Source of the DNA: an uncultured Thermoplasmata archaeon
GTDB lineage: Archaea; Thermoplasmatota; Thermoplasmata; UBA10834
NCBI GenBank assembly: GCA_963719945.1
Contig: CAVRDX010000004.1
Coordinates: 96,001 to 160,000, forward strand
Length of the DNA stretch: 64,000 nucleotides
Direction of reading: 5' to 3'
The notes beneath the pieces were generated by a model. The model was not told the origin of the DNA, did no database searches, and saw nothing but the letters and a program-made list of their open reading frames with translations. Below, one piece after another: positions 1 to 64,000 of this stretch. A program made the position numbers and the translations under genes. The stretch's first letter is position 1; the number at the start of each line of letters is the position of its first letter.

Positions 1-2882
1 TTGTTGGCGAATGACAGCTCATCGAAATCCGGTGTTCCGCCGAGACCGCCGTTGACTACTACCCATATTGTGAAGATCCCGATGCTGTTCGGGATCCAAC
101 CAACATCAACGGTTACCTGGCTGTTCGGTGTTAGAGTCGAAATCATAGTAGAATTCAGAAGGGTTGCCGTCGCCACATCTGTACCTAGCAAGAACTCAAC
201 TAGAGCATCTTCTGCAATGGCATCACCGGTGTTCTCGATCACCGCGAAGATTGTGCATGAAGCATTGTACACGACATACGATGGCTCAGTCCAGATATAA
301 CCAGTCATTACGCTGAGATCTGGGAGTATGACAGTGGACATCCTCAGCACTGCGAAGGTAGCATTCTCCGTCAGGGGCTCGGTGTATGGCTTGACACCGA
401 TAGATATCGTCTCATCCGAGAAATGCAGGACTCCGTTACTCAAGTAAGTAGAGTTGATCTTGTAGTTGCCGATGAAGGTTGAGCCATCCGATGTCATTAT
501 TGTTCCCAGGGAATTGATCCTTGCTATTCCAGATTCATTGCTGACTGCGCTCGACCAGTATGTATTGTTCACGAAGAACCATGCCGAGACGGTCGCTCCA
601 GACAGCGCGTTGCTTCCGCCATCCAGAACAGTCACGTGAATCCATCTGTAGATCAATGCTTCTGCGTCTTCCGTTACTACTATTGATGGAACGCTGGAGT
701 TCGTAAATTCTCCCAGTGCATGACCAGATAGTACTGGTGCCTGCAGAAGTGTGGAATCAACGACTACGATTCTGGCTGATGAATCCCATGAAGTAGTTAT
801 CGTACCATCGAAGACCGTGTCTCTGAGAACCACGAGTGCATCATCCATCGCGACTATGTTGACACCGTTCAGAGTTGACCCTGTTACTTCGAGCGTCCCC
901 TCACCCTTCACTATGAGGTCAATCGCGAGTTCGCTGTTGACCATAGAGTCCTCGATCACCAGGTTTGCTGTTCCATCTACATAGACGGTTCGCTCGTTCG
1001 CTGTTGATTGGACCAATTCAAAGACCGCATTCCTCAATGTGAGAGTCCCATCAGATGCCACGATGACATCGCCAGCATGATAGTAGCTCATATTCTCGAT
1101 GGTTAGATCTGGCGGAACCACCAGCCACTTGGATGGATCTGGGCTCTCCGCAGATATACCTTGGATATCTACCGTAATATCAAACTGCTGATCTGCAGAA
1201 GTCATTGCGGGATAGGCCGGGAACGAAAAGGTCTCTGTGGAAGTATGTGGCAGCGTATCAATAATAATACTGCCATTAATTGCATATGATCCTACAAAGA
1301 CTGAGTTGCCTGACCCACTACTTGTTATCATATCTGTGAGATAGGGGACTAATGCTAATCCACCAGTCTTTGTCACAAGGTAGCTCTCTGAAGTTTCACC
1401 CATGTAGTTCAGAACCTCGATGGGAGGAGTCTCGCTCAATCCATCCTCAGTGAAGTACAGGGCGGTTTCTCCCTCGAGCTCAGTGGTACCTGTGAATGTG
1501 GCACTGATAGTTGCGCCTGGGATCGGCACACCATATTCATCTCCAATTGTGACGCTCAACCATCGATAGATGTATGCGTCTCCTCCAACTGTGAACATCA
1601 ACCAGAGTCTGTCAAACTCCACCGAACCTGTCCCAGCAGCACCATTGTTAATAAATCGAATATCGGTGTCCAGTACGTCTCCAACTGTGGGAAGAGATGT
1701 TATTGGGAGTTCGTAGTACCATGTTCCAGATGGATTGGACAAAGAAGGTGTGATCCCAGTAGAAGCATAGCTTCCACCATCGGGAGCCCATTGGATTGAA
1801 TTGGTGCCTACGTATGTCGGTGAGACAGAATAACTTGCGACCAGAGTGATAGAACTCACTTCTAATGAAGCGCTCATCGGGGTTGTATCCCAAGTATCCA
1901 TAGCAAGGGTTTCCTGGGCTTCCACTTCATATGTCGAACCATCGAGGGTCGCTAGATTTGCGATATTCTGACCAGTAGTATCTGCCACACCTTTAGTCAA
2001 GGGACTTGCAGGTGCCGTATTTTCACCATCGGATGCAATGGCAGTCGAACGTGACGCATATGATCCAGAATATTCATCGAAGGTACAGCCATAGAGATAT
2101 GCATGCGACTTTTCGCTCAAGACTATCATATTATGAGAGGCCAAATCGGCTACGGTAAGATTGGGGTTGAAGTCAACGCTGATGTAGCTGTTGACTGCCA
2201 ACAGGGTCGATTCTCCACTCAGTGTGAGGTTGCTGGCGGCAAGACCTAGGGAAGGATATTCGGGAAGATTCGTGATCTCGGAGTCGAACATCATCATTGA
2301 ACCGTCAATGACTGAGATCGCCGCCCCGTCATCGGCGGAATCGATCGCGATAGTCGGAGATCCTGAGAGATACAGGGATATATCCTCTGCAGGTAGCGGC
2401 TCGATGGTACTGTCATATAGTATGAGCTCGCCACCGTTCTGTACCGTGATCGTGCCTGGGAAACTGAAAAGCGACTTCTCCGAAGCTACGAGAGTTCCTC
2501 CATCGATGTTTACATCTAGGAACGGCCACGGATCGATCTGGTCCAGGTAGGTGGTGAGTGTGCCATGATCAAGAGTCATGGTTCCACCAGTAGTGACTGT
2601 TACCGTACGTTGAACACCCGAGTTGCTGATCACCAGCAAAGCAGCGTTCCTTATAATCAGCTCCCCACCACTGACGAGAACATCACCATCTACAGGCTGG
2701 TTGACATTCTCGACTGTGTATGTGCCGGCAGTTACAATCAGGTCACCGATTGGTGTCTGTGCAGCGGTAGGCGAGGGATTCGACATTACGAATAACCCCG
2801 CGAAGGCCGACAGCACGAATGTGGCGACAATCAATGCGCTCAGAGATTTGTTGGCCTGAAGAGGGCCAGCTCTGTGTTCCAT
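1..2882 (-). CDS. Large secreted cell-surface/S-layer-like protein with beta-rich repeats and a CARDB-like domain; partial, runs off the left edge
   Basis: Not in the ORF track because there is no stop in the window. My translation from ATG 2882 reads MEHRAGPLQANKSLSALIVATFVLSAFAGLFVM (signal peptide-like), and I saw no in-frame stop. It is Thr/Ser/Val-rich. The region near the edge reads LPDLSV...AVIENTGDAIAEDALVEF...DELSFANN, which is CARDB-like. Confidence 0.8.
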   Translation of the reverse strand, partial: MEHRAGPLQANKSLSALIVATFVLSAFAGLFVMSNPSPTAAQTPIGDLIVTAGTYTVENVNQPVDGDVLVSGGELIIRNAALLVISNSGVQRTVTVTTGGTMTLDHGTLTTYLDQIDPWPFLDVNIDGGTLVASEKSLFSFPGTITVQNGGELILYDSTIEPLPAEDISLYLSGSPTIAIDSADDGAAISVIDGSMMMFDSEITNLPEYPSLGLAASNLTLSGESTLLAVNSYISVDFNPNLTVADLASHNMIVLSEKSHAYLYGCTFDEYSGSYASRSTAIASDGENTAPASPLTKGVADTTGQNIANLATLDGSTYEVEAQETLAMDTWDTTPMSASLEVSSITLVASYSVSPTYVGTNSIQWAPDGGSYASTGITPSLSNPSGTWYYELPITSLPTVGDVLDTDIRFINNGAAGTGSVEFDRLWLMFTVGGDAYIYRWLSVTIGDEYGVPIPGATISATFTGTTELEGETALYFTEDGLSETPPIEVLNYMGETSESYLVTKTGGLALVPYLTDMITSSGSGNSVFVGSYAINGSIIIDTLPHTSTETFSFPAYPAMTSADQQFDITVDIQGISAESPDPSKWLVVPPDLTIENMSYYHAGDVIVASDGTLTLRNAVFELVQSTANERTVYVDGTANLVIEDSMVNSELAIDLIVKGEGTLEVTGSTLNGVNIVAMDDALVVLRDTVFDGTITTSWDSSARIVVVDSTLLQAPVLSGHALGEFTNSSVPSIVVTEDAEALIYRWIHVTVLDGGSNALSGATVSAWFFVNNTYWSSAVSNESGIARINSLGTIMTSDGSTFIGNYKINSTYLSNGVLHFSDETISIGVKPYTEPLTENATFAVLRMSTVILPDLSVMTGYIWTEPSYVVYNASCTIFAVIENTGDAIAEDALVEFLLGTDVATATLLNSTMISTLTPNSQVTVDVGWIPNSIGIFTIWVVVNGGLGGTPDFDELSFAN

Positions 2883-2928
2883 AAGTTCACCCACCCAGAT
2901 GCTGGGTATTGCGAATCAAAGTAAGCAG

Positions 2929-2970
2929 TTCGGCTATATAAAAAGCTATTTGCCATATTTTCATGGCAAA
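2929..2970 (-). promoter_or_regulatory. TATA box of the surface-protein gene plus an upstream 8-bp inverted repeat
   Basis: Minus strand reads TTTTTATATAG (2944-2934). TTTGCCAT-N6-ATGGCAAA lies at 2949-2970. Confidence 0.55.
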
Positions 2971-2992
2971 GAAGGGTTCGAGGAGGTGCTGG

Positions 2993-4003
2993 CTAAGCCA
3001 CCTTTTTCTTTACGATCTTCTTGACGAAGACCTGTGGCTTCCTTGGTTCCTCGATGGCCTTCACTTCATCGGAGCTGTCCCCTCCATCCGATTCTGGCTG
3101 TGTCTCCCTCAAATCGGAGCCACATGCGTAACACATTATCGCATCCTTGCTGACCATCGTCTTGCACTTGGGACAGGACACCTCATCCTCCTCGGATGAT
3201 CCGGCATCGTCCTCTTGGCCAGATGACTCTTCAGAGATCTCCTCGGGCTCGACATCTCTCAACTGGTGACCACAGGAATAGCACATTATCGCATCCTTGC
3301 TTATGACAGTCTTGCACTGGGGACACTCTATCTCGTCGTCGCCCAGATCAGGCTTGGCCGTTTCCATGACATCGGACTTCTCCATAGGGGTGCTCTCGAT
3401 CACTTCTGTCTGCCTGCTGAGGAGTTTCTTTGCATCTTCCGAGAGTCTCTCGCGATCATTCCGGACAGATTCCTCTTCTGCTGCCAGGGAACGCTCACGG
3501 GCTATGAGTGCATCACGCCTCGATGCCACCTGCTCCATCAGCCTCTGGAGTTCCTCCTCGGACTTCTTCATCTGATCTTCCCGGTCGAGGAGTGCTTTGC
3601 GTTTTTGCGTCGCCTCGGACTGGGCGCGCGACGACTCCACCAACGAGGTTTCGGCTTCCCGCTCCCTCGCCTCCGCGCTCGTGAGTGCGGTCTTCGACCG
3701 TTCCTCGAGTTTTAGGACCTCAGCATTCTTCGCATCCACCTGAACGGCCTTGGCCTGGACGGACTCCTCGCGGGCTGTGATCTCCGCATCCTTGTTCTCG
3801 AGGGACGATTCCTTTTCTCTCAAGGAGTCCTCCTTCTCGCGGATCCTCTGCTCGCTGGACTCCAGCTCAGCCTTCATCTTCTGAAGCTCTGACTTCTGGG
3901 CCTGAATATCCTGGTCTTTCTTGCGGACCTCGGCCTCCTGGGTCCTCAAGCTCTTGACTGCGTCTTCAATTATCTGCGAAATGCTCTGGTCTTCTGTCAT
4001 CAT
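2993..4003 (-). CDS. Coiled-coil protein with two C-terminal double zinc ribbons
   Basis: E/K/R/Q heptad-rich N-terminal ~200 aa. CPQCK..CYSCG and CPKCK..CYACG, both containing SKDAIMCY, are separated by acidic linkers. Confidence 0.8.
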   Translation of the reverse strand: MMTEDQSISQIIEDAVKSLRTQEAEVRKKDQDIQAQKSELQKMKAELESSEQRIREKEDSLREKESSLENKDAEITAREESVQAKAVQVDAKNAEVLKLEERSKTALTSAEAREREAETSLVESSRAQSEATQKRKALLDREDQMKKSEEELQRLMEQVASRRDALIARERSLAAEEESVRNDRERLSEDAKKLLSRQTEVIESTPMEKSDVMETAKPDLGDDEIECPQCKTVISKDAIMCYSCGHQLRDVEPEEISEESSGQEDDAGSSEEDEVSCPKCKTMVSKDAIMCYACGSDLRETQPESDGGDSSDEVKAIEEPRKPQVFVKKIVKKKVA

Positions 4004-4119
4004 CGATCCCTTTCCCTGTCGGCAAGGTCATTCGTGATCCGCGCCAAATCCCAGGGGGATGGAAGGCGCACGTTCGTAGGGTTTCACGCAACACGAGCCA
4101 CATCGACCGTGTCGCATCG

Positions 4120-4833
4120 TCAAGTGCTGAGCAACGGACCCAGCACCTGCATTCCGGATTTGTTGACTTCGATGGCGTGTTTCTCCATGCTGTGCTCCGC
4201 AGCTCTCATCTTCTCGACCTGCAGGTATCTCACCAGCTTACCCCTCTGGCGGTCAAGGCCCAGCATCACGATGCCGTCTGCGAGAAAGCCTTCGTTTCCG
4301 AGAAGCTGCGATTCACCAGTCAACGACCGTTCCATGATTATGAATGAAGTGAGGTTGTTGTCTCTGAGCATCTTGAAGAAGTAGAACATCTTCTTCCTCA
4401 TGTCCTCAGCGTTCTCCATCAGGGAGTAGAGCGCGCCTAACGAATCGAGGACGAATATCGAGAACTTGTCTCCGTGAGTCCTCCTGAAACGCTGTATCAT
4501 CTTCTCTATGAAGAGTACATAATCCGTCTGTGCCGAATCGCCGATGACCTCATCGATCTGATCGATCTCCCTGAGGTCAGTCATATCCGATATCTGCATC
4601 TTTGCGGAGAGTTTCACGCCCATGCTCTCCATGTTCTTCAGGTGACTGTCGACCGTCTCTTCGAGGGTGGCGTATAGGCCGAACTCGTTCTTGTCCCTCA
4701 GGTAGTGCGACATCAGGGAATAGCAGAAGCTCGTCTTCATCGATCCCGGGGGACCCGTGACGAGTATGACTTTGGGTCTCTCGATGTCGTTCTTGAAAAC
4801 CTTTTCCAAACCTGGTATCGAGTCTCTAAACAA
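4120..4833 (-). CDS. KaiC-like (RecA superfamily) ATPase
   Basis: IPGLE N-terminus, variant Walker A GPPGSMKT, TLEE, Walker B FVLDS, LADGIV, QVEKMR. TTG start with an AGGAGG RBS. Confidence 0.85.
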   Translation of the reverse strand: MFRDSIPGLEKVFKNDIERPKVILVTGPPGSMKTSFCYSLMSHYLRDKNEFGLYATLEETVDSHLKNMESMGVKLSAKMQISDMTDLREIDQIDEVIGDSAQTDYVLFIEKMIQRFRRTHGDKFSIFVLDSLGALYSLMENAEDMRKKMFYFFKMLRDNNLTSFIIMERSLTGESQLLGNEGFLADGIVMLGLDRQRGKLVRYLQVEKMRAAEHSMEKHAIEVNKSGMQVLGPLLST

Positions 4834-4960
4834 AGTGCAGCCCTCCTTGTTCGGGCGAGTCGGACTCCTCTGCGGATTTCAATAGATTGTCTACTAATAA
4901 AGGTTTGCGGGTCGTTATCAGGAGTGAGACGCTGGCCAGATGGTTGAAAAACACACCTGG

Positions 4961-7543
<2,583 letters not shown>

Positions 7544-7553
7544 GAGTGATCAC

Positions 7554-9590
<2,037 letters not shown>

Positions 9591-9611
9591 CTATCTGGCT
9601 ACGACAAAAAA

Positions 9612-9670
9612 CCCCCCTTTGTTTCCATTGCAGCATATCGCCGATTCACTCAATCGATTTCCACTCGAAG
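9612..9670 (-). promoter_or_regulatory. Two ORB-like (Orc1/Cdc6 recognition box) elements upstream of the gyrB promoter
   Basis: Minus strand CTGCAATGGAAACAAAGGGGGG (9633-9612) matches 17/22 positions of the ORB at 52552-52531. A mini-box CTTCGAGTGGAAAT lies at 9670-9657, and a TATA-like TTTTATATA at ~9579-9570. Confidence 0.55.
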
Positions 9671-9859
9671 AATCGGCAGGTGTCGATGAGGCAGATTATG
9701 ACCAATGATGGGATCAATGGCATAAGGTGAGCTGGAAGCTTCGAATCGAAGAAAATAGCAGCCGATTGACTGTGGCCAGAAGCTCTTGTCGGATACCATG
9801 AATTGTCTTGTCAATCAAAGGCTTTATACCGATTGGTCGTTTTGTAGCATCGGTATCAG

Positions 9860-11125
9860 ATGGCGACTAGAAAGAAAATCGATTCTCCACCGGAAATGAA
9901 GGGGGTTTGCGGAGCGGAAGGAATCGAGCCAGACAAGTTGATCAGATTGTTCGAAAATGGGAGAGTTGTAATCCCATCCAACCCTAAACACAAGAACCTC
10001 CGGCCAAGAGCCATCGGTGAAGGGTTGACTGTCAAGGTCAACGCGAACATAGGCACCTCAAAGGACAGGATCAACCTGTCCGAGGAGCTGGAGAAGGTTA
10101 GAATTGCCCTACAATATGGTGCTGATGCGGTCATGGATCTCAGCACTGGAGGAGACCTTCACGAGATAAGGAAGAAGGTGATCGGCGAGTGCGACGCCCC
10201 AGTGGGGACCGTCCCCATCTACGAAGCAGTATGTAGGACATCGAAATCTGGTGGACCGATGTCGATGACCAGCGACGACCTTTTCAAAACCATCGAGAAG
10301 CAAGCTAAAGATGGTGTCGATTTCATGACCGTGCACTGTGGCATAACCAAAGAGACTGTGTCCACATTGAGAAGCCATAAAAGGCTGACAGGTGTCGTAT
10401 CCAGAGGAGGAGCGATCCTGGTCGCATGGATGCACGAGAATTGCAGGGAGAATCCCCTCTACGAGGAATACGATTACCTTCTAGAGATGGCCAGAGAACA
10501 TGGCTTCGCGCTGAGCCTGGGGGATGGCCTGAGACCGGGATCGACCGCCGATGCCACGGATGGACCGCAACTCCATGAACTGATCGTCCTCGGGAAACTC
10601 GTCGAGAGAGCACGAGCAGCTGGCGTCCAGGCCATGGTCGAAGGACCTGGACATGTGCCGCTGAACCAGATAGAGGCGAACGTGAAGGCGGAGAAGACCA
10701 TCTGCAAGGGGGCACCATTCTATGTCCTTGGCCCGATCGTTTGCGATGTGGCAGCAGGATATGACCATATCGCGGGAGCAATCGGAGGGGCTTTGGCTGC
10801 CTACCACGGTGCAGATTTCCTCTGTTATGTCACTCCATCGGAACACCTTTCACTGCCGACCGTCGACGATGTAAGAGAAGGGGTCATCGCGAGCAAGATA
10901 GCAGCTCATTCGGCCGATCTCGCGAGAGGTAGAGGCGGTGACAGGGACCAGAGAATGTCTCGCGCCAGAAAGGCTTTTGATTGGGACACCATGTTCGAAC
11001 TGTCGTTCAATCCCGAGAAGGCGAAGGCCTACAGGGACCGATGCAAGTCGAAGAGCCCAGATGTCTGTTCGATGTGCGGAGACCTCTGCGCAATGAGGAT
11101 GGTGGACAGACTCCTCGACGAATGA
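9860..11125 (+). CDS. thiC: Phosphomethylpyrimidine synthase
   Basis: KVNANIGTS, MDLSTGG, VSRGG, LGDGLRPG, EGPGH, YVLGP, CYVTPSEHL, C-terminal CSMCGDLC Fe-S motif. Confidence 0.96.
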   Translation: MATRKKIDSPPEMKGVCGAEGIEPDKLIRLFENGRVVIPSNPKHKNLRPRAIGEGLTVKVNANIGTSKDRINLSEELEKVRIALQYGADAVMDLSTGGDLHEIRKKVIGECDAPVGTVPIYEAVCRTSKSGGPMSMTSDDLFKTIEKQAKDGVDFMTVHCGITKETVSTLRSHKRLTGVVSRGGAILVAWMHENCRENPLYEEYDYLLEMAREHGFALSLGDGLRPGSTADATDGPQLHELIVLGKLVERARAAGVQAMVEGPGHVPLNQIEANVKAEKTICKGAPFYVLGPIVCDVAAGYDHIAGAIGGALAAYHGADFLCYVTPSEHLSLPTVDDVREGVIASKIAAHSADLARGRGGDRDQRMSRARKAFDWDTMFELSFNPEKAKAYRDRCKSKSPDVCSMCGDLCAMRMVDRLLDE

Positions 11126-11131
11126 CGGCCG

Positions 11132-12043
11132 TCAGAAATTTATCCCTATCGGCAATCGCATGAAGGAGCCGACGATGAGTGCCACTATTCCTGCAGCGAC
11201 GCCTGCGAGGATGGCGCACAGGGCTGCGGAACCCGTCGATATGTCGTTCGCTATTCCGATCGCCTTGCTCACGATACGAAGGAGCCATGCCAGACCAGCA
11301 AGGATCATGACCAGGAATATCGCACCGAACACCATGGCTTGTTGAATCTCGTCATCGGCCCAATTCTCGACTCCTGCGAGGTCCAGACCCACAAACCCGT
11401 AGTCGAAGATGGATAGAAGGATTATCGAAAGGACCACGAACCATGGATAGCAATGTGCGACCAGGGTCAAGGTCGATCCTTTGTCTCCCCGCCCGCCGAA
11501 GATCTCGTGGGACAGCAGCGCAGCCACGACTCCGAATATGAGGAACGATAACAGGGTGACGATCCATCCCACGACCCCCTGCAAAGCGATGCCCACTGCA
11601 TCCTTTGAAGTGTACCCGACCACTTCTGCCATATCGTGCGTGATGAACACGCTGAACATCGTGGAGATCACGCTGAACGCCAGGACTATCGCGATTGCAT
11701 GCCTCAGATCGGTGGACAGATACAGATTCATCAGGGACTTGGTCGGGCGGATCGATGTCAGGACCATGTTCCGAAGGTCGAACCTTGGAGCGTGTCTGGG
11801 TTGAATGTAGAGGCCAGGATAGTGACTCCTGGTCGTCTGACCACCCCCGAGTTCGATAACCTCGTCGGGACTGGACGGCGGCGCAATCCCAGCTGCGATC
11901 TCGCGGACAACAGGGCTGCCGCAGTTCGGGCAGACGAACGTTGCTTTCCCATCGCCCTGGACCTGCAAGTAGTCTGAGATGGAGGTGCCGCAGGCCGAAC
12001 ACTTGGAATCTGGCATGAACACGACGGATTTGCCCGACATCAA
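11132..12043 (-). CDS. Zinc-ribbon-containing Yip1-like membrane protein
   Basis: N-terminal CSAC..CPNC followed by about 5 hydrophobic helices with FGGRG, resembling the Yip1 domain. Confidence 0.7.
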   Translation of the reverse strand: MMSGKSVVFMPDSKCSACGTSISDYLQVQGDGKATFVCPNCGSPVVREIAAGIAPPSSPDEVIELGGGQTTRSHYPGLYIQPRHAPRFDLRNMVLTSIRPTKSLMNLYLSTDLRHAIAIVLAFSVISTMFSVFITHDMAEVVGYTSKDAVGIALQGVVGWIVTLLSFLIFGVVAALLSHEIFGGRGDKGSTLTLVAHCYPWFVVLSIILLSIFDYGFVGLDLAGVENWADDEIQQAMVFGAIFLVMILAGLAWLLRIVSKAIGIANDISTGSAALCAILAGVAAGIVALIVGSFMRLPIGINF

Positions 12044-12100
12044 GAAGCCGATTGACTCGTTGGCATATTAGAGTTGTCACTCGGACAACGAGGATGGATA

Positions 12101-12204
12101 TGGAGCCACTGGAGGGTCTCGAACCCCCGGCCTGCAGTTTACGAAACTGCCGCTCTCTAGCGGCACCTGCATGGTCGCAGGCGCAACCGCTGAGCTACAG
12201 TGGC
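12101..12204 (-). tRNA. tRNA-Thr(CGT) with a 29-nt non-canonical intron at position 20/21 (intron 12157-12185); CCA encoded
   Basis: Acceptor GCCACTG/CAGTGGC, D stem GCTC/GAGC, anticodon arm GCAGT-TTCGTAA-ACTGC, T arm GGGGG-TTCGAGA-CCCTC, U73 then CCA. The D-loop insert folds as a BHB: AGCG/CGCT helix, GTT and AGA bulges, and a GCGCCTGC/GCAGGTGC intron stem. Confidence 0.95.
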
Positions 12205-12339
12205 AGACGGAATGTTGGGAAGATTGTCTCTGTAGTTAAGCCTTTTGACTTGGAAACAGCAGCATCGGTCAACACCAGCGCCTGGGGCAAGCAACAAGGG
12301 TTAATAGGTTTCGATAGTATTCACAGCACGGACCCAGAT

Positions 12340-14481
12340 ATGGTTAGCGATCTCCGAATTCCTGAAGGGATAATTGTCAGGACTGCCAAAGGAGGCCCTG
12401 ATTCGCTGAAGGGCATACTGTCCGACCTGAAACAGTATAGCTTCACTGGTTACCTGAAGGTCACGCTCGAGAAATCCGTGATGAACTCCACGGGTTACAT
12501 CGTAGTGGAATTGGGAGCGCCCGTCATGGCGATCTACGAGTTCGAGAAATCGAAACCCAGGGAGCTGCGGAGGATATACACCGGAGAGAAGTCACTGAGA
12601 TTCATACTCGAGGATTCGCAAGACAAGGGATCCAACATCGAACTCCACAGCCGTGTCCCCAAGGAGGAGTTCGAGCGTAGGTTCCCTGACGCCTATATCG
12701 CTGGAGGAGCCGCCCCCAAACCGACCACTAGGACCCCCCGGGACGAAGCGAAGGTCAAGGAAGAGGTGGAACTCGATCCGTATGTCGAGAAGATTGAGCA
12801 GTGGCGCAGGAAGGGGTACAAGGTAGATACGCTTGAGACGGCGAGGGAGCAGGGAGTCCAGGAGATCTCGAAGGAACTTACAGGTTTCGAGCGCGACACG
12901 AACAAGCTCAGGCAGTTCGAGACGATCCTGAACAACTTCCCGATACTGGGGCTCGAGCCGGAGATCGCGGAGATAAGGACCAAACTGAACGATCCCACTC
13001 GAATCGCTGAGATAGAATCGGATATCGAATTCCTGCAGGAGAAGATCCGCCGGAAGATACAGAAGAGGAAGGCGGAAGAGGATTCGATAAAGCAGGAGAT
13101 GGAACGGAAGAAGAGGGATGAGAAGGCGTCGGACGTGTACGACCTGATCCTCAAGTACCAGACGACGCCCGAGGGTGAGGAGGCCGTGGAAGCCGTGAAG
13201 TGCCCCATCTGCGGCGGAGAGCTGGAAGATGGACAGTGCAGCAAGTGCGAGAAGGAGCAGAAGTTCACCAAGACATTCCCGACAGAGATGAGGTTCGACA
13301 ATTTCGTGATAGGCCCTGGCTCGAAGTTCTCGGCAGCGACCGCAGTCGCTGTAGCTGAGAATCTAGGCAAGGCATACAATCCGCTCCTGATATTCGGTGC
13401 AACTGGCCTGGGAAAGACGCATCTTCTATCAGCCATCGGAAACCACATACTGAACAAGAACAGTGGATTGACCGCCCTATACGTGCCAGCCGACAAGCTG
13501 GTCGATGCCGTTGAGCACAGTACGACTCCTGACGCCATCAGGATGTTGAGGGAGGAACTGAAACGTGCCGAACTCCTGCTTGTCGACGACATGCAGTTCC
13601 TCGCCGCCAATGAACAAGCTCAGGGTGAGATGGTCCACATCATCGATTCGCTCATCGACTCTGGAAAGCAGGTCGTGCTCGCTAGTGACAGACTGCCTAC
13701 ACAGATTCCGGGCTTCAGCGACAGACTGAATGCCAGAATCCAGAAGGGGTTGACCGTCGATCTGCAGCCGCCGGACGAGAGCACCAGGATCAAGCTCGTC
13801 AGGGTGAAGGCGCATGAGAAGAAGTTGAAGCTCAGCGACGAGATAGTCAAGTACATCGCCGAAAAGGTCACCCAGAATGTTCGCGAGATAGAGAGCACTC
13901 TGAACAAGGTCGTTGCGTTCTCCACCATAATGAAGATGGAAATCGACATGACCCTCGTCTCGGACATACTCAAGCCGCTCGCTCCCGTGCAGGAGACCAG
14001 GAAGGAGATCATGAAGGAGGTCAATGTTCAACCTGGCCATTGCTACCTGATAGAGGAGGAGAAACCGACCTACAGCAATGTCTTGCTGGGGCGGATGATG
14101 GCCGAGAACTATAGAGGGCTCATAATAACGAGGATGAACCCAAAGAGAATAAGAGATGATTTCGAAAAGGACCCTCGAATACTCTGGCTTACCGACAAGG
14201 ATAGTTCGATGGAGAAGACCATCCCGCCATCCCTGGAGATGATAATCCACAAGATCCAGGAATTCATTTCAGAGGAGGGGAACGGCATGGTCGTCCTCGA
14301 TGGCATACAATATCTCATCAGCAGCACCAATTTCGATTCGGTGCTCAGGTTCCTGAGGAGCATAATCGATGAGATGTCAGAATCGAAATGCATATTTGCG
14401 GTATCGATTAGCCCTGAAACCATGAAGGAGCAGGAGATATCGATAATGGAGAGGGAGATGGAGGTCCTGAACCTGACCTGA
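12340..14481 (+). CDS. Multidomain protein: PATAN/DUF2226-like domain, coiled coil, Zn ribbon, DnaA-type AAA+ domain and DUF835
   Basis: True start taken as ATG 12340 because the ORF-track extension overlaps the tRNA. Motifs: FTGYLKVT..GYIVVELG; CPICG..CSKC; FDNFVIG..YNPLLIFGATGLGKTHLL..LLLVDDMQFL..ASDR..RLNARIQKGL..NVREIES; C-terminal CYLIEEEKP..GLIITRMNP..ILWLT..VVLDGIQYLI. Confidence 0.88.
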   Translation: MVSDLRIPEGIIVRTAKGGPDSLKGILSDLKQYSFTGYLKVTLEKSVMNSTGYIVVELGAPVMAIYEFEKSKPRELRRIYTGEKSLRFILEDSQDKGSNIELHSRVPKEEFERRFPDAYIAGGAAPKPTTRTPRDEAKVKEEVELDPYVEKIEQWRRKGYKVDTLETAREQGVQEISKELTGFERDTNKLRQFETILNNFPILGLEPEIAEIRTKLNDPTRIAEIESDIEFLQEKIRRKIQKRKAEEDSIKQEMERKKRDEKASDVYDLILKYQTTPEGEEAVEAVKCPICGGELEDGQCSKCEKEQKFTKTFPTEMRFDNFVIGPGSKFSAATAVAVAENLGKAYNPLLIFGATGLGKTHLLSAIGNHILNKNSGLTALYVPADKLVDAVEHSTTPDAIRMLREELKRAELLLVDDMQFLAANEQAQGEMVHIIDSLIDSGKQVVLASDRLPTQIPGFSDRLNARIQKGLTVDLQPPDESTRIKLVRVKAHEKKLKLSDEIVKYIAEKVTQNVREIESTLNKVVAFSTIMKMEIDMTLVSDILKPLAPVQETRKEIMKEVNVQPGHCYLIEEEKPTYSNVLLGRMMAENYRGLIITRMNPKRIRDDFEKDPRILWLTDKDSSMEKTIPPSLEMIIHKIQEFISEEGNGMVVLDGIQYLISSTNFDSVLRFLRSIIDEMSESKCIFAVSISPETMKEQEISIMEREMEVLNLT

Positions 14482-14496
14482 CCTCGTCGGTCAAGT

Positions 14497-16227
14497 TCAC
14501 ATGGTCTTCTTCGCCATCTCTTTGAATTCCCTCAACTCTTTGAGCGCCTGCGAATAGTTCTTCGATTTCGTCAGGTTGGTCACCGACTTCAATATCGTCA
14601 ACATAGGCGTTATGTTCACGTTCTTTATCTTCGCGTCCACTAGCAGGTGACGAGCGCTCTTGATCTCCTCGGTGAGACGCTCTGGGATGGCTGCATTGAG
14701 ACGCTCGTTCGTCTGCTTGATGAGCATCTCGGCCTTATCGAAGTCCCTGGAATCGAACGCTTTGTTGGCTTCCACGAAGGATGCGCGAGCCTCTCGTGTA
14801 TCGAGTATGAGCATCTCGCAATCCGCAAGCAATGATTTCAAAGAATTGAGCCTCTTCTTCGCTTCGTTGTATCTGCCCGTGATCGGAAGGAGTTCGTTCG
14901 AGACTTTATCAGAGTAGATGAACGCGGCCTCCGCATCCCCACTGGATTTGGCCTTCTCCATCTCGCTTATGTAGGTCATCGATCGGGATACTTCGCCACC
15001 GAGCTCCTTAGCCACTTGGACCTCTTCCCTCAGCTGGTCGAGGTCATCTGTAAGCCTGGCATCTATTGTGTCCATGAGGATCGCGCGAGCCGTGTTCACG
15101 AGCTCAAGCGCTTTCTCTAGCTGCCTATCTCGCCCAGCTGCGGCTGCGTCATCGATGAGCTGCTTGCTCTCAGATATCTCAATCTCCTTCTGCATGGCAA
15201 GAGACAGGAGCGGTTTCATCTCGGCCACCATCCTCGCGAGCTCCTTCCCCTTGTCCTTCGAATCTGCCCTCATGGGGGTGATCTTCGGGGCTGGGGCCGC
15301 CTTGGTTATCTCCGGTTCAGGTATCCTTGGCCTAGGCTCTTCCTTTAGATGACGGAATGGTTCTGCCTCGACGGGCTCTTGCTTCGATTGAGGTTCTGGT
15401 TCCGTTACAGGTTCGGGTTCCGCCTCATCTTTGGCCTCGTCCTTCTTGCGCTTCTTCAGCCAGCCGAATGGTGAACGGCCCTTCTTCTCCTTGGGGGCCT
15501 TCTCTGGCTCTTCAACCTCATCAGCAGATGGTTCCTCTGCCTCCTCGGGTTCGACCTCGACCTCCGGCTTCATGGCCGGGACTTCTCTGACAGTCGGGAC
15601 TTCGGCGACTGGAGGCTCGATCTCTGGCTGAGTCGACGCTTGCTCAGTCGCCTCCTCCTCGGACTCGACGAACATGGCGCCACAACCGGGGCAGGTTTTG
15701 GCATCGACATTGACAAGCGTGTTACATGCAGGGCACTGGAATACTTCTGTGCCTTCGTCCGAGAAGATGACACCGCAACTCGAACAGGAGGATGCGGTCA
15801 TGCTCACCTTTGCACCGCACTCAGGACATGAGAATTGGTCTTCTTGGACGGTTTCGACCATCGGTATCTCGGATGTAGTCTCATCCTCGACAGGTGCCGA
15901 TTCCTCTGTGTCTGGCCTGACATCAGATGTGGATCGCGAGAACAGGGAAGCGGCGGTCGCAGCGGATTCATCCGAGACTTCTTCCTTCGGAGTCTCGGCC
16001 ACCTTGGGCTCACCGCGAGGGGGCGATATGACTTCGCGAACAATCGCATCGATCGATTTCTTTGGAGCCGGAGCGCTAGGCGTAGGCTGAACAGTCTGCT
16101 CAACAGGCTCATCGACTTCCATATCGAATATGGACAAATCTGTCCCACAGAACCCGCACTTCTTCGATCCGGGCTGGAGTGGAGAATCGCAGATGGGGCA
16201 AAGTTTGTCCCCGCTAGAACTTGGCAA
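14497..16227 (-). CDS. Protein with three double zinc ribbons, acidic/Pro-rich linkers and C-terminal alpha-helical repeats
   Basis: CPIC..CGFC, CPEC..CSSC, CPAC..CPGC. Helical repeats such as AKELGGEVSRS and AKIKNVNITPM. TTG start after AGGAGG. Confidence 0.8.
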   Translation of the reverse strand: MPSSSGDKLCPICDSPLQPGSKKCGFCGTDLSIFDMEVDEPVEQTVQPTPSAPAPKKSIDAIVREVISPPRGEPKVAETPKEEVSDESAATAASLFSRSTSDVRPDTEESAPVEDETTSEIPMVETVQEDQFSCPECGAKVSMTASSCSSCGVIFSDEGTEVFQCPACNTLVNVDAKTCPGCGAMFVESEEEATEQASTQPEIEPPVAEVPTVREVPAMKPEVEVEPEEAEEPSADEVEEPEKAPKEKKGRSPFGWLKKRKKDEAKDEAEPEPVTEPEPQSKQEPVEAEPFRHLKEEPRPRIPEPEITKAAPAPKITPMRADSKDKGKELARMVAEMKPLLSLAMQKEIEISESKQLIDDAAAAGRDRQLEKALELVNTARAILMDTIDARLTDDLDQLREEVQVAKELGGEVSRSMTYISEMEKAKSSGDAEAAFIYSDKVSNELLPITGRYNEAKKRLNSLKSLLADCEMLILDTREARASFVEANKAFDSRDFDKAEMLIKQTNERLNAAIPERLTEEIKSARHLLVDAKIKNVNITPMLTILKSVTNLTKSKNYSQALKELREFKEMAKKTM

Positions 16228-16408
16228 CTCGCAGGGCCTCCTTAGACATGTTTTACAAGTCTACGGTATGCCTGGATAAATAGTTAACCATTTTGATTCC
16301 GCCCGATGATAACAGGGGAGGGGCTGGCAAAAAAACAATGCATGCACCAGCCATGCGGAGAAAGATTTTTCCCAACGATCATCCTTCTCGCCAAAGGGGT
16401 TTGCTGTC

Positions 16409-16891
16409 ATGGAAATGCATTCAGTCAAGGTAACAATCCCGGATAACGCGAATGTTGTGATAGGTCAGAGTCATTTCATCAAGACGGTCGAGGACATCTA
16501 CGAGGCGATAGTCAGTACGGTCCCACAGGCTAAGTTCGGAATCGCGTTCTGCGAGGCTTCGGGCCCATGCCTGGTGAGAGTTGACGGGAATGACGAGGAT
16601 ATGAAAAAATCAGCGTCAGAGAATGCGATGAGCATCGGTGCTGGGCACACCTTCGTCATCATGTTGAGGGATTCGTATCCGATCAATATCATGAACAGGC
16701 TCCGTGATGTACAGGAGATATGCACCATATTCTGCGCTACTGCGAACCCCTTGGATGTGGTCGTGGTCGAGAACGAGAGGGGACGAGGGGTAATCGGAGT
16801 GATCGACGGCGAAAAACCCAAAGGCGTGGAGACAAAAGAAGATGAGGACGACAGGAAATCACTCCTCCGCAAGTTCGGATACAAGAGATGA
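16409..16891 (+). CDS. DUF355-family adenosine-specific kinase / AMP-binding protein
   Basis: NVVIGQSHFIKTVEDIYE, FGIAFCEASG, IFCATANP, GVIDG, RKFGYKR. Confidence 0.88.
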   Translation: MEMHSVKVTIPDNANVVIGQSHFIKTVEDIYEAIVSTVPQAKFGIAFCEASGPCLVRVDGNDEDMKKSASENAMSIGAGHTFVIMLRDSYPINIMNRLRDVQEICTIFCATANPLDVVVVENERGRGVIGVIDGEKPKGVETKEDEDDRKSLLRKFGYKR

Positions 16892-16898
16892 TTGGTGA

Positions 16899-17780
16899 TT
16901 GGAAGAAACCATCATGAGATTCTCGCTAAAGATCGCGCCTCTGGATCTGGACCTTACACTTGGATGCGGACAGGTGTTCAGATGGTCCAGGACGGATAGG
17001 GGCGAATGGATTGGGCCCCTCGGGAGACATCTGGTCACTTTGGGATGGAAGAACGGTCGATTGACCGTAAGTGCCGATCCCGGGGAGCCGCGAATGCATG
17101 ACCGAATCTCCGAGTTTCTGAGAGTGTCGGATAACATCACAGAGATACAATCGTCGCTCTCCAGGGACCCTGTGCTGTCACCTGGTCTCGATCGGTTCAG
17201 AGGACTCAGGATCGTCAAAATGGATGAATGGGAATGCCTGGCGAGCTATGTACTGGCCACCTACGCGAATATACCCAGGATTGCAAAGATGATAGATGAG
17301 GTCTCCAAGCATTTCGGCCATGAGATCGTGGATGGGGTACGATCGTTCCCAAAACCATCCGATCTCAGAAAAGCTAGTGTTAGAGAACTCGAGAAGTGCG
17401 GACTTGGATATAGAGCGAAATATCTCCACTCAATCTCCAGAAGTGTTGATCTGGAAGAGATCAGCCGATTGAAAAGGCTCGGGTACAAGGATCTGCGGAG
17501 AGAATTGATGGACCTTCCAGGAGTCGGGGAGAAGGTCGCTGATTGTGTCTCTCTGTTCGGCTTCGGCAAGCTGGAAGCGTTCCCAATCGACGTCTGGATA
17601 GAGCGCGCAATCTCGAGATTGTACGATGTGGAAGGACCGTACAAGACGATCAGAGGGTTCGCGGCAGAGAGATGGGGGGATTTTGCAGGCTATGCGCAGG
17701 AGTATCTCTACTTCAATGAGAGGACCTTGGCGAAGAGCAGTGGTTGTGAATTCTCCAGATGCGCGGAAGATAATGGATGA
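16899..17780 (+). CDS. 8-oxoguanine DNA glycosylase (Ogg1/AlkA-type HhH-GPD family)
   Basis: TLGCGQVFRW, GLGYRAKY, HhH motif LPGVGEKVADC, FPIDVWI, AGYAQEYLY. The start may be ATG 16914. Confidence 0.9.
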   Translation: MEETIMRFSLKIAPLDLDLTLGCGQVFRWSRTDRGEWIGPLGRHLVTLGWKNGRLTVSADPGEPRMHDRISEFLRVSDNITEIQSSLSRDPVLSPGLDRFRGLRIVKMDEWECLASYVLATYANIPRIAKMIDEVSKHFGHEIVDGVRSFPKPSDLRKASVRELEKCGLGYRAKYLHSISRSVDLEEISRLKRLGYKDLRRELMDLPGVGEKVADCVSLFGFGKLEAFPIDVWIERAISRLYDVEGPYKTIRGFAAERWGDFAGYAQEYLYFNERTLAKSSGCEFSRCAEDNG

Positions 17781-17794
17781 TGACATGACCGAGG

Positions 17795-20700
17795 TCAGCC
17801 CATTCCAGGGTGACTCTTCCTGTAGAATTCCATGATCTCCCATTCGGACAGACTGCCCTCCGCTCTGTCCGAAAGGGCGACACCCAGCCTCTTGGCGAAC
17901 CCCTCTATGGCCTCTGCACAGTCATCCTCGCCCTGAAGGTCTTCGACCACCAGTTTATTCTGCACTATATGCCCGACGAACGAGCCGATAAGGTTGGGTC
18001 CTGAATAGACCGCGTATCTTCCTGTCTCGGGCAATGAGTCTCTGAAGCCAGCACGCAGGTATCCGACCATGCTGTCTTCGGGAGCCACCACGACCGAGGC
18101 TCGCGGAACCGATTCGCCCATGAGCGCGTGTGCTTCCTTGGTCGCCCAGTATATGGTCGTTGAGCCCCGGAGCAGGTGCCCCTTCACCAAAGTGCCCTCA
18201 CCCTCAAGCAACCTCAGGATGCCCCTCAGCTCCCGCATGGGAATCTCCGAGCCGATCATCATCGATAGCGCCTCGGCCGAGCAAATGCCATAGCTGCGGA
18301 AGATGCGCCTGATTATCCTGACCCAGGCAGATCTTCTGGAAAGACGTGTCTTGGGAGCCGCGACGTATCCCCTGGTGGTGTCGAGATAAAGCATGGAAGA
18401 GGAATACAATGATTTGAGCGCCTCAGTCGTATCCTCGGTACCCAATGGCGATACTGTGAGGGCTCTGTCCCGACGGATCGGTTGCTGGTCCTTCACGATC
18501 CTCAGGACCAGCTTCTCCTCTGGGGTCAGCTCGCGGGACCTGGCCGCCCGATATACCGATGCGTCTTCCTTGGTGCAATATCCGACCCTGTCGGGCACGA
18601 GGTGTCCGCGGACGACCAGCCCCTTCTTCAGGAGTATCTCGAGTGGCGCGAACCCATCGACGCGGATGAGCGCTTCGGAGTTGCTTCTCAGGCCGCCATA
18701 ATTCGCCAGCGCCACGGACATGTCATCCAATCTATCCCGGTCGCTCCAATGTTGCAACGAGAATACCACATCAAGCAACTCCGACCTTTCGTAACAGTCC
18801 GTCACCAGAGAGCCTTTGACCAGCATACCGTTCGACGCTCTGTAGCCGTGGTTGTTGAATTCCTTAAGCACTCCAGCGTCCAATTCATTTATGTCCGATC
18901 CGAAGGCCCGTTTGATTCGGATGATGTCCACGTTGATAGACCTGTAGAAATCCATCACGCTGTCCAGCTCATCCAACAAAGGTCCTAGCAGCCTCTGATC
19001 GTCCAGCCGGATCTCACGTATGTCGATCGCTCCCGCCATCAACCACTCCTCGACCATCCCTGCGATCTGGCCGTTGTGGATGACTGGGAATATCCAGCCT
19101 TCTCCGTACTTCGACGTTATCTCGACCCATCGGTCTCCGAGGAATGGGTCATAGAGAGAGAGCACGCGAACCCGGGTATCGGCCGTTCTCATCTTCCCGA
19201 TATCCGGCAACTCGTCCTTCATCACGAACATCTCGGTCTGCTCCAAACCGACGGTTATCGGTTCTGTCCCGATCTTCCTCAGGAGAGCTCGGGCCGTGTC
19301 GACTTCGACATCGAGATGGGACGCTGCTTGAAATGCTGTCACGGGGCCGTATCCACGGACGTACTTCGAGAGCACGAGCTCGAACGCGCCGTTCAGCTCA
19401 GGCTCGACCGAGCAGACGGCATATACGTTCCTCGAGGTCCATACATCCGACCCGTCGAAATTCCGGACTAAGTACCCCTTCCGGTCGAGGGACTCGAAGT
19501 GTTCCCGCATCACCTCCCCAGGTATGCCAGCCGCCTCGGCGATCTCCTGATAGGTGCCAGGCCCCAACCGTTCAGCAGCCTTCAGTATCGCGTTCTCATA
19601 CTTCGAAAGGCGGCCCCTTCTGAAAACACCGAGATAATATTGGACCTCCTCAGAGAGGATGTATCTCAATCTCCCTCGGACAAACCTGCCGAGCACCACT
19701 TCTCCGCGGTCCCTCATCCCTCCGAATTCCTCTATGGAGAATCCTCTGACCCTGACGGCGATGTCATACGGCATGCCGATGTCGCCGAATCGTTCGAAGA
19801 ATTCGCGAGCGGAGTGGATATCGCCTAGCAACTTCGATTCGACATAGGAGCGGACTGTCTCCCGGTCGAAAACCGGGCGTTCCTTGGAGAGCAATGCGAG
19901 GTAATCCCTGGCGAGCATGAACTGCTGTTGCTCACCTATGACGAACCTGCCGGACACTACTAGCTCCTTCGCAAGCAGCGACCTCAGGGCTTTCTCGGTC
20001 GCCTCCTCGCTGGTGCCGACCTCATACGCTATATCCTCGATGGACAGGGGGGCGTGGTATGCGAGGTGTCTCATAACCGCATCTCTGGCGCAATCGTCGA
20101 TTTCGATCGGATCGTGCGTGGATGACGAGTATTGGAAACGCCCCCCATGGATGCCGCTCCTGTGCACCAGGTTAGCGATCTCGAGCCGCTTCACGATATC
20201 CTTGGCGTCATCCTTGTTAAGATCGAGTCGCTCGCTGAGTGTGGATATATCGAGAGGTTCGTCCGACATCTCATCCATCAATGCTTCCTCGACGACGGAA
20301 GGTGTATGCGGACGATGATGTAGGCTCGAATACAGTGGCCAATCATTCGAATGGACATAGACATCCTCTCCGATCCATACGGAACGGACCTTTCCTTCCC
20401 TCAGGAGTTCGGTAGACCATGAATGGAGGTCATCGTAGTTCCCTATCGAGCGGGTGTATATGTTCTCGCCCTTCTCCTTGAAGAGATTCATGGGGCCCAC
20501 GAGTCGTAACGCGTCCAGGATATCGTTCTTGGTCCGGATGCTGGGGAACTTGGCGTCGAAATATTCCGTCACGACCTCCGCATCGAATGTGTATTCGGAT
20601 AGGGCGTCGTCGCCAAGCACTCTGGCTAGGACCTTCCTGTGAAGGTCCCTGAGGAGCATGCTCCGATCCTCCATTAGGACTATATCAGACACACCAATCA

Positions 20701-23179
20701 GTATCACATTATGTGCCAATGGGGATGGCACCCCGGAGAACTGTATGTACTCGACTGAACGAGTGCCGGCCTCGATCGTCGACAGCACTTCCCGTGCGTG
20801 CTCCAGGTCCATCACCTCGGTCAGTATCTCGGAATATGTCTCTGACATGACGGGGAAGTCTGACAACTCGTGTAATGCGTCCAACAATCGCTGGGAGCGC
20901 AGCTGCTGTCGCGCTACAGACATCGCCCGTCCCTTGTAGTTGCGTAGGACCATGAAGCTCCTGGTCGCTGTGTGTCTGAACCTATGATGGAACAGTTCGG
21001 AGTCCTTGACTGCATCCTTCAGGACTCTCTCTATGTCCTGCGAACTCAGAAGCCGTTCTAGGCCATCCAGCTTGAAATCCCTGGGCGCGGTGAGCATGAA
21101 ACAATCATCAGTCACAGATACGGTCACGTTGCACCCGAGCTTCTTGGAAAGAACCCACGCATATGATCGGCTGAGCGCATCATTGACTCGACGACCGAAT
21201 GGGAAATGGAATATGGCGTTCCTATTTCCAGATGGATCGATGTATCCTTCTATGACGAGGCGCCCATCAGTGGGGAGCTTCGCCACCATCTTCTGTTCTC
21301 GGAAATAGCTGATGATCGTGGCCGCAGAACCCTCATCCACCATGAATTCGTCCATGATCCATTTAGATATCAGATCGACAGGGTCTCTGTCGAGCCTCTC
21401 TTCGAATTCCCCGCGGAACTTGCCGATGAGAACGGACAGGTCGAAGCTTCTCGGGAGCGTCTCCCCGGTCCATGAGGGGACCGTGGGCTTCCTGCCGCTT
21501 GCACTCTTGACAAAGGCCTTGGTGCCTTTCGCACGAACGAACTCGTAGCTTCGTCCTCCGAGGACGAATATGTCCCCCGCTGAGAGTCGTTCGACGAACT
21601 TCTCGGACAGGGAACCTATCGGGGCGCCGCGCTCTGAATATATCTTGTAGTCCGCCTCCTCGGGTATGGTGCCCTGGTTAAGGTAGAATATCATCCTGGA
21701 ACCGCGCTTCTTTCCGAAAGTATCTGTACCGACATCGAACCATATCTTGGAATAGACCCCTTCGAAATCGTCCTTGCCAGCGAGATATCTGACCACGCTG
21801 CGCATCTGGTCGATCGTAAGGGTTCTGTAGCAGTATGACTGCGTGATCAGTGAAAATGCCTCGTCAACAGTCCAAGGATGATCGAGCGATAGACCGACTA
21901 TCATCTGCGCGAGAACGTCGAGGGAATTTACTGGTATGGAGACCCTGTCGATCATCTTCTTATGAGCGGCTCTCGAGAGGACCGCGCATTCCACCAGGTC
22001 GTCGTTATCGAAGACGAGCATCCGGCCCTTTGACGTGCCACCGTACTGATGACCCGCTCTGCCTATCCTCTGCAGACCTTTCGCCACGGATTTTGGAGAA
22101 CCTATCTGGACAACCAGGTCGACGGACCCGATATCAATCCCCAGCTCGAGGGAGGTCGAGGAAACGACCGCCTTGAGTTCGCCTCTTCTCAGGCGCTCCT
22201 CGACCTCGAGTCTGGTCTCCCGGCTCAGGCTTCCATGGTGTGCGCCGACGTTCTCGAGACCTCGTTCCTTCAACTTGTACACGACGCTCTCCGTGCCACT
22301 GCGAGTGTTGGTGAAGACCAGAGTTGTCTTGTGAGAATCGATCATGTCCTTGAGGACGTCGTACATCTTGGAGTTGACGACTTCGAATGAAAGGGCAGTC
22401 ATGTCACTGGCAGGGCACATGACCTGCAAGTCCAAGGATCGCTGACGGTACACCTCGATGATCTTCATCGCTCGAGGTTTCCCGCCTTCGACGCCTGCAA
22501 GAAAATCCGCAACCTCTTGGATGGGGGCCACGGTTGCCGAGAGCCCTATCCTCACGAAATCCTTTGTACAGATGCTCCTGAGCCGCTCCAACGCCAGAGA
22601 AAGAGCGACGCCGCGCTTCGAGTCGCATATCTCATGGACTTCGTCCACAATCACATAGCTCACTTGCTCGAACTTCTTGCGGAATACTGGCGTGGACAAT
22701 ACCAAGGACAACGATTCAGGAGTCGTGATGAAGATATGCGGTGGCGACCGGAGCTGTTTTTGTCTCTCGTTGGGAAGGGTATCTCCTGTCCTGACACCTA
22801 CTCTGATCTGCGGTACAGGACGACCTTTGCTCCTGAACAGCTCTGAGATCTCATCGAGCGGGCGGATCAGATTCGCGTTTATATCGTTCGCGAGGGCTTT
22901 CAATGGAGAGACATAGACGGCATAGACTCGATTCTCGAGCTCTTCCTTCTCCGCCATGAGGGTGAGCTCGTTCAGGATCGCCATGAAGGCGGTCAGAGTC
23001 TTCCCAGAACCTGTGGGGGAAGAGACGAGGACGCTTTCCTTCGAATGGATGAGGGGGACTGCCATGGCCTGGGCCTCAGTCACTTCCGTGAATCGAGACT
23101 TGAACCATTCCGCGATGACCGGGTGCATCAGGGAGAGGACCCTTGCTGTGCTCGCACTACTCTTACCCTTCTTCATCAT
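17795..23179 (-). CDS. lhr: Lhr-family SF2 helicase with a long C-terminal winged-helix/AlkZ-like extension
   Basis: SPTGSGKT, SPLKALAND, TTPESL, DEVH, LSAT, HHGSL, SLELGIDIG, QRIGRAGH, PSWTGE, followed by about 950 extra aa containing VLSLYDPF..FPVIHNG..AG. Confidence 0.9.
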   Translation of the reverse strand: MMKKGKSSASTARVLSLMHPVIAEWFKSRFTEVTEAQAMAVPLIHSKESVLVSSPTGSGKTLTAFMAILNELTLMAEKEELENRVYAVYVSPLKALANDINANLIRPLDEISELFRSKGRPVPQIRVGVRTGDTLPNERQKQLRSPPHIFITTPESLSLVLSTPVFRKKFEQVSYVIVDEVHEICDSKRGVALSLALERLRSICTKDFVRIGLSATVAPIQEVADFLAGVEGGKPRAMKIIEVYRQRSLDLQVMCPASDMTALSFEVVNSKMYDVLKDMIDSHKTTLVFTNTRSGTESVVYKLKERGLENVGAHHGSLSRETRLEVEERLRRGELKAVVSSTSLELGIDIGSVDLVVQIGSPKSVAKGLQRIGRAGHQYGGTSKGRMLVFDNDDLVECAVLSRAAHKKMIDRVSIPVNSLDVLAQMIVGLSLDHPWTVDEAFSLITQSYCYRTLTIDQMRSVVRYLAGKDDFEGVYSKIWFDVGTDTFGKKRGSRMIFYLNQGTIPEEADYKIYSERGAPIGSLSEKFVERLSAGDIFVLGGRSYEFVRAKGTKAFVKSASGRKPTVPSWTGETLPRSFDLSVLIGKFRGEFEERLDRDPVDLISKWIMDEFMVDEGSAATIISYFREQKMVAKLPTDGRLVIEGYIDPSGNRNAIFHFPFGRRVNDALSRSYAWVLSKKLGCNVTVSVTDDCFMLTAPRDFKLDGLERLLSSQDIERVLKDAVKDSELFHHRFRHTATRSFMVLRNYKGRAMSVARQQLRSQRLLDALHELSDFPVMSETYSEILTEVMDLEHAREVLSTIEAGTRSVEYIQFSGVPSPLAHNVILIGVSDIVLMEDRSMLLRDLHRKVLARVLGDDALSEYTFDAEVVTEYFDAKFPSIRTKNDILDALRLVGPMNLFKEKGENIYTRSIGNYDDLHSWSTELLREGKVRSVWIGEDVYVHSNDWPLYSSLHHRPHTPSVVEEALMDEMSDEPLDISTLSERLDLNKDDAKDIVKRLEIANLVHRSGIHGGRFQYSSSTHDPIEIDDCARDAVMRHLAYHAPLSIEDIAYEVGTSEEATEKALRSLLAKELVVSGRFVIGEQQQFMLARDYLALLSKERPVFDRETVRSYVESKLLGDIHSAREFFERFGDIGMPYDIAVRVRGFSIEEFGGMRDRGEVVLGRFVRGRLRYILSEEVQYYLGVFRRGRLSKYENAILKAAERLGPGTYQEIAEAAGIPGEVMREHFESLDRKGYLVRNFDGSDVWTSRNVYAVCSVEPELNGAFELVLSKYVRGYGPVTAFQAASHLDVEVDTARALLRKIGTEPITVGLEQTEMFVMKDELPDIGKMRTADTRVRVLSLYDPFLGDRWVEITSKYGEGWIFPVIHNGQIAGMVEEWLMAGAIDIREIRLDDQRLLGPLLDELDSVMDFYRSINVDIIRIKRAFGSDINELDAGVLKEFNNHGYRASNGMLVKGSLVTDCYERSELLDVVFSLQHWSDRDRLDDMSVALANYGGLRSNSEALIRVDGFAPLEILLKKGLVVRGHLVPDRVGYCTKEDASVYRAARSRELTPEEKLVLRIVKDQQPIRRDRALTVSPLGTEDTTEALKSLYSSSMLYLDTTRGYVAAPKTRLSRRSAWVRIIRRIFRSYGICSAEALSMMIGSEIPMRELRGILRLLEGEGTLVKGHLLRGSTTIYWATKEAHALMGESVPRASVVVAPEDSMVGYLRAGFRDSLPETGRYAVYSGPNLIGSFVGHIVQNKLVVEDLQGEDDCAEAIEGFAKRLGVALSDRAEGSLSEWEIMEFYRKSHPGMG

Positions 23180-23318
23180 GGCACCCTGACCGTCGATTCT
23201 ACTTCGTTATCAGGTGTCTATATTAATACGTTTTCAGAGGGGTGTACGAATCATGTATGGAAGGTTCGGCAAACGTATTTATCGCGACTACGTGATTGAC
23301 GACCACTGGAGCACCCTC

Positions 23319-24950
23319 GTGACGCATCAACCAATGTCTCTGTCTGTCAGGGTCCTGCTCGTTGCGGTCCTCGTACTCTCGATGCTTCCATCCTGGAGCA
23401 TGCTCCAATTTCAGATAGCAGATTCCGATCGTGCCACTATTCAGGCGATTGAATACAACGCCACCATAGTCGTTACCGTCACTGACGACGTGGGAAGAAC
23501 AATCGAAGGAGTACTCGTGCAGCTGGTTGGAACAACCCTCAGCAACCAGACAACAAACATCAGCGGCATGACGGCATTCACGGCATTGATGGCAGATACG
23601 AATGGTACTCGCTACAACGTTTCCGCCCAGAAGATTGGATACACCCCTTCGGGCGTCTTGGAGGTCGTCGCGACACCTGGAAATGTGTCTTCGATAACAC
23701 TGACGATATATGGCGGAAGCATACTAGGCACGGTCAGCTATTCGATGGGGCCCATTGCTGGCGCGATGGTCTCGATCTCGTCACTGGGATACTCGAACAT
23801 TACCGACAGCCTTGGCCACTATCGATTGGATGGCGTGCCCGGCAATACATTTCCTTACGCATTGACTGCCAGCGCCCACGGATATGTGAACAAGACGAAT
23901 GATGTGTATCTCAGCACCGGAGGTGTGACACAATCAGATTTCACCCTGACCTCGCTCACTGGATCGATATCTGGGACTGTCCGTGACTCGGAAACTTCCG
24001 AACCGCTCGCTGGTGCAACTGTCTCGGTGATAGTCGGAACTGTGACCGTCACTGCAACGACGAATGTCAATGGGACCTTCATGATCCCGGGCCTCGCTGC
24101 TGGGTCGTACTCGCTGAACGCTTCATTGGAGGGGTTCAATTCGGTCACAATCTCCGATATAATAGTCGAAAGCGGTGTCCATACGACTGGCATCGACTTC
24201 CAGCTCACAGAGAAGTCGACGCGCATTTATGGAGTGGTGAAGGCTGGCACTTTTCTGATACCTGGAGTGCTTATCACTATCGTGGGCACCGAGTTCATGA
24301 CCAACTCGTCTATCGATGGTGAGTATGAGATTCTGAATGTGACTGCTGGCACATACACCGTCGTTGCATCACGGGAAGGATATATCACGACCACGGTGGT
24401 CAATGTTGTAATCCCTAGAGGGGGAGAGAAACTGCTCAATATCGCCCTGGAAGGATTGCCGGGGTCGTTGTCTGGAAAGGTGATTTCCAGCGAGACAGGC
24501 CAGCCGATATCTGGTATCAAAGTCACGATTGCCAATCTCATAATGCAGCGGGAGACCGTGACCAACATCTACGGGGAGTTCGAATTCACAGGGATGGACG
24601 CGGGCAATTACACGGTAACGTTCGTTCTCGAAGGGTACAAGTCGAAGGAACTTGGACCGATCAGAATAACTCAGGAAGAGACTACGAAGCTCGACCAGGT
24701 TCTGATGGAGCCAGCAAGTGAGAGTTTCGGAGGGTTCATATTCGGTTTCGACCTCGCGCACTCGATGATGATACTAGCGCTATTCCTTACGATAATAATA
24801 CTCGCTCTCGCAGTCATCCTCAGAATAAGGACTTTCGAAACGCCCAACAATGCCCCTGCAGTATATGACGAGCAGGAGGAAGAGGCTGAGAAGGAGAAGT
24901 CCGGCGAGGCGATTGACGACGAAGTCGATAAAACAGAGATAGAAGGCTGA
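23319..24950 (+). CDS. Membrane-anchored surface protein with about 5 carboxypeptidase-regulatory-like (prealbumin-fold) repeats
   Basis: Signal-like N-terminus. Repeats of G-S-I-x-G-x-V...P-I/L-x-G-A-x-V...T-x-x-x-G-x-Y/F...Y-x-x-x-A-S-x-x-G-Y/F. C-terminal TM helix and acidic tail. Start uncertain (GTG 23319 or ATG 23334). Confidence 0.8.
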   Translation: MTHQPMSLSVRVLLVAVLVLSMLPSWSMLQFQIADSDRATIQAIEYNATIVVTVTDDVGRTIEGVLVQLVGTTLSNQTTNISGMTAFTALMADTNGTRYNVSAQKIGYTPSGVLEVVATPGNVSSITLTIYGGSILGTVSYSMGPIAGAMVSISSLGYSNITDSLGHYRLDGVPGNTFPYALTASAHGYVNKTNDVYLSTGGVTQSDFTLTSLTGSISGTVRDSETSEPLAGATVSVIVGTVTVTATTNVNGTFMIPGLAAGSYSLNASLEGFNSVTISDIIVESGVHTTGIDFQLTEKSTRIYGVVKAGTFLIPGVLITIVGTEFMTNSSIDGEYEILNVTAGTYTVVASREGYITTTVVNVVIPRGGEKLLNIALEGLPGSLSGKVISSETGQPISGIKVTIANLIMQRETVTNIYGEFEFTGMDAGNYTVTFVLEGYKSKELGPIRITQEETTKLDQVLMEPASESFGGFIFGFDLAHSMMILALFLTIIILALAVILRIRTFETPNNAPAVYDEQEEEAEKEKSGEAIDDEVDKTEIEG

Positions 24951-24986
24951 CGGGCGAGAACCGTCCGGTCAGCCGTTTGAAATCGT

Positions 24987-25595
24987 TTACTTGAGGCCGA
25001 GCTTCTCTCGGGCCTTCTGTTCGTTCGCTTTGATCTTGACGCCCACATCCGTGTATAGACTGCTACCGTGTGCATCGATCGCGACTGTCAGAGGTCCGAA
25101 GTTGTCTGCATCCATTATCCATATGGCCTCGGGCATCCCGAGCTCGTACCACTCGACCCCTTGAACGTTCTTGATGCCTTTGGCTGCGAGCACGGCTGCG
25201 CCACCAGTAATGGCCAGGTAGACACATCCATATTTCTTCATGGCATCAACAGTCGGCTGAGACATCCCACCTTTTCCGATGATGGCGCCAGGCCTAAACT
25301 TCTCGATGAACTGTGGTTCGAGAGAGTTCATCCTCGATGATGTCGTCGGTCCTGCGGCGACTACAAACCACTTGTCGTCGACCTTCTTCATGATCGGGCC
25401 GCAGTGGAACAACGCCGCCCCCTTGAAATCGACCGGGATCTCCTTGCCGTGCTCGAGGTGCTCCAGAGCGTGTATGTGGACCTCGTCCCTGCCAGTATAG
25501 ATGACCCCATCCAGGTATATTGTCTCTCCAGCTTTGAGCCCGCGAACGTCCTCTTCCGACAGTGGTGTCTTCAATCTCTTAGGCATCATTCTCAC
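24987..25595 (-). CDS. Fe-S hydro-lyase (class I fumarate hydratase/tartrate dehydratase) beta subunit
   Basis: TGRD..H, HCGP, AGPTTSSRM, IGKGGM, LGMPEA. Confidence 0.92.
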   Translation of the reverse strand: MRMMPKRLKTPLSEEDVRGLKAGETIYLDGVIYTGRDEVHIHALEHLEHGKEIPVDFKGAALFHCGPIMKKVDDKWFVVAAGPTTSSRMNSLEPQFIEKFRPGAIIGKGGMSQPTVDAMKKYGCVYLAITGGAAVLAAKGIKNVQGVEWYELGMPEAIWIMDADNFGPLTVAIDAHGSSLYTDVGVKIKANEQKAREKLGLK

Positions 25596-26464
25596 CCCTC
25601 ATGGATCGGGAAGGTGGTCTTCCCGTCCGGATATATCCTGACGTTGCCCCTTCTTCCAGCCCAACATTGCACATTGATCGCGACAGGCAAGCTTGCAGTG
25701 TGACAGTATGCGTACTCGATGTTCAGACCGAGCATCGTGGTCTTACCGCCCAGGCCCATCGGACCTATGCCAAGCATGTTGATCGCCTCGAAGAGATCCG
25801 TCTCGAGCTTCGCGATCTCAGGATCCTCGTGCCTCTTGTCCAACGGTCGCAGGAGGGCCTCTTTGGCCAGCTTCATGCAGATGTCCGATGAACCTCCGAT
25901 GCCCATCCCTATGATGGTCGGAGGGCACGGGTTGCTGCCAGCCCTCAGGAGAGTGCTGAGCGCGAACTCCTTGATACCCTTCAATCCCGCACTGGGTGTA
26001 AGCATCGCGAGGGCGCTCATGTTCTCAGATCCTGCACCTTTGGTCATCACTGTGATCTCGATGTAGTCCTTGTCCCCGACTTTCCAGTTGATGTACGGCA
26101 TTCGGTTTCCGACATTATCGCCTGGGTTCTTCCTCGTTATCGGATGGACTGCATTCGGTCTGAGAGGGACCTCTTTTGTGGCCCGTCTCACACCTTCGAT
26201 GATGCCTTTCTCGACGTCTACCTTACACCCCTTTGGAAGGGTCACGTAGAATATCGTTACGCCAGTATCCTGGCACATCGGTGTGTTCCCCTTCTTAGCA
26301 AGCTCTATGTTGTCCAGGATTGCCTTCAGCTGCATCCGAGGGACCTCGTCGGTCTCCGTCTCATAGGCCCTATTCAAGGCCTTTTCGACATCGGACGGAA
26401 GTCTGACGACGGTCTTCCTAAGCAGCTCGACAACCGCATTCTGGATATCGGCTTCAGTGACCAT
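25592..26464 (-). CDS. Fe-S hydro-lyase (class I fumarate hydratase/tartrate dehydratase) alpha subunit
   Basis: PMCQDTG, KGAGSEN, NPCPP, GIGPMGLGG, HTASLPV, QCWA. Confidence 0.92.
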   Translation of the reverse strand: MVTEADIQNAVVELLRKTVVRLPSDVEKALNRAYETETDEVPRMQLKAILDNIELAKKGNTPMCQDTGVTIFYVTLPKGCKVDVEKGIIEGVRRATKEVPLRPNAVHPITRKNPGDNVGNRMPYINWKVGDKDYIEITVMTKGAGSENMSALAMLTPSAGLKGIKEFALSTLLRAGSNPCPPTIIGMGIGGSSDICMKLAKEALLRPLDKRHEDPEIAKLETDLFEAINMLGIGPMGLGGKTTMLGLNIEYAYCHTASLPVAINVQCWAGRRGNVRIYPDGKTTFPIHEG

Positions 26465-26539
26465 GATGACTGCCTCTGTTCACGGGTAGGCAACGATAGA
26501 ATTAATGCCTTTTCATGGAACTCAGCGCGATTGAGACGA

Positions 26540-27577
26540 CTACCAGCTGTCGCTGAGCACGTACACGCCGAGCCTCGTCTTTACAAGGCGTACCTGTTCA
26601 CCTTTGCGGACAAATCCTGATGGCTTCCTGAGGTCCAAAGGAAGCATGGTCTCTGGATCGAGCACCTGGACCTCCTTATCGGTCTCCATAAGCACGACCG
26701 CGCTCCTGATCTGAGAGGCACGAAGGGAGAGCCTGAAGTCTGACGCTTCTTTCATCTTCAGAGGTTTGGAGTCCCCTTGCTTGAGGTCGATGCCATAGAC
26801 CGATCCCTTGGACATGCTGCGAACGAAGTAGTCCTTTGAGTCGTACTCGATGATGTCCCCTTTGTCGAATCCTGGCATCCTTACGAGGTAGGTCATCCTG
26901 GAGACCTCTTCCCCCTCGCGCATCCCCCACATGCTGGAGGATTCCTTATACTCCGCGCATCGGGTGTCCTGCAGCTCCCTGGCCACGTTCCTGGCAGGCT
27001 GCGCCTTGCTGAAGTAGAAGTCAAGACCGCCCTTCACCCGCTCTATCTTACTTATGAATAGGTCCCGGCTATCCCCCTTCATCGATTCCATCCTCAAGGT
27101 GACGAAAGTATTGAGCTCCTGCTCCATCTCATCGTCCATGGACTTGCCAGCGCCCCTCACCTGGAGAATGGCCTCGAAATAGTTACCCATCTTCTTTGAA
27201 CATTCTTTGCATGAACCACGCTTGAGCCTCACGACGGTCGAGACGGACCTCTCGAAGTTAGCGCCGCGCGATGCAAGTGTAAGGTCCACCTTCGCAAGGA
27301 AATTCCTCGGATCATTCTCCTGCAGAGTAATTCGTGTGTCTACGATCGTCACATCTCGAGGTGCGGATATCGAGCTCGTGACCGCCGATCCCATCGCCTC
27401 CGTCATGGAATCGATGGCCCTCCAGCGCCCTTCGATCTCGATGTGGGAGCAATGGGCGCAGATGGGCAGATCGACATGATCAGGTATCGTCACCCACACA
27501 TGTTTCTTGGCGTAGCAATCCTTGCAGAGAGAGTCGACGATCTCACAGTCCTCCGCTCCGCACTCGACACAGAACAA
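26540..27577 (-). CDS. nmd3: NMD3-family ribosome biogenesis protein
   Basis: FCVECG..LCKDC, CAHC, CKECSK..YFEAILQVR, QVLDPET. Confidence 0.9.
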   Translation of the reverse strand: MFCVECGAEDCEIVDSLCKDCYAKKHVWVTIPDHVDLPICAHCSHIEIEGRWRAIDSMTEAMGSAVTSSISAPRDVTIVDTRITLQENDPRNFLAKVDLTLASRGANFERSVSTVVRLKRGSCKECSKKMGNYFEAILQVRGAGKSMDDEMEQELNTFVTLRMESMKGDSRDLFISKIERVKGGLDFYFSKAQPARNVARELQDTRCAEYKESSSMWGMREGEEVSRMTYLVRMPGFDKGDIIEYDSKDYFVRSMSKGSVYGIDLKQGDSKPLKMKEASDFRLSLRASQIRSAVVLMETDKEVQVLDPETMLPLDLRKPSGFVRKGEQVRLVKTRLGVYVLSDSW

Positions 27578-27874
27578 TCAGATCATCCTCGCCATCTGAG
27601 CATGGGGGACGCACCCTATCATGATTATGTTGTCCTTGTCTACGAACCCGTTGTCCACCGCTATGCCCACAGTCCGCTCACCTACGAGGTTCGCTATGGT
27701 AGCTAGGCGGAGCCAGTTCAGCAGGACTTCGTCCTCCACCACGTCCTCCTTGTAGAACGATTCCGCGACTTCGATCCTGAGCTTGCCTGAACTGAACGTC
27801 TTGCCCACGATATCGGCATCGCATGCGGCCAACAGACGTTCGGTGCCCTTCGTGTGTATCTTGATGCATATCAT
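27578..27874 (-). CDS. DUF424-family protein
   Basis: LLAACDADIVGK, FY, ATIANLVG, VPHAQ. Confidence 0.85.
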   Translation of the reverse strand: MICIKIHTKGTERLLAACDADIVGKTFSSGKLRIEVAESFYKEDVVEDEVLLNWLRLATIANLVGERTVGIAVDNGFVDKDNIIMIGCVPHAQMARMI

Positions 27875-29994
27875 CCGATCCGCTCCTCGGTCGCAAGCTT
27901 GAAGTATCCTGGCTGTGGGGAATATATCTCCCCAGCATCGCTCAGCCGTTTGAGAAGCGCACGCACCTGCTCCTCGCTTATGTTGTCGGAACTCGCCTTC
28001 TGGATGAGCTCGTCCATGCTGACGCCTCTGCGTTCATCGGACAGCTGTTGCACGAGGTTCTTCAGGACGTAGATCTTCTCCCTCTGGCTCCTGCTGGTCC
28101 CTGTCGCGAGGATGTCTATGTCCATCCGCCCGCCCTCACTGGCGACCTTATTCAGATAATACTGGACGATCCCGATGGCCCTGCTCGCGTCTTCCGCGCT
28201 GACGACAGGCATCAGGCTAGCCCTCGCGCTCGCCTCGGACATACGGATGAGGGCCTCGAGCTGCCTGGCAGTGATGGGGACGGACGCTCCCTCGCCTTCT
28301 CCGAGCTTCCTTATCGACACATAGTAGTTCTCTATCGTCCGCATCGCCTCGTCACTCATGATAGGCGTGATGCGCTTGCTGAATGCCACATACTTCCTGA
28401 GGAAATCGCGTTCCATCGTCGGAACCAGCACATCGCTCTCACTAATTATCTGGTCCCTGTCGATCCCGGGTATAATCTCGGAAGAATCATGGAGCATCAC
28501 CTCTCCTCGCCTGTGGACAGTGAGTATGTGTTTCGCGATCCTCATATCCATATCCGAATTCGGGCGGTCGGTCATTGTGAATATCGCATCGAACCTGGAA
28601 AGCAATGCTGGAGGGAGGTCGATCTGTTCCGCAATGCTCCTGTTCTCATCGAACCTGCCGTACTTCGGGTTCGCAGCCCCCAGGACTGCGCATCGCGACT
28701 GGAGGGTTGCCGTTATCCCGGCCTTGGCAACGGAGATAGTGCCCTGCTCAAGACTCTCGTGGATGCTGGAGCGGTCCTGATCGCTCATCTTGTCCAACTC
28801 ATCAATGCAGGCGAGACCTTTGTCCGCGATCACCAGGGCGCCGGCTTCCAGAGTCCATCTGCCCTCCCCGAACTCGTCTTTGACCGCCGCCGCGGTAAGA
28901 CCCGCTGCGGACGACGCCTTGCCAGAAGTGTATATGCCCCTAGGGGCGAGCATTGCCATGTATCGCAATATCTGGGATTTCGCAGTGCCAGGGTCGCCGA
29001 TCATGACGATGTGTATGTCGCCTCTGATACGGGTACCGTCATCGAGCGTCTTGGAGACTCCGCCGAAAAGCTGCAGCGCGAGTGCCTCTTTCTCCTGCTT
29101 GTAACCGTATATCGTGGGGGAAATCGAGGACACCACTTTATCCAGCACATCCGGAGATGCTGCGAACTCCCGAATCATCTCCTCGTCCTCCGGGGTTATC
29201 ACGATCTCCTCGTACTCGTGCTCCTCGTATTCCACCGAGTTGACGTCTATGCTGATGTCAAAGAGGGTGGACTTGATCTGGGCGCCCTTCTGCTGGCTCT
29301 TCAGGATGCCGTTGATTATGATCCTATCACCAGGAGACAGCTTACCTGCGATGTCGTCTTCGATGTAGCCAACAAGACGCTCTGGTTGGGCGCCTCCTCT
29401 CAAACCCTCAGGAGGTTCCTGTATCTCGATCTTCTGAGTATCAACGAAGGTCGAAGGATCTGTGACCAATCGGAACTTGGTGGACCCTGACCCCCTCCCA
29501 CAACCGCCATCATCCTTTGGACATTCGAGGGGTTCCTGGAACTGCATCCCATCCTGATCTACAGATATCTGGAAGCCGCAACGAGCACATTCGAATTCGG
29601 CAATCGTAACGCGCGGCCGGACCTCGGTGGCCTTCCTTACCAGCCCTTCGACGGAGACAAATGTGCCGAGATGCTTCGCCCGCAGCTTCCTTACCTCCAC
29701 CCTGGAATCGCGCGGAAGACCCTTGATCCTGAAGTGCAAGAACGGGTTTGTCAGAGCGTGTGACACCATCCTCTTTATCGCGTCCTCGGCTGCGCCAAGG
29801 GACCGCGCAGGATTGATGAGTGTGTAATTGGCAAGGTCGGGGTCGAACTTCTCAATGGAGGAAAAGTCAACGTACATGCTTCGCACGTCTGGATACAGGT
29901 CGGCGATCGTGGAGACCTGGTGCCTCCGCTCCTGATCTCCGAGAAACTCTTCCCATATTGCTACAAGATCCTCAGGTGTGTAATCCTTAGGCAT
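27871..29994 (-). CDS. mcm: MCM replicative helicase
   Basis: CARC..C Zn motif, QKIEIQE, GDPGTAKSQ, GLTAA, LEAGALV, IDELDKM, AANP, ALLSRFD, TARQLE. No intein seen. Confidence 0.97.
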   Translation of the reverse strand: MPKDYTPEDLVAIWEEFLGDQERRHQVSTIADLYPDVRSMYVDFSSIEKFDPDLANYTLINPARSLGAAEDAIKRMVSHALTNPFLHFRIKGLPRDSRVEVRKLRAKHLGTFVSVEGLVRKATEVRPRVTIAEFECARCGFQISVDQDGMQFQEPLECPKDDGGCGRGSGSTKFRLVTDPSTFVDTQKIEIQEPPEGLRGGAQPERLVGYIEDDIAGKLSPGDRIIINGILKSQQKGAQIKSTLFDISIDVNSVEYEEHEYEEIVITPEDEEMIREFAASPDVLDKVVSSISPTIYGYKQEKEALALQLFGGVSKTLDDGTRIRGDIHIVMIGDPGTAKSQILRYMAMLAPRGIYTSGKASSAAGLTAAAVKDEFGEGRWTLEAGALVIADKGLACIDELDKMSDQDRSSIHESLEQGTISVAKAGITATLQSRCAVLGAANPKYGRFDENRSIAEQIDLPPALLSRFDAIFTMTDRPNSDMDMRIAKHILTVHRRGEVMLHDSSEIIPGIDRDQIISESDVLVPTMERDFLRKYVAFSKRITPIMSDEAMRTIENYYVSIRKLGEGEGASVPITARQLEALIRMSEASARASLMPVVSAEDASRAIGIVQYYLNKVASEGGRMDIDILATGTSRSQREKIYVLKNLVQQLSDERRGVSMDELIQKASSDNISEEQVRALLKRLSDAGEIYSPQPGYFKLATEERIG

Positions 29995-30117
29995 CGGTTC
30001 TCCCCCCGTTTCTGTCGATGAAGCATGATTCCGATTAGACCCTTTGGAAGAAGGGGTACGGAATGGCTGTTTGATACAAATGGTTTTGCTACTCTATAAC
30101 CGCCTTTACAAGTAGTC

Positions 30118-30639
30118 TCATGGCGCGCGTCCCACAATATCGTTCTGGATCGCGCAGACTTCCGCACTGGTCTCCACGGATGCGTACGCGTCAAGTATCT
30201 CTCTGTTCACCTTGATGAACACCGGCCCCCATTTGAACCTGGACATCAACCTCTCTGCATGCTCCGGGTAGCCGAGTATATAAACGGCGGCTGCGAGCGC
30301 CTCTGCAGTCGTCAGCTTCTGTGCCTTGCCGAAGTTAGTGGGGTTCGCGGCGAGGACGAACGGCAGGGCTCGGTGTCTGAGCCCCGGGCGGACGAATGGA
30401 AACTTCGAGAGCTGATTCCAGGAGCAATCGACAGCAAGAAGGCCCAGCTTCATCGCGATCTCCCGGTCCTCTCGCGATATGGACTTCTCTGCTTCCGGGT
30501 CGAGGACTATCGATCCGCCTGGTATTCGTGACCTGTCCTTGACAGGCCGAGCCTCTTCGAACTTTGTCAGCCTGGCGGCAGTGCACTTGCGCGGATCATC
30601 CTCGTGTTCCATCAAGATGTATAGCCGTATCTGCTGCAT
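30118..30639 (-). CDS. tsr3: 16S rRNA aminocarboxypropyltransferase
   Basis: DDPRKCTAARL, VDCSW, RALPFVLAANPTNFG, LTTAEA, FKWG. Confidence 0.92.
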   Translation of the reverse strand: MQQIRLYILMEHEDDPRKCTAARLTKFEEARPVKDRSRIPGGSIVLDPEAEKSISREDREIAMKLGLLAVDCSWNQLSKFPFVRPGLRHRALPFVLAANPTNFGKAQKLTTAEALAAAVYILGYPEHAERLMSRFKWGPVFIKVNREILDAYASVETSAEVCAIQNDIVGRAP

Positions 30640-30726
30640 CTAGTTGAGGCAGTGGCTGCCATAGTATTTAGGATACGTTGAGCGAGCTGGACAAGGGTTC
30701 TTAAAGGTGGGATGAATATATGCTGA

Positions 30727-30788
30727 TGCCACGATGACGAAAGAATTCCTGCTGACATAATGATGAAAGACGGGCGATCGGAGTGGCA
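30727..30788 (+). ncRNA. Box C/D 2'-O-methylation guide sRNA; predicted D-guide target 16S rRNA C1402 (E. coli numbering)
   Basis: Terminal stem TGCCAC/GTGGCA; C ATGACGA (30734-40); guide AAGAATTCCTG; D' CTGA (30752-55); C' ATGATGA (30760-66); guide AAGACGGGCGAT; D CGGA (30779-82). TATA-like CTTAAA at 30700-30705. Confidence 0.85.
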
Positions 30789-30834
30789 GAGCTGGGCATC
30801 ATGAGATGCCCATGTTCGGGAATCGGAAAACGGG

Positions 30835-31281
30835 ATGGAAGGTTGCATGGTCACAGGATTTGACTACCTGAGCCACGACTCTGCTTTGCGAGAGCACTGG
30901 CTGAAACGCTTCATAGCCATTGTGATAGATTTCGCCATAGTCTACACACCCATATGGATCATCTGGGTGGCTCTCGGCCTGCCGATGCTATTTCCAGGCT
31001 ACTTCGCTGGTGTCGCGCTGTTCGCATATTCATTCCTCTTCGAATCCACGATCGGAGGGACTGTCGGAAAGATTATAGTCCACATGAAGGCGGTCCCTAT
31101 CCACGGGTCCATGTCCCCGTCTCAGGCACTGATAAGGAACTTCACCAAAGTGTTCCCGGTATTCCTCATCCTCGATTGGATCATCGGGATGGCGGTCGAC
31201 ACGAATGACCCGAGACAGAAATGGACGGACCATGTAGCGCACACGGCGGTCATAGTCTTCGACCATCCGAGAGCGCCTTGA
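30835..31281 (+). CDS. RDD-family membrane protein
   Basis: WLKRFIAIVID, GTVGK, ALIRN, QKWTDHVAHT. Confidence 0.85.
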   Translation: MEGCMVTGFDYLSHDSALREHWLKRFIAIVIDFAIVYTPIWIIWVALGLPMLFPGYFAGVALFAYSFLFESTIGGTVGKIIVHMKAVPIHGSMSPSQALIRNFTKVFPVFLILDWIIGMAVDTNDPRQKWTDHVAHTAVIVFDHPRAP

Positions 31282-31285
31282 GCAA

Positions 31286-31525
31286 CTATTCGGCAAGGCT
31301 CCAAAGCCAGCCCCTCTTCTCGTGAGATACTTCCCCGCGTATCAATCCCTTGCTGCGCATCTTCGCAAGGAATATCACAGTCTGGTCAGGGCACCTCTTC
31401 TTCTGATCGGCCGCGAGTGTCTCGATCTCCATGGTCATCAACGGTCCATTGGAGCGCAAGAGTGAGATAATGAATGACTCCGCATCGGAGGGGGTCATAG
31501 CAACGGTCGAATCGCCGGGATCCAT
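31286..31525 (-). CDS. Small winged-helix-like protein
   Basis: LLRSNGPLMTMEI..LAKMRSKGLIRGE..GWLWSL. Start trimmed to ATG 31525 after GAGG. Confidence 0.6.
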   Translation of the reverse strand: MDPGDSTVAMTPSDAESFIISLLRSNGPLMTMEIETLAADQKKRCPDQTVIFLAKMRSKGLIRGEVSHEKRGWLWSLAE

Positions 31526-31662
31526 TGGACCCCTCATGCGTGTGGCGGTTAATCCCAATTGCCATGTGGGTTGAGTGGCGAGACGTGCAGGATGATGAAG
31601 AACAAGAGAAATATTAGAAAAGGAAGGGGTTTGTCTCAAACCGACCCGCTCAACGGTTTCGT

Positions 31663-32178
31663 CTAACCGGTGAATGATGTGTGGGTCATTTCGCTCGATG
31701 TTGGCGAGTACATCAAGGTCACCGTGTAGGTGCTTGTGCTCGTGAACGAACCTGCGGTCATGGTGAGTGAGTCACCATAGTTCGCATATCCGTTACCTGC
31801 CAGATCGGTTATGTTCAGCCAGACTACGAGAGTTCCAAGAGTCTTGGATGCGTAGTTGTGCTTGATAACCTCTCCGCCATCGAGATCTTCGGTAGTGATG
31901 TTAATCCAGTTCACGTTGTTCGATCCATCGGTCAACAGAACGCTAACGTCACTCCAGAGAGTATCTATGCTCACAGCTGCCAAAGACAACTTGACCCCAT
32001 TGGGGACGGTAGACTTTGTCAACTGAGTGGTCGGTGTTTGCTGGCTAGTACCTCCGAATCCCAGTACCATCACGTACAAGACGGCTGCTAGGACGACGGT
32101 GATTGCGACCATCAGAATGGTAGCAATGACCGGAGACACTGCTTCGGCATCCTTGCGGATTGCCCAAATTCGCTTCAT
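31663..32178 (-). CDS. Archaeal type IV pilin (class III signal peptide, DUF1628-like)
   Basis: KDAEA/VSPVIATILMVAITVVLAAVLY. GGAGG RBS; BRE-TATA GAAAGCTATATAAA at ~32249-32235. Confidence 0.9.
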   Translation of the reverse strand: MKRIWAIRKDAEAVSPVIATILMVAITVVLAAVLYVMVLGFGGTSQQTPTTQLTKSTVPNGVKLSLAAVSIDTLWSDVSVLLTDGSNNVNWINITTEDLDGGEVIKHNYASKTLGTLVVWLNITDLAGNGYANYGDSLTMTAGSFTSTSTYTVTLMYSPTSSEMTHTSFTG

Positions 32179-32440
32179 GTTATGTCCTCCTGCGAACCTT
32201 TCGGCTCGCTTGAGTGTATTAACCGCCGAGTAGGGTTTATATAGCTTTCCGACTGGTTATCATCCTCGAGCGTTCATGACTTCGCTCAATGCCGAAGTTG
32301 AACATCTGGCTATGTCGCAAAATCATGTGTCTAAAGAAGACTATGTCTTCTTATTACAGTAATATCATTTAAATAACGTCGCTTTTTGCCGAAATGTCGC
32401 CATATACATAACATCGTTACGGATTCAAGACATGCGATTC

Positions 32441-33166
32441 TCAACAGGTTCGGATACCCGTTTGGTCGAACGCACACGGCAGGATCCCCACAAGACCTGG
32501 CCTGTTTCGGACCTTCTGCACGACGATGTACTTCTTGAACTCCTGCCCGATCTTCTCCCGGTCTAGTTCGAATATCACGTCTGCGAGGTCCTCGATGCTG
32601 CTCTGTATGCGGGACTCGTGAACGCCTTTGAGCATCGTCATCAACGTGACGCTTTCCGAGTGCTGCGTGTGTGCCTTTATCGTGCGCATAGCCATGAGCA
32701 CCTCCGAACTGTCATAGTTCTCCAGGAAGAAATCGAGTGAGTTGATGACCACTCTGAAAGGCGGGGTGATCTTGGATATCTCATACGCAAGGAATGTCAG
32801 GAAGTTCTCCTCCTTGCCAGCGTTCTTGTCGCGAATCAGCTGGATATCCTCGAGCGTTATGCCTTCCTGCCTGAATTTGCTGATCTCCAGTTTCTTTGCG
32901 AGCACGTTCTCGTAGTACTTTGTACCGATATTGACTATGTTGATATCCGTTCTCCACTCGTGCTCGCGCATTATGTTCATAACGTCTTCGTCTCTCTCCG
33001 TCGACGTGAAGTAGGTCACTGGCTCCTCTCCGGAGGACGCGAACTGCTTTGCGAAGAATTCCGCTCCCGAGCCAGGGTTCCCTACGACCAGGACGGTCGA
33101 TCCCTTCTGGACGCCTCCGCCCAGGTGGTCATTGAGGGCGGGTATTCCCATGCTCGTGAGGTTCAT
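32441..33166 (-). CDS. KaiC-like ATPase with a degenerate Walker A
   Basis: MGIPALNDHLGGG, GNPGSGAE (no Lys/Thr), VVINS, LADVIFEL, QKVR. Confidence 0.82.
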   Translation of the reverse strand: MNLTSMGIPALNDHLGGGVQKGSTVLVVGNPGSGAEFFAKQFASSGEEPVTYFTSTERDEDVMNIMREHEWRTDINIVNIGTKYYENVLAKKLEISKFRQEGITLEDIQLIRDKNAGKEENFLTFLAYEISKITPPFRVVINSLDFFLENYDSSEVLMAMRTIKAHTQHSESVTLMTMLKGVHESRIQSSIEDLADVIFELDREKIGQEFKKYIVVQKVRNRPGLVGILPCAFDQTGIRTC

Positions 33167-33167
33167 C

Positions 33168-33758
33168 TCATTCCTCCTGCTTGCCGACTCGTATGCCCTG
33201 GTCGCAAACCAGGTTCACCAGGTTGACAATCTCAGGCGTTGAATGTTCTTCGACGGACAGGATGATCGTATATGCATCCTTCACCCTGAGTCCGGAAACC
33301 AATATGTGAAGGAACTCAGAGAGGATCCAATTGTTGTTGTGGATCGAGAGGGAGTTGATCGAATCGAGCACGACCAGCTTGTTCTTCGATTGAGACATCC
33401 GTATCAGATATTCGACCTTCAACATGATGTTCTCGAGCATCGTAGGGCTCTCGACCAGGGATGCGTGATCGTCCTTCTGCGCAGCCGAGGTCCCCATCAT
33501 TATGTGCGATATGCAGTCGACGAAGTATATGCGAGAGGTATCGATGTCGAGCGCGTCCAATACGCGTTTTATTGCCTCGAACGAGATCGTCGCCGTGACG
33601 TATATCGTATCCATGTCCTTCTTCTTGGCGAAGATGTCGAGCACTCCGCGCATGACCTCGAGATAGCTGTCGACGCTCATTTGCAGCGAGACTGCTGACC
33701 CTGGGGAGAGTTCGGACAGTTGCGCGGCTATCCCCTGTGGGGTATTAGCGTCACTCAT
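33168..33758 (-). CDS. Inactive KaiC/RecA-fold accessory protein
   Basis: IYVT, IYFVDCIS, SPTMLENI, LVVLDSINSLSIHN, LVCD. No Walker A. Confidence 0.7.
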   Translation of the reverse strand: MSDANTPQGIAAQLSELSPGSAVSLQMSVDSYLEVMRGVLDIFAKKKDMDTIYVTATISFEAIKRVLDALDIDTSRIYFVDCISHIMMGTSAAQKDDHASLVESPTMLENIMLKVEYLIRMSQSKNKLVVLDSINSLSIHNNNWILSEFLHILVSGLRVKDAYTIILSVEEHSTPEIVNLVNLVCDQGIRVGKQEE

Positions 33759-34510
33759 GTTCCAGCACTACCTCCTTTCAAGAGCGGCACGAGAAGCACC
33801 CCGACCGGCGTAAGATCCAGCACGTACTTCGCTCGGCTATGCATGGTCCCACGCATCTTGATCACCTGCAACGTGCGCAGGAGGTCACCTCTCCGCTCCA
33901 TATTCGCCATGAGCATGATGCCGTCGGCGATGGCTTCTTCGACGCCGAACGTGGAATATACATTAGAATGAGCGGCCACCTCGCTAACGAGTATCGATGT
34001 GCACTCAAGATCCGATAGCGTCTTGCTCAATTTGAGAACGAAATCACGTATCTTCTCCGGCGTCTTGAGCTTGTAACATATAGAAGTGATGGAATCTATG
34101 ACCAAACGCTTGGTCTTCAGCTCCCTGACCAGGCTGCTTATCGACGCGACGAGGAGGTCGATCTCCTCCATCGACAGTTCCGCCTTCGTCATGCCGAGCC
34201 GCTCATACATTGCGGGTAGGTCCACGAAGACCAGCTTACCGGATTTCAACAGGTTCCTATCAAAGAATCTGTATGGTATGATGTTCGCCAGAAGCTTCTC
34301 GGAGTTCTCCGTGACAGATAAGAACAACGAATTCTCGTTGTTCAGAGCGCCGTGAATGAGAAACTCAAGTGCGAGAGATGTCTTGCCAGTACCGCAGCTA
34401 CCCGTGAGAAGGACCGTGTTGTCTCGGGGTATGCCACCATACAACACGGTGTCAAGGCCGTCGATTCCAGTCACGCAGCGGACGCGATCACCAGTTCTCG
34501 GCTCCATCAT
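33755..34510 (-). CDS. KaiC-like ATPase
   Basis: TGIDGLD..GGIP, GSCGTGKT, SVTE, RLVIDS, EEAIADG, VIKMRGT. Confidence 0.9.
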   Translation of the reverse strand: MMEPRTGDRVRCVTGIDGLDTVLYGGIPRDNTVLLTGSCGTGKTSLALEFLIHGALNNENSLFLSVTENSEKLLANIIPYRFFDRNLLKSGKLVFVDLPAMYERLGMTKAELSMEEIDLLVASISSLVRELKTKRLVIDSITSICYKLKTPEKIRDFVLKLSKTLSDLECTSILVSEVAAHSNVYSTFGVEEAIADGIMLMANMERRGDLLRTLQVIKMRGTMHSRAKYVLDLTPVGVLLVPLLKGGSAGT

Positions 34511-34619
34511 TCCTTATGAATACCGTGGTTCGCATATTATTGTTTCTTATGCGCGGGCACGTGCACATTGTTGGGTGATGCGACACTTTTTTATCGAGGC
34601 AGGTGAGTCATTCATCTTG

Positions 34620-35912
34620 ATGAAACCTGTACTTCAGGTCGCACTCGACCTTGTCCAAGGCGAGAGGGGCCTTGAGATCGCGAAGGAAGCAGTCAGTGGG
34701 GGTGTCGACTGGATAGAGGCGGGCACTCCGCTGATCAAGAGCGAGGGAGTGGAAATCATAAGAAAGCTCAAGAAGAGCTTTCCTTCAAATACTATAGTCG
34801 CCGACATGAAGACCATCGATGTCGGTGGAGCTGAGGTCGAGATAGCTGCGAAGTCAGGTGCTGACGTGGTGGTCATACTAGGGCTGTCTTCTGATCCCAC
34901 GATAACCGAGGCGGTTCTCAGCGCCAGGCAATATGGCGCGAAGATCATGGTCGACCTGTTCAACGTCAAGGATAAAGCCGCGAGGGCCAAGAGGGTCGAG
35001 GAGATGGGTGTCGATTATGTCTGCGTCCATGTTGGGGTGGACGAGCAGATGGTCGGAGGTTCTCCCCTTGGCGAACTCAAGAGCGTCGTTGAAGCGGTCA
35101 GGATCCCAGTTGCTGCCGCAGGTGGCATCAACAGCGAGACCGCACCTGATGTGGTGAACGCTGGTGCGATGATCGTCATCGTAGGCGGCGCCATAATCAA
35201 AGCGATGGATGTATCATCTGCGGCGAAGGCGGTCAAGGATGCAATGGTATCTGGCGAGAAGAAGATGTCCGAACTGTTCAGGAAATACTCCGCGGATGAG
35301 CTCTTCGAAGCTTTCTCGAAAGTATCGTCACCCAATGTGACCGATGCCCAACACAAGAGAGGCGCCATGAAGGGTATACTCCCCCGGATAGCTCACAACG
35401 TGAAGATGGTCGGGCGTGCCGTCACAGTCCAGACATTCAACGGAGACTGGGCGAAATCCGTGGAAGCTGTCGACCGCGCGTCCGAAGGCGATGTGATTGT
35501 GGTTGATGCCTGTGGCGGCGACATCGCGGTCTGGGGAGAACTGGCTTCGTGGAGCTGTAAAACGAAAGGACTCGCAGGCGTGGTCATCGATGGCGCCACG
35601 AGGGATGTCGACGCGATAATCGAAATGGGATTCCCCTGTTTCTCAAGACATATCTCTTCCAACGCCGGGGAGCCAAAGGGATATGGTGGCATAGGCCAGG
35701 AGATCGTGTGCGGCGGGATCACCGTCCGCACTGGCGATTGGGTGATCGGTGACGAGAGCGGCGTGGTCGTGGTTCCGCAGGAGAACGCCGTCGAGGTGGC
35801 GAACCGGGCATTGGATGTCATGGAGAGGGAGAACCGCGTTCGAGAGGAGATTAAGCGAGGCGGAACCCTCTCAAGTGTTCTTAAGCTGGAGAAATGGGAA
35901 AAGGTTGGTTGA
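34620..35912 (+). CDS. Bifunctional 3-hexulose-6-phosphate synthase / RraA-like (HMG aldolase-like) protein
   Basis: LQVALD, IEAGTPLIKSEG, ADMKTID, HVGVDEQ, AGGIN, followed by SSPNVTDA, AVWGEL, VIDGATRD, GDESGVV. Start at ATG 34620. Confidence 0.9.
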   Translation: MKPVLQVALDLVQGERGLEIAKEAVSGGVDWIEAGTPLIKSEGVEIIRKLKKSFPSNTIVADMKTIDVGGAEVEIAAKSGADVVVILGLSSDPTITEAVLSARQYGAKIMVDLFNVKDKAARAKRVEEMGVDYVCVHVGVDEQMVGGSPLGELKSVVEAVRIPVAAAGGINSETAPDVVNAGAMIVIVGGAIIKAMDVSSAAKAVKDAMVSGEKKMSELFRKYSADELFEAFSKVSSPNVTDAQHKRGAMKGILPRIAHNVKMVGRAVTVQTFNGDWAKSVEAVDRASEGDVIVVDACGGDIAVWGELASWSCKTKGLAGVVIDGATRDVDAIIEMGFPCFSRHISSNAGEPKGYGGIGQEIVCGGITVRTGDWVIGDESGVVVVPQENAVEVANRALDVMERENRVREEIKRGGTLSSVLKLEKWEKVG

Positions 35913-35924
35913 AGGTGTTTCTGA

Positions 35925-36800
35925 TCAGCCTATGAAGCCCGTCTCATCTGCGAGTTCGCGGAGACGCTTTATCCTCACACTCATCGGCGGGTGTGTCATG
36001 AATAACGAGATCATCATTCCGCCACCTCTGAAAGGGTTCACGATGAACAGCGAGGACGTTGCCGGGTTCCCACGCTGCATCGGCTTGCGCATGTTGCCCT
36101 TCTCGAGTTTATCGAGGGCGCGTGCGAGGGCGAGAGGGCGCTGGATCATCAATGCTCCTTCGCGGTCGGCCTTGTACTCCCTGTTACGAGATATGGCCAG
36201 CTGAATCAACATGGCCGCAATCGGGGCGGTCACGGCGACCACAAGCAGCAGAATCATGTTTCCGTTCCCCCTCCTGCCACCGAACATCGAGTTCCACAAG
36301 ACCATCCGAGCCGCGAATGATATGGCACCCGCGATAGTTGCAGCGACAGACATGACCAATATGTCCCTGTTCTTGACATGGGCCATCTCATGCGCGAGCA
36401 CACCTTCGAGCTCGTCGTCGCTCAAGAGCACCATTATCCCCTCAGTGGCCGCGACCACGGCATTCTTCTTGTTGCGGCCGGTCGCGAAGGCGTTCGGGTT
36501 CTGTGTCGGGACTATGGCGATCCTGGGCATCGGCAGATCGGCCTTGAGGCAGATGCCTCTGACCAGTTTGTGAAGTCTCGGTGCCTCCGCTTCGGAGACG
36601 ATCTTCGCACGGTATGACCATAATACTATCTTATCGCTCAGGAAATAGGATATGACATTCATGATAGCGGCGAGCCCGAGAAACAGCACTGCGCCGAGAA
36701 TCCAGTCATCCATGAAGTAGCCGCCCAACACGTAGCCGATGCCCATGAAGAGCAACATCAGCACCATGAAGAGCCCCATCGTTCGCAAATTGGCGTTCAT
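35925..36800 (-). CDS. htpX: Zinc metalloprotease HtpX
   Basis: PNAFATGR, AHEMAH, SRNREYKAD, THPP. Confidence 0.95.
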   Translation of the reverse strand: MNANLRTMGLFMVLMLLFMGIGYVLGGYFMDDWILGAVLFLGLAAIMNVISYFLSDKIVLWSYRAKIVSEAEAPRLHKLVRGICLKADLPMPRIAIVPTQNPNAFATGRNKKNAVVAATEGIMVLLSDDELEGVLAHEMAHVKNRDILVMSVAATIAGAISFAARMVLWNSMFGGRRGNGNMILLLVVAVTAPIAAMLIQLAISRNREYKADREGALMIQRPLALARALDKLEKGNMRKPMQRGNPATSSLFIVNPFRGGGMMISLFMTHPPMSVRIKRLRELADETGFIG

Positions 36801-37028
36801 TCTCTACCTCACCCCAGTATAGATATTAGCAGTTCCATGCTTTGAGGGCAATCACACAAGGGGCAGATAAGAATGTTTCGACGTGAAGCCATCCGATTTC
36901 GACGAAAATGATACTCTGACTCGACCATTTTGGGTTGTTGATACGTATATATTTATTGGGAATGACAGCTTTCCACCAAAGGTGGCCAAGGCCACCTAGT
37001 AACCGATCATCACCTGAAAGGTGTTATA

Positions 37029-38492
37029 ATGGATACTTCGAACGATGAACTTGAGAGGAGAATGTACAGCCATGATCTCGCCCCACTCCCGAAGGAGATG
37101 GATGTGATATTCAAGACCATGCCGGATCAGGTAGTAAGACCGGGCTACACGGAAGAAGTTGTCCAGATGGTCAAGAAGGCCATCGCGACGAGGAAACCGA
37201 TCGTGCCTAGGGGAGCTGGAACCTGGGGACTTGGCGGATCCGTGCCCGTCAAGGGTGGCATCGTCCTCGACATGACCGCCATGAACAAGATCATCTCAAT
37301 AGACGAGAAGAATCTCGTCGTCACCGTTCAGCCTGGCATCACCTGGAAGGCTCTGGCCGATTCTCTGGACGAGAAGGGATTGTTCCTCCCTTGCTATCCA
37401 AGCAGCGCACCATCCGCGACAATAGGCGGATGGATTGGGACCGGAGGGACCGGTATAGGCGCGTACAAATACGGTAGCGCTGGAGATATCATCAGAGACC
37501 TCGAGGTGGTCCTTCCGACCGGTGCGGTCGTTCACACAGGAGATAAGTTCGTGTCATCCAACGGAGGCGGCCCGAATCTGAACTGGCTATTCGTTGGATC
37601 CGAAGGAATCCTCGGCGTTGTGACTGAAGTCACTCTGTCCATAGTACCCAAGCCAGCAGAGTTCAGAGTAGTCGCATATTCTTTCGAGAGCCTGTCCAAG
37701 TTCGCGCCTGCGATGAGGAAGGTCACGAGGACGAACGTCGCCCCCATGCACATCATGTTCGGCGACCGTGAGCATTTCGAGTATTTGAGAGCGGTCGGAA
37801 AGCACGCTCCAGATGTCGGCTGCATGATCACGATGGCACTGACTGGCTCGAAGGAATCGGTCGATGTCGAGGAGAAGACGCTCGATGAGATAATGGCCTC
37901 ATCCGAAGGTACCAAGATGCCGAAGGACGTGGCAGATCACGAATGGTCAGAGAGGAGCTATGAGTTCAGGGTAAGGGAGATGGGTGTCGGCGCGATACCT
38001 GGAGAGATACTGATCCCCATCGAGAACTTCGAAAAGGTCCTGTCGAAGATGCAGAAGCTCGTGAAAGAGATGAAGCTCAAGGCACCGACCATAGGCACCA
38101 TCGCGGACAACAACACCGTCATGTTGATGCCCTACTACCTCACGGATGAGCACAACTTCCTGCGCTCGACTGCAGCAATGGGCTTTGGCAAGAAGCTCGG
38201 CGACATTGCATTCGAGAACGGAGGAAGACCTGTGGGCCTGGGCATATTCTTCGCGGGCAACCTTGCCAAATACCGTGGCAAGGAGGGCGCTGAGCTGATA
38301 AGGTCGATCAAGGCCATGATGGATCCGAACGACATAATGAACCCAGGGAAGCTGGTCGAGACGGGAACCAGATATGGCATATCCCTTCCTGCATTCATGA
38401 TGAACTTCGGGATGAACATGATGGCAGGAATGAAGCGGCTCATGCCAAGGGACAAGGTAGGAGAGAGAGAAATCGCGAAACTGAAGAAGTAG
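37029..38492 (+). CDS. FAD-linked oxidoreductase (GlcD/D-lactate dehydrogenase family)
   Basis: PRGAGT..GGSVP, VQPG, ATIGG, GSEGILGVVTE, DPNDIMNPGK. Confidence 0.88.
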   Translation: MDTSNDELERRMYSHDLAPLPKEMDVIFKTMPDQVVRPGYTEEVVQMVKKAIATRKPIVPRGAGTWGLGGSVPVKGGIVLDMTAMNKIISIDEKNLVVTVQPGITWKALADSLDEKGLFLPCYPSSAPSATIGGWIGTGGTGIGAYKYGSAGDIIRDLEVVLPTGAVVHTGDKFVSSNGGGPNLNWLFVGSEGILGVVTEVTLSIVPKPAEFRVVAYSFESLSKFAPAMRKVTRTNVAPMHIMFGDREHFEYLRAVGKHAPDVGCMITMALTGSKESVDVEEKTLDEIMASSEGTKMPKDVADHEWSERSYEFRVREMGVGAIPGEILIPIENFEKVLSKMQKLVKEMKLKAPTIGTIADNNTVMLMPYYLTDEHNFLRSTAAMGFGKKLGDIAFENGGRPVGLGIFFAGNLAKYRGKEGAELIRSIKAMMDPNDIMNPGKLVETGTRYGISLPAFMMNFGMNMMAGMKRLMPRDKVGEREIAKLKK

Positions 38493-38521
38493 GCGCACCC
38501 AGCGCCTCCTCTCACACAATC

Positions 38522-39094
38522 TTACTTGGGCAGTCGTATTGATTTTCTGACATAGTGAGCTAGTACGAACCCGAGCGTCCCGCCGATTGCGACCTGTGGG
38601 ATGTTGATGGTGAGCAGTTCTGTGAGGGCAGCACCCTGGCCCATGTCGAGCAGGTATACTTCAGCCAGATAGTATATCGATACCATGCAGACACCGCCAC
38701 AGAAGATGCCCAGCACGGATGACCACTTCTTACCGCCATTCAACTTGGATATCAGGCCAGCCACACATCCCTCAACGCCCTTCGCAGTGAGCGTTATCGG
38801 GGCGAAGGCGCCGTAGCCGATTATCACGTCTGCGATTGCCGAGCCGACGCCACCGCATATCGCACCGGCCCTCCAGCCGAATACTAGGGCGGAGAAGAAC
38901 ACCATCGCTTCTCCGAGGTTGAAGTAACCTTTCGTAGGAGGAAACGGTATGACTGTGAGGATGGTCACCGCGGCTGTCAGTGCCGTGAGGACACCGTAGA
39001 CTGCAACTGTCTTCGGAGAAACGAAATTGGCCTTTGGCATTTCCTCTAGTGGCGGCTGGTTACCCGGTGGACCTTGAGGATTGTCTTCTGTCAT
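38522..39094 (-). CDS. ECF transporter S component
   Basis: GYFNLGEA, GSAIADV..G..FAPITL.AKG, NIPQ; about 6 TM helices. Confidence 0.88.
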   Translation of the reverse strand: MTEDNPQGPPGNQPPLEEMPKANFVSPKTVAVYGVLTALTAAVTILTVIPFPPTKGYFNLGEAMVFFSALVFGWRAGAICGGVGSAIADVIIGYGAFAPITLTAKGVEGCVAGLISKLNGGKKWSSVLGIFCGGVCMVSIYYLAEVYLLDMGQGAALTELLTINIPQVAIGGTLGFVLAHYVRKSIRLPK

Positions 39095-39172
39095 GCCGAA
39101 GACCGCAAGATGCGGCAAACTACATAAAGTCTGACAGGGCGATGGGGCGATTTGCGCACGCGATTTACGAAA

Positions 39173-39961
39173 TCAGAAGGCCACACCATAGACGATCTTC
39201 GCAACTGCAGGGATGGCAAAAATGAGTATCACGACGGCGAGTGTGACTATGTCCGAACGATTCATGCGTATCTCCCGCATGTATGTCCGGTCCTTTCGTG
39301 CACCATAGGCTCTTGACTGGAGAGACAGTGAGAGTGTCTCGGCGGTCTTCAACGCGTAGACTATCGCGGGGACCAGGACGGCGATATAGTTCTTGGATCT
39401 GCGGATGACGGAGCCCTTGTCGAACTCCAGCCCGCGTGCGCGCTGAGCATCTTTGATGGATTCGATTGTGAATCCGAAGGTCGGGATGAATCTCAGAGAT
39501 ATCGCGAGCGCAAGCCCATAGTCGTATCTCAAGCCCATCTTGACGAGGGCACGCACAAGGTCACGTTGAGTTGTAGTGAACATGAGTATGTACCAGACGG
39601 TCGCGAGACATCCGATCCGGATCGCAGATGTCAACCCCCTCCAGATTGCTGGTTCGGTTATCTTGATCGGGCCGAGTGTAGCCAATACCGGGAGCCCAGA
39701 TTGGTCAAAGAACGGCCAAAGGATGGTGATAAGAACCATCAATCGCAACACGAACTTCAACGCGAAGTACGCCTTGCTGAAGGTCGATCGGGTCAAGTAC
39801 AGCAACAGGATGATGAAGCAGAGCAGAGTGAACAAAGGGATCAGACTCGTCATGATGAGACCCAGCAGGCTGAGGAACAGGACTGCGAGTATCTTCACAC
39901 GAGGATCGAGCCTGTGGAGAAATGTGTCTCGGGCCGTGTAGAGATCGAACACACCTTTCAT
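39173..39961 (-). CDS. ecfT: ECF transporter T component
   Basis: LHRLDPRVK, LRFIP, AQRARG, QSRAY. Confidence 0.92.
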   Translation of the reverse strand: MKGVFDLYTARDTFLHRLDPRVKILAVLFLSLLGLIMTSLIPLFTLLCFIILLLYLTRSTFSKAYFALKFVLRLMVLITILWPFFDQSGLPVLATLGPIKITEPAIWRGLTSAIRIGCLATVWYILMFTTTQRDLVRALVKMGLRYDYGLALAISLRFIPTFGFTIESIKDAQRARGLEFDKGSVIRRSKNYIAVLVPAIVYALKTAETLSLSLQSRAYGARKDRTYMREIRMNRSDIVTLAVVILIFAIPAVAKIVYGVAF

Positions 39962-40812
39962 CTGGACTCATACCTCCGAGATAATTCGAACACGAATTCC
40001 TCCGATGTGAGGAGATCGCGCGAAATACCTATCGAAGAAATCCTGCGGGCCAGTAGAGTCACTGGCGGTGGAAGGAGTCTGCTCGTCTTCAATATTTCCG
40101 GATCGGAGAAAGCACCGCGGACATCGGAATCGAGCAGGATGTGCCCATCGGAAAGGATGATTACACGATCCGCGTGCTCGGCCACCAGTTTCATCTCATG
40201 AGTGATGAGGATGATGGTCCTCCCGTCTGCGTTCAACTTACGAATCAGCGCCATTAGTTCCGATGATTCGTCCGCATCTAAACCGGTCGTGGGTTCGTCG
40301 AGTATCATGACCTGAGGCGTCATCGCCACGATCGACGCGATAGTGACTCGACGACGTTCACTGAGACTCAGAGAGAAAGGCGACTTTGTCTTGAGCGAGG
40401 AAATGCCCATCAGAGATAGAGCGCGCTCCATGCGTTCCCTTGACTCCTCGAGTCCGATCCCGAGATTCTTCGGGCCGAACATCACCTCGTCCTCGACGCT
40501 CGTACAGAATAGTTGATGATCTGGGTTCTGGAAGCAGTAGCCGACCGTTTTCGACAATTCGGCTATCGATTGGCTCTCCGCGGGAACACCCGAGATCTTG
40601 ATTGAACCGCCCGATGGTCGAAGCAAACCATTCATGAGTTTGGCAAGGGTAGTCTTCCCCGAACCGTTCCCACCCACTATTGCGAGGAATTCACCGCTGG
40701 ATACCATGAGTGAAACGCTCCGAAGAGCCTCCACACCAGCGTCGTATGTGAATCCCACATTATCCATCTCGATCATTCTTTTGGATCGGTCGGCGCTCGG
40801 CCTAGGTATCAT
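39958..40812 (-). CDS. ECF transporter ATPase
   Basis: GGNGSGKT, FQNPDHQ, LDEPTTGLD, ITH. The signature is variant (LSLSE). Confidence 0.92.
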   Translation of the reverse strand: MIPRPSADRSKRMIEMDNVGFTYDAGVEALRSVSLMVSSGEFLAIVGGNGSGKTTLAKLMNGLLRPSGGSIKISGVPAESQSIAELSKTVGYCFQNPDHQLFCTSVEDEVMFGPKNLGIGLEESRERMERALSLMGISSLKTKSPFSLSLSERRRVTIASIVAMTPQVMILDEPTTGLDADESSELMALIRKLNADGRTIILITHEMKLVAEHADRVIILSDGHILLDSDVRGAFSDPEILKTSRLLPPPVTLLARRISSIGISRDLLTSEEFVFELSRRYESR

Positions 40813-41690
40813 CTCGTATCACCGATCCTCGGAAATGACGGGGCTCTCGACAACAGTTCGGCCTCGGCCTCGTCAAGGGTAGTAAAGGAAAAATCGGCAC
40901 CGGTCAGTCTAGAATTCAACAGAGATGCGATCTCGAATATCTGGGGAGGCGGAACACGAATCGTTCGGAAATTACTGATGTCACTGAGTATCTCGGATGG
41001 AGGAGCCACCTTGAGTATACGACCGGAACTCATAAGCACGACCTTGTCCGAGAACTCGAGTATGTTTTCCGAATCACGATCCATCAGCAGGACTGCCATC
41101 CCATGCCTTTCGGTCAACGAACGAAGAAGAGCGTACAGCTCTATCCTGCCCACTGGGTCGAGCGCATAGGCCGGTTCATCGAGAACCAGCATCTTCGGGC
41201 GCATGGCGAGTGCGGCGGCGATTGCGAGGCGTTGTTTCTGACCACCTGAGAGCGTTGCTGGGGAGCGGTCGTTGAATCCTTTGAGACCTACAAGATCAAG
41301 CGCCCATTCCACGCGCTTGCATATCTCATCTGAAGGCACCGCGAGGTTCTCTGGGCCGAACGCCACCTCCTCTTCCACGCTCATGCAGAATAACTGGCTC
41401 TCAGGCTCTTGGAAGACCAAACCGATCAGGGTAGAGAGCTGGGTGACTTTGTGCTTGGATGTATTGTACCCGAATACTTCGACGGAGCCTTCGAGGGTGC
41501 CTCTGATTGCATGAGGGATCAGACCGTTCGATAACATGGCGAGAGTTGTCTTGCCGGCGCCATTGGCGCCAAGGACCGTCACGAACTCGCCTTCATCGAT
41601 CGTAACAGAGATGTTGTCGAGTGCGCGTCCTTCCGCGCCCTCATAGACGAAGCTGACTCCGTTCATCTTTAACGCATGCATCAGATGCAC
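40809..41690 (-). CDS. ECF transporter ATPase
   Basis: GANGAGKT, FQEPESQ, LSGGQKQR, LDEP. Confidence 0.92.
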   Translation of the reverse strand: MHLMHALKMNGVSFVYEGAEGRALDNISVTIDEGEFVTVLGANGAGKTTLAMLSNGLIPHAIRGTLEGSVEVFGYNTSKHKVTQLSTLIGLVFQEPESQLFCMSVEEEVAFGPENLAVPSDEICKRVEWALDLVGLKGFNDRSPATLSGGQKQRLAIAAALAMRPKMLVLDEPAYALDPVGRIELYALLRSLTERHGMAVLLMDRDSENILEFSDKVVLMSSGRILKVAPPSEILSDISNFRTIRVPPPQIFEIASLLNSRLTGADFSFTTLDEAEAELLSRAPSFPRIGDTR

Positions 41691-41769
41691 TGGTCCCGTC
41701 CGTCCAATCGGAGGGGTTCTGTATTAAACCTTTGTCGATTCACAGGAGCCAGAAGGCAACGGGCATGGT

Positions 41770-42648
41770 TCAGGCAGGATAGAAGAGCGCCCTGTTGCCC
41801 TTGCGCACTACACGGATCCTGCCCTTCTTGGACAACGATGCAAGGGCCTTTGTGGCCTGCTCGGTGGGCAATCGGCTGCCCCGGACTAGCTGGCCCTTCG
41901 TGGAGCCATTCGGCCTCAATGCGTTCATTATGCGCTCCTCTGCATCTTCTTCCCCTGCCGCGTCCAATACTTTCAGCGGCTTGCGGGTGGGTGGTGCTGG
42001 AGGCGGAACGAGCCTGTAGCACTCGATCTTGCCAGAGCTGTCGAGGACCGTGCTTCCGGCGGAAATTAATCTACCGAGAGATAGTGTAATCTGATCCTCG
42101 AGGTAGCCCGTCAAAGCCATCAGATCCTGTAGGGTCTTCCCTTCTTCTGTGATCAATGACAGAACCTCGCCATCGATTAGGTTCTGTGGAGGGTGCTTGT
42201 CCTTCACGACTGATATGCTATCCAGATGCGTCTTCAGGAAAGTCCTGCTGGCAATCTTGAACTTGTCAATATCCTCGTCCAGGAGCTGTTCGAGTTCGTC
42301 AACGTCCAATCCCATCTCTCGCCAGCGTCCTAGCTTGGCCCTGTAGAGCTTCTTACGAAGTTCCACCGGTTTCTGATCGACCATGTGAGTTATCTCACGG
42401 GTCCCGTTGTTTATGGGGGCTTTATCGATGTCGTTCCTGGTTGTGACAGTATAACTGACACCTGAGCCCCTCAGCACGTGATGGATTTCCTCGAGTTTGT
42501 CGAAGAGCCTCTCGTCCTCACCTAGGTTGAGCTCGAAATCGTATTCACCGATGACGGGTACTGCATCTATCTGCCGCATCCGCTCGATTATCTGCTTGGG
42601 CGATTCGCCTTCGCTGCTGAGTTCGACCCGTATGTAGGTCTTTATCAT
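41770..42648 (-). CDS. Hypothetical protein: ferredoxin-like N-terminus, WxxxG helical module and two winged-helix-like segments
   Basis: KTYIRVELSSEGESP..GEYDF; KLGRWREMGLDVDELE; GKTLQDLMALTG..LGRLISAG and GQLVRGSRL..LASLSKKGRI. Confidence 0.65.
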   Translation of the reverse strand: MIKTYIRVELSSEGESPKQIIERMRQIDAVPVIGEYDFELNLGEDERLFDKLEEIHHVLRGSGVSYTVTTRNDIDKAPINNGTREITHMVDQKPVELRKKLYRAKLGRWREMGLDVDELEQLLDEDIDKFKIASRTFLKTHLDSISVVKDKHPPQNLIDGEVLSLITEEGKTLQDLMALTGYLEDQITLSLGRLISAGSTVLDSSGKIECYRLVPPPAPPTRKPLKVLDAAGEEDAEERIMNALRPNGSTKGQLVRGSRLPTEQATKALASLSKKGRIRVVRKGNRALFYPA

Positions 42649-42774
42649 TTGGTATCACTTAGCTGGAGGACACAATAGCCTCACTCTTTGATATTGTTTT
42701 CGAATATTGATAATACAAGTACATGTATGGCAGATGTGAGGTTAATATACGAGGCACCGGCATAACACTGGCGC

Positions 42775-44004
42775 ATGCCTCCAGATGCGAACAAACGGTT
42801 CCTAATGAGCGCTTTTTCGAGACATTACAGGGATGTTTCCATCGCCATGCCCGATAGATTCGCACGAAGAGAGTTCGGATTCATGTTCTTCGACCGGGAT
42901 TACGTGATGAGGCATCTGGGGTTTGCGAAGAGAGCTGAACTGAAGAACTACCTCGTCGATAATGTGCCATCTCACGCATACTATTCATGCGCATACTACG
43001 AGAAGCCGAATGCCCCCACTATGCCTGAAAAGAAATGGCTGGGTGCCGACCTCATATTCGATCTTGATGCAGACCATGTCGAAGGGACGAAGGGCATGAC
43101 CTACGAGAAGATGCTCGAAAGAGTCAAAGAAGAGGTGATTCGGCTCATGGACGAATTCCTCCTGGGGGACCTAGGCTTCGATTATGATTCACTTAAGGTG
43201 GTGTTCTCCGGCGGTCGAGGATATCACGTTCACATCAACGACCCCAGAGTCTTCCGACTGTCCAGCCATGAGAGGAGGGAGATAGTGGATTATGTGACTG
43301 GGACGGATCTCGACATCGATTGGATATTCCCTGAGACATCCTTCGAGATGGCGAGGTTCAAGGATAGGCCTTCGATAGCGCACAAGAGGACCATGCCGAA
43401 ACTCGAGGATGGTGGTTGGCGGCGGCGCATGAGACGGGGCATTGATGAACTACTGAAGGAGTTGGAGGACGCCGACGAGACCACCGCCAAGGGCATCCTT
43501 GCCAAGATATCAGAGGGTGGGGCAAAGGAGATAGGTGTGAAGACCCTGGACGGCGTGTACGACGATCTCTTCAAAGGCAACCAGGGAAAGAGAGGAGTCG
43601 ACAGGATGAGAGATGACGACACCTTCGAGGTATTCTCTGAAAAGAGACGGGCGGACGCATTCCTATCAATCGTTGAGATGAGGGTCAAGGGACGGATGAA
43701 AGGCGAGACGGACGAACCCGTCACCTCGGATATTAAGCGCTTGATAAGGCTGCCATCATCCTTGCACGGCAAAACGGGATTCGAGGTCATCCCGATGAAA
43801 AGAGACGATGTCGAGGATTTCGATCCGTTCGTATCGGCAGTCTCGGCCACATTCGGGGAGGAGCCAGTCCGAGTGAGCTGCCGGGAACCGGTCGAAGTGT
43901 CCCTCAAGGAGTGCAAGTTCACGCTGGACGAGGGGCAGAACACTGTGCCAGAGTATGCTGCAATCCATCTAATATGCAGAAAGCTGGCGATTTTTGATTC
44001 CTGA
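42775..44004 (+). CDS. priS: DNA primase small (catalytic) subunit
   Basis: REFGF, YYSCAYY, DLIFDLDADH, FSGGRGYH, DEPVTSDIKRLIRLPSSLHGKTG. Confidence 0.96.
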   Translation: MPPDANKRFLMSAFSRHYRDVSIAMPDRFARREFGFMFFDRDYVMRHLGFAKRAELKNYLVDNVPSHAYYSCAYYEKPNAPTMPEKKWLGADLIFDLDADHVEGTKGMTYEKMLERVKEEVIRLMDEFLLGDLGFDYDSLKVVFSGGRGYHVHINDPRVFRLSSHERREIVDYVTGTDLDIDWIFPETSFEMARFKDRPSIAHKRTMPKLEDGGWRRRMRRGIDELLKELEDADETTAKGILAKISEGGAKEIGVKTLDGVYDDLFKGNQGKRGVDRMRDDDTFEVFSEKRRADAFLSIVEMRVKGRMKGETDEPVTSDIKRLIRLPSSLHGKTGFEVIPMKRDDVEDFDPFVSAVSATFGEEPVRVSCREPVEVSLKECKFTLDEGQNTVPEYAAIHLICRKLAIFDS

Positions 44005-44045
44005 TGCACAAAATATTAATTCGGACTAGGTCATCTTAATGCGCA

Positions 44046-44873
44046 ATGCCCCTATCGAAAAAGGTCCTGGAGGGTTCAGTCAGGTTGACCAGGATCCGCA
44101 GGATCAAGATCGTGTTGTACATACTCCAGGTGGCCATCCTTGTGGCACTGGCGTTCCTCGTCGTATTCATCATAGGGAATGCGAAAATCAAGCCGAGCCT
44201 ATACCTTCCAATCGACTCCTTCGCCGCAGTGGTCGTCTTGATTCTGCTTGTCATCTGCGTCGAAGGCTTCTTCTTCAGAATGCTGGAGATACGGTTTGCC
44301 AGAAGCTCCAGCGCCAGGCATCTGATGGCCATGACCTCGATGAAGAGTTCGATGCTGATAGCAATCATATGCGCGGTCATCACTTTTGTGCTCATGGTAC
44401 CACCGATACTATCAGTGGTCGAGGGTGCTACGGAGAAGACGATCACTGTCACCAGCGGTGAGGATTATTCCTTCTGGTCTCGGGATCCGCTCGCGATGTT
44501 GAGAGCCTCTGAGATTAGAGCCACCTCGCAAGATACTGTCGAGCTATACCTGGTCGACGATTCGGTGTACCAGCAATATAACGGCAGCTTGGGTGAGATG
44601 TACTCACTGAGATTGAATGATGATGACTACATAATCGACGGGGAACTGACGATTACGATCCCGTTTTCTGATCACACCCTCTTCCATCTGGTGCTAAACG
44701 ATCTGGACAACCCTGGCGCAATCATCACTGTGACACTGTCGAACGAGGTGTCCGAGACATTCACCGGGCTCGTATCACTCCTCACCCTCGCGTTTGTAGT
44801 AGCGAACATAGCATGGATCGCATACTTGGTCCCGATAGAAAGGAAATATTCTCACGGGTCAATCTACAAGTAG
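44046..44873 (+). CDS. Hypothetical membrane protein (3 TM helices, extracellular beta domain, 1 TM helix)
   Basis: Hydrophobic segments flank a polar domain; the ORF fills the gap between neighbours. Confidence 0.7.
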   Translation: MPLSKKVLEGSVRLTRIRRIKIVLYILQVAILVALAFLVVFIIGNAKIKPSLYLPIDSFAAVVVLILLVICVEGFFFRMLEIRFARSSSARHLMAMTSMKSSMLIAIICAVITFVLMVPPILSVVEGATEKTITVTSGEDYSFWSRDPLAMLRASEIRATSQDTVELYLVDDSVYQQYNGSLGEMYSLRLNDDDYIIDGELTITIPFSDHTLFHLVLNDLDNPGAIITVTLSNEVSETFTGLVSLLTLAFVVANIAWIAYLVPIERKYSHGSIYK

Positions 44874-45718
44874 CCATACAGGGAGCAGCAGGTTTCCCGA
44901 CGCCTGATCGTGAAACCGGATTTCTTTAGAAGAGCTACCGTGGACTCTGAAGGCATCACGATCCCGTCCAAGCCAGCCTGAACCGCATCGAACTCCCAGG
45001 ATCTATTCCGTTTCGATCTCATGCAACCGAAGACGAGCTTGGTCTCGGGCATCCGTTCGCGTGCGAGGGAGATTATCTCGATCATATCGCTGGGGGATGG
45101 AGGCAACAGGGTCGCATAGCTCGTGCCTTCCGTCGGGATGAGGGATATCAGGACCAGGACTGGAACCCCGATATCAGCTACTTCTGAGACTGCTCTCCGC
45201 TCACCCCTCAACTGCCCTCCATGAATCCCGACACATATGTGTGGAACGACCACAGGAGCTCCGAGGGACTTGAGGGTTTTCAGGACGCGCGTGTAGTCCT
45301 CGACCGTGGCCCGAAGTCCAGAGACCTCCGCAATGGTTTCATCCGATCCATACATATCGACAGAGAAAGCGTCGATGCCGCTTCGAACGAGCGCCATCAG
45401 ATCATCCCTGGGCGTGAGGCCGATATGCGCATTGATCTTGAGGGATGTCTCGGCCTTTATGAGCGTAATTGTCGAGGTGAAATCACTCAGGGGGACTCTG
45501 CCGTTCGAATCCGACCCACCACTGAGAAGGAATCCCTTCGCACCTCTCGCTTCAAGGGTCTTGGCGAATTTGAGCAGGTCTTCTGGAGTGGTGGTTTGAA
45601 CCATCCCTTCGAGATATCTCGCTCCACAGTGTTTGCACTTAAGAGCGCATATTGTACCTGTAACAGAGACTGAAGGGAAGCTGCGCCCTGGGTAGAAGCA
45701 CTCTATCTCTCGCGACAC
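44864..45718 (-). CDS. Radical SAM protein (biotin-synthase-like archaeal family)
   Basis: CALKCKHC, LLSGG, VVPHI, FGCMR, C-terminal CC. Confidence 0.85.
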   Translation of the reverse strand: MSREIECFYPGRSFPSVSVTGTICALKCKHCGARYLEGMVQTTTPEDLLKFAKTLEARGAKGFLLSGGSDSNGRVPLSDFTSTITLIKAETSLKINAHIGLTPRDDLMALVRSGIDAFSVDMYGSDETIAEVSGLRATVEDYTRVLKTLKSLGAPVVVPHICVGIHGGQLRGERRAVSEVADIGVPVLVLISLIPTEGTSYATLLPPSPSDMIEIISLARERMPETKLVFGCMRSKRNRSWEFDAVQAGLDGIVMPSESTVALLKKSGFTIRRRETCCSLYGYL

Positions 45719-45835
45719 GATCCCTTAGCAACGACCAGTCGGCATATCAAGCTTATGCGGCGGTCGTGTCAGAAACGGGTTGTCCAGGCAAAAGCTTTAT
45801 TTGCGACCCTTTCTCTAGGGCCCCTGCTGGTCTGC

Positions 45836-46069
45836 ATGAAAGCTTTCGAAGTTAAGGGTCAGTTCAGACTATCTGTCAAGGAATGGCAACCATTCTCCAT
45901 TGAGGTTGCATCAACTGATGAGAAAGGTGCCGTAGATAAACTGCTGGCATTGATCGGCAGCAGGCACAACGTCAAGCGGGCGTTCATCAAGATCGACGGT
46001 GTGAAACCCCTCAAGCTAGAGGAGATCACGGACCATACCGTGAAATACCTGCTGGAGGCAAAGAAGTGA
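45836..46069 (+). CDS. rpl18a: 50S ribosomal protein LX (eL20/L18Ae)
   Basis: MKAFEVKG.F..IGSRHNVKR..IKI, in the conserved rpl18a-pfdA-ftsY order. Confidence 0.9.
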   Translation: MKAFEVKGQFRLSVKEWQPFSIEVASTDEKGAVDKLLALIGSRHNVKRAFIKIDGVKPLKLEEITDHTVKYLLEAKK

Positions 46070-46497
46070 TTGATGAGACGGCACTCAGAGAGAATATGAT
46101 GAGGCTCGACACGGCCAAGGCACAGCTGGAAGGGCTTGCGAGACAGCAGGAACTGATCCAGCTCGCCATCGAAGAGCACGTCAAGGCCCGTGAGACTGTA
46201 AAGAGCCTTTCCTCGGGAGTACCTGGGGACGATCTGATGATACCAATCGGTGCCGATTCGTACATTTATGCGAAGGCGTCCGAGAGGAAGGACGTCGTCA
46301 TTGGCGTGGGTTCCGGGGTGTCTATACAGAGAGACGCTGTGGAAGCACAGAAGCTATTGGATACCAGGATAGAAGAGCTGTCCCAGGCGTTCCAGAAGGT
46401 CTCTGAGAAAGCAGAACAGGCAGAGGCCACCATTCAGCAATTGTCACAATTGGTTCAGAGTCAATACGAGGAGATGCAGGCAGGCCACATGGCCTGA
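46066..46497 (+). CDS. pfdA: Prefoldin subunit alpha
   Basis: Coiled coils flanking IPIGADSY..VVIGVGSGVS. Confidence 0.92.
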   Translation: MIDETALRENMMRLDTAKAQLEGLARQQELIQLAIEEHVKARETVKSLSSGVPGDDLMIPIGADSYIYAKASERKDVVIGVGSGVSIQRDAVEAQKLLDTRIEELSQAFQKVSEKAEQAEATIQQLSQLVQSQYEEMQAGHMA

Positions 46498-46506
46498 GGG
46501 CTTATC

Positions 46507-47472
46507 ATGTTCCGAGCGCTGAAGGAGAGATTCTCGGCGGCTTCGAAGGTCGCAGAGAGCAGGTCAATCGACGACATCTCAGAAGTCGCCGGTGATTCTG
46601 GAAGGAGGCTCAAGGAGAGCGTCCTTGACGATGTTCTACACGAGCTTGAGATAGGGCTTCTCGAATCGGATGTCGCCCTGCCCGTCGCCGAGGAACTCAC
46701 GAAGAGCGTGAGAGAGGCATTGGTGGGCAAGAGGATCGACAAGGGTTTCAAGATTGATGAGGCGATTGAACTATCACTGCGTATCGCTGTAAGAGATGTT
46801 CTCCAGGCCAATACTTTCTCCCTCAAAGATGCGCTGGCCTCGAAGGCTCCACCATACGTCATCATGTTTGTTGGCATAAACGGAACCGGAAAAACTACAA
46901 TCATTGCCAAGATGGCGAACAGGCTCAAGGCTCACGGATACAGCGTCATACTAGCAGCTGCAGACACATTCAGGGCTGGCGCGATAGAGCAGTTGACGAT
47001 ACACTCCGAGAAACTTGGATGCAAGATAATTAAGCACCAGGCAGGTGGGGACCCCGCGGCCGTGGCATATGACGCGATTGAGCACGCGAAGGCCCGCAAG
47101 AGAGGGGTCGTCCTCATCGACACTGCTGGCAGGATGCAGACCAATACGAACCTGATGGACGAGATGAAGAAGATCAAGCGGGTCGCAAAACCCGACCTCA
47201 TTGTGTTCGTGGGCGATTCGCTCGCGGGATCCGATGCGGTTATCCAGGCCAAGAAGTTCGACGAAGCAGTCGGAATCGACGCTGTTGTGTTGACGAAGAT
47301 AGATGCTGATTCGAAAGGCGGTGCGGCACTGTCCATAGCGAAGACCGTCGGCAAGCCCATCGCATATGTGAGCTTCGGTCAGGAATACGATCAATTCCGG
47401 CGCTTCGACGCAGAATGGATGGTCGGAAGGATATTCGGAGACAAGCAATCCGCGTCCACTCAGGATTTCTGA
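46507..47472 (+). CDS. ftsY: SRP receptor FtsY
   Basis: LLESDV, GINGTGKTT, DTFRAGAIEQL, DTAGR, TKID, GQ.Y. Confidence 0.96.
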   Translation: MFRALKERFSAASKVAESRSIDDISEVAGDSGRRLKESVLDDVLHELEIGLLESDVALPVAEELTKSVREALVGKRIDKGFKIDEAIELSLRIAVRDVLQANTFSLKDALASKAPPYVIMFVGINGTGKTTIIAKMANRLKAHGYSVILAAADTFRAGAIEQLTIHSEKLGCKIIKHQAGGDPAAVAYDAIEHAKARKRGVVLIDTAGRMQTNTNLMDEMKKIKRVAKPDLIVFVGDSLAGSDAVIQAKKFDEAVGIDAVVLTKIDADSKGGAALSIAKTVGKPIAYVSFGQEYDQFRRFDAEWMVGRIFGDKQSASTQDF

Positions 47473-48707
47473 GCGCCAGATATTGCATCACCTGCGAAGA
47501 GCAGGGCAAAGACCTTCGTATCTGACATCAAGTTATCGATCACGCAGTATTCATTCGCATCATGGGCCATGGCCTCGAGAGAGGCCCAGACCACAGCATC
47601 GATTCCTTCGCGCCTGAAGGGTGTGGCGCATGTACCTCCACCCATGCCTGTTGGGCGCGGCTCCACTTTCTTGATCGTTCTGATGGCTGCAGACAGCATC
47701 TTCACGATCTCAGAATCCACACTGGTTCTCGGGGGTGCGTCGGCCCTTTGATCGATATCCAGCATTATCTTGGCGCCACTCTCTGATTCGATCTCCTTGG
47801 CGATCCTGTTCATATCAGCCAGGATTTCGTCCAGACGATATTCCGGAAGGACCCTGAAATCAAATGCGAACCTCTGCTTTCCTGGAATGGTGTTGATGTT
47901 TGGGCCGTTCGATTCGCATCTCGTCGCGACGAATGTGCTCGGTGGTGGGTTGAAAAGAGGGTCGCTGTCCGCATATTTTGCACGAAGTTCGTCCGTCACT
48001 TTTAACATGTACTTGGCAGCGACCTCGAGAGCGTTTATGCCTTCATCTGGGGTGCTAGCATGGGTCTGCTTCCCGAGAACCTCGACGTTCACCCACAGGA
48101 TGCTCTTCTCCACTACCTCCAGCTCAGAGCCATCCGACGCTCCATGGTCGGGGACCACTGCGAGGTCTCCCTTCTTGAACACCCCTTTAGAGAGCAGGAA
48201 CTCAATCCCATGATCGTTGCCCTGCTCCTCATCGGCCACGAAGGCGAGGTTGATGTTCATCTCAGGCACGATCCCCGCAGCCTTGATCGTCGCCATAGCG
48301 AAGAGGGAGGCGATCAGCTCCTGCCCGTTATCCTCTGAGCCTCGACCATATATCCGACCGTCTTTGACGATAGGATCGAATGGTGGAGATGCCCATGCGG
48401 AGATATCGCCTTCAGGGACGGTGTCCATGTGTGTGACGACCCACATATTCCTGTCAGTTCGTCCCGCGAGCCGGAGTATGATGTTCGGCCGGCTGCCGAA
48501 AGGAACCCTTGGGTCGTTTGAACTCAGAACCTCCGCTTTGCCGAGACCGAGGTCGGCAGCCAACTTGACGAGAAAATCCGCGCGAGCCTGCTCGCCCTCA
48601 CCTCCGCTGTCAGGTGCTATAGCCTTTATTCTAAGCATCGAGCAGAAATCCTTGATCATGTCATCTTTCCGCGCGTCGACCAGTTGAGAAAGCCGCCCTG
48701 TATCCAT
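47460..48707 (-). CDS. M20-family metallohydrolase (DapE/ArgE-like)
   Basis: HMDTVP, YGRGSEDNG, DEE, GKQTHAS, NTIPG, GGGT, AH..NEY. Start at ATG 48707. Confidence 0.9.
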   Translation of the reverse strand: MDTGRLSQLVDARKDDMIKDFCSMLRIKAIAPDSGGEGEQARADFLVKLAADLGLGKAEVLSSNDPRVPFGSRPNIILRLAGRTDRNMWVVTHMDTVPEGDISAWASPPFDPIVKDGRIYGRGSEDNGQELIASLFAMATIKAAGIVPEMNINLAFVADEEQGNDHGIEFLLSKGVFKKGDLAVVPDHGASDGSELEVVEKSILWVNVEVLGKQTHASTPDEGINALEVAAKYMLKVTDELRAKYADSDPLFNPPPSTFVATRCESNGPNINTIPGKQRFAFDFRVLPEYRLDEILADMNRIAKEIESESGAKIMLDIDQRADAPPRTSVDSEIVKMLSAAIRTIKKVEPRPTGMGGGTCATPFRREGIDAVVWASLEAMAHDANEYCVIDNLMSDTKVFALLFAGDAISGAQKS

Positions 48708-48774
48708 GCAATCCTCACTTCCTTTCGGGCAGGATATCAGGGACCGGCGATATGACGTTTGCTGATTATCGGCA

Positions 48775-49950
48775 TCATATCTCGACCAGCATGCCGACAG
48801 CATTCCCGCCACCTAGGCAGAGGGTTGCTAGACCACGGTGCGCACTATGCTTCTTCATGGCATAGGTTAGTGTGGTCAGGACACGCGCACCGCTACATCC
48901 GATCGGATGGCCGAGGGCGACTGCGCCACCGTTCACGTTGAACCGATCGGGGGGGACATCGAGCGCGCGCATGACGGCGACCGAAGCTGTCGAGAATGCT
49001 TCGTTGTGCTCGAACAGGTCGATATCCTTGATGGTCAACTTGTTCCGCTCGAGAAGCTTGCGGGCGGCATCGATCGGGGCCTCCATAAGAAGCTCTGGCT
49101 TCGTTCCCGTCGTTATATAATCCACAATTCTCGCCAACGGAGTGACACCCTTCTCGCGGGCAACGTCTCCATCCATTATGACAAGAGCTGATGCTCCGTC
49201 GTTGATGCTCGATGAATTGCCGGCGGTCAGTACACCATCGTTACGGAAAACGGGTTTGAGCTTCCCTAGCGATTCGATCGTTGTGTCCTCCCTTGGACCC
49301 TCATCGGTCGAGAAGATGATGTTGCCCTTCTTCGAGGGGATCTCAACGTCGACTGTTTCGTCCCTGAACGCTCCAGACTTGATGGCGGTGATAGCCTTCT
49401 TATGACTGCCACAAGAGAATTCGTCGGCGTCATGCCTCGTGATGCCATGCTTCTGTGCGACTATCTCGCCAGTGTTGCCCATGTGGAAATCGTTGAAGAC
49501 ATCCCACAGGCCGTCCCTCACCATGGCATCGATCAGTTGGGAATCGAACAACTTGTACCCGAACCGCGCCTTCTCCAGAAGGTAAGGTGCATTCGACATG
49601 CTTTCCATTCCGCCTGCGACGATGATTTTCTCGCGGCCTGCGAGAATCGCATCGCTGGCAAGCATGACGGCTTTCATGCCGGACCCGCAGACCTTGTTTA
49701 TCGTCAGCGCTGACACAGAATCTGGTAGTCCTGCCCAAAGAGCGGCCTGTCTGCCAGGGTTCTGACCCAGACCTGCCGATAGAACATTGCCCATGATGCA
49801 TTCTTCGACCTCTCCCGGTTCGATGCCCGCGCGTCGCACGGCCTCCTTCACGGCCACGGCACCCAAACGCGTGGCGCTCATGTCCTTCAGTGCTCCTCCG
49901 AACTTGCCAATGGCTGTCCTCGTCGCACTCGCGATTACCGGTTGTGACAT
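48775..49950 (-). CDS. Acetyl-CoA C-acetyltransferase (thiolase)
   Basis: NKVCGSG, GGMESMS, NEAF, GGAVALGHPIG, LCLGGG. Confidence 0.95.
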   Translation of the reverse strand: MSQPVIASATRTAIGKFGGALKDMSATRLGAVAVKEAVRRAGIEPGEVEECIMGNVLSAGLGQNPGRQAALWAGLPDSVSALTINKVCGSGMKAVMLASDAILAGREKIIVAGGMESMSNAPYLLEKARFGYKLFDSQLIDAMVRDGLWDVFNDFHMGNTGEIVAQKHGITRHDADEFSCGSHKKAITAIKSGAFRDETVDVEIPSKKGNIIFSTDEGPREDTTIESLGKLKPVFRNDGVLTAGNSSSINDGASALVIMDGDVAREKGVTPLARIVDYITTGTKPELLMEAPIDAARKLLERNKLTIKDIDLFEHNEAFSTASVAVMRALDVPPDRFNVNGGAVALGHPIGCSGARVLTTLTYAMKKHSAHRGLATLCLGGGNAVGMLVEI

Positions 49951-50020
49951 TGTTGATCACATCCCCCAGCATCAATGGCTGCCGATGCTGGATGTGGTCA
50001 ATTGATTCGAATGTCCGTAT

Positions 50021-51346
50021 TTATATTTTGTTGATGGTACCCCTCGACATTCGCCGAATTGGCTTGTGAAGATGGCGTCTAGATGATATCGGGGGCTCGT
50101 ACCATCCAACGGTCAACCGTCTCGGTTCCTCGATCTTCGTTGATGATGAGTCTGGCGCGCGTGATCCGCACTTCTTGCACCTGAAGCCCTGGCCACGGCC
50201 AATCGACCCCATTGATTTGCCGCATTTCTCGCAGGCAGGATTTCTCACCTTCTTGATGTCTCTGGATAGGTGAGTGACCTGCAGCTTCTCGATGTTCAAC
50301 GTCCTCGGCGATGACCTGACCGACCCGAAGGCGACCACCTCGTCCCCTGGGATCAGCGATCTGGCAACCTCTCGGAAGCTCTTGGATGGCTCGTAGAACG
50401 CTGCATCGATTTCTGAACTGTCAGAGATCCTGATGACGACATGACCACCAGGGATCGTCACTGGCTTCGTGGTCACGCGGGCCTCGACCTTGACTGAATC
50501 ACCGGGACGAAGCTGACTGATCCTCTTCCTGACGATATGGTCCTCTGTACCCTGATTCGAGAGATACATCAGCCATCGATCGGGCGTCTCGCCTCGAATC
50601 ATATCGCTCGCAAGCAGAAGGTCGCTCTGAGAGTCGCCCCGAATCCCATATAGCACCGGGCAGGGGGACCCTGGGACTATCGCCACATGGCCGTTCTCGG
50701 GATCGTAGTTGTTGAATGTGCTCGCGACGCTCTTATCCATCATTATGACACTGGCATCATCGATCATCCGCTCTTTGCCGAACATGGAGGGATGTCGATA
50801 AGTGATGATTTCCCATGTACGGTCGCGAGGCCTCCAGGCAGCAGCCGCAGCAGCCCCGATCAGTCCTCTTCCACCTTTGTACACCCTCCAATTGGCCCCA
50901 CACCTTCGCAGAATCGTCTCCACGTCCTCCAGCCCGACGATCTCCCTCACGGCTTTCCAATACAACGATGGGGGTGGGCGGGTCAGGGTGCAGAGAATGC
51001 CAGGGTTCGTGCTATGATATTCGAAACGGGCGTTTGATTCCAGCACCTCAGACGCGCGCGCAAGAAGATGTTCTGGATCGACCGGGGTACCGTTCCTGAA
51101 ATACATGATCTTGCGGCCCCCGATATGACCACAAACGGTTCCTCGCCCCATTCCAACCCCGAGCTGGATGCTTACCGCAGCATTGCCCCTCGTCTTCCAA
51201 GGGACGTTCGGGTTCAACCTCACCAACCTGGGCAGACCGATGAGATCAAAATCTCTCAATTCGTCCAGCATCAGGGTCGCGAGGTATGTCGTGCACATAC
51301 CCTCAGGTGAATCCGTATCGTCGAATGCGAGCGTGGTCCCGGGCAC
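50021..51346 (-). CDS. tiaS: tRNA(Ile2) 2-agmatinylcytidine synthetase
   Basis: DDTDS..GMCTTY, LVRLNPNVPWKTRGN, GRGLIGA, PVLYGIRG, NQGTEDH, Zn ribbon, RRHLHKP. Confidence 0.95.
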   Translation of the reverse strand: MPGTTLAFDDTDSPEGMCTTYLATLMLDELRDFDLIGLPRLVRLNPNVPWKTRGNAAVSIQLGVGMGRGTVCGHIGGRKIMYFRNGTPVDPEHLLARASEVLESNARFEYHSTNPGILCTLTRPPPSLYWKAVREIVGLEDVETILRRCGANWRVYKGGRGLIGAAAAAAWRPRDRTWEIITYRHPSMFGKERMIDDASVIMMDKSVASTFNNYDPENGHVAIVPGSPCPVLYGIRGDSQSDLLLASDMIRGETPDRWLMYLSNQGTEDHIVRKRISQLRPGDSVKVEARVTTKPVTIPGGHVVIRISDSSEIDAAFYEPSKSFREVARSLIPGDEVVAFGSVRSSPRTLNIEKLQVTHLSRDIKKVRNPACEKCGKSMGSIGRGQGFRCKKCGSRAPDSSSTKIEEPRRLTVGWYEPPISSRRHLHKPIRRMSRGTINKI

Positions 51347-51384
51347 GGTCCGTCAAACGTCCGCAACCAACAAAAGGGTTGCCA

Positions 51385-52029
51385 TCAGGTCACGGGACGA
51401 ACAGCCCAAACTTGGAGGCCTGTGACGAATACATCACTATCAAAGACCAATGTGCAATCCAATGTCCATTGACCTTCCCACAGAGTCCCAAGAGATTCGC
51501 GGGGCCATAGGACTATACTCGATTCGTGGAGTTCGTCGAACAGGCGATAGGACCCGTCCGAAACCTGTTCGACGAGGCCAGTAAGATTGAACCGATCGTC
51601 TTCGAAGAGCTGCCAGGAGGCGCGGAGTGTGGAGAGCCCAAGTGCGACCTCCGATGAGGAGACCTGTTCGACCTCGTCATAGACCGTGAAAAGAGTTGCC
51701 CCTTCTTCGTCAAATGAGAGTTCGCCTTTTGCTCTGATCTCGCCACCGATAGATACATGGAAGCTGGGAGGAGAGGCTGAGGAGGGGGTGCAAACGACTT
51801 TCAACGAGGATTGCCCGGATTCATCTATCAGCATGAGGATCTCGGTGCCCGATTCGTATCGCTTCAGACTCGTTAGTATGCCGGAGATCATGACGCTGGC
51901 ACCGTCAAGATCGGTAGACAACTCATCGATTGACAGAACGGCATCATCCACCCCGTATGAGAGCAGGAGCACGGAGGATATGACGAGGGCTGCGACCAAG
52001 GCATTGCATCTCGGACCAGGCAGATTCAT
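51385..52029 (-). CDS. Membrane-anchored OB-fold-like protein
   Basis: N-terminal hydrophobic helix; V.ISG.LT..L.LIDESG..IGGEIRAKG, with a second similar unit. Confidence 0.55.
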   Translation of the reverse strand: MNLPGPRCNALVAALVISSVLLLSYGVDDAVLSIDELSTDLDGASVMISGILTSLKRYESGTEILMLIDESGQSSLKVVCTPSSASPPSFHVSIGGEIRAKGELSFDEEGATLFTVYDEVEQVSSSEVALGLSTLRASWQLFEDDRFNLTGLVEQVSDGSYRLFDELHESSIVLWPRESLGTLWEGQWTLDCTLVFDSDVFVTGLQVWAVRPVT

Positions 52030-52134
52030 GAGCTTCCGATATGCAGGAGGGTGTATAGCGAGGGGGATTGCATGTAGTGGTTTTCAAGCAAATCCTTTTA
52101 ACATCACCTAGATTATCATCCCCAAGGTGAGCGA

Positions 52135-52518
52135 GTGGCCAAAGGGATAATGATAGAATATCGATTGGAACTGAGCGTCCTCATTGTGATAGCGTTCACT
52201 TTGGTGACACTTGTCGGCGTCGTCGGCGTATTCTTTGAGGACTCGCTGCCATCATCCATCTCGTTCCTTAGTGATATATCCACACCTTTCGGAGCATGGG
52301 TGTATTGGTTGATCATCGTCGGCCCGATTGGTCTGGTTTCTGGAACATGGTGGCTCTACGATTACTTGAAGAAATCCAGGAAACTTGAAGACTTGATGAA
52401 GACCCCGAGCAAAGCGAAATTCGTGAGGAACATGGATGATATCGAGTATCTCGCATGGTCCCTGCCGCAGCGATTCGAAGATAGTGTATTGGAGCGCAAG
52501 AAGGATTTCGGGCTCTAG
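52135..52518 (+). CDS. Small membrane protein (DUF3198-like)
   Basis: Two TM helices followed by SKAKFVRNMDDIEYLAWSLP. Confidence 0.65.
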   Translation: MAKGIMIEYRLELSVLIVIAFTLVTLVGVVGVFFEDSLPSSISFLSDISTPFGAWVYWLIIVGPIGLVSGTWWLYDYLKKSRKLEDLMKTPSKAKFVRNMDDIEYLAWSLPQRFEDSVLERKKDFGL

Positions 52519-52530
52519 GCATTGAACAGG

Positions 52531-52552
52531 CCCCCCTGCATTTCCACTGGAG
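52531..52552 (-). promoter_or_regulatory. ORB element downstream of hflX
   Basis: Minus strand CTCCAGTGGAAATGCAGGGGGG, matching the archaeal ORB core TCCA-N2-GGAAA plus G-string. Confidence 0.75.
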
Positions 52553-52572
52553 GGTTGCAACCCTACGCGGCC

Positions 52573-53835
52573 TCAGGAAAGGGGAGGGGGCTGAATCGAA
52601 ATCGTCCCATTTGATGCTCTCAACCAACCAATGATCTTCTCGAAATCATCGATATTACATCTCACACTCAATCTAATATGATCGTCTTCGACATCACTGA
52701 TGACGTCAGATAGAAGATGAAGTCTGGAAATCAGACTGTAACTCTCATCTACAATCGGAAGTGATGCTTCGATAAGATGATTCCTTCCCTGCATCTCACG
52801 TATGCGTTCTCTTATGAGATCCAATCCATCTTTGGTGAAAGAAGATACGAATATCAATTGTCTTGATCCTATGATTCCTTGAATTATCTTATGTGATTCT
52901 TCCATCTTCTCTGAAGATATCTTATCTATCTTTGATCCCACCGCAACGATGGGAGTGTCGCCTACTTTTGGAAGAAGTATATCAAAAGCAGTCTTCATCT
53001 TCATCTCAAGAATATCAGAATCATCACTTGAATCGAATACGAACAGAACAAGATCAGAATAGAATATCTCTTCAAGAGTTGAGTTGAAAGCATTGATGAG
53101 GTCAGGTGGGAGATCTCTGATGAATCCGACTGTATCTATCATCAGTGCATGTCCTTTCAACCCAGGGATTCTTCTTGTCGTTGTCGATAGAGATGAGAAT
53201 AGTTCAGAGCTGACTTCGACATCCGAGCTGCACAATGCATTCATCAAAGCGGATTTACCAGCATTTGTATATCCTGCCAATGAAACAAGAAGATAACCTT
53301 GTTCATGACGTCTTGATCTCTTCACTTCTCTACTCTGTGATATATCCATCAATTTCTTCTCTAGACGTTTGATGTGAGTTCTTGCATGTTCATAATACAC
53401 ATCAGTTGCATATGCTCCACCAGATAGGAACCCTGGTCGTTCACCGCTCTTGGCCTTGTGTATCCATTCGCGCAAGAATGGTTGTTCGTATCTCAATCTG
53501 GCCAGTTGCACTTGTGTGATTGCTTCTGGTGTCTGTGCATGTTCTGAGAATATTCTGAGGATCACTCCGACTCGATCAATACACTCTTTCTGGAATTTCA
53601 TCTCAAGAGAGTGATGTTGTGATGGTTTCAGACGATCATTGATAATAATAATATCAGGATCACATTCTTTGATTTCTTCAGCAATCTCATCTATCTTCCC
53701 AGGACCGAAATAGCTCGCACTGTGTGGGATGTCACGTTTCTGAACGAATTCCTTCACGATTTCGTATTTCAGAGTGTGAAGCAGTGAATACAATTCTGAT
53801 AGATCCGTTGTTCTTGATAGTACGACTGCACGCAT
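52573..53835 (-). CDS. hflX: GTPase HflX
   Basis: GPGK, IDR..ILRIF..HA, GYTNAGKS, DTVGFI, F.STLEE, SKID. Start at ATG 53835 after GGAGG. Confidence 0.93.
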   Translation of the reverse strand: MRAVVLSRTTDLSELYSLLHTLKYEIVKEFVQKRDIPHSASYFGPGKIDEIAEEIKECDPDIIIINDRLKPSQHHSLEMKFQKECIDRVGVILRIFSEHAQTPEAITQVQLARLRYEQPFLREWIHKAKSGERPGFLSGGAYATDVYYEHARTHIKRLEKKLMDISQSREVKRSRRHEQGYLLVSLAGYTNAGKSALMNALCSSDVEVSSELFSSLSTTTRRIPGLKGHALMIDTVGFIRDLPPDLINAFNSTLEEIFYSDLVLFVFDSSDDSDILEMKMKTAFDILLPKVGDTPIVAVGSKIDKISSEKMEESHKIIQGIIGSRQLIFVSSFTKDGLDLIRERIREMQGRNHLIEASLPIVDESYSLISRLHLLSDVISDVEDDHIRLSVRCNIDDFEKIIGWLRASNGTISIQPPPLS

Positions 53836-53920
53836 TTGAAGTCCTCCATGTAACATAATCGTGAATCATAATGCATTGTATGTCGGAATTCGACCGGAAA
53901 CCAGGGTACATTGACCATAT

Positions 53921-54214
53921 CTTCCAATGGAATATTTCATACTCCATACGGCGATGTCTCCAAGAAACACTTCCATTAGAAATGAAGGGGGGGCCCTATC
54001 TTGATGTATGTGTGTATGCATCCCTCTGTTATCATTCGAAAGCACATTTCACAAGGTTTGCTGGCTAAATCAAAACATGAAAATTTTGGTCCTGCAGAAA
54101 AAATGAGATTTGTGGATAATATTAACACTTAAGTACGGTGCCCCGTATTCCCCAAATCCCACCGTTTCAAGTGGATTCCGAAAACGGATTCCACAGGAAG
54201 CAGCGGGGGTGGGG
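53921..54214. other. Probable replication origin (oriC): ORBs flanking an AT-rich unwinding element upstream of orc1/cdc6
   Basis: CTTCCAATGGAA (53921), CTTCCATTAGAAATGAAGGGGGGG (+, 53970-93), ATCCACTTGAAACGGTGGGATTTGGGG (-, 54176-50), TTCCACAGGAAGCAGCGGGGG (+, 54189). AT-rich segment at ~54065-54135. Confidence 0.8.
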
Positions 54215-54244
54215 AAAGACCTTTTTGGCTTTCGGGGGCTATCG

Positions 54245-55480
54245 ATGCAGGACACCATATTTCAACAGTACATAAGGTCAAAATCCATATTCAAAGGTGA
54301 CAGAGATGTGTTGCGGCCGTCATACATACCCGACGAACTGCCGCACAGAGAGGAGCAGATAGATCAGCTCGCTTCCATCCTTGTCACAGCACTGGAAGGG
54401 CAGAGGCCCTCGAACGTTCTACTGTTCGGCAAGACGGGAACTGGAAAGACCGCCACCATCAAGTATATCGGAAAGGAGATCGAAAAGGCCAGATCAGACC
54501 TCCGCAATGTGCACTTCCTCTACATGAACTGCGAAGTGGTGGATACGCAATACGGGGTTCTGCAGAACATCGGCAACGAGTTCATCGAGGATTTCGAGCA
54601 GAGAATACCATTCACTGGGTGGAGCACGGAGCGCGTCTATAACATACTGAGGGAGAAGATCGATGAGGAAAGACGAGTCATCGTCATCGCCTTGGATGAA
54701 ATCGACAAGCTCGTCTCGAAGAGCGGAGACGATGTGCTGTACCATCTATGCAGGATCAACGACGACCTTAAGAACGCGAAGGTGAGCGTGATCGGCATAT
54801 CCAATGATCTCAAGTTCACCGAATTCCTGGATCCGAGAGTCAAGAGTTCATTGAGCGAGGAGAAGATGGTCTTCCCTCCGTACAACGCCGAGCAGTTGCG
54901 AGACATACTCGGGCAGAGATCCGCATTGGTATTCGAGGAGAACGCCCTGGAACCATCGGTCATACCTCTCTGCGCCGCGCTGGCCGCGCAGGAGCACGGG
55001 GACGCCAGGCGGGCGCTAGACCTGCTGAGGGTCTCGGCTGAGATCGCCGAGAGGAACCATCTGCCCATCGTGAACGATTCGGATGTGACCAAAGCAAAGA
55101 ACAAGATTGAGCTGGACTGCGTCACCGAAGCCATACGTACGCTCCCCCTGCAATCCAAGATGATATTGATGGGCGTTGTGCTGAGTGGGGAGCGTGGATA
55201 TGGTAAGCTGACCACAGGCGACCTTTATGAGACCTACAAGGAGCTCTCACTGTGCACATCAACTGCAGTATTGACCCAACGAAGGGTCACCGATCTTGTG
55301 TCAGAGCTCGATATGCTCGGGCTCGTGCACGCGCGCGTGAAATCCTTCGGTCGCGGTGGCAGGACGAAGGAGATCGAGCTCAGCGTACCACCGCAAGAGG
55401 CTAAGAAATCTCTAGAAGAGGATGAGATTCTCGGTCAGTTGAAGAATTATAAGCTGAGGTATCAGACGACCCTCATGTAA
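54245..55480 (+). CDS. cdc6: Orc1/Cdc6 replication initiator
   Basis: L.PSYIPDELPHRE, GKTGTGKT, LDEID, LDPRVKSSL, FPPY, GDARRA, winged helix with SFGRGGRT. Start at ATG 54245. Confidence 0.97.
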   Translation: MQDTIFQQYIRSKSIFKGDRDVLRPSYIPDELPHREEQIDQLASILVTALEGQRPSNVLLFGKTGTGKTATIKYIGKEIEKARSDLRNVHFLYMNCEVVDTQYGVLQNIGNEFIEDFEQRIPFTGWSTERVYNILREKIDEERRVIVIALDEIDKLVSKSGDDVLYHLCRINDDLKNAKVSVIGISNDLKFTEFLDPRVKSSLSEEKMVFPPYNAEQLRDILGQRSALVFEENALEPSVIPLCAALAAQEHGDARRALDLLRVSAEIAERNHLPIVNDSDVTKAKNKIELDCVTEAIRTLPLQSKMILMGVVLSGERGYGKLTTGDLYETYKELSLCTSTAVLTQRRVTDLVSELDMLGLVHARVKSFGRGGRTKEIELSVPPQEAKKSLEEDEILGQLKNYKLRYQTTLM

Positions 55481-55489
55481 ACTGAAATC

Positions 55490-56491
55490 TCATACCTTCT
55501 CATCCAGAGGCGGGATCGGCTCCGTCGCAGGTGGTTCAGCAGGTGGAGGGGGCGGCGCTTCCACGACCTTCGCTGCCTCGATCTGTCGCTGCATATCGAA
55601 TTCGTGCTGAGCGGTCTCTCTTCTTCTGGCGATCTTCTTCCTTATTCTGAAAGTGAACACCACATCGACTACGATGGGTGCGGCCACGATGAATGCCATG
55701 CTTATCCAAAGGTTCCTGACGCTGTTCTCCGGGGCAGGGCTGCCGAGCGAGTCCGTAGCCCACAGCTTAAGAAGCCCGAACCAGGGCATCTCTCCTCTCG
55801 CGATGCCGACTACCCAATCAAGCTTGACCGGGCTGTATCTGCTCGCCAGTGATTGATCGACATTGAGGTTGTGATCCCCCTTCGTGATGTACCCACTCGG
55901 AAGCGCCGAGTATTGCCGGAACGCTGTTATGATCCTGCCTATGTCGATCGATGTGGAAGTATCCCTGTATCCAACGTTACGTATTGTGAGTGTGCTTGTC
56001 AGATGGTCCCAGGTGTCCGATGGATTTGAAGTGCTCCACTTGTTGTCCTCCTCGGGTATATCCTTCAGAGAAGGCGCGCTGTAGCTGAATCCATCCGCGT
56101 TTCCTTGGAGGTATATCATCGCCCTGTGGATGATGGGCGTCCCGGTCAACTGACCGTTCACTCTGTAGATCACGACATCTCCATAATCCCCATATGTCGT
56201 ATGCCCGGAGACGTAGCCGTCCATGTAAGTCTGGATATCAGTGACGGAATCGATGTCTTTGACCAGGACCAGGTCCCCTGTATCTATGGCCCCGATGTAG
56301 CTGATGTTATCATCACTGTGCATCATGCTATTCGATTCGACGACCACGAGCGGCGGCCATAGTCCAGTGTATGCATACATGACGACGAGTATGCTCACCA
56401 CAAGTGCCAAAGCTATGCCCGCATCCCTCAAGAATTGGAGCCCAGGGGACAGTTTCTTCTTGCGCTCTGGCCTACTTCCCTCGCTCGCCAC
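55490..56491 (-). CDS. S26 signal peptidase I (Sec11-like)
   Basis: VVVESNSMMH, IDTGDLV, GDVVIY, PIIHRA, YITKGDHN, C-terminal TM helix. Confidence 0.9.
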   Translation of the reverse strand: MASEGSRPERKKKLSPGLQFLRDAGIALALVVSILVVMYAYTGLWPPLVVVESNSMMHSDDNISYIGAIDTGDLVLVKDIDSVTDIQTYMDGYVSGHTTYGDYGDVVIYRVNGQLTGTPIIHRAMIYLQGNADGFSYSAPSLKDIPEEDNKWSTSNPSDTWDHLTSTLTIRNVGYRDTSTSIDIGRIITAFRQYSALPSGYITKGDHNLNVDQSLASRYSPVKLDWVVGIARGEMPWFGLLKLWATDSLGSPAPENSVRNLWISMAFIVAAPIVVDVVFTFRIRKKIARRRETAQHEFDMQRQIEAAKVVEAPPPPPAEPPATEPIPPLDEKV

Positions 56492-56616
56492 AACGCCATG
56501 AGTGAAAGTGAGGTATAAAATGAATATGGTGCGCCCAGAGGTCATCGGCTCATCTCGGTGTAATCAAAAACAATAAAATTGATGTCGAAAAGGGTTTGAT
56601 TGACGACCATGCCCGT

Positions 56617-56898
56617 TCAACTGCATGTGCAGTTGGCGGCAGGGCAGTCTTTCACTACATCGTAATCGTAGCTGTAGTTATAGTCGTAGTTGAACTCATG
56701 AGGGGTCTTCGTCGTGTCTCCGCCGAACGCCCACTGCCACATGTGCTGCCACATGTTCTTGTGGCCGTCGCCGTCGTTGGTGCCCATGCCCTTCGAGTCC
56801 GAGCTCGATGCGGTCAAGGCCCCGCTCGCTGCTGCGATCCCGGCGAACCCGAGAACCGCGACCACTCCGACAATCGCGACTATGATTGTTGCCTTCAT
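56617..56898 (-). CDS. Small secreted protein with aromatic low-complexity repeats
   Basis: Signal peptide MKATIIVAIVGVVAVLGFAGIAAA; MWQHMWQW; NYDYNYSYDYD; C-terminal CPAANCTCS; GAGGTGA RBS. Confidence 0.7.
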   Translation of the reverse strand: MKATIIVAIVGVVAVLGFAGIAAASGALTASSSDSKGMGTNDGDGHKNMWQHMWQWAFGGDTTKTPHEFNYDYNYSYDYDVVKDCPAANCTCS

Positions 56899-56977
56899 CT
56901 CTTATTCACCTCTCTTTTTCGGCGCTCGGGGTCGGGGATGTCCCATTCGCCCTTCGCGCCTCTTGAGTCTATACTTC

Positions 56978-57053
56978 GGTGAAAGGGTATTTGGAACTAT
57001 CCTGAAAAGTGACTCGAACCTTTGCACTGGGGTGAAAAGTGAGGTGAAAAGCG
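56978..57053. repeat. Direct repeats TGAAA(AGTGA) upstream of the small secreted gene; candidate operator
   Basis: GGTGAAAG (56978), TGAAAAGTGA (57003), GGTGAAAAGTGA (57031), GGTGAAAAGC (57043). Confidence 0.55.
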
Positions 57054-57062
57054 TCTCCTGGG

Positions 57063-57668
57063 CTATCTTCTGAGGTTGATTCGGATCTTGTTGGTGGACC
57101 CGTGCCTCTCCTTGGAGACGACCCCCTTCTGCTCGAGCCGCTCGAGGACCCTAGAGACCTTGGCATTGGACATTTTCGTACGTTGCATGAGGTCCTTCTG
57201 CAGTGCCTCTCCTCCCGAATCCATGATCGATTTGAACATGGTCCTCTCATCCCCCGAAAGCAGTCTCAGGGCGAGGTATCTCTCCTCCATTTCCTTGTCC
57301 TCAGAATCGGCTGCCTTTTCGACGACGGGTGATGGGGCCTTCGCCTCCTCGGCCGCAGGTTCCGAAGTCGCCGCCCTATCCTCCTTCGCAGAGGTCTCCC
57401 CGTCCTTGGGTGGCGGTGGCAAGGTCATCGAAGGTGGTAGGGGCACATACTCCTCGCGGAGGAGTATGAACATCACAGCGACAGCGATAATCAGGGAGGC
57501 TATGATGATCAGCGCGAGGTTAGATGTGGAATATGTATGGATATTGTCCCACATGCCCCTCTGATCCTCAGTGGTATCTGCAGGCTCGTTGTTGAGGATG
57601 GCATAGGCTAAGAGCGCTATCGCGATGATCGCGAGGATTGCAGCGATGATCTTGGTCCATTTAGTCAT
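57063..57668 (-). CDS. Membrane-anchored winged-helix transcriptional regulator
   Basis: Two TM helices, a Pro-rich linker, then LSGDER..GGEALQKDL..MSNAKVSRVLERLEQKGVVSKERHGSTNKI. Start at ATG 57668. Confidence 0.85.
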   Translation of the reverse strand: MTKWTKIIAAILAIIAIALLAYAILNNEPADTTEDQRGMWDNIHTYSTSNLALIIIASLIIAVAVMFILLREEYVPLPPSMTLPPPPKDGETSAKEDRAATSEPAAEEAKAPSPVVEKAADSEDKEMEERYLALRLLSGDERTMFKSIMDSGGEALQKDLMQRTKMSNAKVSRVLERLEQKGVVSKERHGSTNKIRINLRR

Positions 57669-57789
57669 CCGGATCACTCTGATGTCTTGGAGAATGTAGA
57701 ACATGATAGAATAAGTAAACGTTGGTCTGTCCTGATTGACGGAAAGATAGAAATCCATTCAGCGTCTTCACACAGCCCGGGCAGAGACC

Positions 57790-58272
57790 GTGTCAGACAA
57801 GAACAACAGGCGCATATCGAAGGACGAGTACTTCATGAACATCGCCATTGAGGTCTCGCGCAGGAGCACATGCACCCGTAGGCAGATAGGCGCCATCATA
57901 GTCAGCCCGCACGGAGAGATCAAGAGCACGGGATACAACGGCAACCCGAGGGGATTGCCTCACTGTGAGGAGATGGGTTGCATCCGGGACAAGCTGAACA
58001 TCCCCTCCGGAACGCGCCTTGAGACATGCACCGCTGTTCATGCCGAACAGAACGCACTGATCCAGGCAGGGACCAATGCTCAAGGCTCCACCATGTATTC
58101 CACAATAGTGCCATGCCCCATATGCGCCAGAATGATACTCAACGCGCAGATTGTGCAAGTGGTTTTCATAGGGGATTATTCGGACCTATCCGGTCTGGAT
58201 CTGCTCAAGCAGGGCGGAATCAAGGTGACTAGATTGGACAGAGCCTCTTTCGAGGGCCGTCTCCCACACTGA
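57790..58272 (+). CDS. dCMP deaminase family protein
   Basis: YFM.IA..RSTC, TGYNG, HAEQNA, PCPICAR. Confidence 0.92.
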   Translation: MSDKNNRRISKDEYFMNIAIEVSRRSTCTRRQIGAIIVSPHGEIKSTGYNGNPRGLPHCEEMGCIRDKLNIPSGTRLETCTAVHAEQNALIQAGTNAQGSTMYSTIVPCPICARMILNAQIVQVVFIGDYSDLSGLDLLKQGGIKVTRLDRASFEGRLPH

Positions 58273-58436
58273 CGGGTCATTCTTCTTTGCCCCTGGACCT
58301 TTCATATATCTGCCTGTCGAATCGTTGAATGTCGAAAACAGTCGCCAGATTGCCGAATCTCAACTATCTAATCATCGATGTACATCGAAACCATTATCCA
58401 TAAAAGACCGTTATCCGCAAAACTGAAGTGGCTTTC

Positions 58437-58763
58437 ATGGGGAAGGCAGAGATCCTCCAGAAGATCAAGGTCGCCGAGGAGCAGGTCCGCGAGATGATCA
58501 AGGAGGCCGAGGAGAAGCGGAAGGCACTGCAGGCCGAGGGAAAGCGGATGACCATAGAGGTGGTTGACGCCGCTGACGCTGAGCTGAGGAAGCAGATCGA
58601 CCGCCGCATCGCTGATGCCAAGAGTGGTATCGATGCGAAGAAGAAGGCGATTCTCGCAGAAGGGGTCAGGAAGGCGGAAGCTCTGGAATCACGCGCTCGT
58701 GCCAACTCGAGCAATGTCCGGGCCTTGGTTCTAACGGAGTTCGAGAGGACCGCAGATGCTTAG
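58437..58763 (+). CDS. A-type ATP synthase subunit H
   Basis: Charged helical protein (EILQKIKVAEE) at the head of the operon, overlapping the subunit I start. Confidence 0.85.
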   Translation: MGKAEILQKIKVAEEQVREMIKEAEEKRKALQAEGKRMTIEVVDAADAELRKQIDRRIADAKSGIDAKKKAILAEGVRKAEALESRARANSSNVRALVLTEFERTADA

Positions 58764-60747
58764 ACCGGAAGAAATGACCCGTGCGGTAGTAGTCGGGTCA
58801 ATCGAGAGCCTCGATGTCACGATCGAGAGTCTGTACGAGCTTGGAGTACTGCACCTCATCGATTTCAACGAACAGGACGAGGACTTCAAGATCGGCCAAC
58901 CGTTGGAGAAAGCATCGGACGCGTCGAAGAAGCTCATCAAGCTCCGGTCTATGATCCGGGCGCTTGAGATAGAACTATACAAGCCCCGCGAGAAGATGCC
59001 CGTCTCCGAGATCACCAAGACTTTGGAACAGGCGCTCGTCACACTCGACCTCAACACCTCCAAGAAGGCCGAGGACAGACAGAGGATACAATCTCTCATC
59101 CACGAGAAGAGGGCCGAGATAGCCTCTCTCGAACCTTTTGCGCCTTTCGGAATCACGATCGAAGATTTCGGAGGCTACGAATCAATCGTCTCCTTCGTGG
59201 GTCTTTGCACGACAGACCCCACCATAGCGTTCAACGGCAAGCTTGGCGCTTCGGAAATATTCATCAATCCTCGCAAGAGCGATGTCGCAGTTGCAGCCTT
59301 TGTCCCAACAGGTGACAAGGCAGAAGCGCTGCGGATATTGACAGCGCACGGGTTCCAGGAAGCAAAGGTCCCGCAGATGACCGGCACCCCAAGAGCTGTC
59401 ATTGCCAAGAATGAGGCCGAGATAGCGGACCTTGAGAAGGACCTCGAGAGGACGGAGGCGGACCTCGATGCGATCAGGAAGAAGTTCGCTAGCCTCATCG
59501 TTTCGTCCGAGGAACACCTGTCGATAGAGGTGCTCAAGGCGGAGATGCCTCTGAAGATTGCGACCTCGGTCAATTCGTTCGTCATCGATGGATGGATTCC
59601 TAGCAGCAAGGTCAAGGAGCTTCAGGATGCTCTGAACCAGCAATGCTGCGGCCTTGCATTCGTCGAGACCCTTCCGAGTGAGAAGGGCGATGAGCCGCCT
59701 GTCAAACTGAAGAACGCAAAACCGGTCAGACCGTTCGAGTTCTTCCTGGATCTCGTGTCGACCCCCAAGTACGACGAAGTTGACCCTACGCTGATCCTGT
59801 TCATAACGTTCCCCATCTTCTTCGGGTTCATGATAGGCGACCTCGGGTTCGGGCTGGGACTCGTGGCGCTCGGCGCCTTCATGAGATTCAAGCTCAAGGA
59901 TTCACCAGACCTGAAGATGCTCGGCACGATCATCATGGTCAGCGGTTTGATGGCGAGTCTGTTCGGCCTGTTCGTGTTCGCCGAAGCGTTCGGCGTCCCA
60001 TTCCATCCTCCAGAAGCCAACCCTGACGAGCACTCATGGGAATCCGTCGCTAACATACCGATACATCCATTGCTGGACAAGATGCACGACATCAAGGAGA
60101 TGCTCGCGCTATCGTTGCTCGCTGGATGGGTGCATCTCACGGCCGGCTTCATACTCGGATTCGTGAATCAATATCATCACAACAAGAAACACGCGCTCGC
60201 AAAGGTAGCGTGGCTCTTCCTGCTCTTTGGCCTGTTCATCGAGATGATGACGGTTGCGGGTTCCGCGACTGCCACGAGCGAGTTCATCAACGGCACCATA
60301 CTCAGTCCCTTGCCTGATATGACCGCTACACTGACCGGGATTGCCGTCTCTATTCCTGCAGTCGTGTTGATACTGATAGGCGTGATCGGTCTCCCGTTGA
60401 CCGAAGGACCTCTAGCCATGACGGAGATCATAGGTTTGTTCACCAACCTGGTCTCCTATACAAGATTGGCAGCTCTCGCAGTCGGCAAGGGCGCGATGGC
60501 ACTGGCGTTCAACACCATGCTCTTCCCCCTGATATTCGAGAGTCATAATGTCGTATTCATCGTCCTGGGGGCGCTTGCCCTGTTCGTGACCCAGATGTTC
60601 TTCGTCTTCTTCCTCGGCGCATTGTCCGCAGGGATTCAGGCAATCAGATTGAACTATGTTGAATTCTTCCTCAAGTTCTTCGAGGGCGGCGGGACGGAAT
60701 TCTCCCCCCTCAGATATGTGAGGAAGTACTCGGTCGAAACGAAATAA
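58756..60747 (+). CDS. atpI: A-type ATP synthase subunit I (a)
   Basis: MLRPEEM, GWIP, PPVKLKN, EVDPT, FFGFMIGD, SYTRLAA, IRLNYVEFF. Confidence 0.95.
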   Translation: MLRPEEMTRAVVVGSIESLDVTIESLYELGVLHLIDFNEQDEDFKIGQPLEKASDASKKLIKLRSMIRALEIELYKPREKMPVSEITKTLEQALVTLDLNTSKKAEDRQRIQSLIHEKRAEIASLEPFAPFGITIEDFGGYESIVSFVGLCTTDPTIAFNGKLGASEIFINPRKSDVAVAAFVPTGDKAEALRILTAHGFQEAKVPQMTGTPRAVIAKNEAEIADLEKDLERTEADLDAIRKKFASLIVSSEEHLSIEVLKAEMPLKIATSVNSFVIDGWIPSSKVKELQDALNQQCCGLAFVETLPSEKGDEPPVKLKNAKPVRPFEFFLDLVSTPKYDEVDPTLILFITFPIFFGFMIGDLGFGLGLVALGAFMRFKLKDSPDLKMLGTIIMVSGLMASLFGLFVFAEAFGVPFHPPEANPDEHSWESVANIPIHPLLDKMHDIKEMLALSLLAGWVHLTAGFILGFVNQYHHNKKHALAKVAWLFLLFGLFIEMMTVAGSATATSEFINGTILSPLPDMTATLTGIAVSIPAVVLILIGVIGLPLTEGPLAMTEIIGLFTNLVSYTRLAALAVGKGAMALAFNTMLFPLIFESHNVVFIVLGALALFVTQMFFVFFLGALSAGIQAIRLNYVEFFLKFFEGGGTEFSPLRYVRKYSVETK

Positions 60748-60759
60748 GGAGGTAGGAAA

Positions 60760-60981
60760 ATGGACCCAACACAAATGGGAATGGCGTTGGTCGGCGCTGG
60801 TATCGCAATAGGCGCAGCGGGTATCGGCACCGGCATCGCCCAGGGACAGGTAGGTGCGGCAGCGGTCGGCGCGACCGCGGAGAACCCGAAGATGTTCGGA
60901 AAGGGTATGATCCTGATGGTTCTGCCCGAGACCATAGTCATCCTCGGATTCGTCGTCGCATTCCTGATAATGAACGCGTGA
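60760..60981 (+). CDS. atpK: A-type ATP synthase subunit K (c), single hairpin
   Basis: GIAQG.VGAAAVGA.AE.P..LPET. Confidence 0.95.
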   Translation: MDPTQMGMALVGAGIAIGAAGIGTGIAQGQVGAAAVGATAENPKMFGKGMILMVLPETIVILGFVVAFLIMNA

Positions 60982-61045
60982 GATTGCGAAAGTTGGAATG
61001 AATGGTATGCTAGACGACCCAGATGGTCTGCGGAGTTGAAGAGCT

Positions 61046-61603
61046 ATGGGCTTGGACAAGGTAGTCGAGGACATCCTTCGCCGAGGCGAGGAGCAGAAGA
61101 GTGAGATAGTTCGCCATGGAGAACGCGAGCGGGATGAACAGCTGGCACAGACCAGTGCCATGATTGCTGAACACCGCAAGAAAGCGGAGCAGCGAGCCGA
61201 ATCCCTTATCGCACAGATGGAGCAGCAGGAGCTGTCCAGCGGGGAACTCGAGGCGAAGAAAGCACTCTTGGCGGCACAGATGCGCGTGATGGAGGAGCTG
61301 AGATCGCAAGTGCTGGTGGAGATCGGGAACTACCCTGAGGACAAGCGCAAGAAGCTATATGGGCGGCTCATGCAGAACGCCAAGAAGGAACTAGGGGACT
61401 GCTATGTGTACTCCAATTCCTCGGACAAGGCCCTCTTGAAGCCCATCGCGGGCGTGACCATTGGTGGTGTGATCGAGAGCAAGGGCGGCCTCGTCTTCGA
61501 GAGCAAGGACCGTAGCGTCAGACTCGACTACAGGTTCGAGAGCATTCTTGAGGGCGTGTGGAACAACAAGATACAGGAGATATACTCCAGCCTGTTCAGG
61601 TGA
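61046..61603 (+). CDS. atpE: A-type ATP synthase subunit E
   Basis: MGLDKVVEDI, GGLV, LDYRFE, and operon position. Confidence 0.9.
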   Translation: MGLDKVVEDILRRGEEQKSEIVRHGERERDEQLAQTSAMIAEHRKKAEQRAESLIAQMEQQELSSGELEAKKALLAAQMRVMEELRSQVLVEIGNYPEDKRKKLYGRLMQNAKKELGDCYVYSNSSDKALLKPIAGVTIGGVIESKGGLVFESKDRSVRLDYRFESILEGVWNNKIQEIYSSLFR

Positions 61604-61611
61604 GATTGAAG

Positions 61612-62670
61612 ATGAGGATCTTCGGCGGGAAAGGGAACTATGCATATGCGTGCGCACGAGTGAAAGCGCGCAAGAGTTTCCTCCTATCGAAGGATACCTA
61701 CTCGCGGATGATGGTGATGGACATACACGAGATCGGTCGGTTCCTCGGCGAGACCCAATACAGGGATGAGATGTCCCTGTATGGTGGCAAGTACTATGAT
61801 GCCAACCTCGTCGAAGTCGCGGTGACGAGGAGCCTGGCTAGCAGTTATTCTGACGTACTCGCGTTCACTACTGGGCACCTGCGTGAGATGGTCGGCAACT
61901 ATCTGAGACGATGGGATACATTCAACGTGAAGACAATTCTGAGAGGAAAGGTGTCAAAAGCGAGCAACGATGAGATCATCGACACGCTTGTACCGGCGGG
62001 AGCCTTCTCCGAGGAGTATCTGAAGTCGCTAGTCGCGATGACCTCCCTTCAAGAGATCACCGACTCGCTCATGAAGCAGCCGGCCCTCAGGTTGACTTCC
62101 GAGATGCAGCGTGATGTCGTCGAATTGGGCAAACTCGCCCCGATGGAAGATCATCTTGACAAGATGCTCTACTATGACCTGCTCGACGTGATCGAACCGA
62201 CCAAGAACCCTGAGCGCCTGCTGAGGGACTTCATCCGGAGGGAGGTGGACATTACCAACCTCAAGGTCTTGTTGAAGCTCAAGGCCGAGCGGATACCCGA
62301 GGAGCGCATCCAGAAATATCTGATGCCTGGCGGATTCGAGTATGGTCTGGACAGACTCAAGGCACTCGCGCAGGGTGGAGACGTTTCGACGATAGTCGCA
62401 GAGTTGGAGAAATCCTCGATGTCCGAGGAGATCAGACCCGCCTTGGAACGATACAGGGCAGATCCGCGCATGTCCATGCTGACGATAGCGTTGGACAAGT
62501 CGTTGATTGGTCAGAGTGAGAAGTTCGCCCACTTCTATCCTCTATCCGTACTGCCGATTGTGAACTACATGATACGGAAGAAGGTGGAAGTGGACAATAT
62601 CAGGATAATCGCGAGAGGGAAGGCGAGCGGCCTCTCGAGCAAAGTGATCGAAGAGCTATTGGTGATGTGA
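61612..62670 (+). CDS. atpC: A-type ATP synthase subunit C
   Basis: YAYACARVKA, WD..NVKTILRG, EVDITNL, EVDNIRIIARG. Start at ATG 61612. Confidence 0.92.
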   Translation: MRIFGGKGNYAYACARVKARKSFLLSKDTYSRMMVMDIHEIGRFLGETQYRDEMSLYGGKYYDANLVEVAVTRSLASSYSDVLAFTTGHLREMVGNYLRRWDTFNVKTILRGKVSKASNDEIIDTLVPAGAFSEEYLKSLVAMTSLQEITDSLMKQPALRLTSEMQRDVVELGKLAPMEDHLDKMLYYDLLDVIEPTKNPERLLRDFIRREVDITNLKVLLKLKAERIPEERIQKYLMPGGFEYGLDRLKALAQGGDVSTIVAELEKSSMSEEIRPALERYRADPRMSMLTIALDKSLIGQSEKFAHFYPLSVLPIVNYMIRKKVEVDNIRIIARGKASGLSSKVIEELLVM

Positions 62671-62970
62671 ATGGAGATCGCAGTGGTAGGGTCTGAGGAA
62701 TTCGTCGTCGGCTTCAGACTCGCTGGGATAAGGATGGTGTACGGCGTGGAGTCCGACAAGTTGCAGGAGACGATATTGCAGCTGTTGGACGAGAAGAGCG
62801 TCGGTATACTCGCAGTCAACTCGAAGGATGTCGAGAAACTGCCTCAGCCATTGCGCGACAGGATGATGGCTAGCGTTGATCCAGTGGTCATCCCAGTCGG
62901 CGAGGAAGAAGGCGACATGAGAGACAAGATCCGAAGGGCGATGGGTATCGACCTTTACAAGACGAAGTGA
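62671..62970 (+). CDS. atpF: A-type ATP synthase subunit F
   Basis: IAVVG..F..GFRLAG, IRRAMGIDL. Confidence 0.93.
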   Translation: MEIAVVGSEEFVVGFRLAGIRMVYGVESDKLQETILQLLDEKSVGILAVNSKDVEKLPQPLRDRMMASVDPVVIPVGEEEGDMRDKIRRAMGIDLYKTK

Positions 62971-62985
62971 GAGGAAGTGTTCCGT

Positions 62986-64000
62986 ATGTCGGATGAGATG
63001 AAAGGAAAGATCAGCAGAGTCGCAGGTCCCGTGGTGACTGCCGAGGGTATCTCGCCCAGGATGTACGACGTCGTGCTAGTCGGCGAGATGAAACTCATGG
63101 GCGAAGTCATCAAGCTCGTGGGCGATAAGACGGTCATCCAGGTCTACGAGGACACATCGGGCATCCGTCCTGGAGAGGAGGTCGTGGACACTGGCGCTCC
63201 TCTGCAGGTGGAGTTGGGCCCTGGCCTGTTGTCGAGCGTTTACGACGGGGTCCAGAGGCCGCTGCCTGTCCTTAGGGACAAGCAGGGCGATTTCGTATCT
63301 CGAGGAGTGACCGCTCCTGGTTTGGACCGCACGAAGAAATGGAAGTTCAAGCCGACCGTGAAGAAGGGCGACGACCTCCACGGCGGAATGATCGTTGGCG
63401 AGGTCCCTGAGGGGAACATCGTTCACAAGATCATGCTCCCTCCGAATGTGAACGGTAAAGTGGTCAAAATTTCCGAGGGGGATTTCACGATCGAGGAGGT
63501 CATCGGAGAGCTCGACTCCGGCCACAAGATCATGATGTTACAGAAGTGGGCGGTCAGGAAGTCGAGGCCATATATTGAGAAGCTCCTTCCGGACATCCCT
63601 CTCGTCACGGGTCAGAGAGTTCTGGACATGCTCTTCCCGCTGGCGAAGGGTGGAACTGCCGCCATCCCTGGCGGGTTCGGAACTGGAAAAACCGTCACTT
63701 CGCAGCAGCTGTCAAAATGGAGCGACGCTCAGATAGTGATATACGTCGGATGCGGCGAACGTGGGAATGAGATGACCGAGGTGCTTACGACCTTCCCTGA
63801 GCTCGAGGACCCGAAGAGTGGGAAACCCTTGATGGGCAGGACCGTCCTCATTGCGAACACATCGAACATGCCTGTCGCTGCACGAGAAGCATCGGTGTAC
63901 ACCGGCATCACGGTCGCCGAATACTACCGAGACATGGGATATGATGTCTCACTCATGGCGGATTCGACATCGAGATGGGCCGAGGCGATGAGAGAGATAT
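62986..64000 (+). CDS. atpA: A-type ATP synthase subunit A; partial, runs off the right edge
   Basis: My translation gives [68 protein letters not shown]. Confidence 0.96.

Follow-up and report, generated by a model that had tools for sequence, protein, structure and literature searches.

DnaA domain III is regarded as a hallmark of bacterial replication initiation. Within it, V211 and R245 of E. coli DnaA have been assigned a role in ssDNA binding (PMC9198467). On DUF835 there is essentially no literature; a census of archaeal signalling proteins labels the domain iKaiC, and archaeal DUF835 proteins are described there as inactivated KaiC-like output or sensor domains (PMC5847659). In the Synechocystis regulator PixE, a PATAN domain is the output and binds PilB1 and PilC, and the KaiC-like protein ArlH binds the archaellum motor ATPase ArlI. 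The protein described here joins several of these parts. We found no functional literature on it, as the original prediction had supposed, and a full-text search for DUF835 together with DnaA returned 0 papers; no publication that we found describes DUF835 joined to an AAA+ module of the DnaA type.

The gene lies in a 64,000-nt window, the whole stretch of DNA that we analysed (positions 96,001-160,000 of the forward strand of contig CAVRDX010000004.1, assembly GCA_963719945.1), from an uncultured Thermoplasmata archaeon (Thermoplasmatota; Thermoplasmata; UBA10834). All coordinates are those of the window. The product carries, in order, a PATAN/DUF2226-like domain, a helical coiled coil, a C4 zinc ribbon, DnaA domain III and DUF835:

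12340..14481, plus strand: whole coding sequence of the DnaA-DUF835 gene, 713 aa plus stop
12352..12699, plus strand: PATAN/DUF2226-like alpha/beta domain (aa 5-120), from the fold of the AlphaFold model and weak HMM matches
12778..13164, plus strand: helical region (aa 147-275) with a long helix at 219-275, from the full-length model
13195..13257, plus strand: C4 zinc ribbon (C288/C291/C300/C303), from the CxxC...CxxC motif and a weak DZR match
13285..13974, plus strand: DnaA-type AAA+ domain III with lid (aa 316-545), from Bac_DnaA and 8BTG
aa 384-408, plus strand: initiator-specific two-helix insert, from the full-length model and the gapless alignment to B. subtilis DnaA
14017..14475, plus strand: DUF835 domain (aa 560-712), Pfam DUF835 (PF05763)

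The start codon is likely ATG 12340. A longer frame from the in-frame TTG at 12052 would run over the minus-strand tRNA at 12104-12204, which carries an intron, and the homologs start where the product of ATG 12340 does, so we preferred the latter. The tRNA itself was detected by Rfam and missed by ARAGORN. Promoter and terminator scans were uninformative, their consensus being bacterial.

Bac_DnaA (Pfam PF00308) matched aa 316-474 over profile positions 4-162 of 162 (164 bits, E 3e-48), and the AAA+ module aligned without gaps to the B. subtilis DnaA structure 8BTG (E 1e-57). Every domain III motif that had been predicted from the letters alone was found intact and in place: Walker A GATGLGKT (aa 353-360, nt 13396-13419), Walker B VDDMQ (aa 415-419), sensor I ASDR (aa 448-451), box VII DRLNARIQKG (aa 461-470) and sensor II NVRE (aa 513-516). 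The key residues are K359 of Walker A, D416 and D417 of Walker B, D450 and R451 of sensor I, R462, the arginine finger R466 and R515 of sensor II. All were invariant in 121 of 121 close homologs apart from R462, which was kept in 120, a pattern that marks the ATPase residues as being under purifying selection. In the full-length model, the insert is seen as helices 384-393 and 397-408, with strand 379-383 before them and strand 412-416 after. These alignments and the model show that the module is DnaA domain III: the two-helix insert is there, and the residues for ATP binding and hydrolysis and the arginine finger are fully conserved.

The N-terminal domain I and the C-terminal domain IV of DnaA are lacking. 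Bac_DnaA_C (PF08299, domain IV) had no match at E<=1 in the 713-aa protein, and a domain IV probe taken from a true DnaA (P0150) had 0 matches among proteins with DUF835 or a PATAN-like N-terminal domain. A domain I probe likewise found no match. The DnaA family profile TIGR00362 aligned at positions 54-345 of 437 only, scoring 270 bits, below its cut-off of 343.9, and where it begins, at position 54, it lies over the coiled coil only. By these profile searches, domains I and IV are missing, and the predicted replacement of domain IV by DUF835 was borne out. The Hda profile TIGR03420 scored 103.9 bits against a cut-off of 194.8, which places the protein outside that family, and Hda_lid (Pfam) gave a weak match. 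Neither Cdc6_C nor Cdc6_lid matched the 713-aa protein, which thus falls outside Orc1/Cdc6 as well. Two Orc1/Cdc6 genes are encoded in the genome, for which the original prediction had named a normal Orc1/Cdc6; one of the two lies in the window, at 54110-55480, as does an MCM gene. Most likely, the DnaA-DUF835 protein neither recognises DnaA boxes nor serves as its host's replication initiator. The proposal that it is an ATP-dependent oligomerisation switch fits better than an initiator with its domain anatomy, the lack of domain IV, the intact ATPase and arginine finger, and the presence of archaeal initiators.

Residue numbers in E. coli DnaA equal those of the query minus 181; the known E. 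coli residues K178, D235, R285 and R334 are consistent with this offset. At position 392 (E. coli V211) the query has E and the 121 close homologs have G, E, D or S, compared with I or V in 59 of 60 bacterial DnaAs. Position 424 (E. coli K243) is N in the query and S, N or D in the same 121 homologs, compared with K or R in all 60 bacterial DnaAs. The aligned residues thus indicate that the ssDNA H/B-motif positions are replaced throughout the query's clade. The original prediction had pointed instead to the basic residues that read ANEQAQGE here. That stretch is indeed present (aa 423-430), but the R245 position within it is not diagnostic alone because it is Q in B. subtilis DnaA too; on this alignment it is V211 and K243 whose equivalents are diagnostically lost. 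In most other archaeal modules of the DnaA type the H/B motifs remain, nearly letter for letter as in bacteria, so that nucleic acid may have played a part in the ancestral function.

At the C terminus, DUF835 (PF05763) matched aa 575-707 over profile positions 4-136 of 136 (99.5 bits against a gathering score of 33.1, E 2e-28) and was found in 17 of 17 aligned relatives. The conserved columns are Y569, E572/E573, R598, W616-L617-T618-D619, D654, R673, D677 and R705/E706. In the full-length model, strands and helices alternate, as would suit an alpha/beta domain of the P-loop NTPase type with no Walker A loop. The pattern GxxGxGK[ST] is absent from the domain, the corresponding stretch reading EEEKPTYS, and on that pattern it is not an active KaiC (PF06745).

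The N-terminal domain was modelled with a pLDDT of 89. Compared with ESM Atlas clusters named DUF2226 or PatA_N, the model gave TM scores of 0.71 to 0.78; between predicted models on both sides, a DUF2226 cluster reached TM 0.76 (rmsd 2.1 A over 113 residues) and the PatA_N clusters 0.71 to 0.73. DUF2226 (PF09987) scored 14.5 bits on the query, below the gathering score of 22. Of 30 family members, 13 gave weak DUF2226 matches, at best E 4e-5, and 2 matched DUF4388 (PF14332). Foldseek against the PDB returned no match at E<=0.001, and the best Z in a VIA-align wide search was 5.6, with no clear solved homolog. The predicted PATAN/DUF2226-like N terminus therefore held as a fold shared between models and lay below the Pfam thresholds as a sequence match. 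A disordered linker (aa 123-145) precedes the helical region, where the model bears out the coiled coil that had been predicted, and the four cysteines of the likewise predicted ribbon were all retained in 27 of 33 aligned relatives.

Homologs numbered more than 1700. Across Thermoplasmatota, DnaA-type AAA+ modules occur as DUF835 fusions, in very large multidomain proteins, as stand-alone forms of about 430 aa and in a PilB-ATPase fusion. Tandem double DnaA-type modules were also seen, among metagenomic proteins of unknown origin. The AAA+ tree came from a short search with a biased bacterial sample, has an unresolved backbone, and does not allow the number of transfers or the donor to be decided. 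A positional ortholog in one genome (G305) has lost the AAA+ part and kept PATAN and DUF835, which suggests that these two parts form the working interface, with the AAA+ module as regulator. An ancestral PATAN-DUF835 protein that later gained the AAA+ module was considered and rejected, since this ortholog nests deep in the fusion clade of the DUF835 tree (99% SH-aLRT) and so represents a secondary loss.

We propose, at about even confidence, that the gene product is a cytoplasmic switch whose self-assembly is driven by ATP and which has the DnaA oligomerisation engine at its core, that its most likely partners are a PilB-type motor, KaiC-like ATPases or both, and that it is not an initiator. 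On ATP binding, protomers would stack head to tail through R466 in the manner of DnaA. Stacking would gather the PATAN and DUF835 modules into clusters that engage partner ATPases, and ATP hydrolysis would reset the assembly. The PilB-type motor in question belongs to the neighbouring type IV pilus system; pilus motor, KaiC and replication are all candidates for the partner.

The gene sits in a block of about 35 kb, all of which is conserved, the housekeeping genes too; the block also carries gyrase, thiC, adenosine kinase, OGG and Lhr. At 8-24 kb upstream of the gene, the block, which five genomes of the class share, holds a type IV pilus operon and two KaiC genes. On contig C4 of this genome, in contig numbering, PilB3 is encoded at 92193-93932 and the T2SSE ATPase at 88433-90223. 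Two genes were noted as context:

14497..16227, minus strand: zinc-ribbon protein of 576 aa, the convergent neighbour, adjacent in orthologous loci down to 35% identity
4120..4833, minus strand: KaiC-like ATPase of 237 aa (KaiC_237), in the same conserved block

Any association of the DnaA-DUF835 protein with its 576-aa neighbour would be putative. Proximity to the pilus and KaiC genes may be plain synteny, as the block includes housekeeping genes, and no pilus or KaiC genes were found within about 9 kb of the more distant DnaA-DUF835 relatives. A further pilus connection comes from another Thermoplasmatota genome (G021), in which a DnaA AAA+ domain is fused to a PilB3-type ATPase within the orthologous pilus operon. 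Three clues, the binding of PilB1 and PilC by a PATAN domain in Synechocystis, this fusion and the pilus locus in the block, indicate the pilus motor at least as strongly as KaiC. The docking of KaiC-like ArlH on ArlI counts as a partner clue too. A complex prediction for the PATAN domain with the PilB3-type ATPase scored 0.00 and, with its controls not run, speaks neither for nor against binding. An initiator engine may now regulate a type IV pilus motor, a reading that is as yet unreported.

It is unlikely, if a serious alternative, that the switch feeds a network of KaiC-like ATPases only, with DUF835 acting as an inactive KaiC subunit on active KaiC hexamers and with no part played by the pilus machinery. 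The iKaiC label speaks for it, and Atlas feature leads pointed at 0.81 to a KaiC-like nature of the domain. Over its second half there were weak matches to DUF7504 (13 of 17 relatives), NACHT, KaiC (3 of 17, E 0.04-0.67) and FlaH (aa 632-698). The window holds four KaiC-like genes, the number that had been predicted, and the genome about eight, along with 13 DUF835 genes; KaiC_237 remains in the same block in distant orthologs. Against this, hhalign of the DUF835 alignment with five local KaiC proteins found nothing (probability 0.6%). KaiC_237 is not an operon partner, since gyrA, gyrB, thiC and a membrane protein separate it from the gene, and the KaiC trio in the window (32441-34510) adjoins a type IV pilin gene, which leads back to the pilus system. 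The original prediction of a switch that feeds a KaiC network was accordingly not upheld in its second half: the KaiC genes belong to a block conserved as a whole, and the profile comparison gave no link.

A regulator linked to replication or DNA, with an effect on DNA metabolism or the replication of the chromosome, strikes us as rather unlikely; it might, for example, modulate Orc1/Cdc6 or coat ssDNA, and DUF835 would couple it to initiator-type AAA+ proteins. A conserved gene pair speaks for it: in 29 of 30 loci, drawn from about 11 families of the class, a second Orc1/Cdc6 paralog has a stand-alone DUF835 gene after it on the same strand, and the paired DUF835 is conserved down to 40% identity. 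Together with the DnaA fusion, this pair ties DUF835 twice, independently, to initiator-clade AAA+ proteins. With this pair in view, a link to replication is less firmly dismissed than in the original prediction. The H/B motifs kept by most other archaeal modules favour such a link, as do the gyrB, gyrA, OGG and Lhr helicase genes around the gene. However, none of the 121 close homologs keeps the equivalent of V211 or of K243, domains I and IV are gone, and the nearest orc1 gene is about 40 kb away. In the DUF835 tree, the Orc1-linked and DnaA-fused domains form separate clades that are not sisters. Gyrase is a neighbour only within the class and not at more distant DnaA-DUF835 loci, and a joint bacterial transfer of a dnaA-gyrB-gyrA block is for the same reason unsupported. 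The bolder form, in which DUF835 is a dedicated partner module of initiator-clade AAA+ proteins in Thermoplasmatota and the DnaA-DUF835 protein helps to control chromosome replication, we consider quite improbable; if it were true, a bacterial initiator core would be at work in an archaeon next to the Orc1/Cdc6 system.

We give almost no credence to the idea that the gene is a decaying relic of a transferred dnaA, an assembly chimera or part of a mobile or defence element, lacking any conserved role in the cell. Recent transfer could be suspected when an archaeon has a bacterial-type module, and there were faint PADLOC matches (best E 2e-5), but those matches are short and score too low to be of use. 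Among the more than 1700 homologs are full-length ones at 65-92% identity, the catalytic residues are invariant, and the base composition resembles that of the surroundings. Of 49 genomes of the order, 48 carry just one copy, of full length, and the gene holds a fixed position in the conserved block. The fusion is thus real, the chimera that the original prediction had named among its refutations is ruled out, and the defence reading was dropped. On this distribution, the gene is evidently a core, strongly conserved gene of the whole archaeal order.

The self-assembly switch that we favour would amount to a natural experiment in what the DnaA oligomerisation engine can do once freed from origin DNA. 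In the window's clade the ATPase is kept and the ssDNA contacts are dropped, while sister forms keep the contacts. For DUF835, the repeated pairing with initiator-type AAA+ proteins (Orc1/Cdc6 and DnaA) offers a first handle, and one that is directly testable.

Among known systems, bacterial DnaA is represented by structures 8BTG and 8BV3 (B. subtilis), 2Z4R (T. maritima) and 1L8Q, 2HCB and 3R8F (A. aeolicus). The query shares domain III with it without gaps, including the lid, the arginine finger and the two-helix insert, at about 40% identity to typical bacterial DnaAs. It differs in lacking domains I and IV (the latter the HTH that binds DnaA boxes), in its replaced H/B positions, in its flanks (PATAN-like domain, coiled coil, zinc ribbon and DUF835), and in a host that has Orc1/Cdc6 and MCM. 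Hda/HdaA (TIGR03420; 5X06, 3BOS) is likewise a DnaA-family AAA+ protein without domain IV, and is a regulator rather than an initiator. The query module is, however, far closer to DnaA (PDB E 1e-57 versus 5e-9 for Hda 5X06), and the query is much larger, with unrelated flanking domains and no evident N-terminal clamp-binding peptide. ArlH/FlaH offers a RecA/KaiC-type domain that docks on a hexameric ATPase of the T2SSE family, and the query has its weak FlaH match; ArlH binds ATP, whereas the query DUF835 has no P-loop, and the homology is marginal. Cyanobacterial PatA-type PATAN regulators such as PixE and archaeal DUF2226 proteins have the same predicted N-terminal fold as the query, which differs from them in having no receiver domain, in a sequence similarity below Pfam thresholds and in a pilus-motor binding that is only putative. 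Archaeal DUF835 proteins, for example REC-DUF835 (PMC5847659), resemble the query in its C terminus, a full-length DUF835 without Walker A; unlike them, the query has its DUF835 fused to a DnaA-type AAA+ module.

The DnaA-DUF835 gene has a tRNA gene (Rfam, 55.6 bits; about 100 nt) lying 135 nt upstream of its start, on the opposite strand:

12340..14481, plus strand: DnaA-DUF835 gene, a single open frame of 713 aa
12104-12204, minus strand: tRNA gene, presumably carrying an intron; detected by Rfam and not called by ARAGORN

An alternative in-frame TTG at 12052 would give a longer frame. It is unlikely to be the start, because that frame would cross the tRNA gene and because homologs of the protein start at the same MV(S/T)DLRIPEG residues.

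All the motif strings quoted in the original prediction were found in the ORF, where it had placed them. Pfam searches returned full-length matches to Bac_DnaA (E 3e-48; aa 316-474, profile positions 4-162 of 162) and to DUF835 (E 1.8e-28; aa 575-707), together with weak matches to Hda_lid and a double zinc ribbon. DnaA domain IV was matched nowhere in the protein, in keeping with the prediction that DUF835 stands in its place. The NCBIfam DnaA equivalog aligned over positions 54-345 of 437 only and scored 270 bits, below its cut-off of 343.9; the Hda model scored far lower. The best match among solved structures was B. subtilis DnaA (8BTG; E 1e-57, with zero gaps through domain III).

A word-indexed search returned more than 1,700 homologs, and the best 120 of these were all full length, 65 to 92% identical, and contained both domains. 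A full-length, uninterrupted copy was present in 48 of the 49 genomes of the window's order; the sole genome without one was 65% complete. The gene's base composition is like that of the surrounding DNA. DnaA-DUF835 is thus a core gene of the order. An assembly chimera, against which a check had been set beforehand, is ruled out by the homologs and by the copies across the order. Named GTDB representatives with a homolog were all uncultured Thermoplasmata/Thermoplasmatota MAGs, some of them closed chromosomes. The window's genome has one Bac_DnaA match only, alongside an MCM and two Orc1/Cdc6 genes, so the expectation of a normal Orc1/Cdc6 was borne out. Databases give only automatic names for the family: "DnaA/Hda family protein [Thermoplasmata archaeon]" at NCBI, as anticipated, and "chromosomal replication initiator protein DnaA" at JGI. 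Full-text searches found a single paper that names DUF835, and no literature that treats it together with DnaA or deals with DnaA-like proteins of Thermoplasmata; the original prediction likewise knew of no functional description.

We then compared individual residues with those of E. coli DnaA, whose numbering is that of our protein minus 181; the offset reproduces the textbook E. coli residues K178, D235, R285, and R334, and this supports the mapping. Residues K359 (Walker A), D416/D417 (Walker B), D450/R451 (sensor I), R466 (arginine finger), and R515 (sensor II) were invariant in 121 of 121 close homologs, and R462 was retained in 120. The ssDNA-binding H/B motifs of E. coli DnaA include V211 and R245 (PMC9198467). 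We compared these 121 homologs with 60 bacterial DnaAs that have domain IV. The V211 position was I or V in 59 of the 60 bacterial proteins, whereas it was G, E, D, or S in every close homolog (E392 here). The K243 position was K or R in all 60, whereas the close homologs had S, N, or D (N424 here). The R245 position varies among bacteria too, being Q in B. subtilis, so the string originally compared is only partly diagnostic. In most other archaeal DnaA-type modules, the H/B stretches are nearly letter-identical to those of bacteria. The window's clade is thus a derived form that kept the ATP-dependent assembly chemistry and probably gave up ssDNA binding.

The full-length AlphaFold model (pLDDT 83; pTM 0.43, a low value expected for a beads-on-a-string protein) contains the following parts:

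aa 5-120: N-terminal alpha/beta domain
aa 123-145: disordered linker
aa 147-275: helical region, including one very long helix
between the helical region and the AAA+ core: short ribbon surrounding four cysteines
aa 315-545: AAA+ core and lid
aa 560-712: C-terminal domain of alternating strands and helices

In this model, helices 384-393 and 397-408, which follow strand 2 and precede the strand of Walker B, are the insert specific to initiators of the DnaA/Orc clade. All four ribbon cysteines were retained in 27 of 33 aligned relatives. When modelled separately, the N-terminal domain reached pLDDT 89. Structure searches found no convincing solved counterpart, but the domain superposed at TM 0.71 to 0.78 on clusters of the ESM Atlas that carry a DUF2226 or PatA_N (PATAN) annotation. 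Family members gave weak matches to DUF2226 (13 of 30) and DUF4388 (2 of 30). The PATAN/DUF2226-like label proposed for the N terminus is therefore supported at the level of the fold, while at the level of sequence it stays below threshold. The DUF835 domain has no Walker A loop. Its second half matched DUF7504, NACHT, KaiC, and FlaH weakly, and a census of archaeal signalling proteins labels DUF835 as iKaiC (PMC5847659), but its profile, compared directly with those of the local KaiC proteins, gave no match. The predicted identity of DUF835 as an inactive KaiC-like domain is thus, at most, likely.

Scanning 401 Thermoplasmatota genomes, we found that DnaA-type modules have radiated in several architectures. 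These comprised PATAN-like...AAA+...DUF835 proteins of 610 to 885 aa in several classes, a 1,225-aa protein with HEAT repeats, proteins of 1,000 to 1,400 aa with an N-terminal PATAN-like domain and C-terminal zinc ribbons, and stand-alone proteins of about 430 to 470 aa; Pfam scans of the matches detected domain IV in none of them. Metagenomic protein clusters, searched separately, added a sizeable family of tandem AAA+-AAA+ proteins of 570 to 700 aa (P0123-P0148 and others), in which domain IV was detected only in P0127. Of the two AAA+ domains in a tandem protein, the first clusters with modules fused to DUF835, and the second clusters with the ~430-aa archaeal stand-alone forms. In an exhaustive HMMER search, typical bacterial DnaAs matched the AAA+ part at about 40% identity and 185 to 205 bits. 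A quick maximum-likelihood tree placed most DUF835-fused modules in one group (92% SH-aLRT), within which the tandem proteins' first modules were nested; the tree's unresolved backbone and biased bacterial sample mean that it does not fix the number of transfers.

DUF835 also accompanies a second initiator-clade protein. Outside the window, at G000:C4:217705-219500, a stand-alone DUF835 gene (189 aa) comes after a second Orc1/Cdc6 paralog (386 aa), both on one strand; the frames lie at L003:821-1390 and L003:1468-2628, on the minus strand of that locus. Of 30 orthologous loci (L078-L107), representing about 11 families of the class, 29 had this pair, and DUF835 identity fell as low as 40%; a contig end cuts the remaining locus. 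In the DUF835 tree, the DnaA-fused domains formed one clade (97%) and the Orc1-linked domains another (82%). These clades were not sisters, so DUF835 became associated with initiator-clade AAA+ proteins twice. In genome G305, the positional ortholog (L051:9280-10347) encodes a 356-aa protein that has the PATAN-like and DUF835 domains and lacks the AAA+, the ribbon, and the coiled coil. This protein nests deep within the fusion clade (99%), so its AAA+ part was lost secondarily. The end domains appear able to work without that part, which fits a regulatory role of the ATPase.

Gene order around DnaA-DUF835 is identical in close relatives (66 to 75% identity): giant CARDB/zinc-ribbon protein, coiled-coil zinc-ribbon protein, KaiC, gyrA, gyrB, thiC, Yip1-type membrane protein, DnaA-DUF835, convergent zinc-ribbon protein, adenosine kinase, OGG, and Lhr-type helicase. 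This order recurs in four genomes that belong to other families of the class and whose orthologs are only 35 to 38% identical. Two genomes have longer gyrA frames than the 860 aa of the window (G314, 1,248 aa, L038:15270-19013; G383, 1,353 aa, L040:596-4654), and the G383 gyrB frame has 847 aa (L040:4539-7079) versus 645; the extra length, which falls within the aligned part or before it, may represent inteins. Further details of three loci in this region are as follows:

G000:C4:84138-93932, just upstream of the window: type IV pilus-like locus L108, with an HhH-KaiC fusion (807 aa), two unknown genes, a T2SSE ATPase, two T2SSF membrane proteins, and a PilB3-type ATPase
3..2894, minus strand: CARDB/zinc-ribbon protein of about 1,600 aa, next after the pilus locus and running into the window
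17795-23179, minus strand: Lhr-type helicase, 1,794 aa (precomputed Pfam of homologs: DEAD/ResIII, Helicase_C, WHD_Lhr, DEAD_assoc, AlkZ-like C terminus)

The whole ~35-kb block, pilus locus included, is shared by five genomes of the class. It is weak evidence of function, since plain housekeeping genes are included. None of these neighbours lay within about 9 kb at more distant DnaA-DUF835 loci.

Three independent pointers, one from each module, suggest a T2SSE-type motor. In genome G021, a DnaA-type AAA+ is fused to the N terminus of a PilB3/T2SSE pilus ATPase (P0157, L046:9532-11994), flanked by the unknown-360 homolog and both T2SSF genes in an operon orthologous to L108. In a cyanobacterial regulator, PilB1 and PilC are bound by the PATAN domain, which suffices for the regulator's output (bioRxiv 10.1101/2021.06.11.447907), and KaiC-like ArlH docks on ArlI, the archaellum motor ATPase (PMC8978795). 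The composition of the protein, its conserved ATPase and arginine finger, its missing DNA-recognition parts, and its phyletic and positional conservation are established. An ATP-dependent switch with pilus-motor and/or KaiC partners has, in our judgment, an even chance of being correct. ATP-bound protomers would stack via R466 into a DnaA-like oligomer, to which the coiled coil and ribbon would add avidity or offer a docking point; the PATAN and DUF835 modules, clustered in this way, would engage hexameric partner ATPases, and hydrolysis would reset the assembly.

The original prediction had the switch feeding a KaiC network. We consider a version with KaiC partners only unlikely. Three of the window's KaiC-like genes adjoin a pilin gene:

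31663-32178, minus strand: archaeal type IV pilin gene
32441-33166, 33168-33758, and 33755-34510, minus strand: tandem trio of KaiC-like genes

The genome as a whole (1.78 Mb) has about 8 KaiC-like ORFs, 5 T2SSE ATPases, and a strongly expanded set of 13 DUF835 ORFs, several within proteins of 1,300 to 1,600 aa. A replication- or DNA-linked role seems about as unlikely as the KaiC-only version. Two replication genes lie in the window:

27871-29994, minus strand: MCM, about 13 kb from the DnaA-DUF835 gene
54110-55480, plus strand: main Orc1/Cdc6, about 40 kb from the DnaA-DUF835 gene

No clear origin-box repeats were seen; one 17-nt imperfect inverted repeat (53736-53752/53885-53901) lies upstream of orc1.

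The switch with motor and/or KaiC partners is a proposal for a protein of interest to both the AAA+ initiator and archaeal signalling fields. Its AAA+ module belongs to the DnaA domain III family. In contrast to bacterial DnaA, it has lost the H/B motifs, lacks domains I and IV, and misses the model cut-off, and so the whole protein is not a DnaA. Nor is it an Hda, which matched at E 5e-9 at most among solved structures, compared with 1e-57 for the DnaA structure.

Follow-up and report, generated by a model that had tools for sequence, protein, structure and literature searches.

A single-copy box C/D sRNA of Thermoplasmata, encoded divergently from tsr3 and predicted to guide 2′-O-methylation of C1402 in 16S rRNA

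C1402 of 16S rRNA touches the P-site codon, and its ribose carries a methyl group both in bacteria, where a protein is responsible, and in eukaryotes, where a guide RNA is. Cm1639 of yeast and the corresponding human site are presumably the equivalents of E. coli C1402. In E. coli, m4Cm1402 is made by RsmH and RsmI (PMC11551388). Yeast Cm1639 is assigned to snR70 (PMC5699541), the human counterpart is listed as Cm1705 (PMC3511168), and the snR70/SNORD43 clan has been placed in the last eukaryotic common ancestor (PMC3511168). These sources bear out one premise of the reading with which the present analysis began (hereafter the sequence-only reading), namely that the C1402 ribose is methylated by RsmI in bacteria (PMC11551388) and by C/D snoRNAs in eukaryotes (snR70 at Cm1639; PMC5699541).

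In Archaea, according to Hoeppner and Poole (2012; PMC3511168), a Pyrococcus RNA named sR12 (Gaspin et al., 2000) is predicted at the site equivalent to that of yeast snR70; the name differs from sR1, the one used in Rfam. M. kandleri sR114 and S. acidocaldarius sR122 are RNA-seq-supported C/D sRNAs with a GATGGGCGG guide (Dennis et al., 2015; PMC4644070 supplement). Two sRNAs are predicted in the same supplement at ‘16S C1389*’, which corresponds to E. coli C1402, since PMC4644070 equates position 1395 with E. coli 1408. Sac sR122 is listed there as ‘no prediction’ despite the same guide core (PMC4644070), which was counted against the target reading given below. Literature searches yielded nothing usable on an experimental Cm1402 map in Thermoplasmata or on the target of Pyrococcus sR1. 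With C1402 guides published for both archaea and eukaryotes, the kind of RNA and its target are already known, and the sequence-only reading, in which archaeal guidance of Cm1402 was treated as new, is anticipated by Pyrococcus sR12/sR1, Mka sR114 and Sac sR122.

The locus described here lies on the plus strand at 30727–30788 of the window, by which is meant the whole 64,000-nucleotide stretch analyzed (C4:96001-160000 of a 1.78-Mb assembly that is 87% complete). The 62-nt RNA is closed by a perfect terminal stem of 6 bp (TGCCAC/GTGGCA), in which UGCCAC (30727–30732) pairs with GUGGCA (30783–30788) and which is kept in the MFE fold. Within the stem lie the C box AUGACGA (DNA ATGACGA; 30734–30740), a RUGAUGA variant with C at position 5; the D′ guide AAGAAUUCCUG (DNA AAGAATTCCTG; 30741–30751), which is 11 nt long and fast-evolving; the D′ box CUGA (CTGA; 30752–30755); a 4-nt loop, CAUA (30756–30759), between D′ and C′; the C′ box AUGAUGA (ATGATGA; 30760–30766), which forms a K-loop with D′ and whose UGAUGA is invariant in relatives; the 12-nt D guide AAGACGGGCGAU (DNA AAGACGGGCGAT; 30767–30778), which is nearly invariant in the class; and the D box CGGA (30779–30782), a CUGA variant with G at position 2. 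AUGACGA and CGGA retain both GA dinucleotides and the G6–C1 pair of a K-turn, and D′ and C′ are both canonical and split by a short loop, as in the K-loop of archaeal box C/D sRNAs. Guide spacers are usually about 12 nt long; the D spacer has 12 nt, whereas the D′ spacer, both here and in the rest of the family, falls one short at 11 nt. The complete C-D′-C′-D architecture proposed in the sequence-only reading is thus present in all its elements, the short D′ spacer having gone unremarked. Anatomy, sub-threshold Rfam matches, the limits of BLAST matches, the alignment of relatives and a covariance model all bear on the locus as a whole, which is almost certainly a genuine box C/D sRNA gene.

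A BLAST query of 141 nt around the locus (window 30690–30830) found matches in the majority of the 24 members of the family that were searched, in two of three genomes from a sister family of the same order, and in another two families of the class. Among distant relatives, the match limits coincide with the predicted sRNA ends (query 38/39 to 98/99). An alignment of 26 sequences shows little or no variation in the boxes, in the five inner pairs of the stem or in the D guide, whereas the D′ guide is scrambled already at the level of the genus; the boxes, whose lack of conservation had been named beforehand as grounds for abandoning the prediction, are therefore conserved. The covariance model R1, built from this alignment, finds one copy in 135 of the 151 sampled Thermoplasmata genomes (99 of the 108 high-quality genomes; 28 of the 29 sampled families); this tally, like the comparison of guide and 16S at position 1404 below, counts one unpublished genome, G116, which contributes no sequence to the analysis. 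Two copies are present in one complete genome of the family (G017:C1:124377-124446 and G017:C1:817985-818054), and the other genomes with a match are single-copy. Across 79 distinct homologues (83 aligned to the model), the five inner base pairs of the stem form in 99% of cases, and double changes occur at each of the five. The double-change cells number 44, as against 6.6 in shuffles, and every slid register scores far lower, in an alignment that was fitted to R1 and hence somewhat favors the structure. The 6-bp stem that had been claimed is thus not only perfect in this sequence but covaries in homologues, at each of the inner pairs, which answers the proposed check for covariation in relatives.

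The guide core GAYGGGCG is found in nearly all 83 class homologues, in which the D′ guide varies freely. A scan of 185,579 species genomes for the exact pattern recovered the guide within complete C/D sRNAs of Methanobacteriales, Methanomassiliicoccales, Archaeoglobi and Thermococci, and also in full C/D sRNAs of Altiarchaeota, Iainarchaeota, Methanofastidiosa and others; the bacterial matches come without boxes and are expected chance matches. In the C1402 guide RNA of Methanobacteriales (L035, L041, L045, L054, L055 and others), the D′ guide ACCCUAUGAGCU is kept and is common to Methanobrevibacter, Methanobacterium and Methanosphaera, and the second guide there appears to be functional.

The C and D boxes of the sRNA deviate from the consensus only at the positions of the K-turn U·U pair, which is changed to C–G. 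This Watson–Crick pair, standing where U·U is usual, was counted against the guide reading; L7Ae-family proteins tolerate Watson–Crick pairs at the U·U position of a K-turn, as in U4 snRNA. When C-box position 5 and D-box position 2 were tallied in 136 distinct homologues, the pairs were U/U in 100, C/C in 18, C/G in 8, A/U in 7, G/U in 2 and C/U in 1. In all 26 homologues whose D-box position 2 is not U, the base at C-box position 5 is C, which indicates coupling between the two. At least two families (f1 and f8) have C/C, and C/G is confined to the genus of the present genome. Because C·C is the common variant and C–G has this restricted distribution, the sequences suggest a route from U·U through C·C to C–G rather than one double compensation. 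The compensatory C–G pair noted in the sequence-only reading is therefore real as regards the coupling of the two positions, but it would not be a single clean double compensation.

At the target of the D guide, the 16S rRNA of the same genome reads CACACACCGCCCGTCAAACC/CACACACCGCCCGUCAAACC. Guide nucleotides 30769–30776 form eight contiguous Watson–Crick pairs with 16S 1407–1400, followed by an A·C mismatch at 1399 and then by U–A1398. C1402, at position 1340 of this 16S rRNA (G000:C1:50896), is faced by G30774, the fifth guide base counted upstream from box D. An 8-bp match is not significant by itself, since 40% of shuffled guides equal it; what supports the target is conservation together with guide–target covariation. 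In 83 of 83 homologues the guide keeps one register to box D, with G opposite C1402 at position 5. Those guide changes that occur keep pairing: C or U is found opposite G1405, and some lineages gain U opposite A1408. Some lineages carry A opposite C1400, which together with the A·C mismatch at 1399 implies short duplexes of 7–9 bp, a point against the target.

Covariation is seen at position 1404. U1404 is found in the 16S rRNA of 17 of the 151 Thermoplasmata genomes. The guide base opposite 1404 is G in all 39 sRNAs sampled from C1404 genomes; in those from U1404 genomes it is G, as a wobble, in 11 of 17 and A in 6 of 17, the latter representing three genera of two families. A opposite 1404 thus occurs solely with U1404 and never with C1404 (Fisher p 4e-4, a significance exaggerated by the relatedness of the genomes). 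C1404U (e.g., in L196, L198 and L199) departs from the decoding-site sequence CGCCCGUC, which is universal elsewhere, and is distributed over families f8, f19, f20 and f11 (one genus) and one f1 genome.

Pairing of the D guide with 16S 1400–1407, at the top of helix 44 in the P/decoding site, is demonstrated at the level of comparative sequence by this combination of complementarity, conservation and covariation. The sequence-only reading had put the D guide on 1400–1407 with D+5 on C1402 and had called for both guides to be aligned with the 16S, 23S and tRNAs of the organism; that alignment recovers the C1402 register for the D guide, with 8 bp in the organism's own 16S, to which the near-invariance of the guide and its covariation with 1404 are added. 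With the methylated base predicted from the N+5 rule, we estimate the probability that the sRNA guides Cm1402 at roughly 0.88.

The alternatives to guided methylation of C1402 differ in how much of the above they accept. If the D guide were directed at some other RNA (a tRNA, 23S rRNA or an mRNA), the 16S match would be coincidental; 8-bp matches are not rare by chance, and others that include one G·U are found at 23S position 731 and within tRNA-Ala. The guide covaries with 16S 1404, however, and it is kept across classes whose sole shared invariant complement is the universal 16S 1400–1407, so that another target is highly improbable. A different proposal would accept both the C/D RNP and its binding site but place the conserved role in the folding or assembly of the 3′ minor domain, as a chaperone or a checkpoint, with methylation incidental or absent. 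Chaperone roles of archaeal C/D sRNAs are discussed in PMC7994747, a guide-based checkpoint at 1405–1415 has been proposed for N. equitans sR13 (PMC5389701), and the linkage to tsr3 that is conserved across the class (see below) is in keeping with the idea. However, the register to box D, fixed in every homologue with G opposite C1402, is what a methylation constraint predicts and is not something that pairing alone would demand, and the site is ribose-methylated in bacteria and eukaryotes (for yeast Cm1639/snR70, PMC5699541), which leaves the chaperone role quite improbable. As for an assembly of boxes arising by chance in an intergenic promoter region that contains no gene, only the shortness of the motifs speaks for it; it is already refuted by class-wide single-copy conservation and stem covariation, and with the locus unique in a genome scan (see below) it is scarcely conceivable.

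A further proposal concerns the D′ guide. The sequence-only reading held that its core AATTCCT could pair with AGGAAUU at 16S 915–921 (central pseudoknot), and that one RNA would thereby clamp both sides of helix 28. In such a clamp, N+5 would be A918 and one RNP would hold the two flanks during folding. AGGAATT (AGGAAUU) is indeed present at 853–859 of the organism's own 16S, is complementary to 7 nt of the D′ guide and places N+5 on the A918 equivalent. The D′ core AATTCCTG is common to four genomes of the genus and two of a sister genus, and archaeal dual guides that bridge nearby rRNA sites are common (PMC7994747). Against this, at least seven Watson–Crick pairs within the set of rRNAs and tRNAs are reached by 80% of shuffled D′ guides, and a 9-bp match with one G·U to the T arm of tRNA-Cys is equal to the 16S match or better. 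Unrelated D′ guides are found in six further members of the genus; when the D′ guides of 20 relatives were matched to the rRNAs and tRNAs of the present genome, the predicted targets converged on no site; and the spacer is 11 rather than 12 nt long. The guide–target relation found for the D guide is thus not found for the D′ guide; the helix-28 clamp and the tRNA T-arm target were both dropped as chance-level matches, and the 915–921 target and the double clamp that depends on it are to be regarded as improbable. The preferred reading, in which the D guide alone has an assigned target at C1402, leaves D′ as probably an orphan or drifting guide in this lineage.

To place the locus within its genome, the layout C-guide-D′-loop-C′-guide-D with a terminal stem was scanned on both strands of the whole assembly. 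Under strict settings (at most two box deviations, stem of at least 4 bp), 30727–30788 is the sole match in 1.78 Mb, and at up to three deviations there are three loci, as against none in the reversed genome. One weak C/D scan match, C3(-)13325-13371 (GTGATGA ... ATGA ... TGATGT ... CGGA), sits within the 102-nt intron of tRNA-Trp(CCA) (C3:13268-13443, outside the window; aragorn -i). The D′ guide of this intron RNA places N+5 on anticodon C34, and the RNA is the classical euryarchaeal intron-encoded Cm34 guide. The genome therefore has at least two C/D guides, by which the notion that the present sRNA is its only one was ruled out. Other loose intergenic C/D-like matches (C1:293537, 714404, 475195 and 91131) show no C/D signal in Rfam, and a match at C1:212540 was rejected as antisense within a 398-aa ORF. 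The core C/D proteins fibrillarin, Nop5 and L7Ae are encoded in the same genome (PF01269, 248.7 bits; PF01798, 197 bits; PF01248, 105.4 bits).

Two further observations concern stable RNA genes. The 16S (C1:50768-52235) and 23S (C1:127322-130252) rRNA genes are unlinked and about 75 kb apart, as is known for Thermoplasmata. At 12104–12204 of the window (minus strand), a 101-nt tRNA match in Rfam (55.6 bits) implies an intron, and the result of aragorn with introns allowed differs from the call of an earlier note (tRNA-Thr with a D-loop intron).

At gathering thresholds, no Rfam family matches the sRNA locus. A permissive Rfam scan of 30500–31000 puts about ten archaeal C/D families on the spot, all below threshold; the best of them is sR2 (RF01139; 28.4 bits, E 2e-4, short of the gathering score of 42), whose likeness is confined to the boxes and part of the guide. 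Because Rfam misses the locus at these thresholds, R1 is a model that annotation pipelines do not yet have.

The sRNA appears to have its own promoter. A TATA-like element, TTCTTAAAGG, is located at 30698–30707 on the plus strand (TTCTTAAA at 30698–30705), with its center about 25 nt upstream of the first stem base. Archaeal TATA boxes are centered about 26 nt upstream of the transcription start, so this spacing agrees with an independent promoter from which transcription begins on the first stem base or immediately beside it. Relatives in the family and order have TTCTTAAAGG, TTCATAAAGG, TTCTTAAGG or TTATTAAG at the same distance, about 21–30 nt before the stem; the TATA-like element that had been ascribed to the sRNA is therefore not only present but conserved.

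On the other side of this promoter, tsr3 (16S acp transferase family) occupies 30118–30639 on the minus strand (PF04034, E 2.8e-44), which confirms the divergent arrangement reported in the sequence-only reading; its own TATA-like element (about 30664–30672, minus strand) is close enough to the ATG for a leaderless mRNA. MCM adjoins tsr3 on the side away from the sRNA, and a co-oriented gene for an RDD-family membrane protein (30835–31281, plus strand; PF06271), syntenic in relatives, follows the sRNA. The order MCM-tsr3-(divergent)-sRNA-RDD is kept throughout the family and order, and also in many Thermoplasmata outside them, Methanomassiliicoccales among these. Among 25 public loci of the Thermoplasmata type in which tsr3 was found, including Methanomassiliicoccales and Methanomethylophilaceae, tsr3 lies 0.1–1.5 kb from the sRNA in most and 3.9 kb away in one; it is beside the guide in none of the Methanobacteriales, Archaeoglobi and Thermococci loci. 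The linkage may be a synteny of long standing, or the two 16S modifiers may be paired functionally.

Directly 3′ of the sRNA is a stable 8-bp hairpin (UGGGCAUC/GAUGCCCA; 30793–30812, plus strand; −19.6 kcal/mol, z −3.35). It shows a compensatory change from U–A to C–G in genome G005, and other members of the genus have a different GC-rich hairpin at the equivalent place. The hairpin is perhaps a 3′-end or processing element, or else part of the RDD leader. The sister genera (L012–L022) have an additional TATA-like element in the interval from the sRNA to the RDD gene. No such element is seen at 30789–30834 of the window, where the gap is shorter than in the sister genera, and on these two grounds the RDD mRNA may, in this genus, be read through from the sRNA promoter.

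In the mechanism proposed for this locus, a guide RNA of about 62 nt would be transcribed from its own TATA promoter. If the RNA works as others of its class do, a K-turn would form from the terminal stem and the C and D boxes, and a K-loop from C′ and D′; L7Ae would bind both, and a Nop5 dimer with two fibrillarins would assemble on them. The 12-nt D guide would then pair with 16S 1400–1407, and fibrillarin is predicted, by the N+5 rule, to methylate the 2′-OH of C1402, the base that faces guide nucleotide 5 counted upstream from box D; the RNA would then be the archaeal counterpart of bacterial RsmI and eukaryotic snR70/SNORD43.

The conservation of the sRNA in Thermoplasmata and its tracking of position 1404 strengthen the view that RNA-guided Cm1402 is ancient and strongly selected across Archaea. 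No new mechanism is involved: the annotation is refined, and a small data set on tolerated variants of the K-turn U·U pair is provided. It can be speculated, though we consider it rather unlikely, that the C/D machinery of this mesophile-type genome serves only the two detectable guides, that of the tRNA-Trp intron and 30727–30788, with Cm1402 as the sole guide-directed ribose methylation of rRNA, and that the divergent pair with tsr3, perhaps class-wide, is a modification module for the 30S decoding site and head. If so, such archaea would be a clean system in which to study the role of Cm1402 itself and the assembly of a K-turn that has C–G at the U·U position.

Of the described RNAs, sR1 of Thermococcales and Archaeoglobi (RF01152) is likewise an archaeal dual-guide box C/D sRNA, of about 55–60 nt; it shares the guide core GAYGGGCG, the register of this core to the box and hence the predicted target, C1402. 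Its guide is, however, in the C-D′ slot, whereas that of 30727–30788 is in the C′-D slot, and its second guide, stem and genomic context differ. The window scores 10.1 bits against RF01152 (E 4.6), short of the gathering score of 45, whereas the loci of Thermococcaceae and Archaeoglobaceae that have the same guide fall inside this family above threshold (53–54.5 bits). Mka sR114 has variant boxes too, GATGACGA/GAUGACGA paired with CCGA (PMC4644070); this RNA and Sac sR122 belong to other phyla, their guide occupies the D′ slot, and their sequences resemble 30727–30788 in the boxes and the guide only.

In eukaryotes, snR70/SNORD43 (U43; CL00059) has a similar guide (PMC3511168) and, on the equivalence assumed at the outset, the same target nucleotide, but it is longer, has degenerate C′ and D′ boxes, is nucleolar and is often intronic. 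The permissive Rfam scan of 30500–31000 gave no match to the CL00059 families RF00221 and RF01238 at E ≤10. The link to SNORD43/snR70 would accordingly be one of functional equivalence of the target site only, whether by common descent or by convergence. RsmI acts on the same nucleotide with the same 2′-O-methyl chemistry as is predicted for 30727–30788, but as a stand-alone protein enzyme without a guide RNA, and the bacterial base is also N4-methylated. The locus is thus an ordinary and well-supported Thermoplasmata representative of a known kind of RNA; what is new is the Thermoplasmata family itself, its near-universal single-copy distribution and the covariation of its guide with position 1404.
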